This document shows, piece after piece, positions 1 through 49,955 of a stretch of DNA of 49,955 nucleotides. Source of the stretch: a virus; IMG/VR virus record IMGVR_UViG_3300045988_130579. One strand, written 5' to 3'. The first letter of the stretch is position 1, and each line of letters opens with the position of its first letter. Both the position numbers and the translations under genes were made by a program. Under the pieces are notes generated by a model that was not told the origin of the DNA, ran no database searches, and saw nothing but the letters and a program-made list of their open reading frames with translations.

Positions 1-76
1 GCTAATCACCTCCGCAGGGGTATACTTCCCTTTATGCTTGTATATAGTTAGTATGTGCGGCCGTTTTAACTAAAAA
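1..76. repeat. Copy A (3' portion) of a ~115-bp structured repeat. It matches 48641-48716 with one mismatch, and nt 1-45 match 49911-49955.
   Basis: Direct comparison of the three loci. The element has a GGCCGC...GCGGCC outer stem enclosing a 9-bp inner hairpin. Seen on the minus strand, a U-run, an RBS and a start codon follow. Confidence 0.9.
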
Positions 77-837
77 CAAACTAATTGTTCAAATTTCTGC
101 GGCTTGAGCATTTCGGTTTTAGCTTTATTGTAAAACTCCTTAGATAACTCAAATCCATAACTGTTTCTACCTAATTCCATAGCCGCTCTTAATGTTGTCC
201 CACTCCCTGCTAATGGATCTATAACCACGTCACCTGGGTCTGTAAAGATTGTTATTAACTGCTTCAACAAATTAACTGGCTTTTGTGTCGGATGTATTTT
301 AGGATATGTTTTTGTATCCTTTACCCAGTTAAACCAATTAAAAATCATTTTTCCATTATTATTAAATTTCGGTAGTTTTTCCCTGTATAACACCAAAGCG
401 TATTCAGTAGCACCAACAACACGCATATTTGCTTTTAATACCTGTGCTGAAAAGTTTTTGATGAAAATTAAAGGAATGTGTTTTTTAAACCCATGTTTTT
501 CTGCATACTGAATTACCATCGGCATTTGTTCAAATGAGCAAAAAACTATCATGCACGGAGCTTTCCCTTTTTCTTTAGGCTCTTTTTTTAATAAGCGATT
601 ACAAAAATGAAAGTATTCTGCAATGTTAAAATTATGATCTGTATTGAAAAAAGCTTTACCTGCAAATTTGCTTATACCTTTTTTATTATCGCGATCTACA
701 TACCACATTGGATTAGATCCGTAAGCATTTGCTCCAAGGTTGTACGGTATATCCGCAATTACTAACTGTGCCTTGGGAATCCCATACCGTTTAAAATTTT
801 GAAAATTATCACAATAAAATTCTGTCTTTATTTTCAT
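70..837 (-). CDS. DNA methyltransferase of the N6-adenine/N4-cytosine family (beta class)
   Basis: 255-aa ORF. It has HPTQKP...VIDPLAGSGTT near the C-terminus and ADIPYN near the N-terminus. An AGGAGG RBS precedes the ATG. Confidence 0.85.
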   Translation of the reverse strand: MKIKTEFYCDNFQNFKRYGIPKAQLVIADIPYNLGANAYGSNPMWYVDRDNKKGISKFAGKAFFNTDHNFNIAEYFHFCNRLLKKEPKEKGKAPCMIVFCSFEQMPMVIQYAEKHGFKKHIPLIFIKNFSAQVLKANMRVVGATEYALVLYREKLPKFNNNGKMIFNWFNWVKDTKTYPKIHPTQKPVNLLKQLITIFTDPGDVVIDPLAGSGTTLRAAMELGRNSYGFELSKEFYNKAKTEMLKPQKFEQLVCF

Positions 838-864
838 TGCTTGCCTCCTAAAGTTGACTGTATA

Positions 865-1488
865 TCAAAACGGTTCTGACTTATTAGTGTTCAGCTTGTC
901 AAAATGTTCTTCGCCTAAAATCTGTAGTTCTGCCATATCTGCAGCAAGGTTATATATTTTTGCATGCTTATTATTTCCATGTGTATCGGTAACCTTAGCT
1001 CTAAATTCGGCAATAGTCCCTAAGAAACAACCACAAGACACTGTTATACCTTTGTCTTTATTTTTGAAAAATGTCGTAAAACTAAATCTACTACCAATGC
1101 GACCGATCAATAAATAGTCAGCGTCGCCGCACACCCAAGCGTCGCCGCACACCCTAGCGTTGCCGTACACCTCAGCGTTGCCGTACACCTCAGCGTTGCC
1201 GTACACCTCAGCGTTGCCGCACACCCTAGCGTTGCCGCACACCCTAGCGTTGCCGTACACCCAAGCGTCGCCGTACACCTCAGCGTCGCCGTACACCTCA
1301 GCGTTGCCGTACACCCAAGCGTTGCCGTACACCCAAGCGTTGCCATCTTGCGCTAAGTTATCTTCTTTTTCCACATATCCACCAAGTTCACCAGCTTCAA
1401 CACTTCCAAAGCTAATTAAAGCCTTAATCCTAAATAATTTCTTGCCCCATTTTTCTATAAACTCTGCTGTCAACTCATACTTTTTCAT
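865..1488 (-). CDS. hexapeptide-repeat protein (GNAxVY x12, left-handed beta-helix-like) with unique N- and C-terminal domains
   Basis: 207-aa ORF with an AAGGAG RBS. The middle of the protein is encoded by perfect 18-bp tandem repeats. Confidence 0.75.
   Translation of the reverse strand: MKKYELTAEFIEKWGKKLFRIKALISFGSVEAGELGGYVEKEDNLAQDGNAWVYGNAWVYGNAEVYGDAEVYGDAWVYGNARVCGNARVCGNAEVYGNAEVYGNAEVYGNARVCGDAWVCGDADYLLIGRIGSRFSFTTFFKNKDKGITVSCGCFLGTIAEFRAKVTDTHGNNKHAKIYNLAADMAELQILGEEHFDKLNTNKSEPF
1123..1338. repeat. 12 tandem copies of an 18-bp unit (gttgccgtacacctcagc and variants), followed by a partial 13th copy
   Basis: Read directly from the sequence. The units differ at 2-4 positions only. 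Confidence 0.95.
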
Positions 1489-1703
1489 AGTTACCGCTCC
1501 TTTAAACTTTAGCTAAATCATCTTGACGACATGCTGACCGTTTTGGTACTACATCAGGCACTAACGGATGATATTTATAACACCGTTCACGATCAGCTAC
1601 CACATAAGTAAATCCGCTTTCTTTATCTACTCTCAAAAACGGTTGATGTCCGCTGTATGGACAATCAACAGTGTTAATACATTCAGCGCATTTTCGTTCA
1701 ACG

Positions 1704-1886
1704 TCATTGACGCAGGACCGTTAAAGTGCCGTTTATAGTATCCTCATGGATAACATGCGCCCCATAGTAATCTTCTAAGATATAGCCATCATTAAGAATC
1801 AACCAGTAGCCCCTCGAATCTTTATAGAATTCGTCCACGGCATTTTTATATTTTTTAGGGATGTAGTCTAATAATTTTTTCTTCAT
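1704..1886 (-). CDS. hypothetical small protein (start at the internal ATG with a GAAGGTG RBS)
   Basis: ORF-track entry 1704..1940. The upstream extension overlaps the next gene, and the internal ATG has a good RBS. Confidence 0.5.
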   Translation of the reverse strand: MKKKLLDYIPKKYKNAVDEFYKDSRGYWLILNDGYILEDYYGAHVIHEDTINGTLTVLRQ

Positions 1887-1899
1887 TTCTGCACCTTCC

Positions 1900-2064
1900 T
1901 TAATCGCACATTCTACGCCATGCTGCCAAAGCGCAGGCACGGTTTTTATGGATACTGTCTTTCACTTTTTGGCCGTATTGGTTGCGCACTATAAGGCGCG
2001 CTGTTCCGTCCTGTTTGTCCGTGATACTGGCAGTACAGCCGTATTCTTTATAGGTTGTTTTCAT
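1900..2064 (-). CDS. hypothetical protein (54 aa)
   Basis: ATG with a GGAG RBS. It is not in the track because it is under 60 aa. It packs tightly with its neighbours. Confidence 0.45.
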   Translation of the reverse strand: MKTTYKEYGCTASITDKQDGTARLIVRNQYGQKVKDSIHKNRACALAAWRRMCD

Positions 2065-2123
2065 TTTTCTAACTCCTTTTTATTGCCAAATTTCAGTTTC
2101 GGCATATATCCTTTCAATACTGA

Positions 2124-2336
2124 TTAATTGTTTTCTCTCCAGTCCCACAAGTTACAGTTTGTATGTTCCATAATATAGTCAAATACTTCGGATTTCTTGA
2201 CCTTTAGCGGGTTTACTGCATATCCATTGCTGCGCAGGTCGCGAATAAAGTCGCTTTTTCTGCTATACTCTTGATTTTTTATAAATTTTACCTTATTGTT
2301 ATCGTACTTATCTTTTACTACTGCACTGTACAGCAT
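2124..2336 (-). CDS. hypothetical protein (70 aa)
   Basis: ORF-track entry, same orientation as the operon. Confidence 0.5.
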   Translation of the reverse strand: MLYSAVVKDKYDNNKVKFIKNQEYSRKSDFIRDLRSNGYAVNPLKVKKSEVFDYIMEHTNCNLWDWRENN

Positions 2337-2355
2337 TTATATTTACTCCCTTTAA

Positions 2356-2619
2356 TTACTTCTGATTTCTTAAGTGCTCTCTTACCATGCAAATGTTGCG
2401 GTTAAGCTGTTCGGCTGAAAACAATCTGCGGTTGTCAATCAGCTGGCTGGCTTTGGTTATGTTTTTCAGTGCCTTTTCCATTTCGGCCCTTACTAAACTT
2501 ACTGCCTGTTTTTCTACCTCGTCTGCTATTTTATGGTTATATCTTGCGTCCAGATAGTCATAGGCTTCTTTTAAAATTTCTTCGTACCATTTTATTTGTT
2601 TCTCACTGCCTGTTACTAT
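2356..2619 (-). CDS. hypothetical helical protein whose start is unresolved. The only in-frame ATG is at 2481. The ORF is open from just after the promoter, with an AGGGAG box 5 nt before an ATA codon.
   Basis: ~88-codon open frame with no stops, directly downstream of consensus promoter P1. There is no canonical start near the SD. Confidence 0.35.
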   Translation of the reverse strand: MVTGSEKQIKWYEEILKEAYDYLDARYNHKIADEVEKQAVSLVRAEMEKALKNITKASQLIDNRRLFSAEQLNRNICMVREHLRNQK

Positions 2620-2665
2620 ATGCTCACTCCCTTTCTTTGAGGTGTTTCCCTTACCTCTTGACTAT

Positions 2666-2694
2666 ATTATACACCCCCCTCTGTATATTGTCAA
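2666..2694 (-). promoter_or_regulatory. Consensus sigma70 promoter P1 (TTGACA-17-TATAAT, with a G6 block in the spacer)
   Basis: Perfect -35 and -10 hexamers with a 17-nt spacer. It is one of four near-identical copies. Confidence 0.8.
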
Positions 2695-2748
2695 CAGTTT
2701 TATTAAAATATTTCAAAAAAATACTGGGCGTTTGCCCTGTTTTTGGTT

Positions 2749-3091
2749 TTATTCGTCGGGGGGTAACATCATCTTCTGAATCTCGATTTCTATTGAATCG
2801 TTAATAGGCGCTTCACTCAAAACTATATATCCAATTCTGTTTATTATATAGCCTGTAGTGCCGGCTTGGAAAGCGTATTCTCCGGGTGGCAGTGTAAAAT
2901 CTGCAATCATAAGTACACCCGAACTGTCTGTAAAGCCAAGGTTCATCAAGAATGAATTGCCTTCGTCATACAAGCTGACCATAGCATTTGCTACAGGTTG
3001 CTTTGTATCATAGTCGATAACGGTTATCACAAAACTTGCCGGGCCCACTTCCCCCCCCAGATGTATAAACTAACAATCGTCTATTTAACAT
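2749..3091 (-). CDS. Tail-tip/receptor-binding-like protein with the N-terminus MLNRRLLVYTSGG. It is currently OUT of frame at a G8 tract (3051-3058). G7 would give a ~114-aa ORF carrying a carboxypeptidase-regulatory-like beta-sandwich.
   Basis: ATG at 3091 with a GGGGATAACT RBS. It reads 12 codons into the G8 tract and then stops after 27 aa. The long ORF (track 2749..3048) lies in the -1 frame. Confidence 0.6.
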
Positions 3092-3093
3092 AG

Positions 3094-3465
3094 TTATCCC
3101 CATTTCTGAATGTTTATTGCCACTTTAGCTACTACCCATTTACCATAGTTGGCCTTTAGATACTCATACAATGCTGGTGGCGATTTAAAAGCGTATTGAG
3201 CAATTTTCCCGTCGTCACTGGCCACAACGTTTTCATTTATGGAAAAACCGGCGCCCGGAATTTCGCAGGACAGCGTAAACTTACGCTGTCTAACAGCCGG
3301 GTCGATATCCATAAATTTAAGCAGGAAATTATTGTACTTGTTGGTTTGAAGCGTTTTGAGGTTTGCTTTTGCCTGTGGGAAATTCTGAACAGTCATACCT
3401 TTTGGGCAGTATCCTTCCGCTTTCAATTCCTCACGGTAGGCTTTCGCCTTTTCTGCTTTATTCAT
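3094..3465 (-). CDS. hypothetical protein (123 aa)
   Basis: ORF-track entry. It sits inside the tail-tip cassette but lacks the shared N-terminal motif. Confidence 0.55.
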   Translation of the reverse strand: MNKAEKAKAYREELKAEGYCPKGMTVQNFPQAKANLKTLQTNKYNNFLLKFMDIDPAVRQRKFTLSCEIPGAGFSINENVVASDDGKIAQYAFKSPPALYEYLKANYGKWVVAKVAINIQKWG

Positions 3466-3492
3466 GTCAATTCACTTCACTTTGTTTTTTTC

Positions 3493-3929
3493 TTAATAAT
3501 CTAAAACGTTTGGAGTTGCGCCGTTTATGCTTGCAGAGTAGGACATTATAATCTGAATATTCGTAGTAATTGCACCCTCTACTGCATCTCCTGCATATGA
3601 ACTTACCCATTGCTTAAAATCAGAAGAACTATTATACCTGTATACTTGTACCTCCCAATATTCAGGTTCGGGTATACTTCCTTCTTCTACAGTAGCCCAA
3701 CGCATATTATAAGTTTTACCGCCTGTTACACCAATATATCTAGGCACATTAGGGTCAACAAACTCATTTACATAGGTATTTTCTGTTGTGATTTTTAAAA
3801 CTTTCACACCTGGCGGGATAGTGATAGTAAAAGCATTTACAGTGCTACCCTTCCACAATACAGTTTCCTTTGTTGGCAGCGGGGGTTCAGATGTCCCCCC
3901 GGATATACTAGTAAACGTCTATTAAACAT
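3493..3929 (-). CDS. Tail-tip-like protein with the N-terminus MFNRRLLVYPGG. It is OUT of frame at a G6 tract (3895-3900); G7 would fuse it to the 121-aa ORF. The distal part also has its own TTG start at 3858 with an AAAGGAAA RBS.
   Basis: ATG at 3929 with an AAGGTGG RBS. The frame through the G6 tract stops after 31 aa. Adding one G gives a continuous ~145-aa ORF. Confidence 0.6.
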
Positions 3930-3945
3930 ATTCGTACCACCTTTT

Positions 3946-4641
3946 TTATTGGTCTATTAATTGAATATCTACTGTTTGCCCGTTCCTTCTGTCAAAGTAA
4001 TCTGTTACCGTAGTATCATTAAGCATTTCGAGGGAATAATAGGTAACACCACCATTATAAATAACGGTATTAAGCGTATACATAGAATCAGCCACATAGA
4101 TTGTTATTTGACTTATAGAACTCCGGGTATCTCCTGTTAACGCTACTGTTAACGTGTTTGCCATATACATACCTGTCGTTGTATCCATTATCGCGTCTAT
4201 TCCAACTTTTTCTATTGTGTGCTGCATAAATTGAGCCGGGCTTATCCCGCCAAAATCATTTTTAAAAAATCCCGATTGATAAAAACCCATTTCGACGTCG
4301 TAGTTTTGCCCTATAGTTAATTTAAAATCACAGTTAACGAGGGGGGATAAAACAACATACTCTGTTTCATATTCGACGTCGGTGGGAATAATCCATTTCC
4401 CTGTAGCCGCATTATATCCTGCCGCCGTTATCGTATAAGATATTTCTGTTCCTGTCGGCACTCCATAGAAAACGGCTATTCCTTTATTATCAGTATTAGC
4501 TAAATTGCTTTCACCGTTGTAAGTCAGCTCCACTCTTGCTGACCGAACGTGACCGCCGTCGGGCGTGTCTACATGGATTTCAAGCACAGAATAAGTTTGC
4601 TGCTCCCCCCCCGAATCTATTAATAAACGCCTGTTGAACAT
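3946..4641 (-). CDS. Tail-tip-like protein (231 aa) with the N-terminus MFNRRLLIDSGG. A G8 tract (4605-4612) lies in frame (ON).
   Basis: ORF track, AGGAGGATAACT RBS. The N-terminal region looks like a carboxypeptidase-regulatory-like beta-sandwich. Confidence 0.7.
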   Translation of the reverse strand: MFNRRLLIDSGGEQQTYSVLEIHVDTPDGGHVRSARVELTYNGESNLANTDNKGIAVFYGVPTGTEISYTITAAGYNAATGKWIIPTDVEYETEYVVLSPLVNCDFKLTIGQNYDVEMGFYQSGFFKNDFGGISPAQFMQHTIEKVGIDAIMDTTTGMYMANTLTVALTGDTRSSISQITIYVADSMYTLNTVIYNGGVTYYSLEMLNDTTVTDYFDRRNGQTVDIQLIDQ

Positions 4642-4654
4642 AGTTATCCTCCTA

Positions 4655-5140
4655 TCACGCTATACTTGCTGTTATAGGCAACTTTTCAATCTCTCTATTA
4701 TATCCGCAATACAATACGTTGCAGGGAAACATAAATAAACCAGAACTAACGGCAGCTCGAAGAATATCATTATTAAAATAAACTAATCCGTTCGCTGTAT
4801 CTAAATACTTTCCGTTATTTACATTGGTTAGCCGTAATGTCCCGCGTGCGCTACTAGCAAGGTCAGCCCAATTAAAGTAATCAACTCTATATTGCTGTCC
4901 TGCTGCCACGGCAACAACTTGCCGAAATAGTCGGCTATATGTGGCATTCATTGTACTACGCGGATACCAGTATAACCCTAATCGCGTCACATTTTCGGGA
5001 ATGGTAAATGTCGGCATATATTCCACTTGATTTTGAGCGTTATATTGATTTCGTGACGGAACAAAACAAGCGGTAGGAACATCAACGGGAATAGGAATAT
5101 CCCCCCCGGATGTGCTGACAAGCAATCGACGATTAAACAT
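4655..5140 (-). CDS. Tail-tip-like protein (~161 aa) with the N-terminus MFNRRLLVSTSGG. A G7 tract (5101-5107) lies in frame (ON).
   Basis: ORF track. The start is placed at the internal ATG at 5140, which has a GGAAGGAG RBS, because the motif is shared with the paralogues. Confidence 0.65.
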   Translation of the reverse strand: MFNRRLLVSTSGGDIPIPVDVPTACFVPSRNQYNAQNQVEYMPTFTIPENVTRLGLYWYPRSTMNATYSRLFRQVVAVAAGQQYRVDYFNWADLASSARGTLRLTNVNNGKYLDTANGLVYFNNDILRAAVSSGLFMFPCNVLYCGYNREIEKLPITASIA

Positions 5141-5178
5141 GTTGTTTCTCCTTCCGGGGACATGTTGTCCCCATGAAA

Positions 5179-5621
5179 TCATGGCTGCGGCATTGCGTCG
5201 CTTATCTCGCAGGGCACAGTGTTACCAACGTTGGCCCTAAAAAATTCGTAAAGCTGTTCTGTCAAATCCGGGTCGCCGCCAAACTCATAAACTGCCATAT
5301 CGTCAAAAAAATCAACGTATGATAGCGTTACATCCGGTAACGGTTCCCCGGCAGTTGTTGAAAGGCTGACAATCAAATCAGTGGGAAAGCCGGGCCCGTC
5401 CCACATGATATACATAGTGATGTACGTTCTCCCGGTCATATACAGAACTTTCACAGTTCCAGTTTTGCCTGAAATGGTGCGAGGGTTAGGAGTTATGGCT
5501 CCGTATGTCCCCCCTCGGTTCCGTCGCTGTAGCCGTAAAAGCCGCCGCTGTTGCCGACGGTAAGAGTGCCGCCTGTTGCAGCTTTTGGGGCGCCATATAT
5601 CAATAGTCTTCTGTTAATCAT
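5179..5621 (-). CDS. Tail-tip-like protein with the N-terminus MINRRLLIYG. It is OUT of frame at a G6 tract (5509-5514). G7 would fuse the 42-aa N-terminal ORF to the 91-aa ORF 5179..5454.
   Basis: Frame analysis. One extra G joins the ORF ending at 5493 to ORF 5179..5454 with no intervening stop. Confidence 0.55.
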
Positions 5622-5860
5622 CGTCGCGCCGCTCCACGTATTCGCTCGGCCTGTCACATGTGCCTTTGACATTGCAGCACCCGCAAATAAAGCCGCCCTC
5701 TGGACCGTAATACTTGCAGGCATGGCACCAGCCGACGTATTTAATCTTAAACACATTCACCACTCCCAGTTGTCAATTATCGCTTTACAACTCAAAATCG
5801 CCCATTATCTCTAGATATCTTCAAATATCGCCCGATTTTAAAGATATTCGGCAGATTGCT

Positions 5861-6091
5861 TTACTTTTTAAAGGTTTCTGTTTCCAGTAGATAGGCGATA
5901 CCGTAAATCACTACAGCCGCAGCTGTTATAAAAAATATGTCTATCATGTCTCCATTATACAAAAAACAGCCCATTTTGACATTTGAAGTTTTCGAGATTT
6001 CAAAATAGGCCATTTTTACCATTTCATTTACATAGATAATTTTGAGGTATTTATGCGCAATTTCCTGGACTTTTACTTGCAAATTATGCAC
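5861..6091 (-). CDS. small membrane protein; the start is uncertain and part of the 5' region lies within the bipartite repeat
   Basis: ORF track. It has a hydrophobic C-terminal half. Confidence 0.3.
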   Translation of the reverse strand: MHNLQVKVQEIAHKYLKIIYVNEMVKMAYFEISKTSNVKMGCFLYNGDMIDIFFITAAAVVIYGIAYLLETETFKK

Positions 6092-6105
6092 ACAGTTTAA
6101 ACTGG
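6036..6105. repeat. Bipartite ~70-bp repeat R1. It has two conserved boxes, GTTTAAACTGTGTGCATAATTTGC and AAATACCTCAAAATTAT, on the minus strand. The second copy is at 18551-18620.
   Basis: Direct comparison of the two loci. Both copies are intergenic and lie in late-gene regions. Confidence 0.8.
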
Positions 6106-6813
6106 ACCACCAGAGGTTCCGGACCCTGTATCTACGCCGGTGTGTCGGTGCGTACCGAATTCGATACCAGCGATAGAAGCACCCGTTGTTACGTCAAGAC
6201 GCTGCTGTGCCTTGATATTGCCCTGTACGGTCAAATTACCCGTAATGGTAGTATTACTATTTATCAAGGTGTTAGCCGTGTTCACAGTGACTTGTGACGG
6301 TCCTGTGATATTGATATTGCCGTCCGGCAAGACTTGGATGTAGCAGCTTGGCGTTTTGTTCAGGAAGCCGCCGACGTAAAAGCCATCAGAGATATCGAAC
6401 ATCCGGAATGTACCCGGCTGCACCGGCTCGGTGATACCTACATCGACATTCGACACATCCTGCTTGGCGAATACTGCAAGGCCGATATCTCCAACAACCG
6501 GGTCGCAAATCACTGCCGCCGCGCCGCCCTGAATGCGCAGATACGGCAGGCTGTACATCTGCGCTGGCTGTATGACGTTGTTTTCCGCGTCCATAGAACA
6601 AGTTAAGGGCAGGACGTCAACGCGCCCTGTGGGGGCAATTCCGCCCGCCTCAACGGCCTTTACGATAACCGGGAGTGCCGTGTAAAGGTTGCCGCCCATA
6701 AAAGACCGGATAAAGTAGTCCAGCTGGTTATATTCCGAATTCCCGGAATACGGCGTCCGGGTCGATTGTACAGCGGTCGGGTTACGCTGCTGCTTAACTG
6801 GCGTAGTTGGCAT
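6097..6813 (-). CDS. baseplate spike / central needle protein (gpV / Mu gp45-like)
   Basis: 238 aa. The C-terminus has beta-helix-like VTVNTANTLINSNTTITGNLTVQGNI followed by an HRH metal-binding-like motif. The gene sits after the baseplate hub genes. Confidence 0.65.
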   Translation of the reverse strand: MPTTPVKQQRNPTAVQSTRTPYSGNSEYNQLDYFIRSFMGGNLYTALPVIVKAVEAGGIAPTGRVDVLPLTCSMDAENNVIQPAQMYSLPYLRIQGGAAAVICDPVVGDIGLAVFAKQDVSNVDVGITEPVQPGTFRMFDISDGFYVGGFLNKTPSCYIQVLPDGNINITGPSQVTVNTANTLINSNTTITGNLTVQGNIKAQQRLDVTTGASIAGIEFGTHRHTGVDTGSGTSGGPV

Positions 6814-6827
6814 GTCTCCTCACCTCT

Positions 6828-7700
6828 CTAGCTATACTGATTGTTCTGCACAAATACGGCTGAAAAAGTGCTGTTCCATGCCGCTGTAGCGCTGGTATAG
6901 GCTTCGAGATTGTGCGTAACCTTCGTTACCTTCCATATCCCTGACGCCTTGGGCACCTCGCTGCGCACGTCTATCAGGCCGCCGATGTCGATGTTGTTAT
7001 CAAAGATAGACGACCACTCTAAGCCGTCCTGCGTGAAAGACGGGTAGCCGCGGCCGCCAGTTTCGGCAGAGATAACAACGGCGTTGCCCGTCTTGTTCGC
7101 CCCGCTCGGAATGGTTGTAACTGTGCCGTTTTCTATGAATACCTCGCAGTCAATCATTCTGGCCAGCTTGTATATCTTCTGAATCGGGCTGCCATTTATC
7201 GTGGTATTCGATATCTGGCCAGATACGCCTTGATTTTGATAAACATACTCTGCTTCTGTGGCGAACTGCTGGAACAGCGATGTAACGTCTGCCCGGCCCT
7301 TTATTCCTGTCGGTTTAGAAGGCAGCAGAGCGGCGTAAATTCCGCTGGCCGCGCTGACGCGAAACTTGACATCAGGTGTGCCTGTGTAGTCGGCCCATGC
7401 AAGTGTAAACTCGCCTTCAAAGCATTTGACCATATTCCCGCCGTTGGGACCGACTTCGACTAGAATTAAATTCTTCTGTGATTGCTGTGGCATAAAGCCT
7501 AAAGTAGTGGCGCTGGCCATCACGTCCGGCGGCAAGCCTGCTATCCACAAGTCAAGCGTCGTTTTGTCGTCGCCGCCCGGCTTAACAATCGTCGCCCCGG
7601 TGGCCAGTCCCTCAATGGTGATAGTGTTGTTACCGCCCGCAAACGTCCCCTGTCGAAGCGTGATTGTTGTCCTAATTGATTTTTGCGTAAAGCTGCCCAT
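6828..7700 (-). CDS. baseplate hub-like tail protein (290 aa)
   Basis: Position between the tape measure and spike genes. No motif was recognised. Confidence 0.45.
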   Translation of the reverse strand: MGSFTQKSIRTTITLRQGTFAGGNNTITIEGLATGATIVKPGGDDKTTLDLWIAGLPPDVMASATTLGFMPQQSQKNLILVEVGPNGGNMVKCFEGEFTLAWADYTGTPDVKFRVSAASGIYAALLPSKPTGIKGRADVTSLFQQFATEAEYVYQNQGVSGQISNTTINGSPIQKIYKLARMIDCEVFIENGTVTTIPSGANKTGNAVVISAETGGRGYPSFTQDGLEWSSIFDNNIDIGGLIDVRSEVPKASGIWKVTKVTHNLEAYTSATAAWNSTFSAVFVQNNQYS

Positions 7701-8038
7701 TATGCAATCTCACTTTCTGGAATGTAAACCAGCTTGTAGCGTGTACCTATCTTTTCCAGCTCAATTTGGCTGTTATGGCCGTCTGTGTCGACAAACATCA
7801 GATTGCCGTTAAAATTTACTTTTGGCTGCTGTATAATCCACTGGCTACTCATGCATATAGCGCCACGGCAGACTATATCAGTACCGACGTCGATATCAGC
7901 AAACAGCCAGCCATAACGCCAGTACAGCCTTATTTGACAAATCTGGCCGCCAAGAGTAACGCTGAACTTCTGGTCAGGTATGGCAGAAAGCGGGATAACC
8001 TTGTATCTGCTATTATCAGGATTAGAATTTAGCGCCAT
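7700..8038 (-). CDS. tail/baseplate protein (112 aa)
   Basis: ORF track; its start overlaps the neighbouring gene's stop, consistent with translational coupling. Confidence 0.45.
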   Translation of the reverse strand: MALNSNPDNSRYKVIPLSAIPDQKFSVTLGGQICQIRLYWRYGWLFADIDVGTDIVCRGAICMSSQWIIQQPKVNFNGNLMFVDTDGHNSQIELEKIGTRYKLVYIPESEIA

Positions 8039-8050
8039 ATTTCCACCGCC

Positions 8051-8641
8051 TTACCATGATTTTACAATAGCCCCAATGTCATAAAGCGTACTTGTTAGCT
8101 CGTCGTTACCTTCTTCGGTGTTCTTGCTGCCCGTGTTCTGCTTCGACGTGTCACTAGGATTTTCTGCGTCGCTGGTAGTAATCGCACCGCCCCCGGAGCT
8201 TACCACAACATCAGAGTAGCTGCTTTCAACCTCGCGGACTTCAATTAAAGCAAGGTCTACAATAAGCTGGCTCGTAGCGCCGTTTTCCTCAAATTTATAC
8301 TCATAACTCAACAAGTTCAGGTTTTTGTATTCGCGCAGCGGCGTGACGATTGAAAACGTCTCTGTGCTGGTCCGCAACGCTTCCAGCGTGTCCAGTACCT
8401 TCTGCAAGTCGGCAGGGCTTTTGCTGGACTTGGCCAGCGTAACCGTGCCTTCAAAGGGCATTATTGTCTTGTTGTAGGCGACAAAATAGCCCTTTTCTAC
8501 GGGGTCATAGGTAACATTGCTGTCACCTTTAAGCCGCCAGCCAAGAAAAGACGAAAAGTCAGTTAAGGTAGTACCGCGGGTATCCGCAAGCAGCCAGTTT
8601 GACCATTCGTTTTTTAGAAAGTCAAGTATCTTAACTGTCAT
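8051..8641 (-). CDS. tail protein (196 aa), downstream of the tape measure gene
   Basis: ORF track, operon position. Confidence 0.45.
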   Translation of the reverse strand: MTVKILDFLKNEWSNWLLADTRGTTLTDFSSFLGWRLKGDSNVTYDPVEKGYFVAYNKTIMPFEGTVTLAKSSKSPADLQKVLDTLEALRTSTETFSIVTPLREYKNLNLLSYEYKFEENGATSQLIVDLALIEVREVESSYSDVVVSSGGGAITTSDAENPSDTSKQNTGSKNTEEGNDELTSTLYDIGAIVKSW

Positions 8642-10105
8642 TTAGTCGTTCCCCCTTGTCCCGGTGGCAGTGCCCCAATACAGGCCGCTGCTTTTGTTGA
8701 TGCCTTTGCCCATGTCGGCGGCTATGCCGTCTGCATTAGTCGCTTGGGTAAAGATATCAATTTTGCCGATTTCAAGCGTCTTGTTGCCGCCAGCTCCGGC
8801 CCCTGTCAGCTGCGGCGTGATAGGTGTGAAGAACTGCTCATAGCGGCCGCCCAGAAACTCTTTGATACCGTCCAGCGAGGGCAGGTTGTCAATAATCTTT
8901 TTCAGCGTGTTCCATGCGTTTTCAAGCGGCGTAATAAAGTAGTCGTTGATAAAGCCGCCTATAGCTTTAAACGCCTGCGCTGCCGCTACACCAAGCCCGG
9001 CCACAAGCACAAGTACGGAATGCAGTATCATCCACAGGCCTTTTAGTATGGCCTTTAAGACTTCCCACGCTATTTGCGCAGCAGTCTTTAAAAAGTCCCA
9101 TGCGCCCTCAATGGCCGCCATTACTTCCTCGCCCGTGCCTAGCGTCTTCCACAGGCTTTCGAACTGGCTCTTACCGCCCTTGGCGTAGACATATAAGTCC
9201 TCTAGTATCAGGATAAGCCCGACAATGGCGGCGATAATCCACGTTATAGGGTTCGTCATTATGGCGATAAACAAGCTCCACAGGGACGGCAGGACTAAGG
9301 CGGTAACGACCAGCGCTATACCGGCCAGCGCAATCTCAAGCGCAAGGCTGTGTTTTTGCATAAAGACAAATGCCGACGTCATCGCTTTAGCCGCTTCCGT
9401 CAGAACTGGCGCGAACATCCGCATAACAGGTAGAAAAGTCATATTCAGGCTTCTTGTCAGTCTGTCCATAGCGTCATTATAGTTGGCGGCGATAACGGTA
9501 TCTTCTTTTTGAAATACGCCCAGTTCTCGTTCGTACCTGATAAGGTCCTGCATACCTTTTTTGCCCATCTGTAGCAGGCCTATCGTGCCTTCATCTAGCT
9601 GCAAGCGTTTCAGCATACCGCTGGAAGTCGCCTTGTCCATGCCTTCAACGGATCCGGCGACGTCGGTCAATACGTCGAACACGTCGCGGGCCTTACCGGT
9701 GGCGTCAAGTGTGGCAACGCCCATGCTTTCAAAAAAGGGCAGTAGGCGGCTTTTTCCGGTTACAGCAATTTTTTGCAGCTCGGCGCCTAGTCGTTCGGCC
9801 GTACCATAGAACGCCTGAACGCTGCCGCCAGCAAGTTTAGACGCCACGGCCCATGATTGCAGTTTCGGCGCGTCTGCGCCTATGCGGTCAGCTATCTTGC
9901 CAAGTTCGTCAGCAACAGCCGTCAGGTTTTTAACCTCTGACATTATGAAGCCGACAGAAGCAAGCGCGCCAAACTTTGCCATCGCGCCCGCCTTTATCCG
10001 GTCAGCAAAGCTGCTAACTTTGCTTTCAGCCTGCTTTAGTCCTTTATCTAGGCCAGTATTATCCATTTTAACGGCTATCAGCAGCGAATCAATTATATTA
10101 GCCAT
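8642..10105 (-). CDS. tail tape measure protein (487 aa)
   Basis: Follows the chaperone frameshift pair. It has long helical regions and a central hydrophobic segment (LALEIALAGIALVVTALVLPSLWSLFIAIM). Confidence 0.7.
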   Translation of the reverse strand: MANIIDSLLIAVKMDNTGLDKGLKQAESKVSSFADRIKAGAMAKFGALASVGFIMSEVKNLTAVADELGKIADRIGADAPKLQSWAVASKLAGGSVQAFYGTAERLGAELQKIAVTGKSRLLPFFESMGVATLDATGKARDVFDVLTDVAGSVEGMDKATSSGMLKRLQLDEGTIGLLQMGKKGMQDLIRYERELGVFQKEDTVIAANYNDAMDRLTRSLNMTFLPVMRMFAPVLTEAAKAMTSAFVFMQKHSLALEIALAGIALVVTALVLPSLWSLFIAIMTNPITWIIAAIVGLILILEDLYVYAKGGKSQFESLWKTLGTGEEVMAAIEGAWDFLKTAAQIAWEVLKAILKGLWMILHSVLVLVAGLGVAAAQAFKAIGGFINDYFITPLENAWNTLKKIIDNLPSLDGIKEFLGGRYEQFFTPITPQLTGAGAGGNKTLEIGKIDIFTQATNADGIAADMGKGINKSSGLYWGTATGTRGND

Positions 10106-10122
10106 AGTATACCGCCTTTACT

Positions 10123-10778
10123 TCAATTCTTGGACTTGGCTTTTTTCTCTATGTCCTTGTACATCAGGTTTTCGTTAATATTGTTGATATAGATTATCTC
10201 GCACATATCCAGCAGGTCCTCATAGCTGTAGTAGGTTTCAAGCTCTTTGAGGGTCGCAAAGCGCTGCGATATCACCAGCGCGGTCATGTTAGATACGTTT
10301 ACGTATTTTTTGAGAAAACTATATCGGCCGGCTTGCCCGTCGTATTCGTCGGGGACTGGCCGGCGGCTAGAAAAAAATCAAAATTTAATTTAAACGCTTC
10401 AACGCGCAGCTTCCACAGCACCCGGAAGTCTTCAATAAATCCGTCTACCAGTTCGGGTGTGCAGGGTGTTTTGACGCCGCTTGTCGGCACATAAGAGCAG
10501 CAGGCAAGCAAATCGTCAAGCACTTTTTCTGCGTCGTCTACGTCAAGCTTTCCAAGTGATGTAATTATACTGCCAAAGTCTAAGTCTTCTAGTTTTAATT
10601 CGGTGATAGGTTTCCCGTCAGGGACATTAATAGAAGTAGCAAAGCCGCCGTGAAGCAAGAGGGATAACGCCCGCATAAGCCAGCGCTCTTGCTTCTTGGC
10701 GGAAAATTGTGTAATCTCAAATTGAAGGTCGCGCCCCTGTCTTTCATCTCTCACCATAACAGTAATTGTTTTTCTCAT
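10123..10778 (-). CDS. predicted -1 frameshift product of the tail assembly chaperone (gpGT / E+E'-like). The slip site is at 10305-10311.
   Basis: After a -1 slip at A_AAA_AAT the frame stays open for 61 more codons, to a TGA at 10123-10125. The extension ORF has no SD of its own. Confidence 0.55.
10299..10778 (-). CDS. tail assembly chaperone (gpG/E-like, 159 aa)
   Basis: Lies between the tube and tape measure genes. It ends in an A_AAA_AAT slippery heptamer. Confidence 0.6.
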   Translation of the reverse strand: MRKTITVMVRDERQGRDLQFEITQFSAKKQERWLMRALSLLLHGGFATSINVPDGKPITELKLEDLDFGSIITSLGKLDVDDAEKVLDDLLACCSYVPTSGVKTPCTPELVDGFIEDFRVLWKLRVEAFKLNFDFFLAAGQSPTNTTGKPADIVFSKNT

Positions 10779-10801
10779 TTTTCTTCTCCCTTATAGCTCC
10801 A

Positions 10802-11224
10802 TTAGATACATTTTTCAAAATCAAACGCGAACGTTACAGGGTCTAATACCTGTTTTAAGTCCGGCAGTCTCTTTGCCGTGGTCAGATAGCCGTTGACATA
10901 AGTGTATGTCTTGGGCATAGACTTGATGTTGATAATCAAACTGACTTCGAAGGGTGTCATTTGATTTTCGGACGCCGCAATCAGCGCTTGGAAATACGGC
11001 AGTGACGGGCTAGACGGTTCAATTGTGATATGCACCGTCTTTTTAGACGGAGTATAACCAGCACTCAACTTGCCGTCGACGCCCATTCTGGTAACGGCTA
11101 GAGTTTCCTCGTCTTGGTTGATTGCTTGGTCAGTAGCGAATCCCTCAACAGCAAAGCCGACGGGGAAAAGGTCATTTACAATCATAACCGCCGTAGCGTT
11201 AGCAGATGTGATGTTGCTGCTCAT
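10802..11224 (-). CDS. tail tube protein
   Basis: 140 aa, immediately downstream of the sheath gene. This is the canonical order for contractile-tail phages. Confidence 0.65.
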   Translation of the reverse strand: MSSNITSANATAVMIVNDLFPVGFAVEGFATDQAINQDEETLAVTRMGVDGKLSAGYTPSKKTVHITIEPSSPSLPYFQALIAASENQMTPFEVSLIINIKSMPKTYTYVNGYLTTAKRLPDLKQVLDPVTFAFDFEKCI

Positions 11225-11240
11225 AGTCTAGTTTCCCCCT

Positions 11241-12737
11241 TTATACTACCGCTGTGAGCGGGAATTCAATTTTATTGACGCTGCCGCCATAGGTGTACCA
11301 TACAGAGATGTTTGGCGTTCCTCTGGTTGCCCTTACTTCCGGCGCCGGGTCAGTTACTCTGATAACAAAACCGTTGGTATACAGCTCGGTGCTGATGTCC
11401 TCGCCTGCCTCTTGATACAGCTGCGCTTTTTGCGCTTCGGACAGGCTAACACCGGGGTCGATTACGCCATTTGTGAGCGCTCTGTTAATCGGGTCTGTCA
11501 GCCATGCTTTAATCATGGTATAGCCACGGTCTACATATGGCAGGCGTTGAGTTTGCTGCATACCGTTCAGGCAGGCAGTCTGCATAACGTTTTGCAGCCA
11601 AATCATATTGATGTAAACATCAACGAAGCCATAGCTGCCGCCACTCATAGCGCCGTTGTAGAAGATATTAAACTGCTCACTTCTGGACGCATAACGACCG
11701 TAGAAGTTGACTTTGTTGTCCAGCAGGCTTGCCTGTGTCTGGTCGTCGGTACAGGTCGGAGCAAGTCCACTCTGTGTCTTGAACGCCCAAGAGATAGCAC
11801 CCTGTTCACGGTTCCAGTCGATAGAAGCCGCGCAGCTCATAACGAACACAGATACCTCGCCATTGTCATAGGTATTAATAGTGCCCTCGTAATCGTTGAA
11901 AGCCAGCTGGCCGGGCAGAGACTCTGCACCGCCGGCAATTTGGCCAGCGTCCATGCTGTATGCGCAGTAGAGGAACTTGTTCAAGTTGCTGTTGCTCCAA
12001 GCTGCCAGTTCTAAGGCTTCCTCTGTGCTTGCTTGGTATACGGTGGTAAAGCTTACCCAGTTTTCAGACTGTTTAACAGCTGCGTTCATGGTTTGGGTCG
12101 GCGTCATTTTTGCCGTGCCTTGGCTTACCACAGCACCAGCTGCGGCGGTAAGGCCAAGTGCAGTAGCTACGTCTGTTCCCAAAGCTTCTACGTTGGTCCC
12201 ATTGGTCGCATAGGTCACGCTGGAATCATTGCCAGTAGTATTGGAGACAATGCGATAATTTTTCTGATCGGTGTTGAAAGTGACTGTTGTCCCGGTTACT
12301 TTTGCCTGAATCAAAGCCGCGATATCGCTTTGAGTTTTAGCACTGGAAAAGTCCAGTCCGGTTACGGTTATCGGCGTACCGTCTACAGAGATAGTAAATC
12401 CGCCCTCTGTGATTTTTTTCAGGTCGGTTACTCCCAGTGCTTGGCTGCCTATTAAGGCGCCTGCGATAGCTTCATCCGCACGGCGGAAGAAATAAAGCGT
12501 GTTAGGTTTCTTGCTGCTGTTCGTGAAGCCTAAGAAGTAAATAACCGCAAGACGATACTCGTCGCTGTCATAGCCGAAGTATTCGCCTACTGCCTGCTGG
12601 CCAGTAAAGCCCATAAGCAGCGGATACGGCATGATAGCGTTTTTAGTAAGCAGAACGCCAGCAAGTTCTAACTCTGTGGAACCAGAAGAAATAACGCGCG
12701 GCGTGATGTTTACAAGTCTACTTGCAGGAATAGCCAT
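11241..12737 (-). CDS. tail sheath protein
   Basis: 498 aa, in the canonical position before the tube gene. Confidence 0.7.
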   Translation of the reverse strand: MAIPASRLVNITPRVISSGSTELELAGVLLTKNAIMPYPLLMGFTGQQAVGEYFGYDSDEYRLAVIYFLGFTNSSKKPNTLYFFRRADEAIAGALIGSQALGVTDLKKITEGGFTISVDGTPITVTGLDFSSAKTQSDIAALIQAKVTGTTVTFNTDQKNYRIVSNTTGNDSSVTYATNGTNVEALGTDVATALGLTAAAGAVVSQGTAKMTPTQTMNAAVKQSENWVSFTTVYQASTEEALELAAWSNSNLNKFLYCAYSMDAGQIAGGAESLPGQLAFNDYEGTINTYDNGEVSVFVMSCAASIDWNREQGAISWAFKTQSGLAPTCTDDQTQASLLDNKVNFYGRYASRSEQFNIFYNGAMSGGSYGFVDVYINMIWLQNVMQTACLNGMQQTQRLPYVDRGYTMIKAWLTDPINRALTNGVIDPGVSLSEAQKAQLYQEAGEDISTELYTNGFVIRVTDPAPEVRATRGTPNISVWYTYGGSVNKIEFPLTAVV

Positions 12738-12757
12738 TTATTAGATACCCCCTTTAA

Positions 12758-13312
12758 TTAGTTTGTTGGCGGGTGATGTACGTCAACGTTTTCCAATCTA
12801 GTCACACTTGCCCGCTCGAAGTATTCGACTTCGATAGAATATGTTGACCACATAGACAAGTGCAGTTTGACTTGGAAGCGGTTGATAAACTGATTAGTGT
12901 CGTCTACGTAAGGCAGATACACCATGTTTTCAGCGTACAAAAGGCCAATGTCATAGTTGTTATGAAAAAAATCGGCCGCATAGGCGCTACGGCTCAAGGT
13001 TTCTAGTCCTTCGGCCCTGCTCCGTGAACGGTCGATATCGGTATCGCAAAAATCAACAGTTACAACGTATTCCCGTAAAGTGGCCGTGATAACATTACCT
13101 TCCGGGGTAACTTGGCTTTCACCTGTGTTTGTCCCTATACGGCGCGTCTGGCTCAAGTAAAACAATGTGTGCTCCCGTTCATCGCCGGGTAGCGCCATGT
13201 TGTTCTGGTTGCCCTCAAACACGCGCTGCGGGTCAAGCGTCGGCCGCATGTACTTCAACAGAAACTCGGTAACTGCGACGTTTATTTTTTTTTCTACATC
13301 AGATACAGGCAT
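12758..13312 (-). CDS. tail completion / neck protein (184 aa)
   Basis: Operon position. An A9 tract lies at codons 7-10. Confidence 0.45.
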   Translation of the reverse strand: MPVSDVEKKINVAVTEFLLKYMRPTLDPQRVFEGNQNNMALPGDEREHTLFYLSQTRRIGTNTGESQVTPEGNVITATLREYVVTVDFCDTDIDRSRSRAEGLETLSRSAYAADFFHNNYDIGLLYAENMVYLPYVDDTNQFINRFQVKLHLSMWSTYSIEVEYFERASVTRLENVDVHHPPTN

Positions 13313-13789
13313 TTAGTTTCCCTCGCCTTCGTCGGGTTCTTCCGGGTCAGGCTCTGGCTCCGGCGCTGGCCGTGTTTGTAGTACCGGCGGCGTCACAAGT
13401 TGGGTGATTTCAAAATTCGCCCACCCTGCATGTGCTGACCAGTCTTCAAGCACTTTGGAGATGTGCCAGTAGGTCCCATCTTCGCGCTGGATGATATCAC
13501 CTGTCCTACATAGCGGCACCCGCGATATACCGTCTACGGGCAACAGTTGACTACTGTCAACAAACATCTGCTCTGTATGCGGCATATCGGGCACGTTTTC
13601 GCTATGATCAAGGGAGTTTTCAGCGTTAGGCTGAATCTGCGCTGCAATCGTGATTGGCTCTTTATAGTACGGCGTCACTCTCCCATACGCCACAGCCTGC
13701 CCGTCAGACTGATAAAGAGTAACTGTTTCATCCGGGTGTACCGACGTTATCGACCCTCTCACTATCGCGTGTAAATTCATACCTAACAT
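13313..13789 (-). CDS. head-tail joining protein (158 aa)
   Basis: Operon position. Its start overlaps the neighbouring gene's stop. Confidence 0.45.
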   Translation of the reverse strand: MLGMNLHAIVRGSITSVHPDETVTLYQSDGQAVAYGRVTPYYKEPITIAAQIQPNAENSLDHSENVPDMPHTEQMFVDSSQLLPVDGISRVPLCRTGDIIQREDGTYWHISKVLEDWSAHAGWANFEITQLVTPPVLQTRPAPEPEPDPEEPDEGEGN

Positions 13790-13804
13790 CTGCTAGTCTC
13801 CCCT

Positions 13805-14326
13805 TTATTTTTCGTTGGCAATCTGCCAGCTAACAGCATTAATCATTGTCGAAGTATCAATAAGTGCCCGTTCCGGGTTACTTACCCCTAAAGACTTCCC
13901 GTTCTTCATCTTCCGGCGTTTAGCCGCTATCGTAGCAGGCTTGTTAAGCCGGGGCTCTCCCGGCGGCCAGTTGCGAATAGTCATCTGCAAATCGGTACGC
14001 GCTGACGGTCCAAGTGCCCGCAAGGCTCGAACAAATATGTCTTGTTCGATGATATGGCCCTTGAATATTCTTTCCAAGAAGCCCAGCCAGTCCTTACTTT
14101 TTTCCTCGACGGTCTTTTGCATAAAAGGCCGTTCTGGAACGCCGCCAAGGCCCACATTTTGAATGTAGGCGATGTACGCTACACTTTTCCCGTCCGGGTA
14201 CGTTGACCCCTCTGGAAAGCCTATTTCTAGCTGCGGGTTTTGCTTTGCCAGCTGGCCGACAACTCTTTTAAAGTTGCCCAGCAGTTCCCCGCTGCCGCCG
14301 CCAGCTTTTAACTCAACATGAAAGCC
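13805..14326 (-). CDS. head-tail connector / virion morphogenesis protein; the start is taken at the internal ATG
   Basis: The first 44 residues of the track ORF are Arg-rich and overlap the upstream gene in another frame. Confidence 0.45.
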   Translation of the reverse strand, partial: GFHVELKAGGGSGELLGNFKRVVGQLAKQNPQLEIGFPEGSTYPDGKSVAYIAYIQNVGLGGVPERPFMQKTVEEKSKDWLGFLERIFKGHIIEQDIFVRALRALGPSARTDLQMTIRNWPPGEPRLNKPATIAAKRRKMKNGKSLGVSNPERALIDTSTMINAVSWQIANEK

Positions 14327-14699
14327 CATTGTACCAACGGCCCCCGCTGATATATTTTTGCATAAGCTGCCAAAGGAGAAAGCCGCATTGCGTCTGCGTG
14401 TACCAGTTGGGCTTCGCCAGCACAGCATACGAAACGGAAACTTTGCCTTCCGTCGCACTTGCCACGTTGCCTACTGCCAGCGGGCCGCGCATTTGCAATT
14501 CGGATAAATGACAGGTCATCAGTTCAAGGAGCTTTGCCCGCTCGTCGTAGTCTTGGACTGCCGAGGCGGGACCATTGTTGATTAAATAAGTGGCGGTGTT
14601 GAAATTGTTTTCAATTTGCGCGTCCGGCAAAGTGATAAACGGATACTTTGCTTTAAAGTCTTCGAGGTCGAACTCAACAATGTTGTCTTCTCTAGACAT
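14313..14699 (-). CDS. head-tail adaptor-like protein (128 aa)
   Basis: ORF track. A GGGGGGA RBS precedes the ATG. Confidence 0.5.
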   Translation of the reverse strand: MSREDNIVEFDLEDFKAKYPFITLPDAQIENNFNTATYLINNGPASAVQDYDERAKLLELMTCHLSELQMRGPLAVGNVASATEGKVSVSYAVLAKPNWYTQTQCGFLLWQLMQKYISGGRWYNGLSC

Positions 14700-14711
14700 A
14701 GTTAGTCCCCC

Positions 14712-15350
14712 CTATTCTACCGGGGTAACTGAACCTTCTCTGCCCTCTGGCCCTGCCATTTTGGCGGCAGGCTCAAAGCCATTTCTAAGCGCCTTGCGCT
14801 CGTCTGTTTCTGCTTCGACGCTATACTTGTCGTCTTTAGTTGCGCAGAACAGTAAATGTTCTTTGATTAGCCAAAATTCCGGATAGTTTTTGCAGAACCA
14901 TTCCCAAGCTGCACGGGGGACGTTAGGAGTTACGCCGTAGGCGCCGACAGGGTTAATGCCCTTTTCCTTGCCCCGTAAGTGGGTATTGTTCCCGCGAAGG
15001 ATAATGCGTTCAATAGTGCCTTTAGAAGTCGGGATAGCAAGTTCTAAGTCCTGCGGATAGTTAAGACATAAGGTCACAGTATCAGAGGTATCAATTACAG
15101 CGCGGTTAGCGCTATTGATAGACGCTGCTTTGACCTTTTTAGCTTCCGCTGCTTTGGCTGCTTCTTCCGCCTGCTTTTCGGCTTCTTTGAGCGCCGCTTC
15201 ATACGGTATAGGCTCTGCTGCTTCTTCCGTGGCTTTCACAGCTTCGGCGGCGACCTCTGCCGCCGCTTCTGCTGCTAAGGTTTCTTGTGTTTCGGTAGCT
15301 ACCTCTGCTGCTTTAGCAGTTTCGGTTTTCTTCTTCGTCAATCTCGCCAT
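14712..15350 (-). CDS. virion protein with an Ala/Glu/Lys-rich disordered N-terminus (212 aa)
   Basis: ORF track, AGGGAG RBS. It lies directly downstream of the major capsid gene. Confidence 0.5.
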   Translation of the reverse strand: MARLTKKKTETAKAAEVATETQETLAAEAAAEVAAEAVKATEEAAEPIPYEAALKEAEKQAEEAAKAAEAKKVKAASINSANRAVIDTSDTVTLCLNYPQDLELAIPTSKGTIERIILRGNNTHLRGKEKGINPVGAYGVTPNVPRAAWEWFCKNYPEFWLIKEHLLFCATKDDKYSVEAETDERKALRNGFEPAAKMAGPEGREGSVTPVE

Positions 15351-15374
15351 TTTTCTTTTCTCCCTTACCCTAGA

Positions 15375-16403
15375 TTATACACCAGTCATTGTAGCAACGG
15401 CAAACGGTCTGTATAAAATGCAGCCGTAGGAAGTGCCGACAAATTTCTGCTTGAAGCTAGAAGTTTCAGGCACTAAGCGCATAGCACGCATTTTTTCGGA
15501 AAAACCGAATTCGCCAGTAGGCTCGCCGTTAATGCTGCGGCAGATGAGCAGCACAGTGCTGCTGGTGGAGTTTTCCAGTTCCGGCAGTTGGGCAAATTTG
15601 ATGTTCGGGGTATAGCGTTTAATCATGTCCATAACGGATACATTATAGTCAGTTGCTTTACCCAGCTCAACAGCAGAAGAAGGAGAGGTTACGAGAATCA
15701 AATCGCTGTCGTTGCGGATGTGGCCCAAAGAATTTTTAGCCAAGTTCTGGAACAACAACAGATAGTCTGCGTAAATTTCTTTAGTAGTTTTGAGCTTCCA
15801 AGTGTTGCCGCCTTCACCAGTTCCCGGAATGATAGCAGCCGGACGGTTAGGCTCGTTCAGCAGGCCGTAGATTTCCATATTTTCGACGCCCAGCAAATTG
15901 TATTTGTTTTGAGCAATGTCGATAGTGGTAGCTGCGGCGCGTTGTTTCCGTGCTGCTAATTGCAAACGTGCTTTAGCTGCATAGTCTAATTCGCGATCAC
16001 CGTAGCGAATGTTAGTTTGGAATACATATTGTTGACGGACCGGATAGGTCGGGTTGACGTCAGCCATTCCAGCATTGCCGTAGTCGGTGTAAGCTTCTAC
16101 AGCTCCGGTGATTTCGTCGACCTCAAAACGTGCATAAGATGTAGTCCAGTCGCCTTTTTTAACCTCTGCGAAAATCTCGCGGGAGTTACGAGGACCGGTC
16201 AGGATCTCAATAACACGCGGGTCAAGATAAGATGTAAATTCTACAGGCACACCGCTGTTCGGTTCGGTTACCATTGCGGCGTCGTAGGCCAAACGCTCAA
16301 TGTCGGCGTCGTTAGCCATAATGCCACGAATTTTATAATGGTCATCAAATACAAAACCTTTTTCGCGCATAAGTGCTACTTGTTGGTCAATGTTCATTGG
16401 CAT
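15375..16403 (-). CDS. major capsid protein (Mu gpT-like)
   Basis: 342 aa, strong GAAAGGGGAA RBS. It is downstream of the protease/scaffold and decoration-like genes. Confidence 0.7.
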   Translation of the reverse strand: MPMNIDQQVALMREKGFVFDDHYKIRGIMANDADIERLAYDAAMVTEPNSGVPVEFTSYLDPRVIEILTGPRNSREIFAEVKKGDWTTSYARFEVDEITGAVEAYTDYGNAGMADVNPTYPVRQQYVFQTNIRYGDRELDYAAKARLQLAARKQRAAATTIDIAQNKYNLLGVENMEIYGLLNEPNRPAAIIPGTGEGGNTWKLKTTKEIYADYLLLFQNLAKNSLGHIRNDSDLILVTSPSSAVELGKATDYNVSVMDMIKRYTPNIKFAQLPELENSTSSTVLLICRSINGEPTGEFGFSEKMRAMRLVPETSSFKQKFVGTSYGCILYRPFAVATMTGV

Positions 16404-16442
16404 TTTTACTGTTCCCCTTTCTTTTTGTTCTTACGGTCCAAA

Positions 16443-16949
16443 TTAAGAACCGATAGGAGTGCTGGCAGGAACAACAGCCCCACGCCAATTTGAAATAATA
16501 ATTACGTCATTAGCAGCACCGGCTTGAATTACTTCAAAGTCAGTTTCTACGGCACCTTCAACGGTTGCTTGCGCAGCTCCGGTTTTGATAGTACCGTCTG
16601 CCAATACGGCAAATACTTTCTGCCCGACAGTTGCGGCGGTAGTGGTGACAGCAAAGAAATCGCCTTTTACCTCTACAGATACAGGATAACCGACAGGAAC
16701 GGTGTTAGAAGCTTCTACATCAATTCCCAGCGGGTTGGTGATTTCGCGCACTGCAAAGCCCAGAGGGCGGCCAGTGCCGGTAGGTTTAACGCAGCCTTCT
16801 TTATCTGCGTCAGCCCATACGAAGCCGCCGATGTTGCAGGCAGCGCTAGCAACATAGCCTTTGGCGGTAGATACGATAGGGTTAATAGCTGCATATGCGC
16901 CCGGAATACCTATACCGGGGTAAGTGTTTACAGTTTGTTGAAACGCCAT
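16443..16949 (-). CDS. head decoration / structural protein (168 aa, Gly/Ala/Val-rich)
   Basis: ORF track, AAGGAG RBS. It lies between the scaffold and capsid genes. Confidence 0.5.
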   Translation of the reverse strand: MAFQQTVNTYPGIGIPGAYAAINPIVSTAKGYVASAACNIGGFVWADADKEGCVKPTGTGRPLGFAVREITNPLGIDVEASNTVPVGYPVSVEVKGDFFAVTTTAATVGQKVFAVLADGTIKTGAAQATVEGAVETDFEVIQAGAANDVIIISNWRGAVVPASTPIGS

Positions 16950-16966
16950 TTTTTTACGCTCCTTTC

Positions 16967-18529
16967 TTATCGAACGCTGATTTTATTCAGGCCTTGCAGA
17001 TAGTCCGGTACGGAGACTGCGGAATCCATAGCAACGCGGCCAGCGCCCCATTTTTCAGTTTGTTTGCTTCTGCGCAGTGCGTCAACCATGCCTTTATAGG
17101 CGGTAGGCGAATACTCGGAAACATTGAAGCCTTCTGCTTTGAGTGCAGCAGCATAGATATCATCTGCGCTATCATAAGCCAGCGGGTCGACTTTGCGGCC
17201 TAAGAATGCTTGACAGGTTTCAGCAGCAGCATTGCGTTCGCGGAAACTTGCTTCAATTTTTTTACGTTCTGCCGCCAAAATGCTAGGCAGTGCGTCTTCG
17301 GCCAAGTATTTTTCTTCGCCCTCGCGTTCGTGGTCGCGGTCGATACGTTTCGGGTCAGCTTTTTCGCGTTTCTCGCCGTATTTAACGCCCATTTCAAACG
17401 CTGCTTTGAAAGCAGGGTCTTTCATTTTTTCAGAAAGTTCGTCGTCTTCTCCTAAGGCTTTTTTCATGCCTTCGCTTTCATGTTCTTTATCCAGCTTTTC
17501 GCGTTCGCCGGGTTTCTTTTCCAGTTCTTCACCATATTTGACGCCTTCTGCAAAGGTCATTTTGCCTTCATCGTCTTTGGCGGCTGGTTTGGTTACAGCT
17601 TCGGCGGCTTCGTCCTCTGCTTTGGTGCCTTTCAAGCTAAGCAGGAAAGCACGGATTTTGTCTTTAGCGGCAGCTTCCAAGCCGGGGAAAAGCTTGTCAG
17701 TGATTTCGTCAACGGTTGCGTTTTCGTCGATATCAACACCAACATCGCGGGGAGAATATCCGCCCTCTACTTGCGCTTCGACCACTTGAATTGCTTTGAG
17801 TAAGTTGCCCAATTCGGTCTCACTCTTTTCAATTCCTAAATCAGCGTCAGCTGCAAGAACAGAGTGCAAAGCTTTTGCGCGGCGTTGTTTAAAGCGCTGC
17901 ACTGGCTCGGTAATTCTAAATTTTGCCATTTCTTTTAACTCTCCTTTCGGGGTATTGTTTATAGCTAGCCCAGCGGGCATACTATCGGCAACAGCCACGT
18001 CGGAACCAGCTCGGCCACGTGGCACAAGGGCAACGTGGTTACCCTTGATATCTCTCATTATAAAGTCATACGCTACGCCGTCAACCTCGCCCGGTGTGAA
18101 GTCAGGCGTATAACGGTAGCTACACGAAAGCTCTTTAAACTCTCCACGCTCGATTTTTCCAATCGCGTCAGCGTCCTGCACTGATATGGTATTGCGCAGA
18201 TACGGCGCGTCAAACGTGGTATCGGTCCCGGTAGCTCCTACACGGTGCTCTTTCTGCGGCTCGTCTGCGCTGTCGAAGTGGTGTTCAAGCAGCAGCGGCA
18301 GGCCGTTGAAAGTCTCGGCCGCTTTGGCTAGCTCGTCCGGGTCACGGTATCCGTAGTATATCCCCGTGGGGTTAAGTCCCAGTTCGGCGGCTCCGGGTAT
18401 CTCCCGGCCATAATAAGGATTGATACAGGCTTTGGATATCGGGCAGGCTGATACGTGCAGATATCCGTTATCATCTATCCTTCGGGCTGACGGGGCAGCG
18501 TCGAAGGTCAAATTGTTATCTTTTTCCAC
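16967..18529 (-). CDS. prohead protease / scaffold fusion protein (520 aa)
   Basis: A globular N-terminal domain is followed by a Glu/Lys-rich repetitive C-terminal half containing a duplicated AFKAAFEMGVKYGEKREK segment. GTG start with an AAGAGGTG RBS. Confidence 0.6.
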   Translation of the reverse strand: MEKDNNLTFDAAPSARRIDDNGYLHVSACPISKACINPYYGREIPGAAELGLNPTGIYYGYRDPDELAKAAETFNGLPLLLEHHFDSADEPQKEHRVGATGTDTTFDAPYLRNTISVQDADAIGKIERGEFKELSCSYRYTPDFTPGEVDGVAYDFIMRDIKGNHVALVPRGRAGSDVAVADSMPAGLAINNTPKGELKEMAKFRITEPVQRFKQRRAKALHSVLAADADLGIEKSETELGNLLKAIQVVEAQVEGGYSPRDVGVDIDENATVDEITDKLFPGLEAAAKDKIRAFLLSLKGTKAEDEAAEAVTKPAAKDDEGKMTFAEGVKYGEELEKKPGEREKLDKEHESEGMKKALGEDDELSEKMKDPAFKAAFEMGVKYGEKREKADPKRIDRDHEREGEEKYLAEDALPSILAAERKKIEASFRERNAAAETCQAFLGRKVDPLAYDSADDIYAAALKAEGFNVSEYSPTAYKGMVDALRRSKQTEKWGAGRVAMDSAVSVPDYLQGLNKISVR

Positions 18530-18550
18530 TTTATCACCTCTTAACTTGCA

Positions 18551-18620
18551 TGAATAATTTTGAGGTATTTGTACGGCTTTTCACGGCATTTTATCCGCAA
18601 ATTATGCACACAGTTTAAAC
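18551..18620. repeat. Bipartite ~70-bp repeat R2 (see 6036-6105). It lies in the 227-bp gap between the F-like and scaffold genes.
   Basis: The two conserved boxes (24 and 17 nt) are identical in both copies. Confidence 0.8.
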
Positions 18621-18756
18621 GGTGTAAATCCTATCCCCGGGGGAGGGTCTACCCCAAATCTACATTTGCTTTATGCTACAGTACGTGTAAATTCAATACT
18701 TTTCTCCCTTATTATAGCAGAAAAGAGTATATTCAAAGTCCTGTAGTACGTATTTA

Positions 18757-19596
18757 CTAGGTTTCGAGCAGTTCGCTGATGTTTGGCCTGTAAGTGCAGC
18801 GGCAGTAGGGCAGCTCGCCCGGCTTCACTTTTTTACCTACCTCATAGTCAAACAAACCCTCGTCCAAGTCGAATTCTTTACCGTCCATTTCCTCATGTGA
18901 TTTACGGCTCGTTTTCTCGCCCGGAATATGTACCCATGTGCCAGTTTTTATACCCAGCTCCCGGGATTGGGCAAGTTCTAGCTCCTGCGTGGCCTTGTTC
19001 GTCTGGTCCATTGCAATCAGCTGCGCCTTACGCTCTGTAACACCTTCAATGTCTAGCAGCGTTTGATAAAGGCTTGCCATATCCCGGCCACGTTTGGCGC
19101 TTTCATACACGCTTTTGATGATTTTATCGAAAAATGACGGGGCAATAGTCCTAATAAGGTTTACATTCCGTTCGGCAGCTTCTTCTAGTATGCGTTCATA
19201 AGCTGGTGTTACCGTGAATTTAATCGCCACGCCTACCCTTTTTAGTTCCGCCATTAAAGCCGCCCTGTTGGTTTTATCAATCTTGTTGATAAAGCGTACG
19301 GCCGCCCGTTCCGCCCGCTCCCGATTGAAGTCCATAATGTACTGGTGGAATTTCCGCCGCAGCACCGCCAGAAGCTCGTCAAGGTTTACCTCTTGCCCCT
19401 CAATGGTGATATCATACGCCAGCTGGTCGCCCTTGAGAAATTTCTTGTAGTTCTTCAAGACATAGGGGATAGCTGTTTTCATCATGGGGCGGATAATGCG
19501 GCGTATCTCGCGGGCATAGCTTTGCTGTATGCCTGCGTTAAAGACGTGTGGCGGCAGGAAGGTCTGCCCTCGTCTGGTCCTTCTGCGTCTGGCCAT
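18757..19596 (-). CDS. head morphogenesis protein (Mu F / SPP1 gp7-like)
   Basis: 279 aa, immediately after the portal gene, with 4-nt overlap. Confidence 0.6.
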   Translation of the reverse strand: MARRRRTRRGQTFLPPHVFNAGIQQSYAREIRRIIRPMMKTAIPYVLKNYKKFLKGDQLAYDITIEGQEVNLDELLAVLRRKFHQYIMDFNRERAERAAVRFINKIDKTNRAALMAELKRVGVAIKFTVTPAYERILEEAAERNVNLIRTIAPSFFDKIIKSVYESAKRGRDMASLYQTLLDIEGVTERKAQLIAMDQTNKATQELELAQSRELGIKTGTWVHIPGEKTSRKSHEEMDGKEFDLDEGLFDYEVGKKVKPGELPYCRCTYRPNISELLET

Positions 19597-19600
19597 TTAC

Positions 19601-21169
19601 TCACCCCTGACTGCTATTCTCTGGCGGCGCGACGGTTTTTAACATCTCTAACATCTCGCTATAGTCTGCGCTTGGTTCTTCCGTGTCTTCTACATCAAAG
19701 TTAGCCATAAAATGGTTGTAAGGGCTATTATCACGCGTTTTAAGCTCCTCGCGTACTTCCTCTGGTGCCAATGCTCCCATAGCTATATAGAGGTTATCAG
19801 TTTCGGCTTGAGTGCGTCGAAGTGTAGCCATTACTTCCTCGCTCTTTTCAGAGAGTGGGTTAAATTCGACGCTGATACTTTCATCAATTTCGCCGTATTC
19901 AATGAGTTGCAGTATCTTTACCAACCGTTCAAGCGGTTTTCTAAGCTGCCTTTCCTGCTGGCTGCTGATGTGCTTGTAATGGTTTTCAAGGTCGCTTTCC
20001 CCTGTAGCGTTCATGCCCTGCGGGGCGATACCCCACAGTTTAGTTGCTGGCTCCTGAAACATAGCCGCCACAAACTCCATCGCCTGCGATACGATTTCAC
20101 GCACTCCTGATAAAGCTGTGATTTTAACGTCTACTTCTTCCTCTTCCTTGTCGATAAGGAGCACGCCGTCATTGTTCCGATTTTTGGCAAAATGATTTAG
20201 CCGGCGGTCTATAGACGCCCAATCAGCACCGGAAAGAATTTGTGCAGTGAGGTTTGTTTTGAATATGGTCAAACTGAATTTAGTAAGCAAACGTGCTTCT
20301 GCTTCCCGGCACTCGGTAAAGTGAGAAACTACATCTAAGACGGTTTGCGCAAGTGGAATACCGAAAAAGTTATAAGCAGGTTTCAGCAGCGTAGGCAGCT
20401 CGTTTTGCGAAAAGTATAATACCCTGCTGCGGTGAATAGGTACGCCCATAACAAACCATGTCTGCGGATTGTAGTAATTCTGGCTCATCGGGTTAGTAGA
20501 ATTATATTCCCCCGGCGAGATATTGAAGGCTTCCAGCAGGCGCAGGCCTTTGATTTTCTTGCCAAGAAGGCCATCGGCGGTAAGCGGTACCGCGTTTGCT
20601 AAGTCTTCTGCTTTTTCCCCTTCGTAGTCCATTCCAACAAGACACCCGCCCATATAGCCATTGTTGCAGATAGCTTTATAAAACATATCTTTAACGTTCA
20701 GGCGGTTTAACTCCAACTCAAGAAATTTAATCTTCTCCCGACTTTCTTCTTTTTCCGTGGTAAGCTTCCAGCCTTTTTCAGTCATTTCAGAGGCTATCAT
20801 TTCTACGCCTGTCCGAATAAGTGGGTTCTGAGTCAGCGCCGTTAAATAGCCATAGCCAAGAAACTGCGGATAGACGTTGTCGCCCAATACACGCATGGTG
20901 TGAAGTATCAAACTGTGGCAGGCGCTCATAGCTTCATCGTTGGCGGCCTGTGCCGTTGCGTCCGGATTCCCCATAGTCTCCGGAATACCGAACATGGTCT
21001 GTACGTCTTCCAGTCGCGGTTCAATAAAGATGTTATTGTTATTACTGCTATTAATGACGTTCAGCGCCTTTCTGTGCGTCTCATTTACAGACGTAGGACT
21101 AATTACTCTGCTTCTGTTTAAAAGCTCCGTACTGCGGATATTAAGCGGTTTAAACTGCTTCTTTTTCAC
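19601..21169 (-). CDS. portal protein
   Basis: 522 aa, between the large terminase and head morphogenesis genes. Confidence 0.75.
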   Translation of the reverse strand: MKKKQFKPLNIRSTELLNRSRVISPTSVNETHRKALNVINSSNNNNIFIEPRLEDVQTMFGIPETMGNPDATAQAANDEAMSACHSLILHTMRVLGDNVYPQFLGYGYLTALTQNPLIRTGVEMIASEMTEKGWKLTTEKEESREKIKFLELELNRLNVKDMFYKAICNNGYMGGCLVGMDYEGEKAEDLANAVPLTADGLLGKKIKGLRLLEAFNISPGEYNSTNPMSQNYYNPQTWFVMGVPIHRSRVLYFSQNELPTLLKPAYNFFGIPLAQTVLDVVSHFTECREAEARLLTKFSLTIFKTNLTAQILSGADWASIDRRLNHFAKNRNNDGVLLIDKEEEEVDVKITALSGVREIVSQAMEFVAAMFQEPATKLWGIAPQGMNATGESDLENHYKHISSQQERQLRKPLERLVKILQLIEYGEIDESISVEFNPLSEKSEEVMATLRRTQAETDNLYIAMGALAPEEVREELKTRDNSPYNHFMANFDVEDTEEPSADYSEMLEMLKTVAPPENSSQG

Positions 21170-21185
21170 TTTGTTTACCCCCTGA

Positions 21186-22460
21186 TTATGAAATTCGCAA
21201 AGCGCCCTTGTTCTGGCATAAATAGTTTACAGCGTCTATAGTATGGTCATTGCCGTCGGGATACGTTGCTATAAAGTTCCCGTTTTTGTCTTTTTTCAGT
21301 TCATAGTTAGCAAACTCACGGGCAGCATTCGGGCAGCGGTTAGGGTCTATGACTATCCGCAGCAGCTCCTTGCTTAAATAGTCGTATCCAGCCTCACGGC
21401 TTCCGGGTCCCTTCTTGGCCGCTCTCACGTTTATACCATAGCTTCTAAGCGTGTGAACGCTTCGGGGCTCTACATCTGATATTATAAGCTCATTTCCCGG
21501 GTTTTCCTCCCTTATGTGGTCTGCAAGCGTCCACAGCGGACACTGCACCTGATAATATTCGTTGTATATGTATAACGTTCGCCGTGCTGCGTCTAGGTTG
21601 CCGGTCATATACGCCAGCGGGTCATTAGCAAAACCAAAGTCAAGGCCGCGTTTGATGTTGCCAAAACTCTTGATTTCTTCGTCCGTTATCTCGCGCAGGA
21701 CCAAGTTGTTAAATACCTCGCCGCCAGTGCCGGTAACGTCGCCTAAAAACACATGCCGCCACCTGCGGGGTGAGAATTTACGCAGCGTTTCCGCTTCCGT
21801 TACTATCATCGGCCCTACCCATTCGGCCGGGCCATACAGGTAGTTACTCTTGTGTACTATCTTTTCAGGGGTCTTTTTCTGCGTCTCGACGTTTACCCAG
21901 CTGCTTAACGATTGCGGCGGGTTGTAGGTATAGAACACCCAGAATTTATCTCCGCCACGCATGAACGATAAACGGGCGTTGTCTACTTCTTCCATGCCGT
22001 CATATTCTGCCAGTTCTTCAAACCATAACACAGAATAGTAACCATTGGATACCTTAATCGACTTCAAGGTGTTGCTGTCGCTAAGTCCGAAAAAGTTAAT
22101 CTTCTGGCCAGTGGGCTTATAGATGATTTCAAGCGGCGACAGTCTGGCGATGAAAAATTCAGTAAGTCCCAGCTTTTCTATAGCCCATAGCATTTGTTCA
22201 TAAACCGTTTTTCTAAGCGTGTTATCTCTTTTCCGGATAACAGCTACATGCGCCGCAGGGTTATTTATGAGCAGCAGTATGGCCACTATGGCGGTAAACG
22301 ACGACTTGAAACTACCACGGCCGCCGCATAGCCAGTAATATGTATATGCGTGCTGCATTACTGCGTGGTACAGGCCATAAAATGCAGGACCTATACAGTC
22401 AGTCAGCTTTATCTGTTTAAGCCTTGTCTCCGGTGTCTGGTTCTGGTTCTGGTAATTCAT
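21186..22460 (-). CDS. terminase large subunit
   Basis: 424 aa with a Walker A-like CGGRGSFKSS motif. It overlaps the small subunit gene's end. Confidence 0.8.
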   Translation of the reverse strand: MNYQNQNQTPETRLKQIKLTDCIGPAFYGLYHAVMQHAYTYYWLCGGRGSFKSSFTAIVAILLLINNPAAHVAVIRKRDNTLRKTVYEQMLWAIEKLGLTEFFIARLSPLEIIYKPTGQKINFFGLSDSNTLKSIKVSNGYYSVLWFEELAEYDGMEEVDNARLSFMRGGDKFWVFYTYNPPQSLSSWVNVETQKKTPEKIVHKSNYLYGPAEWVGPMIVTEAETLRKFSPRRWRHVFLGDVTGTGGEVFNNLVLREITDEEIKSFGNIKRGLDFGFANDPLAYMTGNLDAARRTLYIYNEYYQVQCPLWTLADHIREENPGNELIISDVEPRSVHTLRSYGINVRAAKKGPGSREAGYDYLSKELLRIVIDPNRCPNAAREFANYELKKDKNGNFIATYPDGNDHTIDAVNYLCQNKGALRIS

Positions 22461-23262
22461 CTTCTCCCGTCACTCCCATTTGCTCTGCCAGTTCCGCAGC
22501 TCTGCGCTCCATTTCTTCCTCGCTCATGGTCGGCTGAATAGGTACACTCTCCGCCGCCGGAAGCGCCCCCGGAATATCAACGACTATCTGCGGCGTGATA
22601 TTGACGTTCACAGCTTTTTCATTAAACAGCTTATGATATCTGGCCATTCCTTCCGTGCCTGCTCTGTGCAGGCTAAGGCGCTGCACGGTCTTACCTATTA
22701 AAACGTATTCTTTATCTGGCCCTTGACCTCTGGCGGCATAGTTTAGTGTCTCGATAGTCTCGACAAGCTCGCCGCGCATTTGTCTAGTCAGATTTAACAG
22801 GGTCTCGTTTGCGTCGGCGATTTCTTCCGTTTCGATTTTTTCGCGAAGCTCATTAAGATACGTCTGTACCCACGGGCGCCGCAGTATCATATACGCCCGT
22901 TTTGCCGCGTATGTGTCGCCATAGCCTGCCGCCAGCGCGCTTTTTTTCGCATTGAAGGTCTTCATGTACTCACGGCAGAATTTCTTTTCTTGGTCAGACG
23001 CTACGCGCACGTACCCCGGTCTGATTTTGGTTACCGTCGCTATATCCTCTTTAGGCGAGCCGCCTTTTTTTGTATCCTCTTGAGAGACACGAACGCGCCC
23101 CCTATGCTGTTTTTCTATCTTTTCTTGCTGCTCCTCATATTTTTCCCAGAAGTTGTTTTCTTCTTCTGGAGTCGAAGCGTCAAGGTTTACTTTTTCCAGC
23201 TCGGCCGCTATTGCTTCCGGCGTTATCTGCTGCGTTTCCTTTTTCTTTCTCAACATCTTCAC
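22417..23262 (-). CDS. terminase small subunit
   Basis: 281 aa with an AAGYG...AAKRAYMILRRPWVQTYLNE segment typical of Terminase_2-type small subunits. It is the first gene of the late operon. Confidence 0.65.
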   Translation of the reverse strand: MKMLRKKKETQQITPEAIAAELEKVNLDASTPEEENNFWEKYEEQQEKIEKQHRGRVRVSQEDTKKGGSPKEDIATVTKIRPGYVRVASDQEKKFCREYMKTFNAKKSALAAGYGDTYAAKRAYMILRRPWVQTYLNELREKIETEEIADANETLLNLTRQMRGELVETIETLNYAARGQGPDKEYVLIGKTVQRLSLHRAGTEGMARYHKLFNEKAVNVNITPQIVVDIPGALPAAESVPIQPTMSEEEMERRAAELAEQMGVTGEDELPEPEPDTGDKA

Positions 23263-23272
23263 CCCACTTTAT

Positions 23273-23288
23273 TGTTTCACGTGAAACA
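23273..23288. promoter_or_regulatory. 16-bp perfect palindrome TGTTTCACGTGAAACA (copy 1). It lies between a TGnTATAAT box and the terS RBS.
   Basis: Exact inverted repeat, found three times in the window. Confidence 0.7.
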
Positions 23289-23341
23289 TCTGTCTATTTG
23301 TTCCATTATAACACAAGAGTAGATATTATGAATATTCTAAC

Positions 23342-23351
23342 TATACATGTT
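23342..23351 (+). promoter_or_regulatory. extended -10 promoter (TGTTATAAT) for the plus-strand moron
   Basis: Matches TGnTATAAT, 40 nt upstream of the ATG at 23391. Confidence 0.45.
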
Positions 23352-23390
23352 ATAATGTTGTTATATAACTTTTAAAAGGCGGTGTTTGTA

Positions 23391-24038
23391 ATGAGTTGGC
23401 TTTTATATGTGTGCCTTGACCTGATTTTTACCGTATTATGCTATTTAACTAACTGGTTTGTCGTCATTTTTGCTGATGAAAAAGGGCAGCTGCCTAAAGT
23501 ATTCAAGCTGTGGCAAACCTACGATAATCCCCTTGATATCCGCTGGCAGGTGCTCGAAGTCGTCCCGAAGTTCCTGCGCTATGACTTCGACAGTCACTAT
23601 ATTTATCACTACGAAATGAAAGGCGACGGCTATATGCGTCCCGGCTTCGTACAGCTCTGGTATAACGACTTCACCACAAAAGAACGTGTGCAGCGCTATT
23701 TCTGCCGCCTGCTGTGGCTTATGCGCAACAACGCTTACGGTTTTGGCTACTATGTCACCGGCCGGGCGGTAGACTTTTCAAAGGTCAAAGTATTGCGGAA
23801 AATCAAGGAACTTAACAACGAGCAATGGTTTAGCTATGTTCCCGGCTTTCTCGCCCCGTGGTCCTTCTACTACTGTAAGCAATACTGCCCGTGGTTCCGG
23901 GTCCGCCTGTATCTCGGCTGGAAGATGAAGTTTCTCGACGATTACACGCAGGTAAACCGCTGCCAGATAGCTTTTTCGTTCAATCCGTTCAAGGGCCTTG
24001 AAGAAGATAGCACCGGGGGGGATAAAAATGAACTGTAA
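23391..24038 (+). CDS. membrane-anchored Trp/Tyr-rich protein (216 aa)
   Basis: ORF track. It has an N-terminal transmembrane helix. It is on the plus strand, opposite to the bulk of the genome. Confidence 0.55.
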   Translation: MSWLLYVCLDLIFTVLCYLTNWFVVIFADEKGQLPKVFKLWQTYDNPLDIRWQVLEVVPKFLRYDFDSHYIYHYEMKGDGYMRPGFVQLWYNDFTTKERVQRYFCRLLWLMRNNAYGFGYYVTGRAVDFSKVKVLRKIKELNNEQWFSYVPGFLAPWSFYYCKQYCPWFRVRLYLGWKMKFLDDYTQVNRCQIAFSFNPFKGLEEDSTGGDKNEL

Positions 24039-24804
24039 AACATATGAGCCGGGAGAATTGCGCGACCTGCTCGGTCTATCCGATAGCCAGACTATAGCGG
24101 ACCAATTAGCCGCCATGTCAGACTTTTCAGCGTGTATAGGCTATAACACATGCGCCGACGTTATAAAAGGCGTCAGAAAGGCGGATTTTCCGCCCTGTAG
24201 GGCTTACCTGCTGAATGTTGGGTCAAGGTGCAGCGTCGTAGTTACTAATCGTCCCGCCGGAAGTATGGTATACAAGCTCTACACCTGCAAGGACTTTGCC
24301 GAAGCAAGCGAATTCGCGCACTCATTAGTTGATACTCTGTATATGCCGATACCCCGCCTGATGAATCGCATTAATGAGCAGCTTACATTTATCCCCCATT
24401 CTAATCGCCTGAACGTATCAAACAACAGCTATAACGTTCTGGTGACTATCACCAACCGCCGGGATTGCACACTGACCATAACAGACAACAATGTTGATGA
24501 TATCCCCGAAATGCTGCGGGAATATGATATCACCATTGAGCCGAAACGCCTGACCAAGTGCCGCAGCGTTATAGCCTTTTACCGGGAGTTATACGGCTAT
24601 AGCCGCACGGAACTAAATGACTTGACCGGAATCAGTCCCACAACGCTGGACCGTTACGAGCGCGGGGAAAGGTCACTGCTTAAAACTAACGTCTACTACA
24701 TCATGCTGCTGGCCAGAGTTTTTAACGTCACGATTGACCACTTAATAGAAAAAGAAATTCAGCTTAATCCGCAGGCGCTGAAAGAACTGGAAGAAGAATA
24801 CTAA
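24028..24804 (+). CDS. protein with a C-terminal XRE-type helix-turn-helix and a ~180-aa N-terminal domain of unknown function
   Basis: The HTH reads IAFYRELYGYSRTELNDLTGISPTTLDRYERGERSLLKTNVYYIMLLARVFNVTIDHLI. The start overlaps the previous gene, preceded by a G7 RBS. Confidence 0.6.
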   Translation: MNCKTYEPGELRDLLGLSDSQTIADQLAAMSDFSACIGYNTCADVIKGVRKADFPPCRAYLLNVGSRCSVVVTNRPAGSMVYKLYTCKDFAEASEFAHSLVDTLYMPIPRLMNRINEQLTFIPHSNRLNVSNNSYNVLVTITNRRDCTLTITDNNVDDIPEMLREYDITIEPKRLTKCRSVIAFYRELYGYSRTELNDLTGISPTTLDRYERGERSLLKTNVYYIMLLARVFNVTIDHLIEKEIQLNPQALKELEEEY

Positions 24805-24824
24805 AAAAAAGAAGGTTCCCACAA

Positions 24825-25343
24825 ATGAAACAACTAAAAAAATCCGATTGTGTTTATATCGTTCTTGGCGGCAACGCCATGCCGCAGGAAAGGGCGGCGC
24901 AGTTTTGGACTAACGGCGGCCGACGTATTGGCCGCTATAGTAATAAAATGCAGGCCTACCGCCAATATTGCACCCTGCGCATTCAAGAAGAATGTAGCAA
25001 GGCAGGTTTCTTCAAGGAGAAAACGCCGCTTCGGGCTGATTTATATTGCTTCCTGTCCGTGCCTGCGTCCAGAACAAAAAAGTTTCGGGAGCTGGTCGAC
25101 CAGCGCGCAGCTTACCCCATAGTTAAGCCCGACAACGATAATCTGTACAAGGCCATCACAGATAGCGCAGAAGGCGTAGCGTTTGCTAATGATAGCCAAA
25201 TCATCAGCACCGCCATTCACAAGCGCTATACAAACGATAATCCGTTTTCTGTCCTCGTTCTTTCAGTCGTCGAAAATGACGAAGATAGTATCATATGGGA
25301 CGTGTACGACAAGTTCAAGCGTCATAGAAACGTGCTCGATTGA
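24825..25343 (+). CDS. rusA: RusA-family Holliday junction resolvase
   Basis: 172 aa with PDNDNLYKAITDSAEGVAFANDSQI, which matches the RusA catalytic core. Confidence 0.7.
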   Translation: MKQLKKSDCVYIVLGGNAMPQERAAQFWTNGGRRIGRYSNKMQAYRQYCTLRIQEECSKAGFFKEKTPLRADLYCFLSVPASRTKKFRELVDQRAAYPIVKPDNDNLYKAITDSAEGVAFANDSQIISTAIHKRYTNDNPFSVLVLSVVENDEDSIIWDVYDKFKRHRNVLD

Positions 25344-25350
25344 CGGGCAA

Positions 25351-25366
25351 TGTTTCACGTGAAACA
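25351..25366. promoter_or_regulatory. 16-bp palindrome TGTTTCACGTGAAACA (copy 2)
   Basis: Exact match to 23273-23288. Confidence 0.7.
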
Positions 25367-25372
25367 AATAAA

Positions 25373-25402
25373 GCACTGTGAGAAATCCTCACAGTGCTTT
25401 TT
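25373..25402. terminator. bidirectional intrinsic terminator (10-bp GC-rich stem, A-run on one side, T-run on the other)
   Basis: gcactgtgag-aaatc-ctcacagtgc followed by ttttt. It closes the plus-strand moron and the minus-strand P2 operon. Confidence 0.8.
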
Positions 25403-25405
25403 CTA

Positions 25406-25810
25406 TCAGCTTCTTACTTTATACCGGGAAACGTAGCCATTCAGGTTCTCTGGCGGTACTCCCACTTTGGCGGCAACGTCTTTATAAATCATGCCTGCCC
25501 GAATCAGATTAAATATTTCGTCATGCAATTCCCGCCAAGGGTATATAGTACGCATTTTAAATGGCTTATACTCTGGATTTTTTTCAAGCTCCCTGAACTC
25601 GTTGTAATTTCTTTCATTGTCCTGCTCAACGGCCTTTACAGCCGGACTCTCCTGAATCGTCGGGGGGGCTGCTGCCGCTGCCTGCTTTGGCTTTATGCAG
25701 TCCGCCGGGATGTAGTGCGCCCCAAAAATGCACTCTGACAAGCCCAGAAACGGGCAGAAAACTACTCCTTCATGTCTATGTAATCTAAAACAGTCTAAAC
25801 AATTCCGCAA
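25406..25810 (-). CDS. putative DNA-binding regulator (Cys-rich N-terminus, C-terminal HTH-like segment); a candidate late regulator
   Basis: 134 aa, TTG start with an AAAGGAAC RBS. It is the last gene of the P2 operon. Confidence 0.4.
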   Translation of the reverse strand: MRNCLDCFRLHRHEGVVFCPFLGLSECIFGAHYIPADCIKPKQAAAAAPPTIQESPAVKAVEQDNERNYNEFRELEKNPEYKPFKMRTIYPWRELHDEIFNLIRAGMIYKDVAAKVGVPPENLNGYVSRYKVRS

Positions 25811-25811
25811 T

Positions 25812-26297
25812 TTATAACGTTCCTTTCAATGACAGATAGTCGCTATCGTATTCGAGTATGCGCCCGCGATAGCTGGTTTTTATCGGTGCTTCGGCTATAG
25901 CTCTGGCGATACGTTCGCTGTAGCCGGGCTTAAGGTCATATATCCCAGCAGTATATGTATAAGCCGCAATCCATGCGCCACAAGTGTCAAAACTAAATTT
26001 AGGTTTTTTATAGCAATATGGCATATCCGTAAGCATGGCTTCTACATCCCTATAATTCCAATCAATTGGGCAGTTACTACATTTATCCGTGGCGGCACAG
26101 GCAAAGCAATAGCTTTCAACCATCGGTACTATGCCGCCATTAATCGCCCATTCTGGCCAGTCCTTTTTATACTTCCGTCCGTGCGTGTCGGCGAGCCAGT
26201 TCCACAGTCGCCTGTGCAGATATCTGTAAAACACGCCATAAGATTTCCCGTAACGAATGCCGTTTAATTCGGTATATATCATTTTGCCCCTGTCCAT
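25812..26297 (-). CDS. hypothetical Cys-rich protein (161 aa)
   Basis: ORF track. Confidence 0.5.
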   Translation of the reverse strand: MDRGKMIYTELNGIRYGKSYGVFYRYLHRRLWNWLADTHGRKYKKDWPEWAINGGIVPMVESYCFACAATDKCSNCPIDWNYRDVEAMLTDMPYCYKKPKFSFDTCGAWIAAYTYTAGIYDLKPGYSERIARAIAEAPIKTSYRGRILEYDSDYLSLKGTL

Positions 26298-26794
26298 AGT
26301 CTACGCTCCCATGTATCGTAGTCGTCCCAGTAGTTGCCAACGATTATCACATCTTCGATTTCTTTGCGCGGGAGCGGCAGACGCACTTTTGCCGCCGCTT
26401 TGAAAACGCCTTCAAATAAATCTAGCTCAATGCGAAACAAGCATGTTTCCCCTTCGATATTTTGAGTTATATAGTCTCCGACAAACAGCGGAATGCGCGC
26501 AGAATTTAGGTTCTTTGCATAGACGCCTGTATATCTTTGGACTGTCAGCGGGTCTACTTCAATAGCGTACTCACCGAAGTATATACCCATTGCCCCGGCC
26601 GGACTTCCGAAGGGTATCGCTCCCCGCCTTTTCCAGTCTTCGTAGTTTACAATATACAGTTTTTTGCCAAACTGTACCAGCTGGCCATAGATAAGATTTT
26701 TCTCGTCCGTTATATCTTTTGGCATGGCGCGATAAAACAAATCTGTCCGCTCCATGTATTTTAAATACTCAATGTCTTTTTCGCTTATCTCCAT
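26279..26794 (-). CDS. hypothetical protein (171 aa)
   Basis: ORF track. Confidence 0.5.
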   Translation of the reverse strand: MEISEKDIEYLKYMERTDLFYRAMPKDITDEKNLIYGQLVQFGKKLYIVNYEDWKRRGAIPFGSPAGAMGIYFGEYAIEVDPLTVQRYTGVYAKNLNSARIPLFVGDYITQNIEGETCLFRIELDLFEGVFKAAAKVRLPLPRKEIEDVIIVGNYWDDYDTWERRLWTGAK

Positions 26795-27143
26795 AGTTTA
26801 CCCTTCTTCCGTATTTTTTAATGGCGTCTGTTAAAAACCGCTCTACTTCGGCGGCGGCAGGAAGGCAGCTTATCCCGGCAACAATTTTCATGTTCTTATT
26901 CCACACAGTGACGTCCCACGGCGTCCACGGGCTAAAACGCTCGATAGGCCTATAGTAAACTACTGCCATAATCTCGCCAAGGTCAAGGAATGCCTGTATA
27001 AAAAAACGTGCGTTTACAAATTCATTTATGGCGCCGTTCATCAGCTCCGGTTCACCTACCATATATTTTCTGTACTTTCCCAAGGCATTATCTATATCGT
27101 GCTTATAAACGCAGATATGCCTTTCTGTAAGAAACGTAAGCAT
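26769..27143 (-). CDS. hypothetical protein (124 aa)
   Basis: ORF track. Confidence 0.5.
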   Translation of the reverse strand: MLTFLTERHICVYKHDIDNALGKYRKYMVGEPELMNGAINEFVNARFFIQAFLDLGEIMAVVYYRPIERFSPWTPWDVTVWNKNMKIVAGISCLPAAAEVERFLTDAIKKYGRRVNYGDKRKRH

Positions 27144-27144
27144 T

Positions 27145-27234
27145 TTAACGCCCCCTGACTTTATAGTAAAGCACAGCGGCGGCTATGCTTACGGTTATAC
27201 ACGTACCCCATAGAATAAAAGGTTCTGCCGCCAT
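27145..27234 (-). CDS. 29-aa hydrophobic peptide
   Basis: AAAGGTGGATAAC RBS, single transmembrane-like segment, tightly packed between neighbours. Confidence 0.35.
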   Translation of the reverse strand: MAAEPFILWGTCITVSIAAAVLYYKVRGR

Positions 27235-27235
27235 G

Positions 27236-27595
27236 TTATCCACCTTTCTTTACCACGTTACCTTTGACGTCTAAAATCTGATATCGTTTCGCTTTCAGCC
27301 TGCTGACAATCAGCATCGCATCTTTCATGCTTTCAAAATGTTCTATCATGCCGTCGCGGCGCGACAAGGCGAACTTCGGGCGGTTATCTTCTTCGATGAA
27401 ACAAAAGTATCCTTTGCGGGGAATGTATAATATATAGCGTTCCCGCTTCTGCCCGACGGCTTTAGATTGCTGGCCGCCGTTTTTTTCGGCGGCCATGCGC
27501 CCACCGACATCAAATCTGGCCAGCAATACGCACGTGACGAGTGCCGCCAGTGCGGATAATATCACAGATACTATAACTGTTGTCATACCATCCAT
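27236..27595 (-). CDS. membrane-anchored small protein, a paralogue of 47555..47962
   Basis: N-terminal transmembrane helix plus a shared ILYIPRKGYF / VLYIYIPKRGYI core. Confidence 0.55.
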   Translation of the reverse strand: MDGMTTVIVSVILSALAALVTCVLLARFDVGGRMAAEKNGGQQSKAVGQKRERYILYIPRKGYFCFIEEDNRPKFALSRRDGMIEHFESMKDAMLIVSRLKAKRYQILDVKGNVVKKGG

Positions 27596-27927
27596 ATCGC
27601 ACCATTGTACCCGTCTCTGTAAAATTTGTAATACACCGGGTTTTCCTCGTTATCCGCTTTTTCGTTCTGATAGTTTAAAATCTCCTTAACTTTGCGGACC
27701 GCCAAAGAAAAGAACTCATTATTCAATATCAGTTGACCGTTGATATTCTCGCATTTTTCGCACAAAATGTTATCCAGCTCATTAACAAGCCATGTTTCCT
27801 CTGGATTAGTGCTTAAAATGCCAACTTTGATTTTTTCACCGCCAACGTAAAACTCTTTCTTATAGACGTTTGTCATAATTCGCTTTTTGCCCCCTTCGTA
27901 GAAATGTACTGTTGTTTTTCGCGTCAT
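27583..27927 (-). CDS. hypothetical protein (114 aa), the first gene after P2
   Basis: ORF track. Confidence 0.5.
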   Translation of the reverse strand: MTRKTTVHFYEGGKKRIMTNVYKKEFYVGGEKIKVGILSTNPEETWLVNELDNILCEKCENINGQLILNNEFFSLAVRKVKEILNYQNEKADNEENPVYYKFYRDGYNGAIWMV

Positions 27928-27951
27928 AACTCACACCCTTTCTATGCTTTT

Positions 27952-27980
27952 ATTATACACCCCCCTCTGTATATTGTCAA
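27952..27980 (-). promoter_or_regulatory. consensus sigma70 promoter P2 (TTGACA-17-TATAAT)
   Basis: Matches P1 exactly over 36 nt. Confidence 0.8.
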
Positions 27981-28001
27981 CAGTTTTATTTCGACTTTGC
28001 A

Positions 28002-28030
28002 TAAAAAAAGCCCCGGACTTCCGGGGCTTT
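28002..28030 (-). terminator. intrinsic terminator (GCCCCGGA stem followed by T7 on the minus strand)
   Basis: aaaaaaagccccggacttccggggcttt. Confidence 0.8.
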
Positions 28031-28033
28031 AGA

Positions 28034-28378
28034 TTATTCGCACTCTTTTACGGGTTCTTCTCCTGCTTCTTCTGCACATTCCGGGCCAACAGATATTTTG
28101 TCTGATTCTTCCGGAGCCTGTTCATCCGGCATATCTACAATCATGGTAGCTATTTTATAATTAACTTTGGCCAGTGCGTCACGTTCTACGGCTGACAAGA
28201 TAGCTTTGTCCAGCATATCACGCGCTTTGATTAATTCCTCTGCCGTTATCCGGTCTGGTTTTGTAAGGATAGTTACCGCCGAATTCATGCAGGCACTTAC
28301 GGACCATTCAGCCAAGCTTTGAGCTTTCAGGCTTTCTTTTTGGGTAGTTTGGTAGTTCTCTACAGATAATGCTTTCAT
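28034..28378 (-). CDS. hypothetical acidic protein (114 aa)
   Basis: ORF track. Confidence 0.5.
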   Translation of the reverse strand: MKALSVENYQTTQKESLKAQSLAEWSVSACMNSAVTILTKPDRITAEELIKARDMLDKAILSAVERDALAKVNYKIATMIVDMPDEQAPEESDKISVGPECAEEAGEEPVKECE

Positions 28379-28402
28379 GTTTTTTCATTCTCCCTTTTGA
28401 TT

Positions 28403-28912
28403 TTATTTACAAGCCGCCATGATAACGGCCGCCGTGGCCACGCCAATAGCAATATTTCTTTCAGCTTTTAGCCGCCGCTGCTGCTTCTTCACTTCGGCGT
28501 TGTACTTCTGCAATGATTCGTTGGCCTTGTTCAATAAGTTTTCCGTCTTTTTCTGCTGCTCCAACGCCTTCTGCTGCTCCTGCTTGGATGTTTCCAGCTC
28601 GGTCTTTAAGCTCGCTGATTCCTTCTGCAATGCTTGCACTATGCTGTTCAGCTCGTTCGATAGCGCCAACAGCTCGCTGTAACGTTTCTGCGATAGCTGA
28701 TTGCTGCTGCTCAATTCGCTGAATATCTGCTGTAAGCTCGTCAATTCTTCCTGCGTTATCGTTATCACCCGTCCGCCATCCGGTGACGTAGGCGCCGACG
28801 CAGAAGCCGAGTGCGGCTGTAAGCAGATAAGGCAAAGCAGAATACAGATAGTCCTTAAAGCCTTTTTTATCCACACTATCCACAAGTTATACACACCCTT
28901 CTTCTTCATCAC
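28403..28912 (-). CDS. Spanin-like protein (169 aa). It has an N-terminal signal or transmembrane segment with Cys residues, a coiled coil, and a C-terminal transmembrane segment. It shares a 4-nt ATGA overlap with the amidase gene.
   Basis: Position in the lysis cassette and domain layout. The alternative-frame ORF 28461..28883 lies entirely inside it. Confidence 0.45.
   Translation of the reverse strand: MMKKKGVYNLWIVWIKKALRTICILLCLICLQPHSASASAPTSPDGGRVITITQEELTSLQQIFSELSSSNQLSQKRYSELLALSNELNSIVQALQKESASLKTELETSKQEQQKALEQQKKTENLLNKANESLQKYNAEVKKQQRRLKAERNIAIGVATAAVIMAACK
28461..28883 (-). CDS. Alternative or embedded ORF (140 aa). It has an N-terminal transmembrane segment and an Ala/Glu/Gln-rich coiled coil, i-spanin-like. 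It may be dual-coding with 28403..28912, or may be the real gene.
   Basis: GTG start. Its gaa/caa/aaa codon preference resembles that of the capsid gene. Confidence 0.3.
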   Translation of the reverse strand: MDSVDKKGFKDYLYSALPYLLTAALGFCVGAYVTGWRTGDNDNAGRIDELTADIQRIEQQQSAIAETLQRAVGAIERAEQHSASIAEGISELKDRAGNIQAGAAEGVGAAEKDGKLIEQGQRIIAEVQRRSEEAAAAAKS

Positions 28913-29505
28913 GGTTGCACAAGGTTATATACGTCCGGATTGTTGAAGGTATGCCAGATAGCTTTGCCGCGGATAACGTCGCCGCCGGGCTTCGTGTATT
29001 CGTCCGACCCAAGGTCTTCCAGCTTTATCAGGTCCCAGCGCATATCAGCGTCGCCGCTATACAGGCCGTATCCGTCCATTTCGGCCCATTCGCTATGCGT
29101 CCGGAAGGTGTTCGCAGTCACACCGAACGGGGCCATTTTTGGCGCGCATTTGGTAATAACGGCGACGATTTTTGCCATAGCGTCAATCTGTGCGAACGTT
29201 GGCGGCACACTGCCAAAGTTAACACTGCCGTCCCGGTAAATGATAGCGTCCAGACAGCAGCACATTGATACCCCTATATTTCCGGTATTGCGACCATAGG
29301 TATGCGCAAGTACGCTGTCTAATGTAACGCCATTCGGCATTAATATTTCGCCTTCGTCATTTATCAGCAGGTGATAATCGTTAAAATACTGTTTGTATCT
29401 GCCAGCTGTCCAGTGTCCAGTTATGGTATGCGCCGAACACGCTCTAGCCTCTGCTGCAATGTCTGTCAGCGTCACCAGCTTGCAATCTTCGCGGCTTATC
29501 TGCAT
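28909..29505 (-). CDS. N-acetylmuramoyl-L-alanine amidase (endolysin, Amidase_2/PGRP-like)
   Basis: An AHTITGHWTAG motif. The start is placed at the internal ATG, which has an AAGGGGG RBS overlapping the stop of the upstream membrane-protein gene. Confidence 0.65.
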   Translation of the reverse strand: MQISREDCKLVTLTDIAAEARACSAHTITGHWTAGRYKQYFNDYHLLINDEGEILMPNGVTLDSVLAHTYGRNTGNIGVSMCCCLDAIIYRDGSVNFGSVPPTFAQIDAMAKIVAVITKCAPKMAPFGVTANTFRTHSEWAEMDGYGLYSGDADMRWDLIKLEDLGSDEYTKPGGDVIRGKAIWHTFNNPDVYNLVQP

Positions 29506-29506
29506 A

Positions 29507-30088
29507 TCAATTCCCCCTTTTCGGAAACACTCTATACAACATATAGTCAAGAACACGCTTGACTGCGTTAGCTATGCTGCTATAGCCCAGCTCAACTAGA
29601 TTCTCGTTGATACTGGTCATTTCGACCATAAAAATAACCATCGACACGCTCCCCGGCAGAATGTCGGAAGCGACTAGATTTATACCCAATGCATGTATGG
29701 GCGGTATGACTTTGGCGGCATAAAAGGCTATGATGATTGTTGCATTGTAAAGCAGCATTTTTTCAAGTATGCGGCTAAAGCCCCGGCTTTCTAGGTAGCC
29801 TTTCTGCCATGTTTCACTCTTAAAAAAGTAATGTATAGCTTTTCGCAGGCTGATGTTTTCTAGCGGGTCTTCCGGCTGATACGTGTCATGGATATACTTT
29901 TTACTCAAGTACACCCATTTAAGTATGGTATCAAAGACTATCATCAGCTGCGCTAATATAACAACGCCCCAAAAGTTCGGGCCGAAAATCTTGTTTCCAA
30001 AAGTCCATATCACTACGGCATACGCCCATATATCGACCTTGAAAAATCTATCTAAAACATATCTGATGTTGTTCCACGTTTCAGCCAT
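29507..30088 (-). CDS. multi-pass membrane protein, a putative holin
   Basis: 193 aa with four hydrophobic segments. It lies immediately upstream of the endolysin and is translationally coupled to it. Confidence 0.4.
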   Translation of the reverse strand: MAETWNNIRYVLDRFFKVDIWAYAVVIWTFGNKIFGPNFWGVVILAQLMIVFDTILKWVYLSKKYIHDTYQPEDPLENISLRKAIHYFFKSETWQKGYLESRGFSRILEKMLLYNATIIIAFYAAKVIPPIHALGINLVASDILPGSVSMVIFMVEMTSINENLVELGYSSIANAVKRVLDYMLYRVFPKRGN

Positions 30089-30172
30089 GATAAAGCCCCC
30101 TACGATTCTTTTTATTTATTATATCGTAAGGAGCAACGCAAAAACAATTCGCAGAGGACTAGCGAATGCAAT

Positions 30173-30475
30173 TTACCTTGACCGCCACCCGCATTTTTTA
30201 CACTTTAAATCAATAATAGGCGGATGACACGCAAGCATAACTCTCTCTACGTCCTTACTTTCACAGGCCGGACAACAATAAAGTCTCTTAGCAGCGTCCA
30301 TACACGCCAGCGAAAATCTACATCTCTGCTCTTTGTCGGCGTTAAGTAACGCTGTTATAACCTTAGCTGTTTTCTTACTACTCAACTTTAATATGGGCTT
30401 TTTCTCCGGGTCATCCCCGTCGTAAATAGAAAAAAATACTGTACCTTCTGCAACAACTCTTTCTTCCTTAAACAT
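30173..30475 (-). CDS. small protein with a C-terminal CxxC...CxxC zinc ribbon
   Basis: ORF track, GAAGGTG RBS. Confidence 0.5.
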   Translation of the reverse strand: MFKEERVVAEGTVFFSIYDGDDPEKKPILKLSSKKTAKVITALLNADKEQRCRFSLACMDAAKRLYCCPACESKDVERVMLACHPPIIDLKCKKCGWRSR

Positions 30476-30525
30476 TCAATCACCTTCATTCTGTAGCTGT
30501 TTAGCTATTTTTCCGGAAAGCTTTT

Positions 30526-30681
30526 TCAGACATGATTCACATAGGTATATCTGACTATTTTTGTAAGTGCTTGGGATAAAAAACTTCCTAAAGATATGCG
30601 GCAATACACTTCATATGTTGCCTTTTTCTTATCACAGCAATCACATAGGCCTGCTGCCTTAACCTTCCTGACATTAATCAT
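30526..30681 (-). CDS. 51-aa Cys-rich peptide (CDCCD...C)
   Basis: ATGA overlap with the upstream gene. Not in the track because it is under 60 aa. Confidence 0.35.
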   Translation of the reverse strand: MINVRKVKAAGLCDCCDKKKATYEVYCRISLGSFLSQALTKIVRYTYVNHV

Positions 30682-30902
30682 TTCCCGCTATTTCTCGCAT
30701 TCCACTTTTTAACAAGCTCCAATATGCCATCTTGTACGCTGCCGTATAAAACCTTGCCACAGTTTTCACACTGGATGAAAAAATTCTTGTCCACTTTAAG
30801 CCGGGGCTTTTTGTTCCCGCACTCTTGGCAGGCGTTTATCTTGACATTTAATGTTCCGGTTCTCTTTCTTCTGGTTCTGCTGGTCCTACTGGTAGTAGTC
30901 AT
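30678..30902 (-). CDS. Lar-family restriction alleviation-like zinc-ribbon protein
   Basis: CQECG...FIQCENCG...KKWNARN matches the Lar family signature. Internal ATG with a GAAAGGGG RBS. Confidence 0.5.
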   Translation of the reverse strand: MTTTSRTSRTRRKRTGTLNVKINACQECGNKKPRLKVDKNFFIQCENCGKVLYGSVQDGILELVKKWNARNSGK

Positions 30903-30964
30903 TTTTATTCCCCTTTCTTGCAGCAAGGCAGGCCGCACAAGCGGCCTGCTATACACTTCCCTAA

Positions 30965-31357
30965 TTAGTTATATAAATTTTTCTTGCTGCCTGCGTCGTT
31001 TCGTTCGGCCTTTAAAGCCTTCAATAGTTCTATCATATCGTCTTCTAGCTCTGTGGACAGTTCTTTGCCAGCTTGTGTGCTTTCAATTAATTTATCCACA
31101 AGCTTCATCATTTCTACGTTTTCTTTATGGTGTTTTAGCGATATCTTGCCAAGCTGTTCAATATAGTTTTCAATTCTTGCTTGAGACATAGCGAGAATTT
31201 TCAAGCTACAGTTATTGTATAAGCTGTAGCTTTCCTCTGTGACGTCTTTACTGGTAAAGAGATGTAGAACAAAATGCGCGCCCTCGGGTTCTAAAAATTC
31301 TTCAAGCTCTTTAATCTTATTGATTATCGCTTCCCGTCTGGTCTCATTAATGCTCAT
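30965..31357 (-). CDS. hypothetical protein (130 aa)
   Basis: ORF track. Confidence 0.5.
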   Translation of the reverse strand: MSINETRREAIINKIKELEEFLEPEGAHFVLHLFTSKDVTEESYSLYNNCSLKILAMSQARIENYIEQLGKISLKHHKENVEMMKLVDKLIESTQAGKELSTELEDDMIELLKALKAERNDAGSKKNLYN

Positions 31358-31395
31358 TTTCTACAACCTCTTTTACCAGCATTTTCTTAAAAGTC

Positions 31396-31725
31396 TCACC
31401 CGCATTTTCGGGGGGGGACTTCTTCATCTACATCATAAAAAGCCCTTTCATTAACTACTGTTCTTTTGATTGCTTTTGCAAAAAACATCTCTGGTTTAAT
31501 GCCAAAGCCTTCCTGTGCCGTCTGCACTAAATGAACAACGCTATTAACACACCTGTCGAGACTTACCCGGTTAGCCATGACTAAATAGCCATTTGCTTCT
31601 TCTGTGTCCAAACTTTCAACTTGTGCTAGTGCAATAATGTTGACCCCATATTTTTTCTCTAAATTTAAAATTTCGTCGTTTAAGTTTGAAGCTTCTTCCT
31701 TTAGATTTTCTCTTGTAATAATCAC
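31396..31725 (-). CDS. hypothetical protein (109 aa) with a C8 tract 4 codons before its stop
   Basis: ORF track. The poly-G tract at 31408-31415 encodes PP. Confidence 0.5.
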   Translation of the reverse strand: MIITRENLKEEASNLNDEILNLEKKYGVNIIALAQVESLDTEEANGYLVMANRVSLDRCVNSVVHLVQTAQEGFGIKPEMFFAKAIKRTVVNERAFYDVDEEVPPRKCG

Positions 31726-31745
31726 AACTACACCTCTTTCAATTT

Positions 31746-32192
31746 TTAGATATAACCTTTGTCGTCCAACGCTTGAATAACAATGTCTGAATTGTATTCT
31801 TGAAGTTTCTTTTTCATCTTAAACCTGTCAATTATCCACCAGATTAATAAGCCGCCACCGGTAAGCAGCATTGCAGCGCCGCCAACATAGTCTTTAATGT
31901 AAAACCGGTGAAAGCCGCCAACTCCGAAAAAAGCATGTAAGTGTTTCATCTTTTCCCAGCTTCTAATTTTACGGCTGCAACGCCGGAAGATGATTTCCCG
32001 CTGCTCCGGCGTAAGCTTTGCCAAAGCATTTATGCAAAGTTCGTCTAAAGCGTCTTCATAGTCGCTAAACTTGCCAAGCGGATGTTGCGGCTTTACTTCC
32101 TTGAGCGGTGGAAGTTTAGCGTCAACATTGCCAAACGACATTCTTAAATAGTCCAATCCTTTCATTTCCTGACCCCCTAACTGATTACTCAA
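31746..32192 (-). CDS. TM2 domain-containing membrane protein
   Basis: GGFHRFYIKDYVGGAAMLLTGGGLLIWWIIDRF matches the TM2 domain pattern. Confidence 0.55.
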   Translation of the reverse strand: MSNQLGGQEMKGLDYLRMSFGNVDAKLPPLKEVKPQHPLGKFSDYEDALDELCINALAKLTPEQREIIFRRCSRKIRSWEKMKHLHAFFGVGGFHRFYIKDYVGGAAMLLTGGGLLIWWIIDRFKMKKKLQEYNSDIVIQALDDKGYI

Positions 32193-32466
32193 AAGCGTAA
32201 CCGTTTTTTTCTAAAAGCGGATATCCTTCATCATCTTTGCTGGTACACAACTTGCCATTAAGATTTTTCGGCACGTCGCTGATTATTTTCTGCGCTCGCA
32301 GAAGCGAATATCCTACACTTTTGTCACGCTCTTTAAAAAACTTTTTCGCCAGTGCTCTGGCCTCGCTGTAGTTGTAAGCGAATGTTACTACACTTTCTAG
32401 GTCTTCACGGTTGGCCACGCTCACGCAGTAAGCGTTTACGTAGTCATACTGTTTTATCATTGGCAA
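32185..32466 (-). CDS. hypothetical protein (93 aa)
   Basis: ORF track. Confidence 0.5.
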   Translation of the reverse strand: MPMIKQYDYVNAYCVSVANREDLESVVTFAYNYSEARALAKKFFKERDKSVGYSLLRAQKIISDVPKNLNGKLCTSKDDEGYPLLEKNGYAFE

Positions 32467-32473
32467 CTTTACA

Positions 32474-32629
32474 TCACCTCACAATCATACCTGAACGCCA
32501 TATGTCGCGCTCAACAATAGCCTCTGCCAGTGCCCCGCCGTAACTCCACCCAAAAGAGATAACAGCTGCGGCTGCTGCCAGCATAATAATTGCCAGACAA
32601 ACTAACAAAAACATCTCTTTTTTCTTCAT
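32474..32629 (-). CDS. 51-aa small membrane or secreted peptide
   Basis: AAGGTGGATTGA RBS. MKKKEMFLLVCLAIIMLAAAAAVISF is signal-peptide-like. It is the first ORF after P3. Confidence 0.4.
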   Translation of the reverse strand: MKKKEMFLLVCLAIIMLAAAAAVISFGWSYGGALAEAIVERDIWRSGMIVR

Positions 32630-32777
32630 TCAATCCACCTTACTAATAAATATACAAGCCATATTCCATACAGGATAAATATAGCAGCCGCTATATCACA
32701 GCTTAATATTTTTCGTGCCTTCTGTATTATTATTCTTTTATTCGGGCTCGTCTATTGTTCCCCCTTTCTTTGCCTAT

Positions 32778-32806
32778 ATTATATACCCCCCTGCGTACAT
32801 TGTCAA
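32778..32806 (-). promoter_or_regulatory. consensus sigma70 promoter P3 (TTGACA-17-TATAAT)
   Basis: The -35 overlaps the stop codon of the XRE-type regulator gene. Confidence 0.75.
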
Positions 32807-33177
32807 CACTTTTGTTTTAAATTTTTCTCCCTGTCGATATATTCACTATAGCCCGGCTCGTCTTCCAGCCCCTCGAAAAACTCTGAAACAGTCATTCCCA
32901 AGCCGTTAGCAACTTTAGCGATATTTTTCATTGATAAAGTTTCCGTTCTGCCTACTTCAAACTTGGACAGTGTGCCATATCTTACACCCGAACGTCGTGC
33001 AAGTTCAGCAGGCCAAATACCTTTCTTGCTGTATTCGCTGTAAATCTTCTTAATTATAAACCGATTAAGCGGTGTAGCTGCTTCCAGCTTCTTTAGTAGT
33101 AACTTTCTGCCTGCTGTCCACTTGGGCAGGACTTTGAAAGTATCTTCATATTTTCTCTCTTGATTCATCTTTTGCAC
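32803..33177 (-). CDS. XRE-family HTH transcriptional regulator (CI/Cro-like)
   Basis: IWPAELARRSGVRYGTLSKFEVGRTETLSMKNIAKVANGLGMTVSEF is a classic HTH_3 segment. The gene lies at a divergent promoter region. Confidence 0.8.
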   Translation of the reverse strand: MQKMNQERKYEDTFKVLPKWTAGRKLLLKKLEAATPLNRFIIKKIYSEYSKKGIWPAELARRSGVRYGTLSKFEVGRTETLSMKNIAKVANGLGMTVSEFFEGLEDEPGYSEYIDREKNLKQKC

Positions 33178-33204
33178 TCTCCTTGCGTGTATCTACATAA
33201 GTAT

Positions 33205-33233
33205 ATATTAATACACTATAGTGCATTTGTCTA
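33205..33233 (-). promoter_or_regulatory. promoter of the XRE regulator gene (TAGACA-17-TAATAT), flanked by TCTACA repeats
   Basis: Hexamers with a 17-nt spacer, ~25 nt upstream of an AAGGAG RBS. Confidence 0.5.
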
Positions 33234-33739
33234 CAGGCTTTAATGGTTTTGGATGTCCCTGTTTGAGCTGGTAGGCAGAGATACCCCTTACCACGAAAAA
33301 GACAAATGTATATATGTCTTAATCGCGTAAGATAAGAGGTTTTCTATAAGTATAGGCTAGGTAGTCCCCGCCGTCGCTGTATAGTTTTTTTTGGCAAATA
33401 CTGCATATCATCACTTCTCTACGTCCTAGCTCCATGCTTTCCCCCCGTGCTTTTGCACCCGTAGCCGCCAGCCGTGCAATTTATAGGGTATGGCTCCCTA
33501 ACCGCTGCACACGGTACCACGATAGGCCTTTGCCGTCTCGCCTGTATAGGCCCTTTATCATAACCTATACAGCACATGTACTTATATCTGCGCTCATACA
33601 TGCGGGGCAATGATTTTATATACTCGGCACATTGCAGGACCAACAGTTTTTTATACTAGGTCTGTGTTCGCCTAGTCGCTGTTAAGCGGTTTCTGTTATT
33701 TAGTTTTAGATAAAGTCGCCATTCGCTTTTATATAATTG

Positions 33740-33768
33740 TTGACAATAGATGTTGATATTGATAGAAT
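33740..33768 (+). promoter_or_regulatory. plus-strand sigma70 promoter (TTGACA-17-TAGAAT)
   Basis: Read directly from the sequence. Confidence 0.6.
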
Positions 33769-34076
33769 AGTTACAGAAGTCATAAACCTACCTTGTTTTA
33801 GGCAAAGCTAAAGCGCGGGCCACATGTCCCAATTTTTTAAAATCGAGTTCATGTAGCTTAAGGTTTTAAGGTTTGAAGTTTTAAATGTCTAGCGAGCATT
33901 TTAAAACGGCTTCTATTTTTTTGCCTTCTTTGATTATAGTCGCTTCCGGCGGAAGCGTCAATCTTAAATTTTAGCGCATCGCTTCCCCCCCCAGCTCCCG
34001 AAATCTCCGCTAATCTCTGTTTTACTCCGTTTTTCGCGTTTTTTTCGCGGATTTTCTTACACGAAAAAAATTTATA

Positions 34077-34105
34077 TTGACACTGCCACGGTTTGGGTTT
34101 AAAAT
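34077..34105 (+). promoter_or_regulatory. plus-strand sigma70 promoter (TTGACA-17-TAAAAT)
   Basis: Read directly from the sequence. Confidence 0.65.
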
Positions 34106-34110
34106 TTACT

Positions 34111-34256
34111 TGTGCAACTCCTAATAAATATATCGTTCTTCAATTAGTCTGCGCTTTGATACAGGGACCTAGAACAAGGGTAGTATAAAGCGGTGTTCCA
34201 GACGGGGAAAGCGCCATCTCTGGTTCGTACTCGGAGAATGGCGCTTTTCTTTTTAT
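34111..34256 (+). ncRNA. ~145-nt leader or small RNA ending at an intrinsic terminator/attenuator (stem AGCGCCAT...ATGGCGCT, then a T-run)
   Basis: Promoter to terminator distance. No SD-led ORF. Track ORF 34193..34429 spans the terminator. Confidence 0.35.
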
Positions 34257-34425
34257 GTGTTATATTAATAACGGTAGCTAACTTGTCTGCCTCTCTCCCT
34301 TCATTTTTTCATTCTTCCTCCGGTATAATCTCGGCTGCTTGTCGGTCGGGATTATATTTTAAAATTTATTTTATACCCCCTCTTGATTATTTGGTATTAA
34401 AGTTGTATAATCATATTAAAGGCAG

Positions 34426-34626
34426 GTGAATGATTTGAATAAAGTAAGTAAAAAATGGATATGGATAGGCTTGCTGTGCGTGGCCTATGATAGTTTTATC
34501 GCTCGGCCGTTCTGGCGTGTGATTGACGCTTTGGCTGATGTATTGTTTTTTATATTAAATCCAAGGCGTGTATATGAACCTGAATTCTGGCTGTTTGTAT
34601 TGATTCTAGTGTTGGGGGTATTCTGA
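34426..34626 (+). CDS. small two-transmembrane-segment membrane protein (GTG start)
   Basis: ORF track, AAAGGCAGG RBS. Confidence 0.45.
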   Translation: MNDLNKVSKKWIWIGLLCVAYDSFIARPFWRVIDALADVLFFILNPRRVYEPEFWLFVLILVLGVF

Positions 34627-34877
34627 TGTTAGTATGTCTTCGACACATGGATAAAAACAAAAAGCCTTATGGACCTAATGAGGTCTACGTTGTGAACTCG
34701 CTCCAAAAGTTTGTTGCGCTTGTGATGAATGAAAAGATAGGCTGCACATTCCGTCAGCTGTGTGAAGAATACGGCATAGCGGGGCAGGATTCCCCGCCGC
34801 CGGATGTTTACGCAATGGCGATTAAAGAGGCTTACTACCATCACGGCATTGAACTTAAGATATCGAATAAAGGGTAG
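34626..34877 (+). CDS. hypothetical protein (83 aa)
   Basis: ATG overlaps the upstream TGA. GGGGG RBS. Confidence 0.5.
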   Translation: MLVCLRHMDKNKKPYGPNEVYVVNSLQKFVALVMNEKIGCTFRQLCEEYGIAGQDSPPPDVYAMAIKEAYYHHGIELKISNKG

Positions 34878-35747
34878 GTGATTGTCTTGACTGATGAAAT
34901 CAAGTTCCCGCTGTTGAAAGCCAGCGATATAGATGTACGTATCGACGACTTGCGGGAGATGAACTATAACAACAGCTCATACGTCAAATGTCGGCTGCTG
35001 CTTTATAAAAACGCCCGTGTTGATATGAAGTACCTTGACGCAATGTTTGGGCCGATGAACTGGCAGCGCAAACACACGCTGATAAACAACGAGCTTTTCT
35101 GTTCGATTGAGGTATGGGACCACGACAAAAAATGTTGGGTCTGCAAGGAAGATGTAGGCGTAGCGTCCAACTATCAGGCAGAAAAAGGCCGTGCGTCTGA
35201 CTGCTTCAAGAGGGCCGCTGTAAATTGGGGTTCTGGTCGAGAACTTTATACAGCGCCGAATATCACATTTAACTTGGCCCAGAACGAAGCGTCTATAGAC
35301 GGTAAAAAAATTAAGGTCGCGTTTGGGGTAAGCTTCCACGTTGGGCATATCGCCTATAACGAAGATAGAGAGATTACAGAACTTGTTATTCTGGACGCCC
35401 ACGGCTACGGCCGTTTCTTCTATCCGGCCAGTTTAAAAGCGTCTTATCTAGAGCAGCACCCGGAAGCGGCACAAGCACCTGTACAATATACTCAAAAACC
35501 TGTACAGAACGCACAGGCTGCCCCTAGAAGCGTCCAACCGTCCCCGCAAGGGCAATCACAAGCGCGGAACGTTTCGCAACCTTCTGGCGGCAATTCTGGC
35601 GCTGTAAATGTCAGAAGCGCGCCTAGTCCGTATATGTGCCTAAGTTGTGGCGTTGAGATATCGCAAACTGTGCGCAGGATATCAGTAGAAAAGACAGGCA
35701 AGGCGCTTTGCATGTCTTGCCGGAATAAAGCATTATCGAATAAATAA
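34878..35747 (+). CDS. Rad52/Sak-like single-strand annealing protein with a C-terminal zinc ribbon
   Basis: KYLDAMFGPMNWQRKHTLIN resembles the Rad52-family LxxxFGxxGWS core. Gln/Pro-rich linker, then CLSCG...CMSC. Confidence 0.5.
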   Translation: MIVLTDEIKFPLLKASDIDVRIDDLREMNYNNSSYVKCRLLLYKNARVDMKYLDAMFGPMNWQRKHTLINNELFCSIEVWDHDKKCWVCKEDVGVASNYQAEKGRASDCFKRAAVNWGSGRELYTAPNITFNLAQNEASIDGKKIKVAFGVSFHVGHIAYNEDREITELVILDAHGYGRFFYPASLKASYLEQHPEAAQAPVQYTQKPVQNAQAAPRSVQPSPQGQSQARNVSQPSGGNSGAVNVRSAPSPYMCLSCGVEISQTVRRISVEKTGKALCMSCRNKALSNK

Positions 35748-35759
35748 GGAGTGATTTAA

Positions 35760-35966
35760 GTGTTTATAGCAGGTTGTGTCTGTGAAAACTGCGGTAAATT
35801 ATTAAAAACGAAATTTACTACCATGGGAAAACTGATAACCTTTGCCCGTGATTCTGGCTGGTCGGTTTCTAATCACCGCCAAGGACCGGACGGGAAGCGA
35901 ATGTATACATACTGTGATGACTGCCGCCAACCGGGTATAGGTCGGCCGCTGGCCCGGAAGAAATAA
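35760..35966 (+). CDS. zinc-ribbon protein (68 aa)
   Basis: GTG start with an AAGGAG RBS. Contains CENCG...CDDC. Confidence 0.5.
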   Translation: MFIAGCVCENCGKLLKTKFTTMGKLITFARDSGWSVSNHRQGPDGKRMYTYCDDCRQPGIGRPLARKK

Positions 35967-35967
35967 T

Positions 35968-35998
35968 AAAACGCCTCGAATTCGAGGCGTTTTATTTA
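35968..35998. terminator. bidirectional intrinsic terminator (AAAACGCCTCGAA/TTCGAGGCGTTTT)
   Basis: 13-bp perfect stem with A- and T-runs. Confidence 0.85.
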
Positions 35999-36018
35999 TG
36001 TCATTTTCACTTATCAAT

Positions 36019-36309
36019 CTACTTTACATTAATTCGGTTACGCAGAAAGGATAGCACGTTTTCCTGTAACCAGTAGTACCGTGTACCCCTGCTGCTATAT
36101 AGTACCTTGTGCGGCACATCTTCCCGAAGGTCTTTTTGTAGCTTCTTATAGCGCTTTCTAAAGCGATTCACGGTTATATCAGGCTCGAACGTATTAAGAA
36201 AGTGCCTAATCAATCGCCCAGCCTGTACGCCAGATATAAAGTCCATTTTTTGAAGCTCTTTCCGGCGTTGTATCTGTTCTTTATAATCATAGTTACGCAA
36301 GCTTACCAC
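36019..36309 (-). CDS. basic hypothetical protein (96 aa)
   Basis: ORF track. Confidence 0.5.
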   Translation of the reverse strand: MVSLRNYDYKEQIQRRKELQKMDFISGVQAGRLIRHFLNTFEPDITVNRFRKRYKKLQKDLREDVPHKVLYSSRGTRYYWLQENVLSFLRNRINVK

Positions 36310-36533
36310 TCTCCCCAGATAGATTCTATCCGCTTATTCTCCCGGTTCTGATAGTCTAAGTATTCTTCCAGCAGGTCCCTGTCGCTACAGGCTTTCATCT
36401 CTGCGCGCAGCTTTTTCATTGCGCTTTGACCGGGGGGGCTTTCAACGCCATAGACGCGCGTCACGGATTGCGCTAGCAAATAGGCGTCGTAGGTTTTTTC
36501 AAATAACTTTGCTTTGCTTTCTGCGGTAATCAT
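36303..36533 (-). CDS. hypothetical protein (76 aa) with an internal C7 tract
   Basis: ORF track. Confidence 0.5.
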   Translation of the reverse strand: MITAESKAKLFEKTYDAYLLAQSVTRVYGVESPPGQSAMKKLRAEMKACSDRDLLEEYLDYQNRENKRIESIWGEW

Positions 36534-36545
36534 GGCGCTACTCTC

Positions 36546-36764
36546 CTATTGGTTTTCAAAGTATCCCGGCTTATACTCCCGTTGCAGCCAGTGATAAAAC
36601 GACAGCTCGCATGTATGAAATGCCTCGTTGTTGGGGTTTACCATACGCTCGTTACAAACGTCGCGTATAGGACATTCAAAACAATCCTCTATGGCTACTA
36701 GGTTTGATAAAAATGTCCCCAATTCTTCCGGGGGCATTGTACGTATTTTGTCCAAGTTAGTCAT
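36546..36764 (-). CDS. Cys-rich hypothetical protein (start at the internal ATG)
   Basis: The upstream extension overlaps the neighbouring gene. Confidence 0.45.
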   Translation of the reverse strand: MTNLDKIRTMPPEELGTFLSNLVAIEDCFECPIRDVCNERMVNPNNEAFHTCELSFYHWLQREYKPGYFENQ

Positions 36765-36765
36765 A

Positions 36766-37077
36766 CTACTTACCGTCCTTCCCTGCGCACTCTTTGCACA
36801 GCGCCCCTCTGGTATCAATTAGTACAACGGTATCTATATCAACCATTTTTCCACATTTATAGCATGATACGCTCCATCCGTGCGCTAAAAGTGCTTCATC
36901 GGGCACTTTCCCGTTTTCCCAATATTTATCAGCCCACGGCAGCCGCTCAACTTTGACGTCTATAAAGCGTTCGCCCATTATGTCTGCAAACGCTGCTTTA
37001 GCTTGTCCGGCCGTGTTTGCAAATGTAATTCCAGATTCCGCGTCGTCTCCTATGTATGCGTAAGCCTTTAGTTTCAC
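36766..37077 (-). CDS. zinc-ribbon protein (103 aa)
   Basis: ORF track. CYKCG...CKEC. Confidence 0.5.
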   Translation of the reverse strand: MKLKAYAYIGDDAESGITFANTAGQAKAAFADIMGERFIDVKVERLPWADKYWENGKVPDEALLAHGWSVSCYKCGKMVDIDTVVLIDTRGALCKECAGKDGK

Positions 37078-37097
37078 TTCTACACCCCCTACTTTTA

Positions 37098-37241
37098 TTC
37101 GCCACTCAATCTAATCTGATTCCAGAGTTCGTTATATTCTACATCAGTCACTACAAAACCAATGGTATAGTTAGATACCACAAGTTCAGCGTCATCAGGC
37201 AAGTTTTCAATCATTTCAATAAAATCTTGTTTAGTCATTTT
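37098..37241 (-). CDS. 47-aa acidic peptide
   Basis: AAGGGG RBS, ATGA overlap with the upstream gene. Confidence 0.35.
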
Positions 37242-37555
37242 AGTTTCCCCTTTTTCAGCCGTTGACCGCAAAATTCACAGTAGAAAGTATTGTCATAAAA
37301 ATAGCTGATATCATCATCCCCGATAATCGTTCTGCAATGCGGGCATACAATTTCACCGTCCAACGACCTTTCAAAAGTCATTGGAACGTTTAATACTCTG
37401 CTGACTGTTCCTGCGCATCTGTCGCAGAAAGCAATGGTATTTGCACCATTGCTACCGTCGGCAGCCACTCGAAGCGTTTTTACATTCTCCCTCGAATGGC
37501 AAATATAACATTCTTCATTATGTTTAACTTTTACGTACTCAATCAATATAAACAC
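37235..37555 (-). CDS. multi-CxxC zinc-ribbon protein (106 aa)
   Basis: ORF track. Confidence 0.5.
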   Translation of the reverse strand: MFILIEYVKVKHNEECYICHSRENVKTLRVAADGSNGANTIAFCDRCAGTVSRVLNVPMTFERSLDGEIVCPHCRTIIGDDDISYFYDNTFYCEFCGQRLKKGKLK

Positions 37556-38019
37556 ATCCTATCCTCTACTGTGTACCACTTCATACAGCCGATATACATT
37601 AATTCCAACAGTTTAGTTTCTTTTATGGGCTCGACGCTGCGCCTAATGGTAGCCTTACGACGTATCTTCACGCAGCGTCCCCTAAAGTTTCTGACTGTCA
37701 TTATTCCGGCGTCGCTTTCCATGATTAGCCGCTCTATTTCTTCGCCGTTTTCTCTGTATAAATCATCGGGAAAAAGATAGTAAAACTGCCGAACGATATC
37801 GCTGTTATGATAAATTTTCTTTTTAAAATCAGCCCTAAAATCTGAAATGCTGATTTTAATTTCAACTTCTGACACATAACGACGTTTGTTAATGTAAATC
37901 AAATCAGCTTCATAGTTGCCGCCTTCAGAACCCTTCATTGTGATGTTAGGCAAAACTAAATTGTTATTTAACAATCCGTATTGATAGGCGAAAAGCTTTT
38001 GTATTTCTGTTTCAGTCAT
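37543..38019 (-). CDS. hypothetical protein (158 aa)
   Basis: ORF track. Confidence 0.5.
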   Translation of the reverse strand: MTETEIQKLFAYQYGLLNNNLVLPNITMKGSEGGNYEADLIYINKRRYVSEVEIKISISDFRADFKKKIYHNSDIVRQFYYLFPDDLYRENGEEIERLIMESDAGIMTVRNFRGRCVKIRRKATIRRSVEPIKETKLLELMYIGCMKWYTVEDRMCLY

Positions 38020-38021
38020 AT

Positions 38022-38477
38022 TTACCTCACCCCGGTGCTTCCGAAGCCATTCGCTCCCCGTTCGGTTTCTGAAAGCTCGTCCACTTCTACAAGCTCGGCT
38101 TCTTCTTGCTTACGCAGTATCATCTGTGCGATACGGTCGCCTGCTTTGATTTTTTGAGGTATGGTTGTACAATCTAACATACCCGACGAAGGCATTAGCC
38201 TGCTTTCATACATTGCCTTTACTTCGTTTCTATAGCCGTTGTCTATGATTCCAATACTGTTCGGCTGTCGTAATTGAGTTTTTAGGCCAATACTGCTTCT
38301 CGGTACAATTTCCACATAATAACCTTCTGGTGGCTCTATCATAAAGCCTAAGCCAATTAATACAGGCTCTGCGCCTACGGTAACATCTTCTCTTGCGTAG
38401 CAGTCCCACGCAGCATCTGTTCTATGTGCTTTAGTTGGCATTTTTCCGCCCGGTAGTAGTTTAATTTTGATTTCCAT
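38022..38477 (-). CDS. dut: dUTP diphosphatase
   Basis: Motifs RSSIGLK, GIIDNGYRNE, GDRIAQMIL and RGANGFGSTG. Confidence 0.9.
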   Translation of the reverse strand: MEIKIKLLPGGKMPTKAHRTDAAWDCYAREDVTVGAEPVLIGLGFMIEPPEGYYVEIVPRSSIGLKTQLRQPNSIGIIDNGYRNEVKAMYESRLMPSSGMLDCTTIPQKIKAGDRIAQMILRKQEEAELVEVDELSETERGANGFGSTGVR

Positions 38478-38543
38478 TTTTTCATCATCCTTTCATACTG
38501 TTTATCTAGTGTTATTGATTTCAGTTTAAAAGCAATGTAGACC

Positions 38544-38681
38544 CTATCTAACGTCTTCTATCTTGTAACGGTCAGCACAGCCGATTAGTACCCTATTCCC
38601 ATCCATGTTCTCTATAAAAAATTCTTCGTTGACTGATAGCTCGTTGTCGGCCATAAATTGATTGATATACTTACCTAACAT
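38544..38681 (-). CDS. 45-aa hypothetical peptide
   Basis: GAGGTG RBS overlapping the upstream stop. Confidence 0.35.
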   Translation of the reverse strand: MLGKYINQFMADNELSVNEEFFIENMDGNRVLIGCADRYKIEDVR

Positions 38682-38685
38682 CTTT

Positions 38686-38886
38686 TCACCTCATTTTTAC
38701 TTGCTGTTTTAAAGCTGAATACTTCTTGTTGAGCTTGGCCAGTCGATACCGTTCAGCGTTCAAGTTCTGACAGATGTTTTTGACCAGTTCGGCCGGGAGC
38801 TCAATTTGTGCGTTCTCCCCGAAGTTTCTAACTGCTGTCTTGGCCCGGTTTATAACGTCCTGAATTATATCGCTTTTTACCTGCAC
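38686..38886 (-). CDS. hypothetical protein (66 aa), the first gene after P4
   Basis: GTG start with a GAAAGGAG RBS. Confidence 0.5.
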   Translation of the reverse strand: MQVKSDIIQDVINRAKTAVRNFGENAQIELPAELVKNICQNLNAERYRLAKLNKKYSALKQQVKMR

Positions 38887-38915
38887 GCAATCACTCCTTT
38901 CTATTCTATGCCTAT

Positions 38916-38944
38916 ATTATATACCCCCCTGTGCGCGATGTCAA
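38916..38944 (-). promoter_or_regulatory. consensus sigma70 promoter P4 (TTGACA-17-TATAAT)
   Basis: Near-identical to P3. Confidence 0.8.
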
Positions 38945-38966
38945 CACTTTTATTTCAAGCAGACGC

Positions 38967-38995
38967 AAAAAAGGCCCCGAAATTCGGGGCCTTTT
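38967..38995. terminator. intrinsic terminator (GGCCCCGAA/TTCGGGGCC with flanking A- and T-runs)
   Basis: Read directly from the sequence. It ends the fibre operon. Confidence 0.85.
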
Positions 38996-38997
38996 CG

Positions 38998-39540
38998 TTA
39001 TTTACTTTCTGGCCAGATGTTTGGCCAGACGATAGCTATAACGTCCTTTACCGTTTCGGCCGCTTCCACCTTGTTACGCAGCGCATAGAAGGTGTTATAC
39101 GCTTCCGTCTGCTCGTTGCTGCTAATAAGCAGTACGCTTTCAAAGTCGGACTTCGACAACATCACCCATACACTGTTACCTTCTTCATCCTTGACCCCAA
39201 AGCCCTGTTCTCCCTTGATTTGAGCAACGCTATAGGCCGAATTGAATTTATTGATATCCGCGGCCGTTCGGTCGAAGTAAAATGTTCTGTCGCCCTGCTT
39301 GTACCTCGTTGGCTTATCGCGCAGGAGCTCATAAATCCCGTACAGTTCGTTAAGCTTGATGTTCTTTGCTTCTGCCAGCGACACCATTACTTCCTCGCGG
39401 GATACACCCAGCGCGGCAAGCTGTTCATCCGTTGGGTTATTCGGGATAGAGGTATTCATCAAGTCCGGCAAACGGCGTATCTCGGTAATAGTGTTATACT
39501 GCTCTCCCTTATAAACGTATACTGTTCTTGTGTACTTCAT
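38998..39540 (-). CDS. putative tail fibre assembly / chaperone protein (180 aa)
   Basis: Lies immediately downstream of the tail fibre gene. Confidence 0.4.
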   Translation of the reverse strand: MKYTRTVYVYKGEQYNTITEIRRLPDLMNTSIPNNPTDEQLAALGVSREEVMVSLAEAKNIKLNELYGIYELLRDKPTRYKQGDRTFYFDRTAADINKFNSAYSVAQIKGEQGFGVKDEEGNSVWVMLSKSDFESVLLISSNEQTEAYNTFYALRNKVEAAETVKDVIAIVWPNIWPESK

Positions 39541-39555
39541 ATTCTCACCTTCCTT

Positions 39556-42513
39556 TTAGCCGCTATACGGCAACGCTACCACGTCACAGACTTGGATACT
39601 AAAGCTATCTGTATCGTCAACGATAGCGACTACATTGATGATATTGCTGGCATTTGCTGTTAGCGACGGAGCTACGCCCTTCGGGTAGTAAACCGCTGCA
39701 CCGCTTGGGAACTGCCATGTAACAGTTGGTGCAGTTGCGCCAGTTGCAAACCAGAAAGTTAAAGTTTTACACATGTATGGCGTGCTGCCTACAGTGGCGT
39801 GGAAGCTCATGTTTGAGAAATTCATAGTAAGACTTGCAGCGTCATTTATGGATGTATTTATCAGATAGACGTTTGCTGCTGCTTGGTAACTTATGGTATT
39901 CCCGGTATTCGGAGTTGAGTAGTAAGTATTCTCGGCCGTACCGCAGAAGTACAGGCAGTTTTCTGTGTTGTCTGCACTGATAACGCCGTTACCAACGCCC
40001 CCTTGACTGCCCACATATAACCGCCGCGCAACTCTTACGTCAGTGGCGTCAGCAGGGCACTGCAAAGCCCAGCCGCTAGTGCCTGACCCTAATTCTAGGC
40101 CGATACTAGAATTTCCCGTGCGCAGGTGCATTGCTGTTCCGTTACAGTCCAGTATGTTCTGACTAGCATTTTTTATCGCGAAATTTCTGCTGATTTCACT
40201 GGAATTAATCATTACTTCACTTGCTTCAAAAGCTGCTTTATGGCTGTTACCGTTAAATTGGGCAGCAATCATATTCCCGTCCAAAATTTGCAATGGATAA
40301 TCGCCAATAGTAGCCTTTCTAATACCTACTGATTCTAGCAGAGTGGCGCTTCCTATCTGTAGTATGTTTGGGTAGATAGTGGCTTGATTCGATGAAAACT
40401 CGGCAAGGTCTACCTCGTCCTGTTCTTCGCGAGTTTGAAGTACTACATTTTCCCCGGTTCCCGCCGTCAAATTAAGCTGGCCAGTAGATACAGCTGTTAG
40501 ACTTGCACCCTGCACGTTACTACCACTAATATAGCCTAAATTGATAGCCCCCGACGCTGAACTGCCTGCGCCACTTGCTACAGCTATGTAGCTTTTAAAG
40601 TGGGTAGAGTTGTTGAACGTGTTTACGCCAGTGAAGTTGTTATTCCCCGCCGCCGTAACGTCGCCGCCACCAGCCCCGGCCACGCTGTCATCAACATACT
40701 TTTTGGTGACTGCCTGCGTGTCGGTAGTAGGAGCGGTAGACGGTAAGTAAATCGGTCCTGTTACCGTGCCACCTGTCAGGGGCAAGAATTCACCTTGGCC
40801 AGCTTCTATGGTGATATTCTGCGTCCCGTCGAACGGTACGCCGTTAATAGTGCGGGCAGTGGCAAGTTTGGTCGCTGTGTTTGCGTTGCCCAGCCAGTTT
40901 GCGACGCCGACATTTGTTATTCGCGCAAATTCAAAGGCATTATGCGAAAGGATTGCTGTTTCACTTTCGTTAGTAGTTATGGATGTAGACGCAGTATTAT
41001 TGCCAATTTTGAAGTAATGTCCAGTGCTTTCTGTAGCAATATAGTTTAATGCCCCTGTGGTAGAAGCTATGATATTCGCTTGTACTGTTGCTGTACTGGG
41101 TTTTACGCCAAAAATAACCTGTCCTTGACTGCCTGCCGCTGTGCCGTTTGATACAGCAATGTTTGCTCTGAAAGCATTTAAGGCAGTAAATGTATTAGCT
41201 GAATTTAATTGAGCATAGCCGCTTAAATCGGTATCACCTGCCAAGATATCCCACTTTTCGCCGTCCCATGCCACGTTGTCCCCGGCTTCAATGTTGTGGT
41301 CGGGGTCTGCCTGTTTGACGTTGTAAACGTCGCCTACTTGCTGGCCGCTGGTCGGCAGGTTGGCGTATGTTTCAACGGACCCCTTATATTTATAAACTGT
41401 CGCTAGTCCCAGCTGTGCGGCAGTTACTTTATGGGGGTTATCGTAGTCGGCCTTGTGCGCGTCCAGCGCATTAGTTACAGCCGTAATATCGCCCTCGGCG
41501 TTGCCAAGGCTTCCTTGCAGTTCTGTGATATCGCCTTCAATGCTGGTTATGTCACTCTTGATAGTGGTGATTTCTCCGTTGATGGATGTGATACTGTTAT
41601 TAATCGTTTCGACCGCAGAAGTCAATTCGCTGGCCAGCGCATACTTTATCCAACCCGTCCAGCTGCTTACCTCGATAGGGCTACTGTCGGGTACAATGGT
41701 GCCGAAGCGAACATAACATGCGCCGTCAGCCTGTGCGATAAACTTCTGTCGGATATAGGTTTCATTATAATCGTCATCAACATCCAGCCAGCCCGGACCC
41801 GCAACAGGGCCGTTCGTGTTGGCCGTGCCTTGAAGGAATGCCCTTTCCAGCTCTACATGTGTATTGAAGTCGATGTTATCTGTAACGTTTTCATACCAGC
41901 GCAGTGTATCAACTATAGGCTCCAAGACGTCTAATCGCTGGTTAGACTGGTCGGCAGAAGCTTTAGCCTCGTTAGCCGCTGATAGTGCCTGTGAAGCGTT
42001 TTCAATGGCAGTATTAGCTGTAGACTGCGCATTGTCAGCAGACGTTTGAGCGTCGTTCGCTGATTTCTGCGCTGCGTCGGCCGCCTTCTGTGCAGCGTCT
42101 GCGCTGGCCTGTGCGTTGTCCGCTTTGCTTACTGCCGTATTCGCAGTATTAAGCGCAGTATCCGCTGTTTGCTGTGCGTTCTGCGCAGCTGTTATGGCAT
42201 TAGTGGCCATTTCTATAGCTGCCTGCGCTGCGTTGTAAGCCTGCTGCGCAATCTCTCGCGCTTCCCTTGCTATCTCGTCCGACGAATAGGCGATGTTGCC
42301 TATCTCATTTATAGCGTCCTCTGTCTGCTGTTCCATTGACCAGCCGGGCAGTGGTCCTGCTGGCGGAACGTATTGAAATTGATAATAAGCGCGGGCCTGT
42401 ATTTTGTCGGCAATGTCTGCCGCCCGTGCATTGCTGCGCGCTATCATAGCCTTGACAACATTAGAGTAATATTCCATGTGTCTAACATCCTTTCTGATTG
42501 ATTTAGTTTCCAA
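39556..42513 (-). CDS. tail fibre protein (985 aa)
   Basis: Long Ala/Gln/Asn-rich coiled coil, then a beta-rich distal region with an NPHKVTAAQLGL fibre-repeat motif. Confidence 0.75.
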   Translation of the reverse strand: METKSIRKDVRHMEYYSNVVKAMIARSNARAADIADKIQARAYYQFQYVPPAGPLPGWSMEQQTEDAINEIGNIAYSSDEIAREAREIAQQAYNAAQAAIEMATNAITAAQNAQQTADTALNTANTAVSKADNAQASADAAQKAADAAQKSANDAQTSADNAQSTANTAIENASQALSAANEAKASADQSNQRLDVLEPIVDTLRWYENVTDNIDFNTHVELERAFLQGTANTNGPVAGPGWLDVDDDYNETYIRQKFIAQADGACYVRFGTIVPDSSPIEVSSWTGWIKYALASELTSAVETINNSITSINGEITTIKSDITSIEGDITELQGSLGNAEGDITAVTNALDAHKADYDNPHKVTAAQLGLATVYKYKGSVETYANLPTSGQQVGDVYNVKQADPDHNIEAGDNVAWDGEKWDILAGDTDLSGYAQLNSANTFTALNAFRANIAVSNGTAAGSQGQVIFGVKPSTATVQANIIASTTGALNYIATESTGHYFKIGNNTASTSITTNESETAILSHNAFEFARITNVGVANWLGNANTATKLATARTINGVPFDGTQNITIEAGQGEFLPLTGGTVTGPIYLPSTAPTTDTQAVTKKYVDDSVAGAGGGDVTAAGNNNFTGVNTFNNSTHFKSYIAVASGAGSSASGAINLGYISGSNVQGASLTAVSTGQLNLTAGTGENVVLQTREEQDEVDLAEFSSNQATIYPNILQIGSATLLESVGIRKATIGDYPLQILDGNMIAAQFNGNSHKAAFEASEVMINSSEISRNFAIKNASQNILDCNGTAMHLRTGNSSIGLELGSGTSGWALQCPADATDVRVARRLYVGSQGGVGNGVISADNTENCLYFCGTAENTYYSTPNTGNTISYQAAANVYLINTSINDAASLTMNFSNMSFHATVGSTPYMCKTLTFWFATGATAPTVTWQFPSGAAVYYPKGVAPSLTANASNIINVVAIVDDTDSFSIQVCDVVALPYSG

Positions 42514-42784
42514 GCGTTACCTGTAGGGCGCAGCTGCTAAACTTTGTTCCGCCGCTGCTGGTAAGCTCTATCGTGGCACCTTGTTCGATACTATAAGCCC
42601 ACGTATTAGCTGCTGCACTAGATTTTGTGTTTCCCCAATAGTGGCCCTTTGAACCTGCCTTTGTAGTGCTCCATGACATACTAAGAGTACCTATTACATT
42701 TCCGTTAACCTTGACAGTTACAGTGTTTGAACCGCGGTCTGCGAATGCCCGCGCAAAGTTATACAGCGGTTCGTTGACGCTCAT
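42503..42784 (-). CDS. small structural protein (93 aa)
   Basis: ORF track, fibre module. Confidence 0.45.
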   Translation of the reverse strand: MSVNEPLYNFARAFADRGSNTVTVKVNGNVIGTLSMSWSTTKAGSKGHYWGNTKSSAAANTWAYSIEQGATIELTSSGGTKFSSCALQVTLGN

Positions 42785-42799
42785 GTGTATCGCCCCTTT

Positions 42800-43105
42800 T
42801 TATTCAGAAAGTGGCAACCATCTTACATAACTAGCACCGCTAACGCTCCATGACGCCCCTTTAGGGACCGGGAAAGAGATAGAGCAAGGACCTTGGCCGT
42901 ATTTACTACGGCCTACCGTGTACATGACTTGTAGGCCGTTGACGTATCCCGCAACAGTTGTGTTATCATAACTTGTTGAAGTTATAAAGCCATCTGTAGC
43001 GGCCACGCCGCTGCGGCCTACAGTTGAATAAGCTCCCATGCTGACCGGCTTCGGTTTGGGTATCTCCCCTATAGACGTGTCTATAGCGTCCTGCACTTCG
43101 TCCAT
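42800..43105 (-). CDS. small structural protein (101 aa); the ATG lacks an SD
   Basis: ORF track. Confidence 0.4.
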   Translation of the reverse strand: MDEVQDAIDTSIGEIPKPKPVSMGAYSTVGRSGVAATDGFITSTSYDNTTVAGYVNGLQVMYTVGRSKYGQGPCSISFPVPKGASWSVSGASYVRWLPLSE

Positions 43106-43188
43106 CGTCAGCGAACCGATGAATTCGAGCAGGGTTTGCCACGTCGCGCCGTCCGTGCCCCTTTTTAAAATCTAGTGACGCAATCTAA

Positions 43189-43204
43189 TGTTTCACGTGA
43201 AACA
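43189..43204. promoter_or_regulatory. 16-bp palindrome TGTTTCACGTGAAACA (copy 3)
   Basis: Exact match. It lies in a 100-nt intergenic gap within the baseplate/fibre operon. Confidence 0.7.
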
Positions 43205-43205
43205 T

Positions 43206-43889
43206 TCAATCTGATATGGTTTCTTCATCGTCCGGAACGAATATTCCGCCGTCAGGCATAAATACGCCACAGTTAAACGGCTGTAATCCGCTGCCGTCAA
43301 AGCCGAATACGTTCGATGTATCTATCATTACCAAATCCCAGCCGACGCCAGCACCTACGCACAGCGGGCCACCAACCTTGAATATAGCTAGGTCTTCATC
43401 TGACAGATACGACTTGAAAAGAAATCTGACGTGCATTGGGTACGAATTGTAATACATCCCATCTTCGGTTTGCTTTTCGACGAGGATATTTAAAACCGTA
43501 ACACTGTAGTCAGGAAACAGCTGATTTATCATGTAATTCAGTGTGTACAAACTAGCGTCTGTGATGTTCGCCAGTGCTTTATAATAAAGCAGCTTCCTAT
43601 ATCCTTCATCATCAAGTGTTATTTTCGTGCTAGTTGACTGGTCATATATAGTACGGTCCATGCCTATTATAGCGCCCCATATGTCCAGCCCTACGCCCTG
43701 CGCCGTCGCAATGTTAAATACGTTGTCGTAAAAGGTCCAGATATCCGGCGTGGGGTCAATGTTTTCCCGGAAGTCGGCTAGTATCTGGCAAATGGTAGGA
43801 CTTGCAGAATACTGTGAAAGCAGATACGGCTGCTTTTCCTCGCGTATGTTATCGCAGGCCCTTACGTCTTCATTCCCTCGAAAATCCAT
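43206..43889 (-). CDS. baseplate wedge protein (gpI-like, 227 aa)
   Basis: Follows baseplate J. This is the typical order in Mu/P2-like baseplates. Confidence 0.45.
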   Translation of the reverse strand: MDFRGNEDVRACDNIREEKQPYLLSQYSASPTICQILADFRENIDPTPDIWTFYDNVFNIATAQGVGLDIWGAIIGMDRTIYDQSTSTKITLDDEGYRKLLYYKALANITDASLYTLNYMINQLFPDYSVTVLNILVEKQTEDGMYYNSYPMHVRFLFKSYLSDEDLAIFKVGGPLCVGAGVGWDLVMIDTSNVFGFDGSGLQPFNCGVFMPDGGIFVPDDEETISD

Positions 43890-43900
43890 GTTCTGACCCC

Positions 43901-45109
43901 CTAAGCGTCCAGCGCAACGACGGTTATGTTATCCTCGGACAAAACCGGGATTTCATCCGCAGGGATTTCAATGCTATCTACACGGCTGCCGCCGACAGGA
44001 TATTGAAGCTCCACGCCTACAAAATCATTTACACCCGTCTGGATTACGCTTTTATAAAAGCGGCTGGCGTACAAAACTTGTGCCATCTTGACGCGGCTAT
44101 AGTCGATAGTCTCGCCGTTGAAGTTGGCCAGCACGGCCTTTTTTATCAAGCTTTCATAATCTGTAGGCAGGGATAACGTTTTCCTGATAGTAACGTATAT
44201 ACCTATGTTGATAGTTTCGGGTATCTGGTAGTAGTACGTATTCTCGGCCTGCGTCGTTGGGTCGATAACATCGACTTTAGTGTTGCCGTTCGTTCCGCAG
44301 CCGCCGTCTATCTTTTGATGTATAGCGTTGCCGATGTCTTCCGGCTCGCCGCCGTACACACTAATATACAGGCTATGCGGCGATAAAGATACTCCCATTT
44401 TGGTGATGAAGTTATCGCCCCGGTTTTCGACTACCTCACAGGCTACAACGCCGTCAAGGTCGCTGACCGCTCCTTGTACTGCCGCCGCTGTGCCATGCGC
44501 GTTTTTCGATACGCTTTCAGCTCGCCGCTGCTCAAATTCGGCCTGCGTCTCGTTGTTTCTGCCGGTAACGCCAGAAGCGTCATTTGTTACACTGTCCCAG
44601 CCCGGTACCGCAGTGATGATTTTTGTAAGCGTATTCGGGCCTACTTCAATCGGTCCATACTGCGTACAGCGGAAAACCGCCGTAGCTGTGCCGTTCTCGT
44701 CAATGGTTGTAACAGTGGTATTTAAAAACGTGTACCCGTTCACGTCCTGTACCAGCGCGCCATAAGGTATTATAGTACCATAGGCGCCTTTGATGTTCCC
44801 TGTGACGTAAGTCGGTTGGGCGACGTGGCGGGTCAAGAAGTAAATGTTTGCCAGTGCGTCCTGAAAAACGCCCGCCGCCGTTTTGGGGTTTAGCTGGTTG
44901 GCCAGCGTGAGCAGTGCGCTATCTTTCTGGTTTATCAGAATTGCCTGACCGTCGATAAGCTGCCCGGCCGGGGTTTCGGTCTCGGTTTTAAGCAGTGGTT
45001 TTGTCGGGTCAACGGCAAAAGCTTTCTGCCATTGCTCAACCAGCCGCGCCCGAATGGTTGCCGTGTCTTCTACTACAATGCCGGTATCCGGGTTAAATGT
45101 TATTGCCAT
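43901..45109 (-). CDS. baseplate J-like protein (gp47/gpJ family)
   Basis: 402 aa; its size and position after the gp25-like gene fit the family. Confidence 0.6.
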   Translation of the reverse strand: MAITFNPDTGIVVEDTATIRARLVEQWQKAFAVDPTKPLLKTETETPAGQLIDGQAILINQKDSALLTLANQLNPKTAAGVFQDALANIYFLTRHVAQPTYVTGNIKGAYGTIIPYGALVQDVNGYTFLNTTVTTIDENGTATAVFRCTQYGPIEVGPNTLTKIITAVPGWDSVTNDASGVTGRNNETQAEFEQRRAESVSKNAHGTAAAVQGAVSDLDGVVACEVVENRGDNFITKMGVSLSPHSLYISVYGGEPEDIGNAIHQKIDGGCGTNGNTKVDVIDPTTQAENTYYYQIPETINIGIYVTIRKTLSLPTDYESLIKKAVLANFNGETIDYSRVKMAQVLYASRFYKSVIQTGVNDFVGVELQYPVGGSRVDSIEIPADEIPVLSEDNITVVALDA

Positions 45110-45126
45110 TTTCGCAGCTCCTTTCT

Positions 45127-45720
45127 TTAAATCTGTATAGTGACATTCTTACTGTTAAGCGTCGTTATCTGCACTTCACCGCCATCTATGCGACCCTCGT
45201 TGTCGTAGTCTATAGCAACTTCTACATCCGTCACGCCGTATATTTCGCTGACAATATCTTTTATCCGGCTTCTAAGTACCGACGCCGATACAGAAGATTT
45301 TTTGCCAAGCGTGATATCAAAGTACGGAATGCCGCGCGTCATATCTAGCGGCGCGTCTTCGTAGAACAGGCGGCAGGCGTTGGCTGCGTTCTGTGCGACT
45401 GCATAGTCGCCCGATGTAGTGGCGATATTCCCGGCGGCGTCGACAGCTACATCCCATGCGTTATTAAGATACAGCGTATAAGCGATAGGGTCGGTGTTCG
45501 CGTAAGGGTTGAGCACTTCCTCATACTTACCGCTGACAATGATAGGTTCTGTTACTACTGGCGGGACTGGCTCCGGTCTTGGCGGTTCCAATACTTCAAT
45601 TTCAAGCGTGTACGTGTTTTCGTTGTCGATTGAGCTTTGAATGCCCTCGAAGCGGAAGGGACCCAACACGGCCGGGGCCAGCTGCTCGAATGTAAACTCA
45701 AGCGTCTTTTCATCGTTCAT
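45127..45720 (-). CDS. baseplate wedge protein (gp25/gpW-like)
   Basis: The C-terminal RSRIKDIVSEIYGVTDVEVAIDYDNEGRIDGGEVQITT resembles the GPW_gp25 fold. Internal ATG with a GGTGATGG RBS. Confidence 0.5.
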   Translation of the reverse strand: MNDEKTLEFTFEQLAPAVLGPFRFEGIQSSIDNENTYTLEIEVLEPPRPEPVPPVVTEPIIVSGKYEEVLNPYANTDPIAYTLYLNNAWDVAVDAAGNIATTSGDYAVAQNAANACRLFYEDAPLDMTRGIPYFDITLGKKSSVSASVLRSRIKDIVSEIYGVTDVEVAIDYDNEGRIDGGEVQITTLNSKNVTIQI

Positions 45721-45731
45721 ACCATCACCGC

Positions 45732-45959
45732 CTAGCTGTTTTTGCAAAAATTGATAAAGTCTTCCGGCGGATTGGTGATATAGTATTCTCGGCCGTTTTT
45801 GGTTTTAATATAGTAATGGTCGAGCTTTAACTTTTTCCCCGCCTTTTCCGGGTTATCGTGATAAAACGTTTCTTTCAGCTTGAATACATCAATGCCGCCG
45901 TCAGCTGTGATATACGCTTTAAGCTCGTCGATATACTCCAGCAGCTCCGGTTTAATCAT
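45732..45959 (-). CDS. hypothetical protein (75 aa)
   Basis: ORF track. Confidence 0.45.
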   Translation of the reverse strand: MIKPELLEYIDELKAYITADGGIDVFKLKETFYHDNPEKAGKKLKLDHYYIKTKNGREYYITNPPEDFINFCKNS

Positions 45960-46251
45960 TGATATTCACCGCCTCAAAAAAACGATTAAACTGCGCCGGA
46001 CTGAACGCGTCAATTCTCATGTTTTCCGTATCCAGCGTGATATAGTCGCCAACTCTGATATGCGTTCTTTCCAGCTCTAGGCCGCAGTTCTCGAAGTGGT
46101 CAAGGTAAAGCTCTGGACCGATGAAAAACAGCTCGTCACGTTCAAACGCCTGCTGCACCCATTCGGGGCAGTAGTACCCATCGGAGTTTTTCAAATCCCC
46201 GTCAAACTGATACGCCTTGAACCTCTTAGCCAGATGATATAGTTTCTCCAT
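45952..46251 (-). CDS. hypothetical protein (99 aa)
   Basis: ORF track. Confidence 0.45.
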   Translation of the reverse strand: MEKLYHLAKRFKAYQFDGDLKNSDGYYCPEWVQQAFERDELFFIGPELYLDHFENCGLELERTHIRVGDYITLDTENMRIDAFSPAQFNRFFEAVNIND

Positions 46252-46264
46252 TTCTGCACTCTCC

Positions 46265-46642
46265 CTAAATCGTTGTAGTTGTTTCGAGGTATTTAATAAG
46301 CAGCGTGTTTAATATAGTCTGGTTGTATTCCGCGCCGTCTGGTATGTTGATTTTTACATAGAAAAGTGTGTTGATGTCTCCTACCTGCGGAATGTTGATA
46401 GCGTCGCGCCATACTATGTTATTAGGCGACAGCTTCACCCAGTCCGGATTAGTACCGGCCACGCTGATAGCTATTTCGTAGGCGTGCTTTCCGTTTGGGC
46501 AACGCAGGGCATACGCTACCGGGTCGCCTAGTGCGCCCTTTTCCCCTGCGTACTTTAGCGGGTTCGTCGTTGATAGCAGGGCGCCGTCTGTGGCTCCGGC
46601 GGTGACTGTCCCGCCATAAAGTCCTAGTTGTGCCATTGTCAA
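46265..46642 (-). CDS. structural protein (125 aa), the first gene of the baseplate operon
   Basis: ORF track. Confidence 0.45.
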   Translation of the reverse strand: MTMAQLGLYGGTVTAGATDGALLSTTNPLKYAGEKGALGDPVAYALRCPNGKHAYEIAISVAGTNPDWVKLSPNNIVWRDAINIPQVGDINTLFYVKINIPDGAEYNQTILNTLLIKYLETTTTI

Positions 46643-46720
46643 AACCTCTCTTTCTTCGATATTGGCGGCGCCCGCACTGGCGGCACCGCTCCCAAGTCGT
46701 GAAAAATTTTCACAAGTTCA

Positions 46721-46749
46721 TTGATTTCTGGTTTTAAGTCTGCTATAAT
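46721..46749 (+). promoter_or_regulatory. plus-strand promoter (TTGATT-17-TATAAT)
   Basis: Read directly from the sequence. Confidence 0.5.
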
Positions 46750-46755
46750 AATCAC

Positions 46756-46866
46756 GGTACAACAAAACTTCTTATCTCGACGACACGGGGCGAAAAGAAC
46801 TGTGTTTGTTTTGTGGCTTGCCACAGCTGGAAGGCGCCTGATTAGTCAGGCGCTTTTCTGTTTTTA
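46756..46866 (+). ncRNA. candidate small RNA 1 (~105 nt) ending at the terminator AGGCGCCTGA-tta-TCAGGCGCT plus a T-run
   Basis: A promoter-terminator unit with no ORF. Confidence 0.35.
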
Positions 46867-46869
46867 TTG

Positions 46870-46898
46870 TTTACATTATATCACACATTTGGTATAAT
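46870..46898 (+). promoter_or_regulatory. plus-strand promoter (TTTACA-17-TATAAT)
   Basis: Read directly from the sequence. Confidence 0.6.
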
Positions 46899-46904
46899 GA
46901 GACT

Positions 46905-46982
46905 GCAATCAAAATACATCACCTTTCTTAAATCAGTGACGCGATTTAGAAAACAAAGAGGCGGCCGGAAGGCTGCTTTTTT
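46905..46982 (+). ncRNA. candidate small RNA 2 (~80 nt) ending at GCGGCC-ggaa-GGCTGC plus T6
   Basis: A promoter-terminator unit with no ORF. Confidence 0.3.
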
Positions 46983-46983
46983 G

Positions 46984-47012
46984 TTGCCATTTTTCTGATG
47001 AAGAGGTATAAT
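46984..47012 (+). promoter_or_regulatory. plus-strand promoter (TTGCCA-17-TATAAT)
   Basis: Read directly from the sequence. Confidence 0.6.
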
Positions 47013-47018
47013 ATATAT

Positions 47019-47115
47019 GAGCATAAGCTCTCTTCTACCTACACCTTTTTCAATATATTTATTCCATCCTGACCCTAAAACAAAAAGACTGCCGAACGTT
47101 GGCAGTCTTTTTGTT
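47019..47115 (+). ncRNA. candidate small RNA 3 (~95 nt) ending at a bidirectional terminator (GACTGCC...GGCAGTC)
   Basis: Promoter-terminator unit. The only ATG-led frame has no SD and reads through the terminator. Confidence 0.3.
47084..47115. terminator. bidirectional intrinsic terminator
   Basis: aaaaagactgccgaacgttggcagtctttttgtttt. Confidence 0.8.
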
Positions 47116-47118
47116 TTG

Positions 47119-47232
47119 TCATTTTGCAGTTGCAACGCCAGCAGCGGCACCCAGCATAAAAGCCACGGCCATGAAGAACACTAAATTCATAATCATACCG
47201 TTAGCTTTCAGAAGGTTAAAAAACTCTTTCAT
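47119..47232 (-). CDS. 37-aa hydrophobic peptide
   Basis: AAAGGAGCTGATACT RBS. The terminator follows immediately. Confidence 0.45.
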   Translation of the reverse strand: MKEFFNLLKANGMIMNLVFFMAVAFMLGAAAGVATAK

Positions 47233-47261
47233 AGTATCAGCTCCTTTGCGTGTTGGTTTAG

Positions 47262-47459
47262 TTAATTATACCACACGCAGCGGGGTTGCTTTTTCCGGCT
47301 GGCTGATTCAAACACTGCTATCTGATACCAGATAAAGCAGCATTGCGCCGCAAAGATTAGTAACTGTGCTTCGTATTTTTCCATATGGTCATAACGGACT
47401 ATAACCGTTGTTAAAAATATCTGACTGACCAGCACCAATAAAAACGAAACCGGTATCAT
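47262..47459 (-). CDS. 65-aa membrane protein (start at the internal ATG with a GAGGAGG RBS)
   Basis: A strong RBS at the internal Met. The upstream part of the track ORF has none. Confidence 0.5.
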   Translation of the reverse strand: MIPVSFLLVLVSQIFLTTVIVRYDHMEKYEAQLLIFAAQCCFIWYQIAVFESASRKKQPRCVWYN

Positions 47460-47554
47460 TTTTACCTCCTCATAGCTTCTGCGTTGACCGCTGACGGGTT
47501 TTATTACAGGTTTGCTATAGTTTGCCTTTGTCAAAAAGTTTGGCGGCTTAAAAC

Positions 47555-47962
47555 TCAAAAATGAATTTTCGCAACTTGTTCTTTAACTCCATTAGTAACG
47601 ATGTAATAATCTGGCAGCGTTACACCTGCGTTTTTAACAAGCTTCATGTAACTTAAAACTCCACGAATACCGTCAATGTACATAAAAACTTTAGCTTCGT
47701 GTTCTTTGTCTGTATATAGTAGTTCAGTGCAATCATGGTTAAGGTCTCTAATATATCCCCGTTTCGGGATGTATATGTATAAAACATCCCGACGCTGGTT
47801 ATATTCCCGTGCGTCTTCGTCTTCTGACTTTCCCAGCTTCTTCTTGATAAACTGGAAGGCCTTGACGCCCGCCATGACATACAGCGCCCCTATGGCTACT
47901 GTAACTATGACGCACAGTGGCGTTATAAAAACCAGCACTGCTAATTCCTGTAATTTGTCCAT
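47555..47962 (-). CDS. membrane-anchored small protein, a paralogue of 27236..27595
   Basis: N-terminal transmembrane helix, shared core motif. Confidence 0.55.
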   Translation of the reverse strand: MDKLQELAVLVFITPLCVIVTVAIGALYVMAGVKAFQFIKKKLGKSEDEDAREYNQRRDVLYIYIPKRGYIRDLNHDCTELLYTDKEHEAKVFMYIDGIRGVLSYMKLVKNAGVTLPDYYIVTNGVKEQVAKIHF

Positions 47963-47964
47963 GC

Positions 47965-48222
47965 TTAATCTCCTTCAAGGGTAAACTTGTTGCCTACTGG
48001 TACTATGCGAACTTCTTCAACAACGCCGCCAGTTAGCTTAACTTCATCCAAAATATACTCTTCGCCGTTTTCATCCGTCCTTATATCGCGAACAATGTTG
48101 CACTTATGGCCTTCAAGCTCTATAACTCGCTGACCGCATTTGTTTTCTCTAATGCTTGTTACAAGGTACTTACGGCCTGTTATACAGCTAGCTGCAATGT
48201 CATTCTCTTTAAATTTCAACAT
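47965..48222 (-). CDS. hypothetical protein (85 aa, start at the internal ATG with an AAGGAAGG RBS)
   Basis: ORF-track entry 47965..48315. The N-terminal extension is poly-Leu and has no RBS. Confidence 0.45.
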   Translation of the reverse strand: MLKFKENDIAASCITGRKYLVTSIRENKCGQRVIELEGHKCNIVRDIRTDENGEEYILDEVKLTGGVVEEVRIVPVGNKFTLEGD

Positions 48223-48345
48223 CTTTTTCGCCTTCCTTTTATCACTGGCCATTTCCAAAACGGAAACAACCAGTTTGAGTAATAACAGGAGCAGGGCTTC
48301 TGCCCTGCTATGCATTAATTCATTGGTTTCATTTACTGTTCTCCT

Positions 48346-48597
48346 TTATTTGAACAAGGTTTCTTCTAACATTTTTCTTTTCAGAACAGATGGACGTCGC
48401 GGTTTATATCGTCTATCCCCTATCGGATCTAACACATCTACTGCACAAAAGCAAAAATCTTTGCATTTATTGACACGCTTTAATTTTTCTATTGGCAATA
48501 TAGCATTTATGCTTGTGTTCGGAATTGCTTTAGCGTCACAATAATAAATATCGCCTGCATCCATACAGTTACTACAATAACGACAGTATTGCTTCAT
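48346..48597 (-). CDS. Cys-rich zinc-binding-like protein (83 aa)
   Basis: CRYCSNC...C...C motifs. The ATG follows a GGAGTGG RBS contributed by repeat copy B. Confidence 0.5.
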   Translation of the reverse strand: MKQYCRYCSNCMDAGDIYYCDAKAIPNTSINAILPIEKLKRVNKCKDFCFCAVDVLDPIGDRRYKPRRPSVLKRKMLEETLFK

Positions 48598-48600
48598 GCA

Positions 48601-48716
48601 TTACCACTCCAATCTTATATTTAAAAGGCCGCCCCCTACGGGCTAATCACCTCCGCAGGGGTATACTTCCCTTTATGCTTGTATATAGTTAGTATGCGCG
48701 GCCGTTTTAACTAAAA
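48601..48716. repeat. ~115-bp structured repeat, copy B (full length)
   Basis: Matches 49871-49955 plus 1-76. Confidence 0.9.
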
Positions 48717-49415
48717 TAAAATCTGTTGCGCATCTTCCAGCGCAAATCGCCGTTCTAGTTGCTCGACCGAATAATCAGGCTTAAATTTGTATTCTACCCG
48801 GCTGTCCATATCAAGCAACTCCTGCCACAGTTCCGGGTAATGCTTTCTTAGCGTCCGCAGTTCGCTCAACCTCTGCAGAGGGCAGCACCAGCAGGATACA
48901 CGTCTGAAATGCTCATATAAGCCACCCCAGTCAAAGCCCCTATCATAACAGTATTGCAATGCCTGTTTCTCGGTTATACCCCAATCAAACAGCGGGTGCA
49001 CCGTATTTTTAGGTATGTTCTTGTGTCGCTTAGGTTCGTCGGCCGCTATGCCGATGTAGGATATATAGTTATTAACTCCGATCTCCCGCAAGTATTTATT
49101 TGTTGGCTCCTGCTTTAGCAGCCTTGTACACCAACGCACCCACATCCTGGCCCAGCCGTAGCCTTTGCGGTGTATGTTTTTACCTTTTACTTTGACGTGT
49201 TCAGCGAAATAATAATCAAAAGACTTTTCTGCTCGCAAAACTGTAATAGCTCTGCCAATATGCCGCTCGACTTTTGAAATATGATCATACATCTGCGGGA
49301 ACTCCTTGCCAGTGTCGCAATATATGATTTCATCTACCGGCATATCCCGCTCAAGCATCATAAGCAGCATAGCTGTGCTGTCTTTGCCACCCGAAAATTG
49401 GACTATATGCTTCAT
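48711..49415 (-). CDS. phosphoadenosine phosphosulfate (PAPS) reductase-family PP-loop protein
   Basis: N-terminal SGGKDS PP-loop. Cys cluster SCWCCP near the C-terminus. Confidence 0.75.
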   Translation of the reverse strand: MKHIVQFSGGKDSTAMLLMMLERDMPVDEIIYCDTGKEFPQMYDHISKVERHIGRAITVLRAEKSFDYYFAEHVKVKGKNIHRKGYGWARMWVRWCTRLLKQEPTNKYLREIGVNNYISYIGIAADEPKRHKNIPKNTVHPLFDWGITEKQALQYCYDRGFDWGGLYEHFRRVSCWCCPLQRLSELRTLRKHYPELWQELLDMDSRVEYKFKPDYSVEQLERRFALEDAQQILF

Positions 49416-49424
49416 AACGTCACC

Positions 49425-49883
49425 TCAAAATAGTCTTACCGGTTCATTCTGCGCCGCTTGCCAAGGCCTATAATCCGACCATGAGCACGCCCTGTGAATC
49501 CGTCCGTTGACCCACCTTGCAAAATGTTTCAGCCTGCTATCACCTGCTTGATTGTAAATCATCACATACGGTCTTATCCTAAGCTCATCTAAAACCCTAA
49601 ACCGATACATATCTTCGGCAAACGTAGTGTTATAACCAACCAGCATAAAACACATATGCCGGTACGGTTTAACGTATTTGCTCAGCAGTGCTATTCCACC
49701 AAGCACCTGCTGTTCAAAGCCCATTAAGTCCCAAGCGTAGTGAATACTACGCAGATGTTTGAGTTCCGTCAAAGCCTGCAGAAGTACTGACTTTAATACC
49801 GGTATATATTGATCCTCCGGCTCATCTTTAATCATTGCCATCATGGCTTTTATATCCAAGGATTTCACATTTAACCACTCCAA
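49425..49883 (-). CDS. hypothetical protein (152 aa), co-transcribed with the PAPS reductase-like gene
   Basis: ORF track. GGAGTGG RBS from repeat copy C. Confidence 0.5.
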   Translation of the reverse strand: MEWLNVKSLDIKAMMAMIKDEPEDQYIPVLKSVLLQALTELKHLRSIHYAWDLMGFEQQVLGGIALLSKYVKPYRHMCFMLVGYNTTFAEDMYRFRVLDELRIRPYVMIYNQAGDSRLKHFARWVNGRIHRACSWSDYRPWQAAQNEPVRLF

Positions 49884-49955
49884 ACTTATATTTAAAAGGC
49901 CCCCCTACGGGCTAATCACCTCCGCAGGGGTATACTTCCCTTTATGCTTGTATAT
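49871..49955. repeat. ~115-bp structured repeat, copy C, truncated by the window end. The last 45 nt match window positions 1-45.
   Basis: Direct comparison of the loci. Confidence 0.9.

What the first reader, a model, noticed from the sequence alone, without database searches (positions are those of the whole stretch)
3895..3929. Tail-tip gene 2: a G6 tract separates the MFNRRLL leader from a 121-aa ORF that also has its own TTG start
The ATG at 3929 has an AAGGTGG RBS and encodes MFNRRLLVYPGG. It then stops after 31 aa. One additional G fuses it in frame to the ORF 3493..3858. That ORF also has a TTG start with an AAAGGAAA RBS at 3858. So two products are conceivable: a free distal domain, or an anchor-tagged version whose amount depends on tract length.
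Basis: seen in the sequence. Interest (0 to 1): 0.6.

Follow-up and report, generated by a model that had tools for sequence, protein, structure and literature searches.

The report
Poly-G on/off switches in phage tail-tip genes
A widespread, uncultured human-gut phage carries five small genes next to its tail spike that share the opening peptide M-x-NRRLL and a run of 6-8 G's, and one-base changes in those runs switch each gene on or off; the flagged gene is one of them, caught in the off state.

Summary
On the minus strand, ATG 3929 encodes MFNRRLLVYPGG, a G6 run lies at 3895-3900, and the frame stops after 30 codons. One extra G joins it to ORF 3493-3858.

It is not a one-off. Five neighbouring genes (a-e, 2749-5621) share the leader M[FLI]NRRLL and each has a G6-G8 run. 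In this window b and c are in frame; a, d and e are out of frame.

In 47 related gut-phage contigs, 40 of 97 such genes are in frame and 57 are not. A ±1 G change restores at least 53 of the 57.

Contigs 99.5-99.9% identical to the window differ by indels almost only in these runs (18 of 20). The same gene d allele occurs with G7 as an intact 145-aa protein (L147), and over 1,000 protein clusters match that fused product (the 120 best all 141-146 aa).

The best explanation is DNA-level poly-G phase variation of a set of putative tail-tip or receptor-binding proteins. Phage poly-G switching is already known from Campylobacter Fletchervirus. The new elements are the shared-leader, multi-gene layout and the gut-phage setting.

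A separate TTG-started product is not supported as a designed feature. Virion location, host and switching rate were not tested.

The parts
3895..3900 (-). Poly-G run of gene d. It is G6 here, which is out of frame; G7 is the in-frame length.
   Evidence: It is G7 in L028, L001, L049-L051 and L144-L147. It is the only indel in gene d between the window and L028, L001 or L147.
3837..3929 (-). Gene d leader ORF as it stands: MFNRRLLVYPGG followed by 18 out-of-frame codons and a stop. The SD-like AAGGTGG lies at 3937-3943.
3493..3918 (-). Gene d distal-domain reading frame. The frame is open from 3918. The mechanical ORF call starts at TTG 3858 and gives 121 aa. With G7 the full protein is 145 aa.
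   Evidence: The exact fused protein is in public data. The exact 121-aa call is on 16 contigs.
5179..5621 (-). Gene a (MINRRLLIYGAPK...). Its poly-G run at 5509-5514 is G6 here, which is out of frame and stops at 5493. G7 gives 147 aa.
   Evidence: The G6/G7 difference is the only difference across 12,371 nt between L017 and L020.
4655..5140 (-). Gene b (MFNRRLLVSTSGG...). Its poly-G run at 5101-5107 is G7, in frame, giving 161 aa.
   Evidence: It is G8 and out of frame in L001, L002, L108, L111 and L117.
3946..4641 (-). Gene c (MFNRRLLIDSGG...). Its poly-G run at 4605-4612 is G8, in frame, giving 231 aa.
   Evidence: It is G7 and out of frame in L108, L111, L113, L117 and L147.
2749..3091 (-). 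Gene e (MLNRRLLVYTSGG...). Its poly-G run at 3051-3058 is G8 here, which is out of frame. G7 gives 113 aa. The distal domain has weak CarboxypepD_reg / prealbumin-like matches.
   Evidence: G6, G7 and G8 are all seen in contigs at least 99.5% identical to the window.
6097..6813 (-). Context: the tail spike or tip gene (GpV Apex motif), immediately upstream of the cassette.
6828..7700 (-). Context: the baseplate hub gene (E217_GP41 family).
3094..3465 (-). A 123-aa gene between d and e. It has no leader, no run and no family match, and its role is unknown.

Best explanation
Gene d is one of five paralogous contingency genes (a-e). Each has three parts:
- its own SD and start codon, followed by a conserved leader peptide M[FLI]NRRLL[VIF];
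- a Gly-Gly segment written as a G6-G8 run. In b-e it follows the leader directly (likely a linker); in a it lies about 105 nt into the gene;
- a distal beta-rich domain that is unrelated in sequence to those of the other four.

Slipped-strand mispairing in the G run during phage DNA replication adds or removes one G. That puts the distal domain in or out of frame with the leader, and each gene switches independently. Phage progeny are therefore a mixture of up to 2^5 combinations.

In this window a, d and e are off and b and c are on.

Shown here:
- The runs are selected at the nucleotide level.
- They are the dominant indel sites among near-identical genomes.
- Both states of the same allele exist in nature.
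- Out-of-frame distal ORFs stay intact.

Inferred, not shown:
- The proteins are tail-tip or receptor-binding accessories docked by the leader peptide.
- The mixture serves as bet-hedging against variable host or gut surfaces.
For: 1. Family-wide module. All five window genes, and 97 genes in 47 related contigs, have a run of five or more G's (G5-G9, mostly G6-G8) at nt 29-34 after the start.

2. Selection on both peptide and DNA. N3, R4, R5, L6 and L7 are invariant across 67 distinct leaders while using 2-6 synonymous codons each. The two Gly codons are GGG in 55 of 56 and 42 of 45 cases, against 14% genome-wide.

3. States. 40 genes are in frame and 57 out of frame. At least 53 of the 57 regain an ORF of 80 aa or more with ±1 G.

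4. Hypermutability.
- 12 of 15 orthologue clusters have an indel at the run, against 21 indel runs in about 5,600 other columns.
- In near-identical pairs, 9 of 45 G/C runs of 6 or more changed length, against 1 of 78 A/T runs of 6 or more and 0 of 39 G/C runs of 5.
- L017 and L020 differ across 12,371 nt only by G6/G7 in gene a.
- Nine contigs 99.5-99.9% identical to the window have 20 indels, and 18 of them fall in runs a, b, c or e.

5. Same allele in both states. The 121-aa out-of-frame call is on 16 contigs, in a cluster of 882 member sequences. The exact fused 145-aa protein is on L147, which is 99.6% identical to the window and whose only three indels are in runs c, d and e.

6. Control. 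A G7 run elsewhere in the genome (24015-24021) is G7 in 17 of 18 related contigs, so generic homopolymer miscalling is not the cause.

7. Tail context. The cassette starts about 480 nt downstream of the spike gene, past two short ORFs, in an E217-like tail module (hub, then spike).
Against: - No read-level data were available, so within-population heterogeneity and switching rate were not measured.
- Particular combinations recur in independent samples, for example a6/b7/c8 and a7/b8/c7. Switching may therefore be slower than in classical contingency loci, or particular sets may be selected.
- Some genomes have every cassette gene out of frame in the consensus (L003, L017). The proteins are therefore dispensable, and their virion role is unproven.
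- The distal domains match no PHROG, no PDB sequence and no Pfam family above threshold.
- The AlphaFold2 model of d is low-confidence, with pLDDT 54.
- The host is unknown.
Confidence: 0.8

Rival explanations
1. Recoding. Out-of-frame alleles are still expressed at a set ratio, either by ribosomal frameshifting on the G run (G_GGG_GGA formally fits X_XXY_YYZ) or by RNA-polymerase slippage. The DNA run length would then tune expression rather than switch it.
For: In gene d a -1 slip on G_GGG_GGA would give exactly the G7 product. 38 of the 53 restorable out-of-frame genes need the equivalent of a -1 shift. One orthologue group is out of frame in all nine contigs examined.
Against: 15 out-of-frame genes need the opposite shift, so a single programmed direction cannot serve the family. 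There is no stable downstream RNA structure (z = -0.60). From established knowledge, efficient -1 sites use A/U-rich YYY triplets, and transcriptional slippage needs A/T runs of about 9 or more. The in-frame length differs between genes (G7 or G8), and real DNA length changes are abundant.
Confidence: 0.1
2. Sequencing or assembly error. The G-run length differences are homopolymer miscalls, and all the genes are really intact.
For: Homopolymers are error-prone on some platforms. The contigs are metagenome assemblies of varied coverage, and some end in a run (L005).
Against: The same out-of-frame state (G6 in gene d) is reproduced in ten independent assemblies examined, out of 16 that carry the product. 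57 of 97 genes are out of frame, which is far above any consensus error rate. A control G7 run is constant in 17 of 18 contigs. A/T runs of equal length almost never differ. High-coverage contigs (for example 230x, L037) are included.
Confidence: 0.04
3. Two-product design. The TTG at 3858 with AAAGGAAA makes a free, leaderless distal domain when the run is out of frame.
For: TTG with a weak SD at 7-nt spacing is present. Gene callers do call the 121-aa product.
Against: SD-preceded internal starts are not enriched in out-of-frame genes (7 of 53) compared with in-frame genes (7 of 40). The motif is present in in-frame alleles too and is lost in 2 of 7 relatives. The codons that form it encode conserved residues (K21, E22, L25) of the full-length protein.
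Confidence: 0.08
4. Gene decay. The frameshifted copies are redundant paralogues turning into pseudogenes.
For: Some genomes have all copies out of frame. L001 gene c carries a nonsense codon and an interrupted run.
Against: At least 53 of 57 out-of-frame copies keep a distal ORF of 80 aa or more that a single G restores. By my estimate, an unselected frame would stay open over about 120 codons with a probability of only about 0.002. The 121-aa product sits in a cluster of 882 member sequences, and 12 of the 15 listed are full 121-aa calls. The frameshifts sit only in the runs.
Confidence: 0.03

Closest known systems
Hypermutable poly-G tracts in receptor-binding-protein genes of Campylobacter Fletchervirus phages (Sorensen et al. 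2021, Cell Rep 35:109214; described in bioRxiv 10.1101/2025.10.21.683753 and PMC10877375)
   Same: Both have intragenic poly-G runs in phage genes for host-recognition proteins, up to four RBP genes per phage, and frameshift on/off states that create phage subpopulations.
   Different: The phage lineage is unrelated: an E217/PB1-like tail, 46% GC, human gut, host unknown. No cassette protein matches any PHROG family. Here all the genes share a 7-aa leader, and in four of the five the run sits at a fixed place just after it. The runs are G5-G9 rather than 7-11. I could not read the 2021 paper itself.
Neisseria opa gene family (CTCTT repeats in the leader-peptide coding region of multiple paralogues). 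This comparison is from my own knowledge and was not looked up.
   Same: Both are multi-copy families with a common N-terminal leader. The repeat is embedded in the 5' coding region, each copy switches independently, and surface-adhesin expression is combinatorial.
   Different: The opa genes are bacterial and use a pentanucleotide repeat inside a cleaved signal peptide. This case is a phage with a mononucleotide run that in most copies probably encodes a linker, and the leader is not a signal peptide because it has no hydrophobic core.
Contingency loci of coliphages T2 and T4 (Gomez, Barrick and Waters, bioRxiv 10.1101/2025.10.21.683753)
   Same: Both involve reversible frameshifts in short homopolymers of phage genes, interpreted as bet-hedging.
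   Different: In T2 and T4 the loci are single and scattered (agt, rIIA). Across BASEL coliphages, repeats were under-represented in tail fibres. Here they are concentrated in a tail-tip cassette.
Poly-G tract in a baseplate gene of PB1-like Pseudomonas phages (Ceyssens et al. 2009, as cited)
   Same: The tail module is of the same broad type (DUF3383 sheath, E217_GP41 hub), with a poly-G run in a baseplate-region gene.
   Different: I know this only from a one-line citation. It concerns a single gene, it was not studied further, and I did not check it for a shared-leader paralogue family.
Other phage tropism switches: Mu G-segment inversion and DGRs such as Bordetella BPP-1
   Same: The outcome is the same: a phage population that displays alternative host-recognition domains.
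   Different: The mechanisms differ (site-specific inversion, or reverse-transcriptase mutagenesis). A Y[AVIM]DD motif screen found no reverse-transcriptase-like ORF in the window.

Membership tests
Simple-sequence-repeat contingency locus (phase variation by slipped-strand mispairing) | A homopolymer or short repeat lies inside the coding region or promoter. | tested here: met
   G6-G8 runs lie in all five genes.
Simple-sequence-repeat contingency locus (phase variation by slipped-strand mispairing) | A ±1 unit change toggles the reading frame between an intact and a truncated product. | tested here: met
   At least 53 of 57 out-of-frame genes are restored by ±1 G. Window genes a, d and e are all restored at G7.
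Simple-sequence-repeat contingency locus (phase variation by slipped-strand mispairing) | Repeat length is polymorphic among otherwise near-identical genomes, and far more so than the flanking DNA. | tested here: met
   18 of 20 indels fall in the runs. L017 and L020 differ only at a run.
Simple-sequence-repeat contingency locus (phase variation by slipped-strand mispairing) | The repeat is maintained by selection against the genome's codon bias. | tested here: met
   GGG is 14% of Gly codons genome-wide but 55 of 56 and 42 of 45 at the two linker positions.
Simple-sequence-repeat contingency locus (phase variation by slipped-strand mispairing) | A high, reversible switching rate is measured within a clonal population. 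| not testable with these tools
   There are no reads and no culture. Recurrent combinations across samples leave the rate open.
Phage receptor-binding or tail-tip accessory protein | The gene lies in the tail or baseplate module. | tested here: met
   The cassette lies just downstream of the spike (GpV Apex) and hub (E217_GP41) genes.
Phage receptor-binding or tail-tip accessory protein | A conserved N-terminal attachment part is combined with exchangeable, divergent C-terminal domains. | tested here: met
   The leader is invariant. Distal domains a-e show no pairwise similarity, with all E values above 0.5. The cassette is mosaic between relatives.
Phage receptor-binding or tail-tip accessory protein | Sequence or fold similarity to known RBPs or carbohydrate-binding modules. 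| tested here: inconclusive
   There are no PHROG or PDB sequence hits. Only sub-threshold Pfam matches were found (e: CarboxypepD_reg, 20.9 bits against a 32.3 cut-off; b: RicinB_lectin_2, 14.8 bits). The AF2 model of d is all-beta but has pLDDT 54.
Phage receptor-binding or tail-tip accessory protein | Presence in the virion and binding to a host receptor. | not testable with these tools
   The phage is uncultured and its host is unknown.
Programmed -1 ribosomal frameshift site | A slippery heptamer X_XXY_YYZ in the zero frame. | tested here: inconclusive
   G_GGG_GGA fits formally in gene d, but an all-G heptamer is not a known efficient site (from established knowledge).
Programmed -1 ribosomal frameshift site | A stimulatory structure 5-9 nt downstream. 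| tested here: not met
   The fold of 3820-3905 has z = -0.60, and 54 of 200 shuffles fold as well.
Programmed -1 ribosomal frameshift site | The same shift direction and a fixed site across homologues. | tested here: not met
   38 genes need a -1 shift and 15 need +1. In-frame alleles are common.
Fletchervirus RBP1-4 protein families | Sequence homology to those proteins. | tested here: not met
   No phage protein family (PHROGs v4) matches any cassette protein at E<=0.01. The family of domain d has only 23 members at the 50%-identity level among 1.84 billion representatives.

The most novel reading that the evidence does not exclude
A very common human-gut phage uses a universal 7-residue plug (MxNRRLL) to dock any of several interchangeable distal domains at its tail tip. 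A poly-G run gates each domain, usually as its Gly-Gly linker, and the five genes switch independently. Each burst would then release up to 32 virion surface types, a combinatorial bet-hedging device. The shared leader would also act as a recombination site that shuffles domains between genomes.
Probability: 0.45. Interest if true: 0.75.

Novelty: new variant of a known kind. Interest (0 to 1): 0.65.

Why it matters
Poly-G phase variation of phage host-recognition genes has so far been shown experimentally only in Campylobacter phages. This would extend it to an unrelated, highly prevalent gut phage lineage; a protein search with the fused gene d product alone found 1,174 clusters.

The modular layout (shared leader, G-run, swappable domain, five independent switches) makes testable predictions. 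Public gut metagenomes should show mixed run lengths at five defined sites, and the run states should track host-strain or mucosal changes over time.

There is also a practical annotation point. Gene callers currently split these genes or start them at spurious internal codons: the 121-aa call of gene d sits in a cluster of 882 member sequences.

Tried and rejected
- Host identification failed. A spike-protein scan and a leader-plus-poly-G DNA pattern scan of 185,579 species genomes found no prophage. The three pattern hits, in Niabella, Pectobacterium and Omnitrophota, are at chance level by my estimate. The window has no tRNA and no Rfam match. The nearest cultured relatives of the sheath are Burkholderia, Aeromonas and Pseudomonas myophages at 33-37% identity.
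- Function of the distal domains could not be assigned. PHROGs, Pfam and PDB sequence searches gave nothing usable. The AlphaFold2 model of d, from a shallow alignment of about 90% identity, reached only pLDDT 54, so I ran no fold search.
- A DGR was considered because gene d has hypervariable positions. A Y[AVIM]DD motif screen found no reverse-transcriptase-like ORF.
- A Tat or Sec signal was considered for 'NRRLL' and rejected, because no hydrophobic core follows (direct reading of the sequence).
- I asked whether the G7 at 24015-24021 is a sixth switch that fuses two ORFs into 475 aa. I rejected this because it is G7 in 17 of 18 relatives, and it sits where an SD for the downstream ATG would be.
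- The Sorensen 2021 paper is not in the library.

Full report
**1.

On the minus strand, an SD-like AAGGTGG (3937-3943) precedes ATG 3929. The ORF reads MFNRRLLVYPGG, passes through a G6 run (3895-3900) and stops at 3837 after 30 codons. The other frame is open from 3918 to 3493. One extra G gives a 145-aa ORF, MFNRRLLVYPGGTSEPPLPTKETVLWKGST....

**2. It is one of five genes built the same way**

Directly downstream of the baseplate hub (6828-7700, E217_GP41) and the spike (6097-6813, GpV Apex motif) lie five minus-strand genes. All start M[FLI]NRRLL and each carries a poly-G run.

| Gene | Start | Run | Length here | State | In-frame product |
|---|---|---|---|---|---|
| a | 5621 | 5509-5514 | G6 | out of frame | 147 aa at G7 |
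| b | 5140 | 5101-5107 | G7 | in frame | 161 aa |
| c | 4641 | 4605-4612 | G8 | in frame | 231 aa |
| d | 3929 | 3895-3900 | G6 | out of frame | 145 aa at G7 |
| e | 3091 | 3051-3058 | G8 | out of frame | 113 aa at G7 |

Beyond the leader, the five distal parts show no pairwise similarity (all E > 0.5).

**3. Both the leader and the run are under selection**

- Across 67 distinct leader sequences from relatives, N3, R4, R5, L6 and L7 never change, although each uses 2-6 synonymous codons. The peptide is therefore selected.
- The next two Gly codons are GGG in 55 of 56 and 42 of 45 cases.
- GGG is only 14% of Gly codons in this genome. Of 56 Gly-Gly pairs in long ORFs, the only two written GGGGGG are in genes b and c. 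The G run itself is therefore selected at the DNA level.
- G7 occurs 12 times in the window against 3.0 expected.

**4. Relatives**

- The annotated phage collection holds only three unannotated human-faecal records with a match.
- A spike-protein scan returned 17 IMG/VR loci and 29 human-gut metagenome loci. Many come from 45-51 kb contigs, which are probably whole genomes.
- These carry 97 leader-plus-run genes with G5-G9 runs at nt 29-34. 40 are in frame and 57 are out of frame. At least 53 of the 57 regain an ORF of 80 aa or more with ±1 G: 38 need +1 G and 15 need -1 G.
- Nearly every orthologue group with three or more members has two or more run lengths.

**5. The runs are the hot spots**

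- 12 of 15 orthologue groups have an indel at the run, against 21 indel runs in about 5,600 other aligned columns.
- Among near-identical pairs, L017 and L020 differ across 12,371 nt by a single G in gene a's run. L011 and L012 have four indels, of which three are poly-G. L024 and L025 have three, of which two are poly-G.
- By homopolymer class in such pairs, 9 of 45 G/C runs of 6 or more changed length. Only 1 of 78 A/T runs of 6 or more did, and 0 of 39 G/C runs of 5.
- The window and L028 are 98.4% identical over 2,430 nt. They have two indels, both in G runs, and one is G6/G7 in gene d.

**6. The same allele occurs in both states**

- A protein search with the fused 145-aa gene d product found 1,174 clusters. 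The best 120 are all 141-146 aa and cover the query fully.
- The 121-aa TTG-started call from this window is found exactly on 16 contigs. It sits in a cluster of 882 member sequences, most of those listed being 121-aa calls.
- Ten of those contigs were fetched. One is 100% identical to the window over 5,366 nt. The other nine are 99.5-99.9% identical and have 20 indels, 18 of them in runs a, b, c or e. Their run combinations differ, for example 6-7-8-6-8, 7-8-7-6-7, 6-7-8-6-7, 7-7-7-6-8 and 6-7-8-6-6.
- The exact fused version of this window's gene d exists (P0187). Its contig L147 is 99.6% identical to the window, and its only three indels are in runs c, d and e.

**7. Control against sequencing error**

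A G7 run outside the cassette (24015-24021) is G7 in 17 of 18 related contigs. Consensus miscalling of G7 is therefore not the explanation. The out-of-frame states are also reproduced in independent assemblies, including high-coverage ones.

**8. Recoding is unlikely**

- Out-of-frame genes need shifts in both directions.
- There is no stable structure downstream of the gene d run (z = -0.60).
- From established knowledge, all-G heptamers are not efficient slippery sites and G runs of 6-8 are poor substrates for transcriptional slippage.
- A low level of recoding cannot be excluded.

**9. The TTG product**

- SD-preceded internal starts in the distal frame are no more frequent in out-of-frame genes (7 of 53) than in in-frame genes (7 of 40).
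- In gene d the motif is equally present in in-frame alleles and is lost in 2 of 7 relatives.
- Its bases encode conserved residues of the full-length protein.
- I regard it as incidental. Proteomics would settle the question.

**10. What the proteins do (inference)**

- Their position next to the hub and spike, a shared N-terminal peptide with swappable beta-rich distal domains, mosaic cassette content between relatives, and hypervariable positions within domain d all fit tail-tip or receptor-binding accessory proteins.
- They are dispensable, since some genomes have all copies out of frame. The phage also has a separate 985-aa tail fibre with wedge genes elsewhere (39556-45747).
- No database family, PDB sequence or confident model supports a specific fold. 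Domain d is nearly confined to this lineage, with 23 hits among 1.84 billion representatives.

**11. Known comparators**

- Fletchervirus phages of Campylobacter have poly-G runs of 7-11 in RBP genes that create subpopulations.
- T2 and T4 have homopolymer contingency loci.
- PB1-like phages were noted to have a poly-G run in a baseplate gene.
- Four literature searches found no description of this gut-phage cassette.
- From my own knowledge, the closest architecture is the Neisseria opa family, with a repeat in the common leader of many independently switching paralogues.

**12. Verdict**

This is a real and well-supported feature. It is a new variant of a known kind (poly-G contingency switching in phage host-recognition genes), with an unusually regular multi-gene architecture in a prevalent gut phage. 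Untested points are the within-population switching rate, virion location, receptor and host.

Noticed in passing
window 2662-2684, 27948-27970, 32774-32796, 38912-38934 (minus strand): There are four copies of a motif, ACAGAGGGGGG-TGTATAATATAG (0-3 mismatches; 0 expected by chance). It is a G6 run abutting an extended -10-like TGnTATAAT, so these are probably phage promoters. One relative (L116) has a 12-nt indel right at the first copy.
   Followed up: partly
window 31410-31417 (G8 on the + strand, C8 in minus-strand ORF 31396-31725): This is another variable run outside the cassette: G7 in 8 related contigs and G8 in 2 plus the window. G7 changes the C-terminus of the 109-aa protein to a 125-aa form.
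   Followed up: partly
window 33985-33992 (C8), in a stretch with no ORF of 30 aa or more: The run length differs among the three relatives found (C7 twice, C8 once). It may be a regulatory or non-coding poly-G/C run.
   Followed up: partly
window 24015-24021 (G7, + strand): The run sits at the overlap of ORF 23382-24038 and the HTH-regulator ORF 23998-24804, and G6 would fuse them into 475 aa. It is G7 in 17 of 18 relatives, so it is stable and more likely serves as an SD for the ATG at 24028.
   Followed up: yes
window 2758-2763 (G6 on the + strand, C6 near the 3' end of gene e): A second homopolymer inside gene e shows a 1-nt indel in L114. It could alter the C-terminal tail of protein e.
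   Followed up: no
L024 8938-8959 compared with L025: Two contigs that are 99.9% identical differ by a cluster of six substitutions confined to the leader of the last cassette gene. This looks like gene conversion or recombination between paralogous leaders, and could be the route by which distal domains are shuffled.
   Followed up: no
L108-L117 and the window (run table): Run combinations are not random. The combinations a6/b7/c8 and a7/b8/c7 each recur in several independent samples. This suggests either inheritance of states (slow switching) or selection for particular sets.
   Followed up: no
window 865-1488 (minus strand): A 207-aa protein has many tandem GNA(W/E/R)V(Y/C)G heptapeptide repeats (phrog_7964, function unknown). 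The repeat region differs between the near-identical contigs L011 and L012.
   Followed up: no
window 39556-45747 compared with 6097-10105: The tail module is split. TMP, Dit-like, hub, spike and the cassette are separated from the wedge genes and the 985-aa tail fibre. In the direction of transcription, and around the end of this permuted window, the intervening roughly 7 kb holds a DNA methylase, a PAPS reductase, a radical-SAM fragment and other unrelated genes.
   Followed up: partly
gene d protein alignment A1 (residues about 29-34, 79-86, 95 and 110-124): Amino-acid variation among 28 alleles is concentrated in a few short patches while the rest is nearly invariant. This is the pattern expected of a binding surface under diversifying selection. 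A motif screen found no reverse-transcriptase-like ORF.
   Followed up: partly
window 5614-5763 (minus strand) and about 5768: A 49-aa Cys-rich ORF (CxxC...CxCC) overlaps the region upstream of gene a. A G3/G4 indel relative to L028 lies just upstream of it. Gene callers sometimes start gene a at ATG 5756 instead of 5621.
   Followed up: no
L005 (contig end) and L088: Some assembled contigs end exactly inside a cassette poly-G run. This would be expected if reads in that sample are heterogeneous in run length.
   Followed up: no

Follow-up and report, generated by a model that had tools for sequence, protein, structure and literature searches.

The window analysed here, the whole of a 49,955-nt stretch of viral DNA (IMG/VR record IMGVR_UViG_3300045988_130579), ends as it begins: positions 1–45 equal positions 49911–49955 exactly, and this is the sole terminal overlap in the 20–199 nt range. 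Because its ends are identical over 45 nt, the window is a 49,910-bp circle that carries two copies, and not three, of an intercistronic repeat of 95–117 nt on the minus (coding) strand, referred to here as element E. A first-pass annotation of the sequence had counted three copies, or two in the case of a circular genome; the repeat is real, and it is the second count that holds. The end-to-start match is a true circular junction, as the stretch from the methyltransferase gene through E to the next gene lies inside three contigs (L012, L030, and L051; 99.1% identity over 697 nt), and the complete two-copy layout lies inside independent scaffolds of ~50 kb from other samples (L158, L160, and L163). 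Copy B (48614–48711) is a full allele of 98 nt, F1, that is 100% identical to the allele commonest among relatives and scores 45 bits with our covariance model (E = 7e-9); it runs from the G of the stop codon of the preceding gene to TATAAG, and once the shared flanks are included the repeat unit around it extends over 48601–48716. The other copy, A/C, runs across the circular junction, with its 3′ part at 49885–49955 (element positions about 26–96) and its 5′ part at 1–70 (element positions 1–70), bases 1–45 of which duplicate 49911–49955 as the assembly overlap of the circle. Its sequence is uninterrupted inside L158, L162, and L163. Compared with copy B it has a 2–3-nt deletion in the 3′ arm of the outer stem (GGGGGCGGCC to GGGGGGCC), one G/A change, and one A/T change before the Shine–Dalgarno (SD) sequence. 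The two copies form a direct duplication 1.27 kb apart, and the covariance model found no further ones in the window.

Both copies lie on the same strand as all their neighbors in the order stop codon, E, SD, as the first-pass annotation had proposed. Upstream of copy A/C is a gene for an N6/N4 DNA methyltransferase (70–837, minus strand; PF01555 at 1.5e-31), and downstream of it is an open reading frame (49425–49868, minus strand) first described as encoding 152 aa; the longer reading starts from TTG at 49883, and gene callers give 147 aa from a GTG at 49868. Copy B follows a gene for a PAPS-reductase-like protein of 234 aa (48711–49415, minus strand; PF01507 at 4.5e-19, phrog_424 at 2e-55) and precedes a gene for a Cys-rich protein of 83 aa (48346–48597, minus strand), which also comes after E in five related loci (L007, L031, L035, L086, and L089). 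It had been suggested that each copy supplies the SD of the next gene; however, the SD lies outside the conserved element and varies with the downstream gene. E has a mid-operon position upstream of the block leading to the terminase genes, and TerS was confirmed 2.5–4 kb downstream.

Around 240 related phage and prophage stretches carry E, each in a single copy (the check for a second copy took in the first 95 IMG/VR loci, and all listed rows show a single match); in the metagenome stretches, 96 of 96 have one copy. The host is Phascolarctobacterium faecium, and E belongs to the early region of temperate phages of this species. In strain DSM 14760 E is located on NZ_QLTS01000009 (about 7290–7395 in L116). 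Two copies occur only within the lineage of the window phage, so that elsewhere genes are not bracketed by E and the proposal that it serves as cassette-like punctuation is not borne out. The main allele is 99.7% identical among its carriers compared with 84–88% for the flanking genes, and the alleles differ deeply from each other while each is almost clonal. What surrounds the element is shuffled: six upstream and nine downstream gene families, mostly DNA-modification genes, form 19 neighbor combinations among 86 loci, and the mosaicism on either side has its junctions at the edges of E. In the window, the annotated neighbors are methyltransferase, beta-solenoid, PAPS-reductase, small-protein, and baseplate genes. 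As E is nearly invariant and its neighbors are variable, we regard it as the point where phages swap their left and right gene sets. Searches with a covariance model of allele F4 recovered only known copies and none in the backbone loci or in distant PAPS-reductase loci, and blastn against GenBank phages gave no match.

On the mRNA strand E is predicted to fold into a three-way junction of helices P1, P2, and P3. The two stems described in the first-pass annotation both exist, but the outer one is longer than was stated and a third helix is present. This outer stem, P1, closes the junction and consists of a GC clamp lengthened by A-tract/U-tract pairs, in which UUAAAA(C)GGCCGC pairs with GCGGCCUUUUAA over 12 bp with one bulge; in copy B predicted folds and covariation place its 5′ strand, comprising the A-tract and the GC clamp, at 48698–48710 and its 3′ strand, GCGGCC followed by the U-run UUUUAA, at 48621–48632. 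P3, a GC-rich hairpin (CCCCUGCGG-AGGUGAUUAGC-CCGUAGGGG; 48633–48661 in copy B) assigned from predicted folds and compensatory changes, directly adjoins P1 on the 3′ strand, and the continuous P3 and P1 3′ strand leads straight into UUUUAAAU. P2 (48662–48697 in copy B) is a dispensable side branch region that includes the invariant blocks CUAUAUACAAGCA and GGGAAGUAUA; alleles F3 and F4 have a longer P2, whereas the natural variants F1d24 and F2 have lost it. The P1 clamp reads GGCCGC/GCGGCC and, in allele F4, GGCUGC/GCAGCC, with UUUUAAAU directly after it. The halves of the alleles recombine, as the left half of F4 can be joined to a right half with GCAGCC or to one with GCGGCC. P3 exists in two allelic versions, HP-A and HP-B, the latter found in 29 IMG/VR loci and 22 metagenome stretches.

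All alleles are predicted to share one architecture, with stabilities of −32 to −43 kcal/mol and z-scores of −2.7 to −3.9 for the full forms. The sense strand folds more stably than the antisense strand in 35 of 36 distinct sequences (mean −37.0 vs. −31.4 kcal/mol). Compensatory changes between alleles support the fold: clamp position 4 of P1 is C-G, U-A, or U.G, consistent with a change from C-G to U-A via U.G, and in HP-B the P3 stem has C-G replaced by U-A and G.U by G-C. In the alignment used for counting, which was itself fitted to the model, 94% of cells pair compared with 44–52% when partners are slid, and 13 pairs are changed on both sides compared with 0–4 in the slid controls, a covariation signal that rests mainly on the single deep split between the allele classes. 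A MAFFT alignment of all alleles misplaced the 5′ arm, and hand-parsed and model-based alignments were used instead. A search with Rfam 15, including its riboswitch, ribozyme, put, and EAR models, gave no match at the gathering threshold across the whole window, and the Rfam check proposed for the element matched no family over 48500–48800 even at E ≤ 10; ARAGORN found no tRNA or tmRNA. E is an RNA motif that Rfam lacks and that covariation supports.

The PAPS-reductase-like gene and the open reading frame upstream of it had been taken as a two-gene module bracketed by the repeat. Sequence comparisons show that the first gene of this module, the upstream reading frame, is a chimera: its first 40 codons (residues 1–45 of the 152-aa reading) are those of a gene that follows E in L012, here called gene 1, and they continue in frame into the last ~105 codons of a radical-SAM (rSAM) gene, the C-terminal third of the protein without the radical-SAM core. 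The window is identical to L012 over ~124 nt up to an abrupt break, and from the junction through the PAPS-reductase gene and E it is 99.74% identical to L167, in which the PAPS-reductase gene (99.7% nucleotide identity) stands after a full-length rSAM gene. At the junction lies a 12-nt microhomology, AAACATCTGCGT (49748–49759, minus strand), identified by comparing the window with L012 gene 1 and the L167 rSAM gene. The second copy of E is the scar of two phage genomes joined out of register: one parent had the order methyltransferase, E, gene 1 and the other the order rSAM, PAPS-reductase, E, next gene, and joining at the microhomology inside gene 1 and the rSAM gene produced the chimeric open reading frame together with the direct duplication of E. 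The first gene of the supposed module is thus a chimeric remnant. An assembly chimera was rejected as the source of the junction because the identical chimeric protein and the same layout are found in independent ENA and Logan assemblies; samples with the window phage include ERZ28564060 and ERZ28594307.

Both copies sit in a 3.3-kb island imported into a ~50-kb myophage backbone that is otherwise free of E. The right part of the island is 48327–49955, which continues across the circular junction as the left part, 1–1704, both on the minus strand; the latter holds a remnant of a cluster-12 protein (1502–1636), a beta-solenoid protein gene, the methyltransferase gene, and the 5′ part of copy A/C. 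Homology to the backbone contigs L168, L170, L172, and L177 (97–99.8%) resumes at 48326 and ends at about 1705, and these contigs contain neither the island nor E.

We consider E most likely to be an intrinsic terminator or attenuator, as judged from its modeled anatomy. Its GC clamp stands directly before UUUU with a complementary A-tract upstream, and a GC stem leading into a U-run, which the first-pass annotation had pointed out, is terminator-like. E would terminate or attenuate transcription independently of factors, or would at a minimum be an insulator that forms or protects RNA ends, and would separate the DNA-modification genes from the downstream resolvase and small-gene block. In phage lambda, the intrinsic terminator tR2 lies in the delayed-early operon at the start of the nin region. 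E resembles tR2-like terminators in its GC-rich stem abutting a U-run and in its location: replication and accessory genes precede it, and a resolvase gene (DUF1064 or RusA), small nin-like genes, and then the packaging genes come after it. E differs from them in that it is branched, has a short U-tract and an ultraconserved primary sequence, and comes with no identified antitermination system. The U-tract (UUUUAAAU) has four consecutive U residues compared with about 6–8 U-rich residues in a canonical intrinsic terminator, and within its stem lies a branch, or a 12-nt internal loop and a second hairpin, where a canonical terminator has a compact hairpin with a loop of 3–8 nt. A simple terminator scan did not call E. 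A strong terminator in the middle of an operon would need read-through or antitermination, and no antiterminator was identified. Moreover, a plain terminator leaves the invariant unpaired blocks (CUAUAUACAAGCA and GGGAAGUAUA) and the near-clonal identity of the alleles unexplained. The account as a whole, in which a terminator-like RNA element serves as an exchange hot spot and was duplicated through a microhomology join, strikes us as evenly poised between right and wrong.

Those unexplained features are what a cis-acting regulatory RNA would account for, in which a factor from the phage or the host binds E and termination at P1 is conditional. E could be a processive antitermination signal of the nut, put, or EAR type or a RAT-like terminator under protein control, and the invariant P2 loop and the junction would be the recognition surface. 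The unpaired blocks remain invariant in sequence even where their pairing partners are deleted, conservation of E is extreme relative to its neighbors, the mid-operon site lies upstream of the block toward the terminase genes, and deeply different but almost clonal alleles are as expected for specificity pairs. However, no protein partner covaries with the allele beyond linkage to the adjacent resolvase gene (DUF1064 or RusA), put, EAR, and the other Rfam models do not match, variants without P2 or without the whole 5′ half persist, and the myophage backbone in which E is also found is foreign and would have no cognate factor. We think such a regulatory role possible but improbable. Slightly further from what the data support is the fuller version of the idea, which we hold to be doubtful: that E represents a kind of cis-regulatory phage RNA not described before, which would control read-through into delayed-early or late-activating genes by terminating conditionally or by signaling processive antitermination. 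Its invariant loop and junction would be read by the host RNA polymerase, the ribosome, or a phage factor, HP-A and HP-B would be specificity types, and E, being indispensable and invariant, would have become the fixed anchor for the exchange of anti-restriction and DNA-modification cassettes. That a late activator is encoded downstream of E is a guess because the gene for 147–160 aa before TerS in relatives has no PHROG match. Should E prove to terminate conditionally or to signal antitermination, it would give access to the regulation of Negativicutes phages, which to our knowledge is essentially unstudied.

In another reading E stabilizes or processes mRNA, acting as an exonuclease block while an SD-like loop holds the 30S subunit as a STAB-SD-type 5′ stabilizer of the downstream cistron. 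In HP-A the top of P3, namely the last two G residues of the stem and the first seven bases of the loop, reads GGAGGUGAU, a 9-nt perfect complement of the generic bacterial 16S rRNA 3′ end, and inspection by eye shows no start codon (ATG, GTG, or TTG) behind it at a distance suited to initiation. In this the main allele is like the STAB-SD and 5′ stabilizer sequences reviewed for Bacillus mRNAs (PMC4113751, PMC3997798), as it has a very strong SD-like sequence that stands alone in an untranslated region; the structure is very stable, and the host is a member of the Bacillota, a group with known RNase J/Y and STAB-SD biology. On the other hand, the SD-like sequence is not conserved across the family, as the HP-B loop at the same position, AAUGGCCUUA, has none, and in HP-A it is partly within the stem, at the top of a hairpin and far from any mapped 5′ end. 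We regard a stabilizing role as unlikely.

The mosaic flanks with junctions at the element edges, the recombining allele halves, and the gene conversion between copies would also fit a DNA-level recombination device. E would then mark the edges of mobile cassettes, as T4 PeSLs and integron attC sites do, and the 1.27-kb module would be one such cassette. PeSLs, the promoter-early stem-loop regulatory cassettes of T4-type phages, behave in this way (Arbiol et al. 2010, PMC2839356; Comeau et al. 2014, PMC4122927), and E shares with them a conserved intergenic unit of ~100 bp with a stable, terminator-like stem-loop just upstream of the next SD, a location in a hyperplastic region where it offers a patch of homology for the exchange of unrelated accessory genes, and direct repeats that could in principle excise the genes between them. 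The arrangement predicted for such a deletion, methyltransferase, E, Cys-rich 83-aa gene, is indeed present in L035, and in L158 and L165 the two copies have undergone gene conversion with each other, in line with the earlier suggestion that the repeats could recombine. But PeSLs have a strong sigma-70 early promoter with an AT-rich upstream region, flank single ORFans in many copies per genome, and form a simple polyG/polyC stem, whereas E has no detectable promoter, is single in about 240 stretches and double here as a recombination scar, and is a covarying three-way junction in a different host and phage group. With attC sites E has in common imperfect inverted repeats of 60–140 nt after a gene, single-strand folding, and variation in gene content; however, attC sites are conserved in structure only, whereas copies of E are nearly identical and occur once per genome. 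No integron integrase (IntI) or other integrase-like gene was found among the annotated neighbors, and no cassette array was found. By eye the attC cores R″ (RYYYAAC) and R′ (GTTRRRY) are absent, as the element begins with TTAAAAC and ends with CTTTTAAAT, its 3′ end has no GTT, and GTTAAAA fails at the final Y of R′. Genomes normally have a single E, the second copy here is accounted for by a gene-truncating microhomology join rather than cassette insertion, and both the changes compatible with G.U pairing and the asymmetry between the strands speak for RNA. A dedicated recombination device appears very unlikely, the hot-spot status of E being more likely a consequence of conservation than a function. 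Direct repeats around genes are thus not by themselves proof of a dedicated cassette system. E provides a concrete, testable example outside the T4 group of a conserved regulatory sequence that serves as a point of accessory-gene exchange. The accessory genes here encode methyltransferases, resolvases, and a radical-SAM/PAPS-reductase pair, and the phages infect a common anaerobe of the human gut.

That E holds a host sigma-70 or phage-specific promoter for the downstream genes, with the hairpin as a 5′ leader, is most improbable in spite of the invariant block CTATATACAAGCA, the precedent of PeSLs joining a promoter with a stem-loop (PMC2839356), and a weak TTAAAA-17-TATATA in F1 and an extended −10-like TGC-TATATA in F3 (both by eye), because a promoter scan finds no sigma-70-like site on the coding strand of either window copy, the −10 candidate has no final T and is lost entirely in F1d24 and F2, the spacing between the conserved blocks is not fixed, and the promoters of the phage itself are perfect TTGACA-17-TATAAT sequences. 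Three further candidates were rejected. A plus-strand antisense sRNA from TTCACA-17-TATATT (49864–49892) would have its −35 in the variable downstream gene, its spacing fails in relatives (by eye), and the antisense strand folds worse in all but one of the 36 sequences. A C-terminal extension of the upstream gene through E is contradicted by upstream stop codons that abut the element, the sole open frame having a stop just upstream (by eye). Finally, complements of either P3 loop, as possible trans targets, do not occur consistently elsewhere in the window or in the HP-B loci.

The interpretation of the first-pass annotation is thus partly supported, and the lineage of the window phage preserves a stepwise record of how one microhomology join can give rise to a duplicated, cassette-like layout that afterwards decays. 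In the new backbone copies of E are often weakened or lost, with whole or partial deletions in L159, L161, L162, and L166, and the 3-nt arm deletion is calculated to cost about 6 kcal/mol. Such weakening and loss is what a polar terminator would select for, although it could simply reflect recombination at the repeats.

Repeat finding and alignment showed that E, a structured intercistronic repeat element, is present in two copies in the window, both on the minus strand: copy B (48614-48711) and copy A/C (49885-49955 continuing into 1-70). In an end-to-end comparison of the window, bases 1-45 equal the last 45 bases with no other terminal overlap, and the sequence is therefore a circle of 49,910 bp. 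The repeat reported by the first-pass annotation is thus borne out, with two copies on the circle, and the circular junction it had suspected is genuine: the methyltransferase-E-next gene junction is internal to contigs L012, L030, and L051 (99.1% identity over 697 nt), and the complete two-copy layout is internal to the independent ~50-kb scaffolds L158, L160, and L163, which come from other samples and assemblers. The contig break within E is probably due to E being a repeat. All genes neighboring E are coded on the minus strand, in the order N6/N4 methyltransferase (837..70), copy A/C, an ORF of 147 or 152 aa (49868/49883..49425), a PAPS-reductase-like gene (49415..48711), copy B, and a Cys-rich 83-aa gene (48597..48346). 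An array of 12-13 tandem 18-nt units (1084-1389) lies inside gene 865..1488 (minus strand) and encodes the NAEVYG-type hexapeptide repeats of a YdcK-type beta-solenoid protein of 207 aa; because homologs in relatives vary widely in length (about 150-315 aa), expansion and contraction of these repeats is suggested.

Exact-pattern scans identified E in 95, 90, 110, 110, and >120 IMG/VR stretches, depending on the anchor, and E is also found in 96 metagenome stretches. Every IMG/VR row among the matches listed has a single match to E, no second copy was found when one was looked for in the first 95 IMG/VR loci, and E is single-copy in 96 of 96 metagenome stretches. Among 185,579 species genomes covered by one scan, E turned up in just one, as part of a prophage of Phascolarctobacterium faecium DSM 14760, which identifies this species as the host of the E-bearing phages. 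These relatives are temperate phages with E in the early region, where it is preceded by early genes (the first of which are taken to be replication genes), genes for a beta-solenoid protein and for small Zn-finger proteins, and, as immediate neighbor, a C5 methyltransferase, N6/N4 methyltransferase, radical-SAM-like, or PAPS-reductase gene; the latter two form a natural adjacent pair. The genes on its 3' side start, in some loci, with an extra one (a further methyltransferase, the Cys-rich 83-aa gene, DUF3560, or others); next come either gene 1, which is about 75 aa long, together with DUF1064, or RusA, and then many small genes and YopX. A confirmed small terminase subunit lies 2.5-4 kb beyond these genes. 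The 86 loci with both neighbors present show 19 neighbor combinations from six upstream and nine downstream gene families, and E lies where DNA-modification genes have a hot spot in Negativicutes phages of the gut.

Several unrelated upstream genes share the final codons ..(N/I)LF-stop (AATTTATTTTAG or ATTTTATTTTAG) directly before E, and the DSM 14760 prophage (L116 7270-7300) has only the mini-ORF ATG AAT TTA TTT TAG at that place. In L167 (about 500-540 and 2224-2240), this short A/T-rich motif is interrupted by the radical-SAM/PAPS-reductase pair, so the left exchange point lies a few bases upstream of E.

Copies of the main allele F1 are 99.7% identical pairwise versus 84-88% for the genes on both sides; the loci were chosen by a 21-mer, which limits the bias to 21 of the 98 positions, and scans with other anchors added few further variants. 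In F1d24 (L031 and L046), 24 nt of helix P2 are missing; in F2 (L100, L101, L105, L106, and L115), the entire first 39 nt at the 5' end are missing. F3 has a different and longer P2. F4 was found at 29 IMG/VR loci and in 22 metagenome stretches; its P1 is altered, its P2 is lengthened, and its P3 hairpin differs.

Folding gave the same three-way junction for every full allele. In P1, UUAAAA(C)GGCCGC pairs with GCGGCCUUUUAA; P2 is a side branch with the invariant CUAUAUACAAGCA in its apical part; and P3 is a GC-rich hairpin with a 3' arm that runs uninterrupted into that of P1 and on into a U-run. The shorter P3 of F4 frees two G's that pair with two new C's and lengthen P1, so that P1 and P3 behave as a single stacked stem. 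Compensatory changes, counted on a hand-parsed alignment of 37 distinct sequences, include P1 position 4 (C-G, 25; U-A, 9; U.G, 3), P3 position 7 (C-G, 23; U-A, 12), and P3 position 6 (G.U, 24; G-C, 13), along with several single C-to-U changes facing G and five sporadic disruptions. When all alleles were aligned using a covariance model built from F4, 94.2% of cells were paired versus 44-52% with slid partners, and 13 pairs had changed on both sides versus 0-4 in slid controls; this alignment leans to the model, and a single deep split between alleles supplies most of the signal. The sense strand is stabler than the antisense strand in 35 of 36 sequences, and G.U pairs become A.C mismatches on the opposite strand, and the structure therefore belongs to the mRNA strand. 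The Infernal/Rfam check proposed in the first-pass annotation matched no family; E is a terminator-like RNA motif, structured and ultraconserved, that Rfam does not describe.

This conserved, covarying structure lies on the coding strand between a stop codon and the next Shine-Dalgarno (SD) sequence, with a GC clamp directly against the U-run and a complementary A-tract. In the early operon, E most likely serves as an intrinsic terminator, an attenuator, or an insulator of RNA ends. Lambda tR2 precedes the nin genes, and the position of E appears analogous. A plain terminator leaves the invariant unpaired blocks and near-clonal alleles unexplained, and we therefore retain as the main rival a factor-recognized conditional terminator or antitermination RNA. 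Loss or weakening of E in a foreign operon fits relief of polarity and could equally reflect repeat instability. The SD-like sequence GGAGGUGAU at the top of the P3 hairpin is striking but absent from allele HP-B, which rules out a STAB-SD-type role as the general function. An integron attC site is ruled out by the lack of an integrase among the annotated neighbors, by the lack of core sites, and by the RNA-type covariation.

Among known systems, E seems to act most like the stem-loop half of the T4 PeSL and, in the recombination of mosaic phages, like their "boundary sequences" (PMC2839356, PMC4122927). It falls outside PeSLs as defined, both on the promoter and on copy number. A promoter scan of the two E copies in the window found no sigma-70 promoter-like site, and the phage has perfect consensus promoters of its own elsewhere.

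The duplication in the window can be traced to the ORF after copy A/C, which is a chimera of gene 1 and the radical-SAM-like protein. Its first 45 residues (152-aa reading) match gene 1 of L012 at 44 of 45 positions, the start codon being the sole difference, and the remainder aligns with the C-terminal third of the radical-SAM-like protein. The window and L012 are identical over a stretch of about 124 nt that opens shortly before the start codon; past this stretch, they diverge abruptly. L167 carries a full-length radical-SAM gene (324 aa; phrog_9298, 5e-77) followed by an identical PAPS-reductase gene and E, and from the junction onward it is 99.74% identical to the window over 1,155 nt. Exactly at the junction (49748-49759), AAACATCTGCGT is common to both genes. 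A single out-of-register, microhomology-mediated join between methyltransferase-E-gene 1 and radical SAM-PAPS reductase-E-next gene accounts for all three features, namely gene truncation, in-frame fusion, and E as a direct duplication, and the reconstruction is unusually complete. The first-pass view of E as cassette-like punctuation is only partly right: a terminator-like element does separate stop codon and SD, but it is single-copy in relatives, and its duplication stems from this join.

Only an imported 3.3-kb island (1704..1 plus 49910..48327, minus strand) is common to the window and most E-bearing loci. Backbone homology ends at about 1705 and resumes at 48326. The collection lists the downstream 116-aa gene in 1,216 blocks; the 10 contigs examined, of 31-51 kb, have genes of 54 aa and 78-81 aa in front of it and no E. 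The island takes the place of a small backbone gene and begins with a 44-aa ORF (1502-1636, minus strand), which is what remains of the C-terminus of a 216-aa early-region protein of E-bearing temperate phages and is the left scar of the import. Independent assemblies of the window's lineage reveal that the island is decaying or recombining: both E copies are intact in L160; a 3-nt arm deletion affects copy A/C only in the window, L163, and L164, and both copies in L158 and L165, where the flank is converted too, a pattern pointing to gene conversion; copy B is deleted in L162 and cut off inside P3 in L159; and L161 and L166 have lost copy A/C and carry a triple fusion. This 137-aa ORF (L161 2578-2991, L166 465-878) consists of 13 aa from the N-terminus of the methyltransferase, an internal gene 1 segment, and the C-terminus of the radical-SAM protein, and was made by a further deletion that took out copy A/C.

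Other regulatory-looking sites were found in the window. A four-copy minus-strand repeat family (2665-2721, 27951-28007, 32777-32833, and 38915-38971) has in each copy a perfect TTGACA-17-TATAAT promoter, the spacer of which contains a G-run (AACTGTTGACAATATACAGAGGGGGGTGTATAATA). They are probably the early promoters of the phage, and transcription of the operon with the island and both E copies would start from the one at 2721. A direct repeat of 90 nt with 77% identity, a candidate for regulating late genes, lies directly upstream of the prohead protease gene (18531-18620; gene 18529..16967) and across the 3' end of baseplate-module gene 6097..6813 (6013-6102). The near-perfect palindrome ATGTTTCACGTGAAACA(T), which could be an operator or other regulatory site, occurs 3 nt upstream of the small terminase start at 23262 (23265-23289) and between genes of the tail or baseplate region (43181-43205). 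A perfect 20-bp hairpin with flanking A- and T-runs (47076-47118), kept in island-free backbone contigs, resembles a strong bidirectional terminator and probably ends the accessory operon ahead of the baseplate genes.
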